Notes under the pieces: model-generated | Told to the model about the DNA's origin: nothing | The model's input: the letters and a program-made list of their open reading frames with translations, nothing else | Database searches by the model: none | Made by a program: the position numbers and the translations under genes | Assembly (NCBI GenBank): GCA_001724265.1 | Contig: MEDY01000027.1 | Span: 110,405 to 130,404 of the forward strand | Length of the DNA stretch: 20,000 nt | DNA from: Rhizaria sp. SCN 62-66 | Lineage: Eukaryota | Direction: 5' to 3' | In this document: positions 1 to 20,000 of the stretch, in pieces | How the letters are laid out: each line of letters opens with the position of its first letter | How positions within the stretch are numbered: position 1 is the stretch's first letter

Positions 1-14
1 CGCCGTCACGTTCC

Positions 15-3000
15 ATGTCGCGCTCTCCATTCTCGCAGCACCGCAGTGGTCTTCCCCCCCACGTGTCGCCAGTGATTTCGATGCCACAGAGTATCTCGCC
101 CATGCCCTCGCATTCGACCGCTGCATTTGTGACAGTGGATGCCCCCTCAGTGGCACACACACTCACTACGGTGCAAGGTCTTCACCGGGTTGCCGTGCGT
201 CTTGTTACGCCGTCCGTGCGTGCTGCTGTAAATACTTTTTTGACATCTAATCAGCCTGGCGTCGCTGCTGCTGCGCCTGCGAGCACGTCTTTGCCCATGA
301 CTTCGCTTGACATCCCTGTTAGCGGACAGGTAACGCGGCCGCGTGACCCTTCGTCACCTGGCACACAGCCTGCACTTGGCCGCGTCGGGATCTCTCTTGC
401 GCGCCCGCCGAGTCGCCAGGCCGCATCCATGGCTGCTTTATCTTCACAGCGCCACCTGGTTTCTGGTTGCCTGCGCGCTCCGGCGCTTAAGGGGGTGTCA
501 CGTTTCATTGTTGCGGCCGGCTCAGTTGTGGCGACGCGCATTGCGGCAAGCAACCGCGCGCTAGCACCCTTTGCGAGCCCAGCGCATGTTGTGCGTGCGC
601 ATGAGCTGCGCTGTTCCGCAATACATAGTGTTGAGGCCGCTGCGCGTAGTCGTGCTGCAGCCGCGGCCGCTGCGGCGCGCATGGTTCAGCAGTCCCGTGA
701 AGCTAACCAGCGCGTCGTTGAGAGCCTTATTCACCCTCATACCAGCGGTGCTTCTGCAACAGGCAGTGATGTGCGCAGCAAGCTCCGCAAGAACCCGCGC
801 AGCCTTGGTCAGCATATTCCCCATAACGCTGACCTTGCAGCGGGCGCAGACATTGTGTTCGACGCAGATGACGAGGTGCTGTTTGCAGACGAAGGTGAGG
901 AAGAAGATATCCACATCAATCGTCCTTCCTCCGCAAATCTCCATCACCAACAAGAAACGGCGAATGTTGCGCACACTGCACCTCAACGCCTTCCTCACAA
1001 AAAAGACTCGTCAGGCGACAACAAGAACTCCTTTAGCAAGCGCGGTGTAAACATGACTGAAGCTGAAGAGCATTTCCTGAACGCACTGTTTGGCCCCGAT
1101 GTGCTTTCCTCACCCCCGTCGCTTCCGCTCCTTTCATTCCCGTTTCCGGTGACTCCAGTTGGTTTCGTCGCCGCTGGTGGCTCAGCGGCCATTGCGCTTC
1201 CAACCTCGGCTGATCCTCCGGCGCGTGTTGGCACCACGGCAAGTCTCGAGCTATCTGTCATGCGTTCAACCTCGCGCTCTGCTCCCGCCGCGGCAGCCTC
1301 CGTTTTACTGCGTGTGCGTGTTCCTGTATTCTCATTGTCTGCACCCGCACCGCAGGTTTTCACTGTTGACTTTGAAGGTTTTTCTCGCACAGCGGCACAC
1401 GCGCTGGCGGCGTGTAAGGCACCTGCTGGCGCAGCCGAGACGCTTGCCGCTCTGACAGCATTTCACCGCCGTGTTGAGACTTTCCGTGCGCAGCACCGTA
1501 CGGCTGCTGCAGACAATGCCGCTGGCGCGATGTCGGATCGCGTGGCTGCCGTGCTGTGGCAGACGTTGCACGGTGCGGCGCTACCGACATGCGACTCCGA
1601 AGCCGACACATGGGCATTACTGGGGACGGCGTATGGTGGCGTCGTGCCACTCGCTGCGGCAGGCTCCTCCTTTGCAACTGACGCGGCTGCGCTTGGGTCA
1701 TCGGCGCTGCATGCCACGGCTACTGGGATTAATGCTGGCCTAACAAGCTCTCTGCCGACTTCAGCTACGCCCGCTCGGTATAACGCTTTGTCACTCACAT
1801 CTGCACCTTACGTTGCGCGTGCATTGCTTTTTTCTCCAATCGCGCACCGCACTGCGCCTGCTGCAGGCTTTGCCGCACTTTCTGGTGCTGATGGTTTATT
1901 TACCGCGATGGCTGCTAATGCAGCTGAATTTGAGGCTTCCAGTGATAAATTGCATTCAAGTTCAGCGGCGCGGACCTGGAGCTCGTCGCGCAATGCAGTC
2001 TGGGGTGATCTTCCGTTTCTGTACGCAACATATGGCATCTCAACAGCATCATTTGGCCGTGGTAGTGCGGCGACTGAGTTCCCCACCATTGCTACTGGCT
2101 CAGGTGCACCAATCTCGCTGGTTTTTCCCGCCGCAGACCACGACGCGACTGTGCGCGCTACGGCCGCCACTGTCGCTGAGGGTATTGCCGTGCATGCTCA
2201 GGCTTCGATTTACGGCGCCGCACCGCTGCGCAGTCATGGTTTTGTGAGCGTCGAAGAAGCCCAGTCGCAGCCCTCTCTTAACAAGCAGGTACTGTCCTGG
2301 TATCAGGCAGCTGCAGTGCCGCAGAACAAGACCGCTGGTGCTACTCGCGTACTACAGCGCACCACAAGTTCTGCTTGTGACGCAAATGATCATGCCTGGC
2401 GCACGCTGTCGGCTCTTCGTGTGCCGTCATCTGTGGACGATGTGCTTGAAGCCATCGACAATGAGCGTCTGCTTGTCGTTTCTGCCGCGTTGCAAACGCT
2501 AGCTGCATCCGGCTACGGTGACCACGTTGTTGCTGTTGCAGAGTCCACAGACACTCCCGCTAGTGGAGCGCTGAACGCGGCTACTGTGTGCGCGAAACAC
2601 ATGGGCGACGTGTCGACCGCAGCGGCTGATAATAATCGCACCTTGGCCGCAGTTTCTGAAGACTGGATTGTTTGGCGTGTCGCTGCGCCAAACACATTGA
2701 TGCTGTGTTTTGATGATCCTTCGGACGAACACGCAATATACTCAAAGGTGGAACACACGAAGAAGCGCTTTTTACTCGATACGGTTCCCGTGTTTAAGCG
2801 CTTTTTTGGTAGAGCTGGTTCCAGTAATGAAGCTGTAGGCGCACTCTCCATCCCTGAAGAAGACAGCGCGGCCGCCGCGGCAGTTATTCCTGGCTCGCCA
2901 ACCGCGGCCGCTGCGGCTGCTAACTCGCTTGCCGCTGCAGCTGTTGCGGGCAACACCGCGGCGCAGCTTGCAACGGTAGAGCCTGTTGAGATTGAGCCTT

Positions 3001-6000
3001 CACGCTTTAAGCAGGCCCTCGACTCTGTCGCCAACAAAGGACTGGGTTCTGGGTCCAATTTGTACCAGGCACGTACACAGCTTCTCGCTCGCGTTCCAGA
3101 CAGTAGGCCGACGACATCAAGCTCTTCCACCAGTGAAAGTGACCGCGCACGCGCGCGGCCACGTGTTGAGATCAACAAAGAAGCTTTGGCGGCTGCAGAG
3201 TCTCAGGGTCTTCTGTTCACGCCCGACACCGATAGCGCTAAATCTTTTACTTTCACGACTAACAACGCAGATGGGCCACGTGTTCCACTTGGCACACCTA
3301 TTGCATCATCATCACTTAGCATTGCAGCGGCGCTTGGTATGAGTAAAGAATCCACCACACCCGTCCCTGGTGGTACTGGTATTGCAACGTACCTGTATTA
3401 CGATAATGCAACGCGTGCTGCCATTTGCAACGCGTTCGGATGGCGTACGGTTGTCAAGCCTGGCACAGTGCTGATTAAGGAGGGTGAGGAATGTGACAAG
3501 ATGTTCATTATTTACCGTGGCGTATGCCGTATTGAAAAGGCTGTCGAACTTGTGGTGCCGCGCTCAGGTACCTCTCTATCTGCCAGCGCATCTGCCATCG
3601 GCGTTCAAGAGAAAAAGGACTCTGTATTGGCACGTGTGAACTTACGGAACCTTCATTTGGGACTCATCACCTCTGGACAGCTTGCCGGTGACGAGTCGTG
3701 TCTGCTTGCGGGACCCTCGCCTGTAACGGTGTGTACAGTTACTGCTAACACGGAAGTGTTTGTTATTGCGCGTGAAGCCGTTTTAAGGCTGTTTCCTCCA
3801 TCACTGCTGCGGCATTTGACGTCAGACGCGCGCGAGCGGCTTATGTGGCACCACCACCGTTTATCGCACATCTTAGAGCGGCTTAACCCTATCACGGCTG
3901 TTGTTGCCGCTGCTGCGCAAAGTGGCATCTTGGCTGATATCCAGCCTGCCGAGCGGAGGTTAGGACCATACGAACTGCCGTCAATTATTGCGCTTGAGCG
4001 TGATGCGCGCGCGCGCGACACAAGCGAGTTGTCACTCTCGGTCGACGTGTTGCAGGTGATGCGCCGCAGTGCCGCTTTTGCGACCACGCGGAACAAGCTT
4101 GTTGCTGCAGGTATGGGCGACATCTCGCTTGCAGGTCGCGGCGGAGGTGTGCTGCCCGCTCTCTCGACACTTACGGCTGCCTTTGGTAGTAACCCCGCGC
4201 TACTCAACTCGGTCGTGCGACCCACAGTACCAATTAACACAAAGGTTAAATCTGCCGCCGCTGTTGCTGCTGCCGCTCCTGGAGTGTTTTCTGCGACTCT
4301 CTCCCTTAAGAATTCTGTGGGTGGCAACCACGCTGATGGCGCGCTGCGTGACCCGCTGACGGGCCAGCTGATGCCGACAGAGGTGGTTGACCCTATGACA
4401 GGGATATCGACACCTTTCCAGCCGCGCAGTGGAGCTGCAGCTGATCAAGCGCTGGGTGTCTCATCAAAGTCACGCGCGGACCTGCCGCTCAAGGATCTCG
4501 TTGAGCGTTCGCGTGCTTTCCTTGCCAAAGAACTTGCTGACGCTGCATTGCAAGACGGAACACGTGAGCATGGGGCGGGCTATCTTACGGGTTCCGCACT
4601 GCTTCACGCCGCTAAACGTTATCTTCATGAGGGTGCACTCACTGGTGTGCCTGCCAGCACCTCTCATCAACAACAACTTAACGGACGTCGCCATGCATTC
4701 AATGCCACAAGCATGGCAAGCGGCAAGCCAAAACGTCAAGTAACTGTGCGGCGTGTTGCTGGTGGGTTATCAACAATGGTTGCGGGTGTTGAGTCGTCAG
4801 TATCGAGCTCGTTGACGGCAGAGACCAAGGCTACAATTGCAAAGCGCGAAGGTGTGACGCTGAGCACTGATCTTGCAACACGCCTGACACCGATCTCTTC
4901 AGCGAGTCCCGCGACACACTCGCGCGCTGAAGCGTGCTTACAGCTCGCTCAGCGCATTGATGCACAGCGGCTGCGGCGGACACAGCAAGACTTTGCGCCG
5001 CCTGTATGGTATGCTCAGACGACGCTGGGAGCCGACACTGCAGCGACCAGTAAAGTGCACCGTCCACTTGAAGAGCTTGAGACAAAGTCCGTTGCTGCTC
5101 CCACGGCGACAACCGAGATTGATGGCACTGTTTTGCCTGCGCCGTCGCAGTCCGAGCAGCCAGTCATGACTGTCTCAGAACTGGCCGTGTCATCCGTGGC
5201 AGCGCTCTATGCGCAACAACAGGCACGCGCGCGATACCGCCCTGCACTGCCTGTTGCGGCGCTACACAGTGCGATTGCACGCCACATCGATCATGTGCGT
5301 CGTGGTGCGGCTTCGATTACAGCCGACGGACTGGATGCCACAGCCGCGAAGCTGGGCACGCTTACACCTACAGCTGAGCTTCCTGTCTTACCTACGCTGC
5401 CAATGTTTGTTGATGAAAGTGCACCCGCAAGTCTGAGCGATAGTGACCCCGATTTGCGTTCAAGTCGGAGAGACCCTGACAATGAGCGCGATGAGCGTTT
5501 GTGCAAGCCTGCAGCGCAAGCAGCAAGTGCTGAACTCGATCCTGAACTTGTCGCAATGGCATTGGAGCCTACACTTAACTCTGAAAGCGCCTTTCGTGTC
5601 ACTACGCTGTTGGCAGCTGCTGAGGAACGTGAACGGCTCGCCTCCGATTCCACGGCACGTTTGCGCAACGGCGAGTTCGATGCTGACATGGATAATGATT
5701 TATTGCCCATGCGCGGACCCATTGACGCGGCCATGTTCACACGCTTCCGTGGCACAGAAAGTGGCATCAAGCCCGGTGATGCTGTGAACGTCGCGGCTGC
5801 TGCAGCCGGCTCTAACCCAGCCTCCTCCATTGCCGCATTTGGTTCTGCAGCACTGGCGAGCTCGGCCTCTGCAACGGGTCCGTTGCGGTCGCCAGATGAT
5901 CCTTTGGCACCCGGTACGGGCCCTCACGGTGGCACGGCTGGCAGCGGTTTTGTCAACAGCAGCGAAGAGGTCGCAATGCCTTACTTCAAGTACCAGGGCT

Positions 6001-9000
6001 TTGAGTCGCACGCCGCCGTGCTTCTTACCGCTGGTCTGCGCAAAACAGTTGAGAACCAGTATATCCCTTCAGCACACACCCTGCGCGTGGGTAAGCTTAC
6101 TTTTTCCTCTCTTGATGGTGGTGTTGACGGTGGCGTTGGCAGCGGACTGTGTCTTGAAGCGTCTGTGCGCCTTCCACCGCGTCCCTTCACACGCGGTGCT
6201 GAGGCGCCTGAACAGGTGGACTTTCTCCATCCAGGCGCAGCTGCCGCCATTGTCGGTGCCGCACACGCACATGCTGCGCGCACAACTGCCAGCAAGGAAG
6301 TGCTGAGCGCTGAGGCCGCATCCGTAGCTGCTGCAAATGTGCGTTCTGCAACGGGTGTTTTAACTGCCGCGGCAAAACCTTCTCGCATTAACAACCAAAA
6401 AGAGATGCGCCGCGGTGCACCGGCAGCTGCGCCAGATGAGGTGCCAGGGCGTTTCTTGTCTTCAACGATGGACCCACTGACTCTGCGTTCGGCATCACTG
6501 CTCTCGGGCGCGTGGATGGGCGGAGGCGCCACTGGTATCCCGCATCTTGTCCCACCTGATGCGTCGCTAGTGAGCCCCGCTGAGGGCGCGCTCGCGTCAG
6601 CTACTACTATCCTCGGCGAGCTTAGCAGTCTCAGCACTGGCGGCGTCGCATCTCTCACGCGTGGCGAAAATAATGTAGCAGTACCTCCGCTGATGGCTGT
6701 AAGCGGAGTCATGGCTGCTGCGCTTGCGCACGGACCACTCCGGCCCGCAGACCGCGATGTAACGGTTGTATCTGTGAAGACTGGCCGCGTGGTTGCATTG
6801 GCAGAACTTGTTGCTCCGAAGCATGGTGCTTCAGGTGGCAAAGTTACACTTACATCGACATCCAAAGTCATCGCTGAGAGTAACACTGCATCAGTGACGC
6901 AGAAACAACAAACCCTAGATATGACGAAACCAGGTGCTGCACTTCTTGAGCAAGACTTGACGCCCGGCTTGCGTGCCGTGCTTTCAAGTGCTGTAGCGGG
7001 TCAAGGCGCACGCACTACTCCAGTCGCGATGCGCGAGTCACAAGCTCAGTATTTGAGTGCGGAGGCTGGCCTGGTAAGTTACGTTGGTATAAACAAAGCA
7101 CTCAAAGACTCAGCGTCTGCAGTTCATGCAGCAAGTGGAAGTGAAGCTGCTCCTGATGCGCACGCGAATGATGCTGTCGTTGCAGCAAGCGCTGCGGACG
7201 CAATGCAACGCGCCAACTCTGTTGCTCGTGCTGCGGGTGCCGCGCGCGACACTGCAACGCCCGTGAACGAGTTCATTACTGTGGCTGTTACGAAGCAACC
7301 GACTCTTCCTCGTGCCGTCAAGGTTGACCGCGTTGTAATCGCGCAGGAGCTTGCCATTGCGGCACAAGAATCAAGCCTTGCAGCTGCGGCTGCAGCCAAA
7401 TCAGCTGCAGCTGTGGCAAAGCAAGCTGCCGCAACTGTGTCTCAAGCTGAAACTAAGCCTCACTATGCCCAAGCACTTGACCGCGACGCCGGAACTGCCT
7501 TTTCTGTCCGTCAAGACGGTGCTGATGATAATCTGCACAAGAAGAAATCTTCAGCACCTGTGCATGAGTCAGAATTTTTTGTAGAAGCCAAGAACAAGTA
7601 CACTGCACCATCGGCGGCTCTTCGCTCGCTCATTACGCGCGGTCCTACGTCGCTGGTCTCGCGCAGCGAACGCGAGGCGCAACTTGACGAGGCTGCGGCG
7701 CGCGTAAGCAAGCTTGCTGAGGCTGATGAAGATGAGGCCTCTCAAGCTCAAGATGATGATGACAACGATTTTGATGCTACAGACGCATGGCTTTTAGGAC
7801 TGGACCCCTCTGACTTTTCTGCACGCTCGCAGGCGGGTGCACCACTTACCCTGCGTGAGACGAGTGCACTTGTCTCAAAGGCGCGTCATGCGTTGACGGG
7901 TTCGCTGTCAGTCAAGTCATCAGCACCCAGTGCTGTGGCTTTTGCATCACAGTACAATTTGCAGGCAGATGCTCTGCGTGCGCTGCCATCAGCGAAGCCG
8001 CTGGCGTCGCATGGACAGGACGATGCGGCGGTTCGATCGGTCTCGCGGTCATCCCGCGCGGCGGCAGAGTTGTCTCGGCAGGAGCGTCTGCGCGTGGTCA
8101 ACTGGCTGAGTTCATTCTTAGCCGATGTGGGCGACGTCGACGACGGAGTTGCTGATGATCTATGGATGGTACCCTCACTCGCACCTTCAGCTGCAGCTGG
8201 TGCCGCCGCCGCAACTGTCACCGAAGAAGCCCGATTGCGCGCACGACACGAACGTTTGCGGCGTCTTGCACTGCCAAAGCGGCAGCCGGGCACTGCGGGA
8301 CTGTCAACACAGATGATTGCGCACGAAACCAAGGGTGACGCCACAGCCACTGCGGCCCGCTTCTCAGCCTCAACGCTTATTGCACTTGAAGATCCTTGGG
8401 GCAGCCGCCTTCGCAACAAGGGGGAGGCTGCACTGCGCCGCCGTGCTGTTGCTGCGATTGGACTTTACTTGACCCCCGATGATGCCGGAAAGGCCCTCGC
8501 AGCGACGATGGCGCAGACCACCGCTCGTGAGACGTTGCTTCCCTCTCATTCGCTCCCAGCCGCTTTCACCTCCGGTGTGCGGCTGAATCCTAGCACAGCT
8601 ACCTCTGGTGCAATTTCAGCTACAGTGGTTGCGAACAGTGAGCAAGACGACGAAAATCGCGCGTGGGAAGCGTTGCGCGCGCTAGCTGACGCCATTTCGC
8701 GGCCGATTCCTGGCCCCACAGTCTCTATGGCTGCTGCAGAGGCCGCTGCCTCCGAGGCTTCTGCCATTGTTGCCGAAAAGCACGCCGCCATGACAGCCAC
8801 AGGGCTTTGCGATGAAGATAAAATCGTAGAAAACAAATCAAAGACCGTTTACGCACCGTTCACACTGGTATCGATTGAAGGCGTAGCGTACGGTGAGACT
8901 GCGCTGACAGACAGCTTAGCGGGCGCTACTGTGCGGCTGCCAATGCCCGACACGGACGCTACAGTCACAGCGACGAACTTGACTGCACGTGCGCCACCAT

Positions 9001-12000
9001 TGCTGTCATTTTCTGATATTACGCCTAACGTGTCACTCCCGCTTCCGTCAACGGCAGCCGCTTTAATCGATCTCAAGAATCAGCGCTACGTCAAGCATAC
9101 GCCGCGCCTGTTTGAAGGCCGGCAGGCTGCCAAGCTGCGCGCAGCGCTGGCGGAGCGGGCGTTCCACACCAGGTTAGCGGCACTTATTAAGCGTGAGGGT
9201 GAGCGGCGTGCGCGAGAGATTGCTCGCGGTGAGGACCTCATGCTTGACGAGTTTACGGTGCCCGCAGAATCTGCGGGGACGTGTGCCAGTGCGCTATTGG
9301 GCTCTGGTACTGGTGATATCACGCCGCGACTTGATGGTGATGTGTATCAGCAGACTCCCACGCGTGGGCGGTCTAGCAGCCGCGGTGAGTCCAGTGGCAG
9401 CCGCAATGGTTCGCGGTCGCCCTCACGCACAGGTCCGACGCGAAGTCGTACTCTTGCAGCGGTGTCACCGCAGCCTGATCGGGCCAGTGGTGGCGCTCGC
9501 TTTGAGTATGACGCTGCGCAAGATGAGTGGGTTCTTCGGCGCCCAGAAACCATGTCGCCACAGCTGCGCCGCAGGCTCGCGCAAGCTGATAGTGGTTGTG
9601 ACTCACATGGGCCAAGAAGCGCAATTGATGGTAGCGGTCCGCCCCAACAAAAGTTTCTCTCCTTCTCTGCTCTTGCGCGTCAAAGCGCACAGATGCCCTC
9701 GACTTCTGTTGTGCCGCAAGTTGGGTCTGAGTCTGCGATGCTCGGGGCCGCAATGTCACGCTCACTTAACGCATCCGCTCGCCTGGCTGATGGTGATGCC
9801 ACAGCTGCGGTGGTGTTGCCCTCCGCCGCACTGACTGCGCGCCGCTTTGTTCACAACGCTGCTCTAAATGCAACCAAGCAGCCAACTTCAGCTGAGCCGC
9901 AGCCTGAGGATGGCGACTTGACGCAGCGTCAGCGCTTGTCACGCTTCGAAGTGCGCCATCACAGTCTTGGTGACCTTAACATGGCGCTTGCCCCCGAGTC
10001 AGCGCAGAATGTTGTATTTGACTCAGGATCTATTGCTGGGACTGCGCCTGTGTCAGTGCCATTGCAGCAAATGAATGAAGTGGAGAACGCTCCGGCGCGC
10101 GTGCAACCTGTGTCTGCGATGCGCCCAGCACAACCCGAGTACCACATGCATCGCGACCTCTGGGAACAAGCTTCTAACGTTGATGCCTCCGCATTGCCGT
10201 CTGCAGACAGTGTTATTCCGGAGGGCATGCTTCGCTACGCCCCCGCCACAGATAAAGCACCCGCACCTCTTGTGCCTGCACCCACTGCGGAAACGCACGC
10301 GACGCGAGTACTCGGTGGTGATGATGGGGAGCAGGTGTACTCGCTGTTTGACTTTGGTGCGACGTTACCATATGTGCCTTCTAAACTCGTAACGGCGAGC
10401 ACAGTGGCTGGCCGTGGCACTGCGACGACGATTGCAGAGGATGAACATTTCCGTTCGATCGTGGTGACGTCACAGCTGGTTGACCTCTACGCCATCTTCC
10501 GTGCGCATCTGGAGGCGCGTGAGCGCTTTATCACTGACGCTGCCCGAGCTTCTGCTGCTGCCACAGCCGCTGCTGCTCGCGAAGGCGACGCGCAGGCTGC
10601 CGCTGCGCCATTGGACGCGCCTGCTGTGCTCTCAACACTGGGCTCTGACGGTGCAGCGCAGTACGTGACACAATGGGTGAGCGGCCGCGTGCAAGGCATG
10701 ATGGCGGGCCGGCCTGCGGCGGAGCAGCGTGCAGCTGTGGAACTGTTGGCCGATCTTGTGCGCGGCGCGTCGTGGTCGCACCAAGTTGCACTCTCACGGC
10801 TCCGCGACCGCGTCTCAGTTGAGGTTGCCCGTTGTGCTGCTCGTGAAGGCTCAGGCCCCGGCGCTAGTGCCGCGCTCGCTGCTGCACTGCGCTCCGATGG
10901 CCGCGCCAAGGTTGTCCCTCCCCCAGCAGGTCCACGTGCTGGGGCAGATGAGGGCGATTACGCTGACGCGCTGCGCAAGGACGAGCTTCGTCGCACGCAG
11001 ACCGGTGTGACATGGGTCGCCCCTGCCGAAGCTTCTGATGCACTGGATGTCTCCGCGCGACAATGCCAGGAGGACCAGCGTGCAGTGACCAACGACGCCG
11101 TGGCGCGGCTAATCAAGTCTAGCGCGGTGCCACTGGGTGCGGACAATGCGTTGTCAGCCACCGCGTTGCCGTTGCCATCACCGCCTGCAACTTTGAGCAC
11201 TGTGCCGCCCACTGTGGCCCTCAATCTCTCGCACACACCGACCCCAACGTCTGCTGTGTCTACATTGAGCGCACAGCGCATGGGTAGGGCATCACTGCTG
11301 TCGGTGGACATCTCAAGTGACTCGAACCCTTCGTCTGCAGCAGGATCCCCGGCCGCAGGGTCGCGTATTCACTCACCGCCGCTGGCTGCCGCGCTCGCCA
11401 CGCCGCTCGCGTTTGCCGGCGCATGGTCTGGTGCCGGTTTTACGCCCCGTAATGGGACTGGCAGCGCAAGAGACCAGCGGCCCGGGTCGATCAAGCCGCC
11501 CTCGCGTCCGCAGTCACGCCCGCCGCCGGACCAGCAGCGCCGCCGCCGCGACGTCGCGCCCGTGGTGAGCCCACGCAGCAGCGCTGCAGCCATGGCCGCG
11601 ATGCAGGAAGAGGTGCAGCGCCAGCGCGCCAAGCAGGGTCTCACGTCTGCAGGTATTTATACGAACACTGCCAGTGGCGGCCTCGCACCGCTCTGGGGCG
11701 CGACTCCTATGCAGGACCGCTCCGCACGTGTGCCAGCCGCTGGTCGGCGCGAGCTTTTCCCCGAGCTTGGCGGCAGCAGCAGCGCTCGTGGTCCTACAAC
11801 AACACTGCACAAGACCAAGAGCAAGAGTACGGTGGCAGACGCGATCGACGGAACAGGTCTGGGTGTGACTGAGCACATGGACCGCTTGCGCGAGCATGCG
11901 GCCTTTGCAGATGCAGTTGCTACTGGCACAATCGCTCTCTACAATACGCCCCCTGTTGTCGCACCCGTGCCGCAGCAGTTGCGTGCCCCGGGCCAGGTTC

Positions 12001-12035
12001 CCGATGCCCTTCCCAACATCACACGGCGTAACTAA
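15..12035 (+). CDS. Giant (>=4006 aa) Ala/Ser-rich, largely low-complexity protein with cyclic-nucleotide-binding (CNB/CAP_ED-like) domain(s); may start upstream of the window
   Basis: 12 kb with no stop codon, ending in TAA followed by an abrupt switch to AT-rich sequence. Consistent codon pattern (GCT, GTT, CTT, CGT/CGC). The frame is also open from base 3 to the ATG at 15, so the true start is unknown. CNB motifs at ~3399-3818. Confidence 0.85.
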   Translation: MSRSPFSQHRSGLPPHVSPVISMPQSISPMPSHSTAAFVTVDAPSVAHTLTTVQGLHRVAVRLVTPSVRAAVNTFLTSNQPGVAAAAPASTSLPMTSLDIPVSGQVTRPRDPSSPGTQPALGRVGISLARPPSRQAASMAALSSQRHLVSGCLRAPALKGVSRFIVAAGSVVATRIAASNRALAPFASPAHVVRAHELRCSAIHSVEAAARSRAAAAAAAARMVQQSREANQRVVESLIHPHTSGASATGSDVRSKLRKNPRSLGQHIPHNADLAAGADIVFDADDEVLFADEGEEEDIHINRPSSANLHHQQETANVAHTAPQRLPHKKDSSGDNKNSFSKRGVNMTEAEEHFLNALFGPDVLSSPPSLPLLSFPFPVTPVGFVAAGGSAAIALPTSADPPARVGTTASLELSVMRSTSRSAPAAAASVLLRVRVPVFSLSAPAPQVFTVDFEGFSRTAAHALAACKAPAGAAETLAALTAFHRRVETFRAQHRTAAADNAAGAMSDRVAAVLWQTLHGAALPTCDSEADTWALLGTAYGGVVPLAAAGSSFATDAAALGSSALHATATGINAGLTSSLPTSATPARYNALSLTSAPYVARALLFSPIAHRTAPAAGFAALSGADGLFTAMAANAAEFEASSDKLHSSSAARTWSSSRNAVWGDLPFLYATYGISTASFGRGSAATEFPTIATGSGAPISLVFPAADHDATVRATAATVAEGIAVHAQASIYGAAPLRSHGFVSVEEAQSQPSLNKQVLSWYQAAAVPQNKTAGATRVLQRTTSSACDANDHAWRTLSALRVPSSVDDVLEAIDNERLLVVSAALQTLAASGYGDHVVAVAESTDTPASGALNAATVCAKHMGDVSTAAADNNRTLAAVSEDWIVWRVAAPNTLMLCFDDPSDEHAIYSKVEHTKKRFLLDTVPVFKRFFGRAGSSNEAVGALSIPEEDSAAAAAVIPGSPTAAAAAANSLAAAAVAGNTAAQLATVEPVEIEPSRFKQALDSVANKGLGSGSNLYQARTQLLARVPDSRPTTSSSSTSESDRARARPRVEINKEALAAAESQGLLFTPDTDSAKSFTFTTNNADGPRVPLGTPIASSSLSIAAALGMSKESTTPVPGGTGIATYLYYDNATRAAICNAFGWRTVVKPGTVLIKEGEECDKMFIIYRGVCRIEKAVELVVPRSGTSLSASASAIGVQEKKDSVLARVNLRNLHLGLITSGQLAGDESCLLAGPSPVTVCTVTANTEVFVIAREAVLRLFPPSLLRHLTSDARERLMWHHHRLSHILERLNPITAVVAAAAQSGILADIQPAERRLGPYELPSIIALERDARARDTSELSLSVDVLQVMRRSAAFATTRNKLVAAGMGDISLAGRGGGVLPALSTLTAAFGSNPALLNSVVRPTVPINTKVKSAAAVAAAAPGVFSATLSLKNSVGGNHADGALRDPLTGQLMPTEVVDPMTGISTPFQPRSGAAADQALGVSSKSRADLPLKDLVERSRAFLAKELADAALQDGTREHGAGYLTGSALLHAAKRYLHEGALTGVPASTSHQQQLNGRRHAFNATSMASGKPKRQVTVRRVAGGLSTMVAGVESSVSSSLTAETKATIAKREGVTLSTDLATRLTPISSASPATHSRAEACLQLAQRIDAQRLRRTQQDFAPPVWYAQTTLGADTAATSKVHRPLEELETKSVAAPTATTEIDGTVLPAPSQSEQPVMTVSELAVSSVAALYAQQQARARYRPALPVAALHSAIARHIDHVRRGAASITADGLDATAAKLGTLTPTAELPVLPTLPMFVDESAPASLSDSDPDLRSSRRDPDNERDERLCKPAAQAASAELDPELVAMALEPTLNSESAFRVTTLLAAAEERERLASDSTARLRNGEFDADMDNDLLPMRGPIDAAMFTRFRGTESGIKPGDAVNVAAAAAGSNPASSIAAFGSAALASSASATGPLRSPDDPLAPGTGPHGGTAGSGFVNSSEEVAMPYFKYQGFESHAAVLLTAGLRKTVENQYIPSAHTLRVGKLTFSSLDGGVDGGVGSGLCLEASVRLPPRPFTRGAEAPEQVDFLHPGAAAAIVGAAHAHAARTTASKEVLSAEAASVAAANVRSATGVLTAAAKPSRINNQKEMRRGAPAAAPDEVPGRFLSSTMDPLTLRSASLLSGAWMGGGATGIPHLVPPDASLVSPAEGALASATTILGELSSLSTGGVASLTRGENNVAVPPLMAVSGVMAAALAHGPLRPADRDVTVVSVKTGRVVALAELVAPKHGASGGKVTLTSTSKVIAESNTASVTQKQQTLDMTKPGAALLEQDLTPGLRAVLSSAVAGQGARTTPVAMRESQAQYLSAEAGLVSYVGINKALKDSASAVHAASGSEAAPDAHANDAVVAASAADAMQRANSVARAAGAARDTATPVNEFITVAVTKQPTLPRAVKVDRVVIAQELAIAAQESSLAAAAAAKSAAAVAKQAAATVSQAETKPHYAQALDRDAGTAFSVRQDGADDNLHKKKSSAPVHESEFFVEAKNKYTAPSAALRSLITRGPTSLVSRSEREAQLDEAAARVSKLAEADEDEASQAQDDDDNDFDATDAWLLGLDPSDFSARSQAGAPLTLRETSALVSKARHALTGSLSVKSSAPSAVAFASQYNLQADALRALPSAKPLASHGQDDAAVRSVSRSSRAAAELSRQERLRVVNWLSSFLADVGDVDDGVADDLWMVPSLAPSAAAGAAAATVTEEARLRARHERLRRLALPKRQPGTAGLSTQMIAHETKGDATATAARFSASTLIALEDPWGSRLRNKGEAALRRRAVAAIGLYLTPDDAGKALAATMAQTTARETLLPSHSLPAAFTSGVRLNPSTATSGAISATVVANSEQDDENRAWEALRALADAISRPIPGPTVSMAAAEAAASEASAIVAEKHAAMTATGLCDEDKIVENKSKTVYAPFTLVSIEGVAYGETALTDSLAGATVRLPMPDTDATVTATNLTARAPPLLSFSDITPNVSLPLPSTAAALIDLKNQRYVKHTPRLFEGRQAAKLRAALAERAFHTRLAALIKREGERRAREIARGEDLMLDEFTVPAESAGTCASALLGSGTGDITPRLDGDVYQQTPTRGRSSSRGESSGSRNGSRSPSRTGPTRSRTLAAVSPQPDRASGGARFEYDAAQDEWVLRRPETMSPQLRRRLAQADSGCDSHGPRSAIDGSGPPQQKFLSFSALARQSAQMPSTSVVPQVGSESAMLGAAMSRSLNASARLADGDATAAVVLPSAALTARRFVHNAALNATKQPTSAEPQPEDGDLTQRQRLSRFEVRHHSLGDLNMALAPESAQNVVFDSGSIAGTAPVSVPLQQMNEVENAPARVQPVSAMRPAQPEYHMHRDLWEQASNVDASALPSADSVIPEGMLRYAPATDKAPAPLVPAPTAETHATRVLGGDDGEQVYSLFDFGATLPYVPSKLVTASTVAGRGTATTIAEDEHFRSIVVTSQLVDLYAIFRAHLEARERFITDAARASAAATAAAAREGDAQAAAAPLDAPAVLSTLGSDGAAQYVTQWVSGRVQGMMAGRPAAEQRAAVELLADLVRGASWSHQVALSRLRDRVSVEVARCAAREGSGPGASAALAAALRSDGRAKVVPPPAGPRAGADEGDYADALRKDELRRTQTGVTWVAPAEASDALDVSARQCQEDQRAVTNDAVARLIKSSAVPLGADNALSATALPLPSPPATLSTVPPTVALNLSHTPTPTSAVSTLSAQRMGRASLLSVDISSDSNPSSAAGSPAAGSRIHSPPLAAALATPLAFAGAWSGAGFTPRNGTGSARDQRPGSIKPPSRPQSRPPPDQQRRRRDVAPVVSPRSSAAAMAAMQEEVQRQRAKQGLTSAGIYTNTASGGLAPLWGATPMQDRSARVPAAGRRELFPELGGSSSARGPTTTLHKTKSKSTVADAIDGTGLGVTEHMDRLREHAAFADAVATGTIALYNTPPVVAPVPQQLRAPGQVPDALPNITRRN
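3399..3818 (+). other. cNMP-binding-like domain within the giant ORF, with a degenerate phosphate-binding cassette
   Basis: VKPGTVLIKEGEECDKMFIIYRGVCRIEK ... LGLITSGQLAGDESCLLAGPSPVTVCTVTANTEVFVIAREAVLRL matches the CNB pattern (GxxIIxEGxxGDxFYIIxxGxV ... GxxFGExAL...PRxATVxA...xxxxLxR). Canonical GE and PR read GD and PS here. Confidence 0.8.
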
Positions 12036-12056
12036 AAACACATTCACGATACTAAC

Positions 12057-12141
12057 GTACTCCTAGTACTAGCACTAGTACAGTACTAAGTCCGTGTACT
12101 GTACTGATAATACTAGTACAAATGTAAGTACAAAAAAGTAC
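12057..12141. repeat. GTAC-dense palindromic tract just 3' of the giant ORF
   Basis: Nine GTAC tetramers in 85 bp. Perfect palindrome CTAGTACTAG (12063-12072). 10-bp inverted repeat AGTACAGTAC (12077-12086) / GTACTGTACT (12096-12105). Confidence 0.8.
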
Positions 12142-12440
12142 TGTAGTATTAAAAGTATCTCACCACAATTTACAATAGCAATGCAACCTCATTCAATTCA
12201 ACAACCTTATTTTATGTAGCAAAACTTTACTTTATCAAATTCAAATACCAATAAACGACTTTTCCTTTCCCCAACACACATACTCACACACAATGTCTAA
12301 CCGTCAACAAAAAAAGTTTGTCCGACTCAGAGAGGAGCGAAGCGGAGCGGAGCAGCAAAAAAGAATGCCGCGCAACGTCCGCGCGGGTGGGAAGTTGCGC
12401 CAGACAGCGGCGAAAGCGTGCGCGGAGGGAGCAAAAAGAC

Positions 12441-12450
12441 AAAAAGAAAA
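12441..12450 (-). terminator. RNA polymerase III oligo-T terminator of tRNA copy 1
   Basis: Minus strand reads TTTTCTTTTT directly after the acceptor stem, with another T5 at 12437-12433. Confidence 0.75.
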
Positions 12451-12522
12451 GGTTCTAACGAGGATTGAACTCGTGACCTCAGCTTTACTAAAGCTGCGCT
12501 ACTACCACTGAGCTATAGAACC
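12450..12522 (-). tRNA. tRNA-Thr(AGT), copy 1, discriminator T73, no intron, no encoded CCA
   Basis: Cloverleaf GGTTCTA-TA-GCTC AGTGGTAGT AGC-G-CAGCT TT AGT AA AGCTG-AGGTC-ACGAG TTCAATC CTCGT-TAGAACC-T. 7-bp acceptor stem, 5-bp anticodon and T stems, A box TAGCTCAGTGG, B box GTTCAATCC. Confidence 0.92.
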
Positions 12523-12993
12523 GTACGATTGTTGGGTTCCGCGCTGAAAAATTAGGGTATTAGTAGTAATTTACAACTCACAATTTTTAGAAGTGTTGTA
12601 ATCATCATTAGTCGTTGACCAGACATAAACTGGTCAAAAGTTTTCCTTTCGATCAAAAGCATGAGCAACACATTTTATAAGTGCTTATTATATCAAAGTC
12701 GACACATATGATGAAATGAAAAGGAATTAAAAGTCGCTGTTCGGACGACGGACAGATAAGCCAATAGAATTCTGGGAATAGCGAATAAACATAAGAGTAC
12801 ATGTATTCTTCGAGAGTTTAAATCATGGAGACTTACAGCGCTACATTTGGTCCATACTAAAGTAAGTAACGTTGCTTAGGTCACCAAAGTGGCCCGATTA
12901 TAACACAAAATATAATTGGAAGTGACAAAAACTGTTGTTTTTCGCTTTCAGAAGCAGCAGTAGCAGTAGCAGCAGGAGCAGTCGGCGACTTGA

Positions 12994-14490
12994 TCACTGC
13001 GAGATGAAGAGATTAGGCTCCTCGCGCTTGATCCAGTGGAGCACGCGATGGCTGGCCGCAAGCGCAGTTTCCTTGGACGTCAGCGGGAGAAACGTTGCGT
13101 AGAGCTCAAAGTCGCCTGGCCGCACGATCCCGAGCACAACAGCGTCCTGCCCGACTTCGTAGTAGAGCGTGTGGCGCGTGCACGCGGCCGCGGAGGCCGC
13201 CAGCGCCTTGGCCGTCTGCTGTGCGAGCGCGGAGCGGCCCGCGTCGGCGGGCTGCGGGTGCCCGCCGGCGAGCGCGCCGCACGCGCGCTGGTAGCGCCGC
13301 AGCAGTTTCATGCCGCCCGCGTCGGGCGCCGCCGAGTCGACGTACGGCTCCGCGGGCGCCGAAGTGACGAACTGGTTGAGCTGCATAGAGCGGAAGAGGA
13401 AGTGGCGCAGGTCGGGGCTGCCGACGGCGATGTCGTCGACAGTCCACGCCTGCAGCGACATGGCCTCGGCCAGGTCCTGTGTCAGCTCGCGCGAGTCCAG
13501 CACCTTGCACACCTCGCCGCGGGCCTCGCGCAGCGCCTTGACGTCGCTGGGGTCCGTGGTAACAAAGGCAAGGCACACGTCGCGCGCCACGTAGCTGGAG
13601 TAGACGTACACGAACGAGTCGGGCGAGTGGCACGGCAGGCAGAACGGCGCCCACGAGTCGGACGACCGTAGCGACTGAGAGTTGGTGAGGAAGTTGGTCA
13701 GCAGCAGCATGTCGTTGACGTACAGCGGCGCGTCCTTCTCGCGGCTGAAGGCCACCAGGCGGCCGCCGGCGATAAGCACGGAGTACAGCAAACGCTTGCT
13801 CTTGCCCTTGGTGCCCTTCTTGAGCGCGGTGAGGATCTTGGCGCGCGAGGCCTTGTTCAGGCGCAGCGCGGGGACGGCGTCAAGCAGCAGCGCGGGCGTG
13901 CGCTCGGCGTCGTTGATGACGTCGTGCAGCATGAGCTCCGTGCCGGCCATGAGCAGGCGGATGTCGTACGTGGGGTGGTCCTCAAGCACGCGGTGCACGC
14001 TGCCGCTGAGCACGCTGAGGATCTGCTGGTGCGCGAGCGAGAGCTGCTGCTGCAACTGCGACACCGTCTCAGGCGAGCGTGAGATGCACACCATGTAGAT
14101 CGGCCCGCGGAACAGGAAAACAAACTTGTAGTCGCCAGCGTAGATGGCCTGGATGTTGTCTCCCAGCCGTTGGAAGTTGGCGATGAAGGATGACATCACG
14201 CCCATGAAGTCGGAGATCTCTGTCTCGTCGCCGTAGCGCGAAAAGATGGGACGGCCCGCCCAGCTAAAAATGAAGATGTGCTTCTCGTGCGCGTACCACT
14301 CCGGCATGCGGTGGTTCTGGTGGATGTACTTCTGCACGCGATGGTGCTTGGCCGCCCAGTATGAGTTCGAGTTGGCGTCATCCTCCGGCGTCGACGAGGT
14401 TGGCGCGTCTACGCTCGACGGAACCGTGGTTGCCAGCGGCGCCACCAACGTTGACGCCGAGGAGGCCCGAGAGCGACTCCCTTGAAGCAT
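12994..14490 (-). CDS. MON1: Vacuolar fusion protein Mon1/SAND (subunit of the Mon1-Ccz1 Rab7 GEF)
   Basis: 498-aa ORF with family motifs KHIFIFSWAGRPIFSRYGDE, FLFRGPIYMVCIS, YDIRLLMAGTE, DMLLLTNFL, WAPFCLP, LRHFLFRS, FELYATFLPL and C-terminal WIKREEPNLFI. Strong C/G third-position bias. Confidence 0.95.
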   Translation of the reverse strand: MLQGSRSRASSASTLVAPLATTVPSSVDAPTSSTPEDDANSNSYWAAKHHRVQKYIHQNHRMPEWYAHEKHIFIFSWAGRPIFSRYGDETEISDFMGVMSSFIANFQRLGDNIQAIYAGDYKFVFLFRGPIYMVCISRSPETVSQLQQQLSLAHQQILSVLSGSVHRVLEDHPTYDIRLLMAGTELMLHDVINDAERTPALLLDAVPALRLNKASRAKILTALKKGTKGKSKRLLYSVLIAGGRLVAFSREKDAPLYVNDMLLLTNFLTNSQSLRSSDSWAPFCLPCHSPDSFVYVYSSYVARDVCLAFVTTDPSDVKALREARGEVCKVLDSRELTQDLAEAMSLQAWTVDDIAVGSPDLRHFLFRSMQLNQFVTSAPAEPYVDSAAPDAGGMKLLRRYQRACGALAGGHPQPADAGRSALAQQTAKALAASAAACTRHTLYYEVGQDAVVLGIVRPGDFELYATFLPLTSKETALAASHRVLHWIKREEPNLFISQ

Positions 14491-14982
14491 CGCAAGAGAG
14501 CGTTCGTGTGATGTGCGAGTGGGCTGCTCAAAGGGAGGGCGAAGGAGCCGAAAAGAAGAGAAGGTTTCTATAGCACCGGAGATGTTTCAGAAAGTGCAAA
14601 AAGGAAATGAGTAACATTTCTTCAGGAAGCAGTACAAACAATTACACACAGTGCTATTGATGATTAATCCATGACGTGTTTTGTTCTTTTCTGTCGGCCT
14701 TCGTATCTCCGTCGTCTCGCGCCAGTCGTTCGTTCGCAAAAAAAGATGATGGCCTCTCGACATTTGCGCAAGGTGATACGCCGTGTAAGTTCCGACAGGA
14801 GAGTGACAACTATTGTATGTTGCTTATCTGCTTTAATATTATGCGTTCTATTTTTTAACTTTTCTCCATAGCTTTTCTTCCTGCTCTACAGCACCTGATT
14901 TGACCCTACTCAGACCCACAGAGAACTCTTAAGAACCTGCGACGCGCCGTGCTCGGTGGCCACAGACCCTGACTGACACCAG
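14491..14982. promoter_or_regulatory. Divergent intergenic region (probable bidirectional promoter and 5' UTRs) between MON1 and the ERGIC gene
   Basis: 492 bp, AT-richer than the flanking CDSs, between head-to-head start codons. Pyrimidine tracts upstream of both ATGs. No specific promoter element confidently identified. Confidence 0.5.
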
Positions 14983-16176
14983 ATGGACTCGCTGCTGGAC
15001 GAGCAGCATGGCGTGGAGATGAAGTCCTTGCTGTCTTCGACGCAGGACACGAGCACAGTCCCGCTTGTGAGTGCCGCGTCGACGACTGCTGACGTGGACG
15101 ACGATGATGACGATGACCAAACCTCGTCCAAGGCCTTCCTGCGCTCCGACGACAGTGAGATGACCCTCCGCGAGCGCTCCACGGGAGCGAGCAAGTCTGC
15201 CGCGAAACGCTTTACGAAGTTCGTGGCCAAGGCCGACTTCTTCCCTAAGGCCGAGGAGGAGCTGACAGTGCATACAGACTCCGGCGTGGCGCTGTCCATT
15301 GTCACGCTCGTCGTCATCGCACTGCTCTTCGCGAGCAATCTGCTCGCCTACCTCTCGCCCGTCACGCACGAGCACATGACCGTGGACGCGCTGGCGGGCG
15401 AGCGGCTCGACATCCGGCTCGACATTGAGTTCCACGCGCTGCCCTGTTCGCTGGTCAAGCTGGATGTGATGGCCGTCACTGGCGAGCACCACGAGGCGCT
15501 GGCGCAAAACATCGACCTCACCCCGGTCCCGGCCTCGGCGCGCTTTCCGCAGGACGGCTGCCGCCTCGCGGGCTTTGCGCGCGTCACCAAGGTCGCCGGC
15601 AACATGCACGTCGCCGTCGGCTCCGTCGAAGCGGGCTCTGCGCACCACCGGCACAAGTTCTCGCTGCGCGAGCTCAAGGCCTTCAACTCCTCGCACACGG
15701 TGCACGCGCTGTCCTTTGGCGCTGCCTACCCGGGGCTTATCTCCCCGCTTGACGGCGTCACGGCCGTCGCCGCCGCGGGCCCCACGCAGTACCAGTACTT
15801 CATCAAGGTCGTGCCTACGACCTACGCCGCCGAAGGCGCGGAGCCCGTGGCCACAAATCAGTACTCGGTCACCGAGCGCGCCACGGTCATCGACACCAGC
15901 GCCGCTGCCGCGGGTGCGGGCGGGATCCCAAGCGTGTTCTTTGTGTACGACTTCTCACCGTTCCGCGTCGTGATCGAAACGGCGCGGCCGCCGCTGTCGC
16001 ACTTCTTGGTGTCTGTCTGCGCCGTCATCGGCGGCGTCCTCACGGTCTCGGGCATTGTGCACTCGCTCTACTACCACGGGACCAGGGCCGTCGCTGCCCG
16101 CCGCGCCGCGCGCGCGCTGCAGGCCGACCTCGACGGCGGCCACGCGGGCATGCAGTCGCTACTCTCGCCCCGGTGA
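14983..16176 (+). CDS. ER-Golgi intermediate compartment protein, Erv41/Erv46 (ERGIC1-3) family
   Basis: 397 aa. ADFFPKAEEELTVHTDSGVALSI plus TM1; LDIRLDIEFHALPCSLVKLDVM; GCRLAGFARVTKVAGNMHVA; FNSSHTVHALSFG; YQYFIKVVPTTY; TNQYSVTE; GIPSVFFVYDFSPFRV; FLVSVCAVIGGVLTVSGIV (TM2). The paralogue cannot be assigned by eye. Confidence 0.95.
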   Translation: MDSLLDEQHGVEMKSLLSSTQDTSTVPLVSAASTTADVDDDDDDDQTSSKAFLRSDDSEMTLRERSTGASKSAAKRFTKFVAKADFFPKAEEELTVHTDSGVALSIVTLVVIALLFASNLLAYLSPVTHEHMTVDALAGERLDIRLDIEFHALPCSLVKLDVMAVTGEHHEALAQNIDLTPVPASARFPQDGCRLAGFARVTKVAGNMHVAVGSVEAGSAHHRHKFSLRELKAFNSSHTVHALSFGAAYPGLISPLDGVTAVAAAGPTQYQYFIKVVPTTYAAEGAEPVATNQYSVTERATVIDTSAAAAGAGGIPSVFFVYDFSPFRVVIETARPPLSHFLVSVCAVIGGVLTVSGIVHSLYYHGTRAVAARRAARALQADLDGGHAGMQSLLSPR

Positions 16177-16821
16177 GTTGAGATTGCGGCTGCGTCTGCA
16201 TGACCCGAGCTCTCGGCGCGCTCTGGCTGCTTTATGGGCGGGCGAAGAAGTCTTCCGGCGATGTCGTGGTTGTGCGCTTTTGCGAACTTGTTGTGTGAGT
16301 CAGTGACTTTCTGCAAGATGGAGTCCTGCTTCGCGCGATCATCATAGTGACTGTGCGAGTGGAAAACCTTGTTGGCTTGCTTTGGATTGCGCTATATGAG
16401 AGTGTATTGATGCACATACGGCGACTTGCTGGTTGTGTTTGGGCCAATGTGTCCACTATTATGCACAACTATCTCCATGTTTACGTGTTATCTAGGTTGT
16501 AAGGGGAGCGTAAAACATGACACAAGAACAACTGATTGAATAAAAAAACGACTATGTATGATAACCATTCCACGTTTGCGATGATATAACAAAAATGAAT
16601 GGCCCTGGTTGATCACAAACAAACAAAATCTACAAAAATAAACAGTTAATCAATAGTCACAACAAGCAAGAGATAAAAACGATCACAGGCGTGCTTTTTT
16701 GCAACACAACAGTGGGTCGTATTGATCATTGCGTTGCATGCGACAGAACAACATAACTTAATTTTCACAAGCAGTCCAACTCGACAGCAAAAATGAGGAA
16801 GCTTTCACTCGCGCGTTTCGC

Positions 16822-17937
16822 TCAGTTAGCCATGTGGAGCTGGTTGGGCGCGATCCCATGCTGCTCGAAGACGGGCCCAGGGATGAGGGCCTTAAGCTCC
16901 TCGCCGAGCGAGCGATAGTAGGCCATCTCCTCGACCATGCCCGCGGCGCCGGCCCAGTCCTCGGCGGCGAAACGCGGGGCCAGGTCGCGCGCGAAGTCGG
17001 CGAGCCGCGCCTCGTTGGCGGAGAAGATGCGCATCAGCGTCTCCGTGTCGCCCGCGTCGGCCGCGTCCGCGACTTCCTCGCGCAGCTCCATGATCGTGGC
17101 CAGCACTTCGCCGCGCGCGGTCGGGCGCGCGCCTTCGCCCACGAGCGCGGGCGCGCGCAGTGAGAGCAGGTAGCGCGCGCGCGCCAGAGGGTCCGCGAGC
17201 GTGCGGAAAGAGGTGTTGATCGCGGCGGCGTGCGCGGACGAGTACTCCTGCTCCTGCTCCGACTTGGTGCAGAACCGGTCCGGGTGCACGCGCCGCTGCA
17301 GGCTCTTGAAGCGCGCCGCCAGCGCCGCGGCGTCCAGGTCGTACGTTTGCGGCAGCTCGAAGAGCGAGAAGTGGTCCGTGGCGAAGGGCGGCTGGATCGT
17401 GCCGCAGCTGGAGCAGAACACGCCGGGGCATTGGTGCGCCTGCTTCACGGGACACGCCCAGCACAGCGCAGCCGTCGGCGTGGCGCCACAGGGACCGACG
17501 ACGACGCCAGCGCCGGCGCCGGCGACGTCAGAGGACGAAGACGCGGCTGCGGGGCCGCAGGCGGAGGGAGCGCATGTCGTGCCACAGGAGGAGGAGGAGG
17601 AGTTGGGGGAGTTGCGGGAAGACTGTAACGAGCACGGGGCGGCCGGAGGCGCGGGCTGCTTGGTGAGCGGACACGACGGGGGCGCGCCGGCGGGCGCCGA
17701 ATGCGAGTGGTGGCAAGTTCCGCAGCAAGCGCCAGTGTGGGAGAAGTGAGCCACCGAGAGAGTGAAGGGAGTAGTCGCCGAGACGGAACACGACGTGCGT
17801 GGACGCACGGATGGGGCGTAGACGGGTCCGTATGTCGGGCGGAGCGCAGAGAGCTCCGTGGTTAAGCACCGCGAAGCAGCCGAGACAACTGTCGATCCTG
17901 CGAAGAGGCTGCGCTGAAAAAAAGTCCTGGCCAGCAT
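16822..17937 (-). CDS. HSCB: Mitochondrial Fe-S cluster co-chaperone HscB/HSC20/Jac1
   Basis: 371 aa. Arg/Ser-rich presequence-like N-terminus; CWAC...FCSSCGTIQPP tetracysteine motif as in HSC20; J domain DHFSLFELPQTYDLD...LQRRVHPDRF; INTSFRTLADPLARARYLL; acidic C-terminal helix IMELREEV...MAYY. Confidence 0.95.
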   Translation of the reverse strand: MLARTFFQRSLFAGSTVVSAASRCLTTELSALRPTYGPVYAPSVRPRTSCSVSATTPFTLSVAHFSHTGACCGTCHHSHSAPAGAPPSCPLTKQPAPPAAPCSLQSSRNSPNSSSSSCGTTCAPSACGPAAASSSSDVAGAGAGVVVGPCGATPTAALCWACPVKQAHQCPGVFCSSCGTIQPPFATDHFSLFELPQTYDLDAAALAARFKSLQRRVHPDRFCTKSEQEQEYSSAHAAAINTSFRTLADPLARARYLLSLRAPALVGEGARPTARGEVLATIMELREEVADAADAGDTETLMRIFSANEARLADFARDLAPRFAAEDWAGAAGMVEEMAYYRSLGEELKALIPGPVFEQHGIAPNQLHMAN

Positions 17938-18936
17938 AACAGGCGTTTTCTACAGAATAATGAATAATGGAATCAAAAAGAAATCGTGAGAATACATACA
18001 GATTGTGCGACAAACGAGTAAGCACAAGGATATCTTCGCTTGAATATTCGGAGGAACGAGAGTCCGATTGCGATTCCCTGATGTCCGACCTTCGAGGACC
18101 AGTCCGCATCTGACACGCCGCCGCGCGGTTGGTTTTGCAGGTTAATCGCGTTCGCCCCCTAAACAACGTCAGATCGCTTTGAGATTTGTTATCTTAATTA
18201 ATCTATGGGATTAAGTATGTTTTTCAAACGATTTCTCTTCTTTTGCTGAAATACGCTGCCTGCTGGATTCGCCTCTGTATGGTGCACCTGGTGCTTGGTG
18301 AATGTGGGCGAATGTGCTGCGGTGATGCCGTCGCCGCATGAGTGAAGCAATGTAATGGATTTCTGACGTTGTTTTGGTAGTGCATTGATGGTTGACGATG
18401 CTGTTGAGCGATGATAACAACTATTTGAAGGCTGAATGAGCGTGCATACTGGGTAATAGATCAATGTGGCCAAGGTTCGCAACTCGTCCCGTTTGTCTCA
18501 GCTGTCTCATTTGTTGCCGCATATCGACTCGTACATCTTGATCGATCGACTGCGTTTTACTTAGCTAATACACACTGAGGCGGTGGAATTTGCGTCTAAT
18601 TAAGCTTGTTCTGGCGAGTGGGCACCTTAAGTGGTGCAGCAAATGCAAGCCAAGGCGACAATGACTGGCATCGAGAGCGTTGTGCATGTTACATTTAAGC
18701 TTGTATGTTATTCTTTAGGGTAAAAAAGTTAAACAGTTTTCTATTTAAAAACAAGACAAGGGTTTTATTGCGAGATTCGTTGTTCTATACAGAAAAATCA
18801 GTCAACAATTGAGTTCTCACAGTGCTCGTAAATTACTATTAATACTTTAATTTTTGGGCTCGATCCCCAACAATAGCACCGTTCATCAGTAGCGACTCAA
18901 TAGCGAGTCGTTCACAGACTCCGGCTGCAATCGTAC

Positions 18937-19009
18937 GGTTCTATAGCTCAGTGGTAGTAGCGCAGCTTTAGTAAAGCTGAGGTCACGAGTTCAATCCTCG
19001 TTAGAACCC
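18937..19009 (+). tRNA. tRNA-Thr(AGT), copy 2, discriminator C73, anticodon at 18970-18972
   Basis: Positions 1-72 identical to copy 1, with the same cloverleaf and A and B boxes. Confidence 0.9.
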
Positions 19010-19061
19010 GCTTTCGCCGCTGTCTGGCGCAACTTCCCACCCGCGCGGACGTTGTGAGGCA

Positions 19062-19070
19062 TTCTTTTTT
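19062..19070 (+). terminator. First plausible Pol III terminator for tRNA copy 2 (TTCTTTTTT)
   Basis: Only TTT occurs between the tRNA end (19009) and the T6 run at 19065-19070. Confidence 0.6.
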
Positions 19071-19403
19071 GCTGCTCCGCTCCGCTCTGAGTCGGACAGA
19101 CGTTTGTTGTTGACGGTTACACATTGTGTGTGTGTGTGTCGGAGCGGTTCTGCATGGGAGGCGCGATCCAAAACATCTCCGTCCCGGTGCAAATGTCACA
19201 CTCTGCGTATTTGGTGTATTAATACTGATCGATATAAAAATACACGTCAAAATGTAATATGGCTTTTTTGTTTGGATAATAATTTCATGTTTCCATTGCT
19301 TTGGTGTAATGGTATTAATAAGGTCAATCTTCACGATCTGAAAGGGTCTCATTGCGATATCCTTCTTGATTGTCAACTGACGATTGCGATGCGGCCGTTT
19401 TGT

Positions 19404-19469
19404 TTGTACATGTACATGTACAAGTATTAATACATACTATTAATAGTATTCATGTACGTATGATATCAT
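19404..19469. repeat. Chain of abutting perfect palindromes
   Basis: TTGTACATGTACATGTACAA (19404-19423), GTATTAATAC (19424-19433), ATACTATTAATAGTAT (19434-19449), TACGTA (19455-19460), ATGATATCAT (19460-19469). Confidence 0.9.
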
Positions 19470-19692
19470 CTTTTGCATAGTTTGCTCAAACATCATTAAA
19501 ACTTATGTTCTCATCGATCTTACGTACGTGTGCATATGTCCCTCTCATTGTGATTGGTCTCTTTGAAACGTTCAATAATGTTGTCGATCTGATCCGTTGG
19601 TGCTACTGCCTTCCCTGTCTTTCGTCGAGTTACTTGCCCTTTGAGGATTGCATACCTCTTTAATTGTCTTTCTGTTAGTTCGTCGTCCTCGC

Positions 19693-20000
19693 TTACTTCG
19701 CAGGCTGCTGCACCTGCTTAGTGGCGGTGATGAGGATGTCGAGCGCCGTGCTGGCCGTGTGCCCCGTCGCGGGACGGACGTGAGCGAGGTACGCGAGAAG
19801 CGAACCGTAGTGGGGATCCTGCTCGTCGGTCCACCTGCAGGTGACCATGAACTTGTGCAGCATTACCAAGTCCATGCACGTCGACGCCGTCATGTTGATC
19901 TCCGGGAAACCCGCCTCCACCAGTACGCTTCGGCACCCGAGGTTGGCGGGCACCGCCTCTTTCACGGGGCGCACAAACTCGAGGTCGATGACGAGGTAGC
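19693..20000 (-). CDS. 3' end of a gene running in from beyond the window; probable atypical protein-kinase-like C-lobe
   Basis: Frame is open to the window edge: ...YLVIDLEFVRPVKE...MTASTCMDLVMLHKFM...LLAYLAHVRPATGHTASTALDIL...K*. C/G third-position bias and an AT-rich 3' flank support coding. IDLE, DLxxLxK and RP...TAxxAL resemble kinase subdomains VII, IX and XI. Confidence refers mainly to coding status; the product call is tentative. Confidence 0.65.
   Translation of the reverse strand, partial: YLVIDLEFVRPVKEAVPANLGCRSVLVEAGFPEINMTASTCMDLVMLHKFMVTCRWTDEQDPHYGSLLAYLAHVRPATGHTASTALDILITATKQVQQPAK

Follow-up and report, generated by a model that had tools for sequence, protein, structure and literature searches.

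The window analysed here is a 20,000-nt stretch of contig MEDY01000027.1 (positions 110,405 to 130,404, forward strand) of Rhizaria sp. SCN 62-66 (GCA_001724265.1). Three protein-coding genes, namely, MON1, ERGIC and HSCB, lie between two identical tRNA-Thr(AGT) genes that point away from each other. Both tRNA genes carry common flanks, thereby forming an inverted repeat of approximately 300 nt per arm. The features are as follows, in window coordinates:

3..12035, + strand: giant intronless open reading frame (ORF), 4010 aa, 5′ open, with a weak cNMP-binding match
11694..11724, + strand: stretch of the giant ORF with an inverted relic at 19140–19170 (26/31 identical)
12062..12142, no strand: TAGTAC/GTAC palindrome tract, 308 nt downstream of the left tRNA
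12278..12574, − strand: left arm, taken as the source copy; without the 57-nt upstream segment in the assembly
12419..12450, − strand: 32-nt segment with the poly-T terminator for Pol III, which the assembled right arm does not have
12450..12522, − strand: tRNA-Thr(AGT), left copy (tRNA call)
12994..14490, − strand: MON1, three longin domains (Pfam), single copy
14983..16176, + strand: ERGIC/ERV vesicle protein (Pfam), paralogues 37–40% identical at most
16822..17937, − strand: HSCB co-chaperone (Pfam), single copy
18828..19139, + strand: right arm, taken as the derived copy (inverted alignment)
18871..18927, + strand: 57-nt segment upstream of the tRNA, present once in the assembly and in both arms in public contigs
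18937..19009, + strand: tRNA-Thr(AGT), right copy (tRNA call)
19140..19170, + strand: inverted giant-ORF relic, 31 nt, abutting the right arm after a deletion of approximately 550 nt
19176..20000, − strand: truncated member of a dispersed repeat, with a kinase-like gene and then a decayed integrase (rve), running to the contig end
19404..19457, no strand: GTAC tract inside the dispersed repeat, approximately 400 nt downstream of the right tRNA

The identities given to the three enclosed genes in the preliminary description are borne out by Pfam. Only these genes lie between the arms; they have no pathway in common, and the block contains no recombinase. ERGIC or HSCB was found beside MON1 at 0 of 80 MON1 loci, which were at most 49% identical and of which only 12 were at least 8 kb long. 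Another MON1 protein (P0002) is 72% identical, and its locus lies outside the 80 compared.

The inverted repeat is real, and so is the gradient of identity described for it. Aligned in inverted orientation, the arms yield pieces of 81 nt (100%), 78 nt (97%, 76/78), 66 nt (88%) and 57 nt (79%). Homology reaches 50–200 nt past the tRNA, and no homology between the arms was detected inward of the 79% piece (P 0.83 and 0.99). Apparent homology of the outer flanks (shuffle P 0.01–0.02) was produced by the low-complexity GTAC tracts. Indels had been overlooked: in the assembly, the right arm is without 32 nt (the poly-T terminator) and without 10 nt relative to the left arm, and the left arm is without 57 nt relative to the right. 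Among 120 tRNA genes, only the right tRNA-Thr and one other have no T-run at a distance of 20 nt or less. A third tRNA-Thr copy, on contig C44, is also identical to both arm copies, and the start of the 32-nt terminator segment is common to the left arm and this copy. The tRNA-less flank was found in the two arms alone, the DNA search counts being lower bounds. The 57-nt segment at 18871–18927 folds as a hairpin (z −3.9) and matched no Rfam family. Its identification as a decayed tRNA was rejected, as it scores no better than shuffles (P 0.08–0.46).

The right arm is followed outward by the 31-nt giant-ORF relic, which had also been overlooked and whose match was reached by 0 of 1000 shuffles. 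The right arm can therefore be read as a decayed inverted copy of approximately 0.9 kb of the left side. The relic is short, and at this place a contig of one public run (X1) carries 13 unaligned letters past 19139.

The kinase-like gene on the right is present as described; it has no Pfam match, and its language-model look-alikes are kinase-fold clusters (0.94). An integrase core (rve, E 2.5e-10) is carried by the copy of this dispersed repeat on contig C420; in the window copy, a broken remnant of it survives within 19176–20000. The earlier statement that no transposase is visible is thus accurate for the inside of the block and inaccurate for its right neighbour. Sequence of the tRNA or the arms is absent from the integrase repeat at 8/8 other loci. 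The 25-mer at the right edge (19289–19313) is part of the dispersed repeat and also occurs on C478, C420 and C292. Its faint similarity to 12187–12165 is attributable to chance: when left 12150–12277 was compared with right 19176–19400, the score of 13 was reached by 24% of 1000 AT-rich controls.

GTAC-rich tracts were confirmed on both outer sides. Palindromic TAGTAC tracts occur approximately 200–450 nt from many tRNA genes in the genome, and the outer mirror image arises because such a tract lies near each of the two tRNA genes. The proposal of one mirror-symmetric element is consequently abandoned, since the kinase-like gene sits in a dispersed repeat, the edge similarity is chance and the tracts lie near tRNA genes genome-wide. 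The right tract is absent from other copies of the dispersed repeat and was apparently gained in place. At 11 loci with TAGTACTAGTAC and without a tRNA, no Rfam match above the cut-off was obtained; one of them, on C41, starts with a tRNA-Thr(CGT)-type trailer. The tRNA-linked TAGTAC tract is a more unusual feature here than the inverted pair. Literature on TAGTAC tracts beside tRNA genes or on inverted tRNA pairs in Cercozoa was absent from the matches listed among open-access main texts, and the available part of PMC13746701 did not bear on either.

Four of 15 listed public runs (X1, X3, X4 and X6) were compared as short-read contigs, with small-share runs set aside. These contigs indicate a perfect arm core of approximately 220 nt, which is longer than in this assembly. 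In X3, the 57-nt segment and the inner flank of the left arm are joined on one contig, and contigs of X1 and X4 end with exactly 3 mismatches and 11 loose letters, as a 57-nt segment in the left arm predicts. Both large arm indels of the assembly conflict with the public contigs. X1 contains separate left (to 12402) and right (19025–19139) contigs, and its 6.4-kb inner contig runs into the repeat at both ends. Given this arm-specific sequence in public runs, the repeat is real and doubt is limited to the two indels. Contigs of the compared runs break at the arms, and none spans an arm among the records listed. The locus illustrates that short-read assemblies may misreport inverted tRNA arms. 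Contigs of X6, an RNA run, extend over the region of the right tRNA, although contigs cannot show expression. A 30-nt window pattern matched 0 viral contigs.

Gene conversion between the arms had been proposed from the falling identity. The 100% identity of the tRNA genes gives no support, since the C44 copy shares that identity in full. At the non-coding site 18909, X1 carries T at a depth of 70.9/70.9 versus 35–39 for single copy, and X4, X6 and the window carry C; depth in X4 is 8.7 versus 6–8 for single copy, so that two copies are unproven there. That the two arms have this variant in common in X1 is supportive but thin evidence for conversion.

A pair census covered 120 tRNA genes on 54 contigs as an incomplete sample (63/506 candidates scored plus 88 pattern hits). 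At distances of 2.5 kb or more, 11 same-tRNA pairs were inverted (7 contigs) and 3 direct (2 contigs), whereas pairs less than 1 kb apart comprised 2 inverted versus 12 direct. Counted per contig, the inverted excess of 7 versus 2 is not significant (p 0.18), and pairs are not independent. The inverted pairs on the 7 contigs are spaced 2.5–22 kb; four of them share the following flanks:

C90: 400 nt, 87%
C404: 284 nt, 78%
C647: 955 nt, 63%
C621: 104 nt, 98%

C621 and C647 are contigs bounded by their tRNA pair, and the pairs on C647, C238 and C266 enclose no long ORF. The occurrence of inverted pairs on 7 contigs indicates that the tRNA-Thr locus exemplifies a habit of this genome and is neither a cassette nor a SINE.

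Taken together, the tRNA-Thr pair probably represents the remains of an old local inverted duplication, with its tRNA core kept identical by selection and conversion and with no dedicated enzyme taking part. At least 0.9 kb (11694–12574, comprising the giant-ORF end, spacer, tRNA-Thr and upstream flank) would have been copied across MON1-ERGIC-HSCB to the other side, most likely during repair of a staggered break or through template switching in replication at the tRNA gene; the same event may also have inverted the block. At yeast breakpoints, an approximately threefold enrichment of tRNA genes is described in the available part of PMC2675101. The outer part of the copy has decayed through deletions and now abuts the unrelated kinase/integrase repeat, as the sequence shows. 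The core, approximately 220 nt in public contigs, would stay identical through selection on the tRNA and conversion between the arms, to which the evidence points indirectly. An inverted pair could be retained over time, as crossing-over between its members flips the block and spares the three single-copy genes from deletion, by established logic applied here to this locus.

Four other explanations were weighed. Appreciable flipping of the block by homologous recombination in the core, with both orientations in populations, is compatible with the duplication and would add to it; we consider it unlikely. The long identical core, the X1 variant, the breaks of contigs at the arms and the C621 and C647 contigs agree with flipping, as do inversions at tDNA-containing breakpoints among yeast strains reported in 10.1101/2022.10.04.510633. 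However, no listed run record spans an arm, the inner flank is only 79% identical and the outer flank carries indels, which fits rare exchange, and conversion without crossover accounts equally well for the shared variant. It is rather improbable that the tRNA genes and TAGTAC tracts are kept as putative chromatin boundaries insulating three housekeeping genes from neighbouring repeats. Barriers formed by tRNA genes and TFIIIC are known in yeasts, HSCB is separated from the decayed integrase repeat by the right tRNA, and among repeat copies the tract arose only in this one; against this, the gene adjoining on the left is an ordinary one, pairs elsewhere (C647, C238 and C266) enclose no long ORF and the enclosed genes belong to no common pathway.

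A tRNA-headed SINE family, or a dedicated cassette that can be inverted or mobilised, as the preliminary description envisaged, is very improbable and largely contradicted by copy number, even though a decayed integrase adjoins the right arm and the 57-nt hairpin could serve as a recognition site. MON1 and HSCB are single copy, ERGIC has only distant paralogues, the block encodes no recombinase and the non-tRNA flank was found only in the two arms, in searches that give lower bounds; moreover, the integrase repeat carries no arm sequence at 8 of 8 other loci, and the outer arm contains host coding sequence. The idea that a collapsed tRNA repeat produced the arms as an assembly artefact can be given almost no weight: the two conflicting indels, the missing T-run of the right tRNA and the contig end 1 kb beyond favour it, but X1 has separate contigs for both arms and an inner contig entering the repeat twice.

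With the local inverted duplication as the preferred reading, the locus is a clear yet ordinary example, one of at least 7, of tRNA genes multiplying and seeding small inversions. In this poorly studied, probably cercozoan genome, the inverted pairs that persist lie kilobases apart, and direct ones mostly within 1 kb of each other. A broader and rather doubtful proposal is that Pol III genes are marked by palindromic TAGTAC-type tracts approximately 200–450 nt to either side, arising in place even within a repeat brought beside a tRNA and serving to phase nucleosomes or to mark boundaries. Combined with the genome-wide habit of inverted tRNA pairs, such tracts would split the genome into small tRNA-bounded flippable domains, with MON1-ERGIC-HSCB as one. 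Should the tracts prove to mark Pol III genes in chromatin, a boundary feature encoded in sequence would be known for a eukaryotic supergroup whose chromatin data are very scarce.

Several known systems resemble this locus in part. Like tRNA-derived SINEs, the arms contain a tRNA sequence followed by a common 3′ flank; unlike them, the tRNA is intact and functional-looking, the flank occurs in two copies only, the 5′ flank is shared too, and no tail or target-site duplication was seen at the arms. Inversion switches between inverted repeats operate at methylotrophic yeast mating-type loci and in bacterial invertase systems. These likewise enclose few genes, whereas no recombinase and no orientation-dependent gene or promoter is present here, and the arms are short and decaying. 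Fission-yeast centromeres contain tRNA-bearing inverted repeats. Outward-facing tRNA genes around a central segment are common to both, but the centre here consists of three protein-coding genes, and the arms span approximately 300 nt instead of kilobases.

Kellis and colleagues reportedly described in 2003 yeast inversions flanked by opposed tRNA genes, often of the same isoacceptor. As with tRNA genes at yeast rearrangement breakpoints, the subject of Gordon et al. 2009 (PMC2675101), identical opposed genes stand around a short gene block at this locus, as possible recombination substrates. The present pair differs in that homology extends 50–200 nt past the tRNA, the pair probably stems from local duplication and the arms contain no Ty/LTR-type element. 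Inverted duplications at inversion breakpoints were attributed to staggered breaks by Ranz et al. 2007 (PMC1885836), in the part of the text available. Unlike the cases described there, the duplicate here holds a tRNA gene whose copies remain identical, and inversion of the block would be presumed rather than read from an outgroup. As in those cases, both ends of the block carry, in opposite orientations, an otherwise single-copy stretch that takes in part of a gene; it extends over hundreds of bases at approximately 88% identity and decays through small deletions. The colinear inverted pieces, the falling identity and the abutting giant-ORF relic thus point to the 'D-block-inverted D' anatomy of staggered-break inversions in that account (PMC1885836).

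The analysed assembly is eukaryotic and comprises 34.9 Mb in 714 contigs, with the window forming the final 20 kb of contig C27. The nearest named homologues of MON1 came from Paulinella (40% identity), which suggests that the source organism is probably cercozoan. The outward-facing, inverted tRNA-Thr repeats of the preliminary description were present as four matching pieces of 81, 78, 66 and 57 nt (100%, 97%, 88% and 79% identical, respectively) separated by indels, and the identities of the enclosed genes MON1, ERGIC and HSCB were borne out. Comparison of the arms in this assembly showed 57 nt to be missing from the left arm, and 10 nt plus the 32-nt poly-T terminator to be missing from the right. 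The following features were used:

3-12035, plus strand: giant ORF
12278-12574, minus strand: left arm
12419-12450: terminator segment (32 nt)
12450-12522: tRNA-Thr(AGT), left copy, outward-facing
18828-19139, plus strand: right arm
18871-18927: 57-nt segment
18937-19009: tRNA-Thr(AGT), right copy, outward-facing

The locus is a real inverted duplicate, with its source on the left, decay outward and single-copy cargo. MON1 and HSCB each had a single match in the genome, and the ERGIC paralogues were only 37-40% identical. The flank minus the tRNA occurred nowhere beyond the two arms (search counts are lower bounds), and the earlier proposals of a mobile cassette, tested on cargo and flank, and of a SINE family, tested on flank copy number, both failed. 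The gene sequence is also identical in a third tRNA-Thr(AGT), on contig C44, whose only further match to the left copy is the start of the terminator. Positions 19140-19170, abutting the right arm, match bases 11694-11724 of the giant ORF in reverse complement (26/31, colinear), a score reached by none of 1000 shuffles (either strand, 12 kb). Copying thus went from the left side: the right arm is a copy of at least 11694-12574, afterwards shortened by about 550 nt. The ORF itself exceeds 4000 aa, is intronless and of low complexity, and its sole domain match was a weak cNMP-binding one.

The wider mirror layout around the block falls apart as a unit. A dispersed repeat fills 19176 to the contig end, with 77-83% identity to contigs C478, C420 and C292 and partial copies elsewhere; a kinase-like gene is followed by a decayed integrase (rve core in the C420 copy, E 2.5e-10; a broken remnant in the window). 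This repeat is unrelated to the inverted duplicate, and tRNA or arm sequence was found at 0/8 of its other loci (4-10 kb fetched each). The faint edge similarity claimed earlier lies within it on the right side and scores as chance, being reached by 24% of 1000 controls. Across its copies (window 19176-20000; L004, L005, L195-L202), the repeat spans at least 2 kb and pairs a kinase-fold gene with a decayed rve integrase; stops or frameshifts interrupt many of the copies, and several copies lie at contig ends.

Public runs were compared for 4/15 of those listed, from three studies and as short-read contigs throughout; no contig among the listed run records spanned an arm. One X3 contig, over 96 letters, continued from 12537 in the left inner flank into opposite-strand sequence at 18866. 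At the 12518 end, the inner contigs of X1 and X4 showed 11 loose letters and 3 mismatches, and they stopped at 18895, exactly as would be expected if the 57-nt segment were also in the left arm. The X1 depth of the terminator segment was 61.6, near the summed depths of the outer contigs on the left (34.7) and right (27.9), and a contig of the RNA run X6 diverged directly past 19008; together, these indirectly suggest that the right arm has a terminator after all. A T-run lay within 20 nt of 118/120 tRNA genes, the right tRNA of the window being one of two exceptions. From these contigs, depths and T-runs, the two large arm indels either vary between strains or are errors of assembly, and the arms have an identical core of about 220 nt.

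Gene conversion between the arms received indirect support at a single site, 18909, which reads T in X3; X4, X6 and the window all have C there. In X1, T accounted for a depth of 70.9 of 70.9 (single copy 35-39), and one population's variant fixed in both arms is a conversion signature. The C-to-T variant preserves, as G-U, a pair of a stable hairpin (18866-18936, z -3.9) immediately 5' of the right tRNA; this hairpin, which had no Rfam match, may represent a small RNA or the relic of a fold-back.

The inverted tRNA-pair layout recurs in the genome. An incomplete sample covered 120 tRNA genes from 54 fetched contigs; where identical genes on one contig lay 2.5 kb or more from each other, the pair was inverted in 11 cases (7 contigs) and direct in 3 (2 contigs). 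Inverted/direct counts were 14/7 at 1 kb or more and 2/12 under 1 kb (Fisher p 0.005, pairs non-independent); counted per contig, they were 7 vs 2 (p 0.18). The premise that dispersed tRNA paralogues share little flank holds poorly here; 48/237 different-contig pairs also shared flank, many via neighbouring tRNAs in clusters.

Shared flanks of inverted tRNA pairs
C90: 400 nt at 87%
C404: 284 nt at 78%
C647: 955 nt at 63%, three nested outward pairs
C621: 104 nt at 98%, ordinary genes inside

Inverted same-tRNA pairs spaced 3.6-22 kb apart were observed in L019 (C621), L023 (C90), L020 (C404), L024 (C266) and L017/L018 (C238); the C621 pair encloses a nitrilase-family gene and a phosphatidylinositol-transfer gene. 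The entire contig L141 (G000:C647:1-6819) is a decayed mirror with nested outward Gly, Asp and Glu tRNA pairs, in which no Met-initiated ORF exceeds 120 aa; it may be an old palindrome or a centromere-like region. A 130-nt hairpin/MITE-like repeat lies near several tRNA loci (L164 1085-1297; L143, L146, L022, L023). A repeat end of ~100 nt is common to contig breaks in L167, L168, L036, L028 and L172, three of the five being tRNA loci. In L022 (C504, 501-698), a tRNA-Asp without its own terminator precedes a partial tRNA-Gly-like piece and a tRNA-Arg, a possible dimeric transcript or assembly collapse.

Genome-wide, palindromic TAGTAC/CTAGTA tracts cluster on both sides of tRNA genes at about 200-450 nt, e.g. 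in L141 (C647), L021 (C504, 1842-1965) and the window (12062-12142). The sequence TAGTACTAGTAC had 48 genome matches vs 9 for the reversed control; the 48 fall at 28 sites, 16 of them less than 600 nt from a known tRNA gene. With hexamers picked after they had been seen, density peaked at 250-300 nt both upstream (15.8 per kb) and downstream (12.0 per kb), against 0.45 per kb in a 200 kb control; tracts lay upstream of 27/116 genes and downstream of 25/110, with none in the control. By unbiased count, the top 6-mers of tRNA flanks were CTAGTA, GTACTA and AGTACT, giving 50 tracts in 29/61 records at a median of about 265 nt from the tRNA gene; 34 kb of non-coding control DNA held none. The right tract of the window, an insertion of about 44 nt, also occurs in contigs of X1 and X3. 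The three other repeat copies covering the site lack it, and it appears to have been gained at the copy next to the tRNA, arising de novo or with the left tract as template (the two agree at 23/30). Our best guess is that the tracts serve in nucleosome phasing or as a boundary, the rival being a mutational by-product; a strict tRNA link is opposed by the 12/28 sites with no known tRNA nearby, by one tract adjoining a kinase-repeat copy without a tRNA, and by the shortness of the control spacers.

Staggered-break inversions leave the anatomy of segment, block and inverted segment seen here (PMC1885836), and template switching at a tRNA gene would be expected to yield the same anatomy; tRNA genes are fork-pause sites (10.1101/2020.01.29.925644; PMC8150848). 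Either route may apply: no syntenic relative was present among 80 loci, only 12 of which were 8 kb or longer. Repair of a break at the tRNA gene probably gave rise to the duplicate, and the pair would persist since inverted copies could not delete the essential block. Matching tRNA-associated rearrangement was reportedly described by Kellis in 2003. The locus likewise matches the known tRNA-associated rearrangement of PMC2675101. It is a further case of that already known rearrangement, and the tRNA-linked tracts deserve a second look.

Follow-up and report, generated by a model that had tools for sequence, protein, structure and literature searches.

The stretch of DNA analysed here, 20,000 nt in length and called the window in what follows, carries two genes for tRNA-Thr(AGT), copy 1 and copy 2, among protein-coding genes that are without introns and have a G+C content of ~60% (Table 1). 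The 4006-residue open reading frame has one Pfam match only, a short cNMP_binding stretch at residues 1146-1174 that scores 29.6 bits against a cut-off of 27.5. The genes for the MON1/Fuz-like, ERV/ERGIC and HscB-like proteins form a block of three, which is flanked by the two tRNA copies with their homologous sequence (12278-12531 and 18928-19139). The copies lie in inverted orientation, an arrangement that could support inversion of the three genes between them as a block. When the ERV/ERGIC protein was compared with 5.8 billion cluster representatives, of which 8000 candidates were scored, the closest relative was 42% identical and only 12 of the 8000 had an E-value of 0.001 or less. With a best relative at this level of identity, the source of the DNA is a microbial eukaryote of a poorly sampled lineage. 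The stretch was found in metagenome runs from bioreactors, wastewater and activated sludge. The runs listed number 14, from 8 studies; part of the stretch is present in 12 of them and at least half of its words in 4, and the best holder, run X1, has 96% of the words.

Table 1. Coordinates of genes and other features in the window
Feature	Position	Strand	Basis
Open reading frame, 4006 aa, uninterrupted, Ala- and Ser-rich	15-12035	+	
More distant homologous flank of copy 1, containing T7 (12309-12315) and GT-rich at its end	12278-12343	-	I3, blastn
Sequence in copy 1 that corresponds to the copy 2 trailer, with T6 12357-12362, downstream of the terminator cluster	12341-12418	-	I2
32-nt block, copy 1 only: terminator cluster T4 C T5 GTC T5, then a GC-rich tail	12419-12450	-	
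tRNA-Thr(AGT) copy 1, 72 nt plus discriminator T (12450)	12450-12522	-	ARAGORN; Rfam RF00005 59.8 bits
Gene for longin-domain MON1/Fuz-like protein	12994-14490	-	
Gene for ERV/ERGIC protein	14983-16176	+	
Gene for HscB-like protein	16822-17937	-	
57-nt piece absent from copy 1, displaces the common AT-rich upstream block	18871-18927	+	MAFFT alignment
tRNA-Thr(AGT) copy 2, discriminator C (19009)	18937-19009	+	ARAGORN; Rfam RF00005 58.7 bits
3' trailer predicted for the copy 2 precursor (55 nt), contains hairpin 19021-19061	19010-19064	+	
T6, first canonical Pol III stop past copy 2, offset +57 from base 72	19065-19070	+	
Homologous flank past the predicted terminator, ends in (GT)7 at 19126-19139	19071-19139	+	alignment

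Both copies have a cloverleaf with the anticodon and pass the RF00005 gathering score of 29, which makes them nuclear Pol III type 2 tRNA-Thr(AGU) genes. Their matches to this family are the only Rfam matches at gathering scores in the whole 20 kb. Together the copies form an inverted repeat with ~330 bp of flanking sequence in common. The repeat consists of I1 (81 nt, 100% identity), which comprises the tRNA and the 9 nt upstream of it; I2 (78 nt, 97% identity), the next stretch downstream, which in copy 2 comes right after the deletion junction described below; and I3 (66 nt, 88% identity), further downstream. In a blastn comparison the copy 1 flank, 12417-12278, is 87% identical to that of copy 2 over 140 columns, and within the 20-kb window blastn found no further copies of the downstream block. 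Upstream of the tRNA a weaker similarity goes on in the MAFFT alignment, broken by a 57-nt piece that is present in copy 2 alone. An AT-rich block common to the two copies is found at about -49 to -22 in copy 1 and at about -106 to -79 in copy 2, a shift that might affect the transcription of copy 2. On either side of the tRNA, identity falls the further one goes, as a recent duplication or a conversion tract would lead one to expect. The 57-nt piece contains a 6-bp inverted repeat. At the end of the duplicated block both copies have a (GT)n or GT-rich run, located at 19126-19139 in copy 2 and at about 12273-12292 in copy 1.

The initial annotation had proposed that copy 2 lacks a 32-nt block exactly after tRNA base 72, and that the loss of this block changed the discriminator and removed the terminator. 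The alignment bears this out in each part. The block (12450-12419) occurs in copy 1 only and begins directly after base 72, copy 1 has T and copy 2 has C as the discriminator (position 73), and in copy 2 there is no run of four or more Ts between 19009 and 19065, the proximal terminator being missing. As the ends of the block have no microhomology, the placement of the indel is unambiguous, and the junction in copy 2 falls between 19008 and 19009. Measured from base 72, the T-runs of copy 1 are a T4 at +1, a T5 at +6, a T5 at +14, a T6 at +89 and a T7 at +136, while the single T-run of copy 2 before its T6 is a T3 at +4 (19012-19014). The T6 of copy 2 starts 56 nt past the discriminator at 19009, which leaves this gene with no T-run of at least four within 50 bp. 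A nearby T-run terminator is therefore present in one copy and absent from the other, and the gene body of copy 2 is otherwise typical. The T6 is common to both copies, and in copy 1 it has the position of a back-up terminator.

Comparison with related loci indicates the direction of the change. In an exact scan with the word at the tRNA 3' end, one further locus was found in a metagenome contig collection (L001), with no matches in genome contigs and none in viral contigs. The tRNA-Thr of L001, which serves as the outgroup copy, matches the tRNA of the window over 77 nt at 100% identity and has a T-run directly behind it, and U73 is common to L001 and copy 1. A contig from run X8 that resembles copy 1 also has the 32-nt block behind the tRNA, with one letter changed. 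The proximal terminator and U73 are thus found in three of the four versions (copy 1, L001 and the X8 contig), from which it follows that the deletion in copy 2 is derived. Past the tRNA, L001 is unrelated to the copy 2 trailer except for short T-rich and GC words.

The tRNA-Thr of L001 belongs to a cluster on the minus strand (945-1282) with the order tRNA-Cys(GCA), tRNA-Cys(GCA), tRNA-Thr(AGT). There is a T7 after the first tRNA-Cys, and between the second tRNA-Cys and the tRNA-Thr there are 15 nt without a run of four or more Ts, a spacing that suggests that these two tRNAs are probably co-transcribed. The junction between the end of tRNA-Cys and tRNA-Thr seen in L001 recurs at 18932, where runs X3 and X8 show it in the form of loose ends; the source organism of the window is present in both of these runs. 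The X8 contig, which aligns to 18932-19139, joins an upstream flank of this Cys type to a downstream part like that of copy 1, and its trailer has the letters of copy 1 at both positions at which the two copies differ. This contig is either a further paralog, a strain variant or a chimera across the repeated tRNA.

Given two gene copies, a derived deletion and the absence of a closer run of four Ts, we think it probable that copy 2 is a tRNA paralog in which the former back-up terminator has become the sole one, and that its long trailer is cut off and degraded. Where transcription ends, how the transcript is processed and what becomes of the trailer are predicted here from the letters of the locus and from the published behaviour of the enzymes. 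According to this proposal, the tRNA-Thr(AGU) gene would have been duplicated with ~330 bp of flanks in inverted orientation, and copy 2 would later have lost the 32 bp directly behind base 72, a deletion that accounts both for the loss of the proximal T-runs and for C73. Pol III would start at the unchanged internal promoter of copy 2 and, as the proximal T-runs are gone, is predicted to run on for ~56 nt to the T6 at 19065-19070. Such read-through had been suggested before, and the prediction, with a precursor of ~133 nt, is a sound one in the light of the sequence and of what has been published on Pol III (PMC3141230, PMC4937561), the stop rule of the source organism being judged only by the T-runs that follow its other tRNA copies. 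The T3 (19012-19014) could cause partial termination. The primary transcript would consist of the tRNA, C73, a GC-rich trailer of 55 nt and, at its end, oligo-U. A cut by tRNase Z behind C73 would be followed by addition of CCA. As a by-product, the freed trailer would be degraded, or would at most be a passive fragment similar to tRF-1, and its hairpin may bias 3' processing toward the endonuclease.

The same features can be read as signs of impairment or decay in copy 2, a paralog that would then be poorly transcribed, matured or charged, its long transcript being noise removed by nuclear surveillance. Such a gene would supply little tRNA and be heading for loss. Three changes would fit such a gene, namely C73, the displaced upstream AT-rich block and the lost proximal terminator, and copy 2 differs from copy 1 in the immediate flank on either side. 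C73 is also the derived state, given U73 in copy 1 and L001. Extended pre-tRNAs are reported to be surveillance targets in yeast (PMC4937561), and for mammalian tRNase Z the efficiency of cleavage is reported to drop as the trailer lengthens (PMC9141469), which suggests that the maturation of copy 2 may be inefficient. However, the copy 2 trailer begins with G, and a G in this position is described as favourable for the mammalian enzyme (PMC9141469), and distant terminators are reported in many working human tRNA genes (PMC3141230). The gene itself shows no decay, since the tRNA body and the 9 nt upstream of it are 100% identical to copy 1, although gene conversion could account for this identity. 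On balance we regard impairment of copy 2 as unlikely, if worth keeping in mind.

Another possibility is that the 32-nt gap varies between strains, or that the metagenome assembly went wrong at the repeated tRNA, and the true copy 2 would then have a terminator as the other versions do. The stretch comes from bioreactor and wastewater metagenomes, and contigs of runs X3, X5, X7 and X8 were aligned to 18600-19400. Among the contigs listed from these runs none bridges 19008/19009 in the copy 2 form in any of the four, so that the junction itself is carried by the assembly of the window alone. The listed contigs also leave 19032-19139 uncovered in the copy 2 form, the one contig that covers it being the copy-1-like contig from X8. 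A contig of the X7 RNA library that has copy 2's own upstream flank ends its alignment at 19008 with 4 letters unaligned, and at this position X3 has only the form with the T-run, as a loose end. However, contigs break at 19008 because the copies diverge there, a break that is to be expected, and as the contigs seen are the listed ones, a hole in their cover proves nothing. The four runs compared are other than X1, the best holder of the stretch. The absence of microhomology at the ends of the block disfavours a false join across the junction, the two sides of which have no common word long enough to produce one. A gap that belongs to the assembly or to a strain rather than to copy 2 therefore seems to us rather improbable.

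The initial annotation had gone further and had seen in the trailer a conserved hairpin (19021-19061) and in copy 2 a Pol III gene with two products, from which tRNase Z would free a tRNA and a structured RNA of ~60 nt. The hairpin is indeed the minimum-free-energy fold of the 41-mer, but it folds no better than shuffled sequences. Against dinucleotide shuffles the 41-mer of copy 2 (-13.6 kcal/mol) has z=-0.34, with 34.1% of 1000 shuffles folding as well, and its counterpart in copy 1 (-17.3 kcal/mol) has z=-1.17, with 12.8% of 1000 shuffles as good. The 60-nt trailer gives -18.5 kcal/mol and z=-0.85 in copy 2 (34/200 shuffles as good), its copy 1 counterpart -19.6 kcal/mol and z=-0.93 (35/200), and the reverse strand of the trailer -15.8 kcal/mol and z=+0.19 (101/200). 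In the fold of the 133-nt precursor, for which z=-0.68, the trailer hairpin is separate and the acceptor and T arms are intact. That the hairpin is the fold of minimum energy is no sign of selection; it is what any 55-nt stretch of such composition would form.

Conservation of the trailer leads to the same result. It had been proposed that both differences between the copies keep the fold. This is true of one, which exchanges G-U and G-C, but the other breaks a pair in copy 1, where 14 of the 15 hairpin pairs are kept and the broken one needs a shifted register. In RNAalifold, none of the 16 pairs is changed on both sides, and two sequences cannot show covariation; with two close copies and one distant one, the comparison of structure and covariation has low power. 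L001 keeps 7 of the 15 pairs in a MAFFT alignment that is unreliable at such divergence. The trailer of copy 2 and its counterpart in copy 1 are mismatched at 2 of 54 positions (96% conserved), and the flank past T6, a stretch that ought to be absent from any tRNA transcript, is mismatched at 6 of 70 (64 matches, 91%) with 21 gap columns. Conservation of the trailer is thus numerically higher than that of the flank, but the mismatches do not differ significantly (Fisher p=0.46). In copy 1, moreover, the hairpin sits behind three T-runs, and its similarity between the copies therefore cannot reflect a common role as a tRNA-linked RNA; this similarity reflects recent duplication.

Searches for known families in the trailer were negative. 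In Rfam, 19010-19064 matches no family at gathering scores or at an E-value of up to 10. At E<=10 four matches were listed for 18800-19250, each of which lies elsewhere or is the tRNA itself; those below threshold, Plastid-ycf2 (on the strand opposite to the tRNA), mir-2_2 (18870-18935) and EBv-sisRNA-1 (19087-19120), are far below gathering. A dicistronic tRNA-snoRNA gene was considered and rejected, as the Rfam search at either threshold gave no snoRNA match in 19010-19064. A tRNA-linked pre-miRNA unit was rejected likewise, the hairpin being one of 15 interrupted pairs with the z-score given above and the trailer having no match to a miRNA family. In exact scans the trailer word had no matches in viral contigs and five in bacterial MAGs, of 19-21 nt only, where by our own arithmetic ~4 matches of a 19-mer are expected by chance in 596 billion bases, both strands counted.

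A gene with two functional products nevertheless has a plausible transcript architecture. Its hairpin can form without disturbing the arms of the tRNA, one of the two substitutions exchanges G-U for G-C, and functional RNAs from long trailers have been raised as a possibility (PMC3141230, PMC4937561). Against these points stand a fold that is not above shuffles in either copy (z -0.34 to -1.17), the absence of compensatory pairs, a substitution that breaks a proposed pair and conservation that does not exceed that of the flank past T6. The copy 1 counterpart lies behind three T-runs, the sequence downstream in L001 is unrelated, 19010-19064 has no Rfam, snoRNA or miRNA match, and the window contains no more copies. 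With these results we rejected a conserved structured ncRNA, and we consider a second functional product of ~55-60 nt very improbable. It is about as doubtful, and perhaps slightly more so, that the deletion was the birth of a tRNA-linked small RNA, with copy 2 making from one Pol III transcript a C73 tRNA-Thr isodecoder and a stable U-tailed hairpin RNA of ~58 nt, freed by tRNase Z and with a role of its own; copy 1 would show the ancestral plain gene. A tRNA-headed, SINE-like retroposon made of a tRNA head, a body of unique sequence and a tail of simple repeats is scarcely credible, since for all the GT-rich end of the duplicated block there are only two copies in 20 kb, the homology begins well upstream of the tRNA and runs 70 nt past the internal T6, a gene identical to this perfect tRNA gene is part of a Cys-Cys-Thr cluster, the L001 locus has a different 3' flank, and in copy 1 three T-runs cut the tRNA off from the body. 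The proposals of a conserved structured small RNA, of a SINE-like RNA and of an undescribed ncRNA system are accordingly left without support, the tests of folding and of conservation both being against them.

A tRNA gene with a distant terminator and a discarded trailer, which is the reading we prefer for copy 2, has well described parallels. In human, at least 60 of 463 genuine tRNA genes are reported to have their first run of four or more Ts at a distance of at least 50 bp and to give pre-tRNAs with unusually long trailers (Orioli et al. 2011, PMC3141230). Copy 2 resembles these genes in that an intact tRNA gene has no such run within 50 bp, and in the predicted read-through to a downstream T-run followed by removal of the trailer by tRNase Z, as described there. 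Unlike in the human cases, the state of copy 2 can be traced to one 32-bp deletion, with a sister copy that keeps the proximal terminator, and copy 2 is a gene of a microbial eukaryote. In yeast, Pol III is reported to continue for 50-200 nt beyond many terminators, as far as secondary T-runs, the extended forms being unstable (Turowski et al. 2016, PMC4937561), and copy 2 is similar in the use of a downstream T-run as a back-up stop. The extended yeast forms are described as cleaved by tRNase Z and the extensions as degraded, and trailers with stem-loops as favouring the endonucleolytic route (PMC4937561, PMC3866640); two yeast pre-tRNAs with long trailers that form stem-loops are reported to need Trz1 (Skowronek et al. 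2014, PMC3866640). Read-through in yeast, however, is described as partial and as going past an existing terminator (PMC4937561), whereas copy 2 is without its first terminator. For this reason most or all primary transcripts of copy 2 would be of the long form.

The fragment predicted for copy 2 would be ~58-61 nt long, its accumulation being hypothetical, and the name tRF-1 usually covers small RNAs shorter than this. The likeness to tRF-1 fragments is in the ends, as these are described as reaching from the tRNase Z cut to the oligo-U end made by Pol III (PMC6765225). Units in which a tRNA head and a downstream RNA form one Pol III transcript and are separated by tRNase Z offer a further comparison, the same arrangement being predicted here. 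Plant dicistronic tRNA-snoRNA genes are such units, reportedly described by Kruszka and colleagues in 2003. Gammaherpesvirus-68 is reported to have tRNA-pre-miRNA units (PMC3141230). Unlike in either kind of unit, the downstream part in copy 2 has no snoRNA or miRNA match, its structure is not above chance, and it is not conserved outside the recent duplicate.

As it stands, copy 2 adds one gene to the tRNA genes with distant terminators, a class already described in human and yeast, and as such it matters little. What modest interest the locus has is in the pair. Two paralogs that differ by a clean deletion are a natural experiment on the part played by the proximal terminator and by N73 in tRNA expression, provided that the organism is one day grown in culture or its RNA sequenced in depth. 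If the trailer is a stable RNA, the pair would also document a tRNA-linked small RNA that arose by a single deletion.
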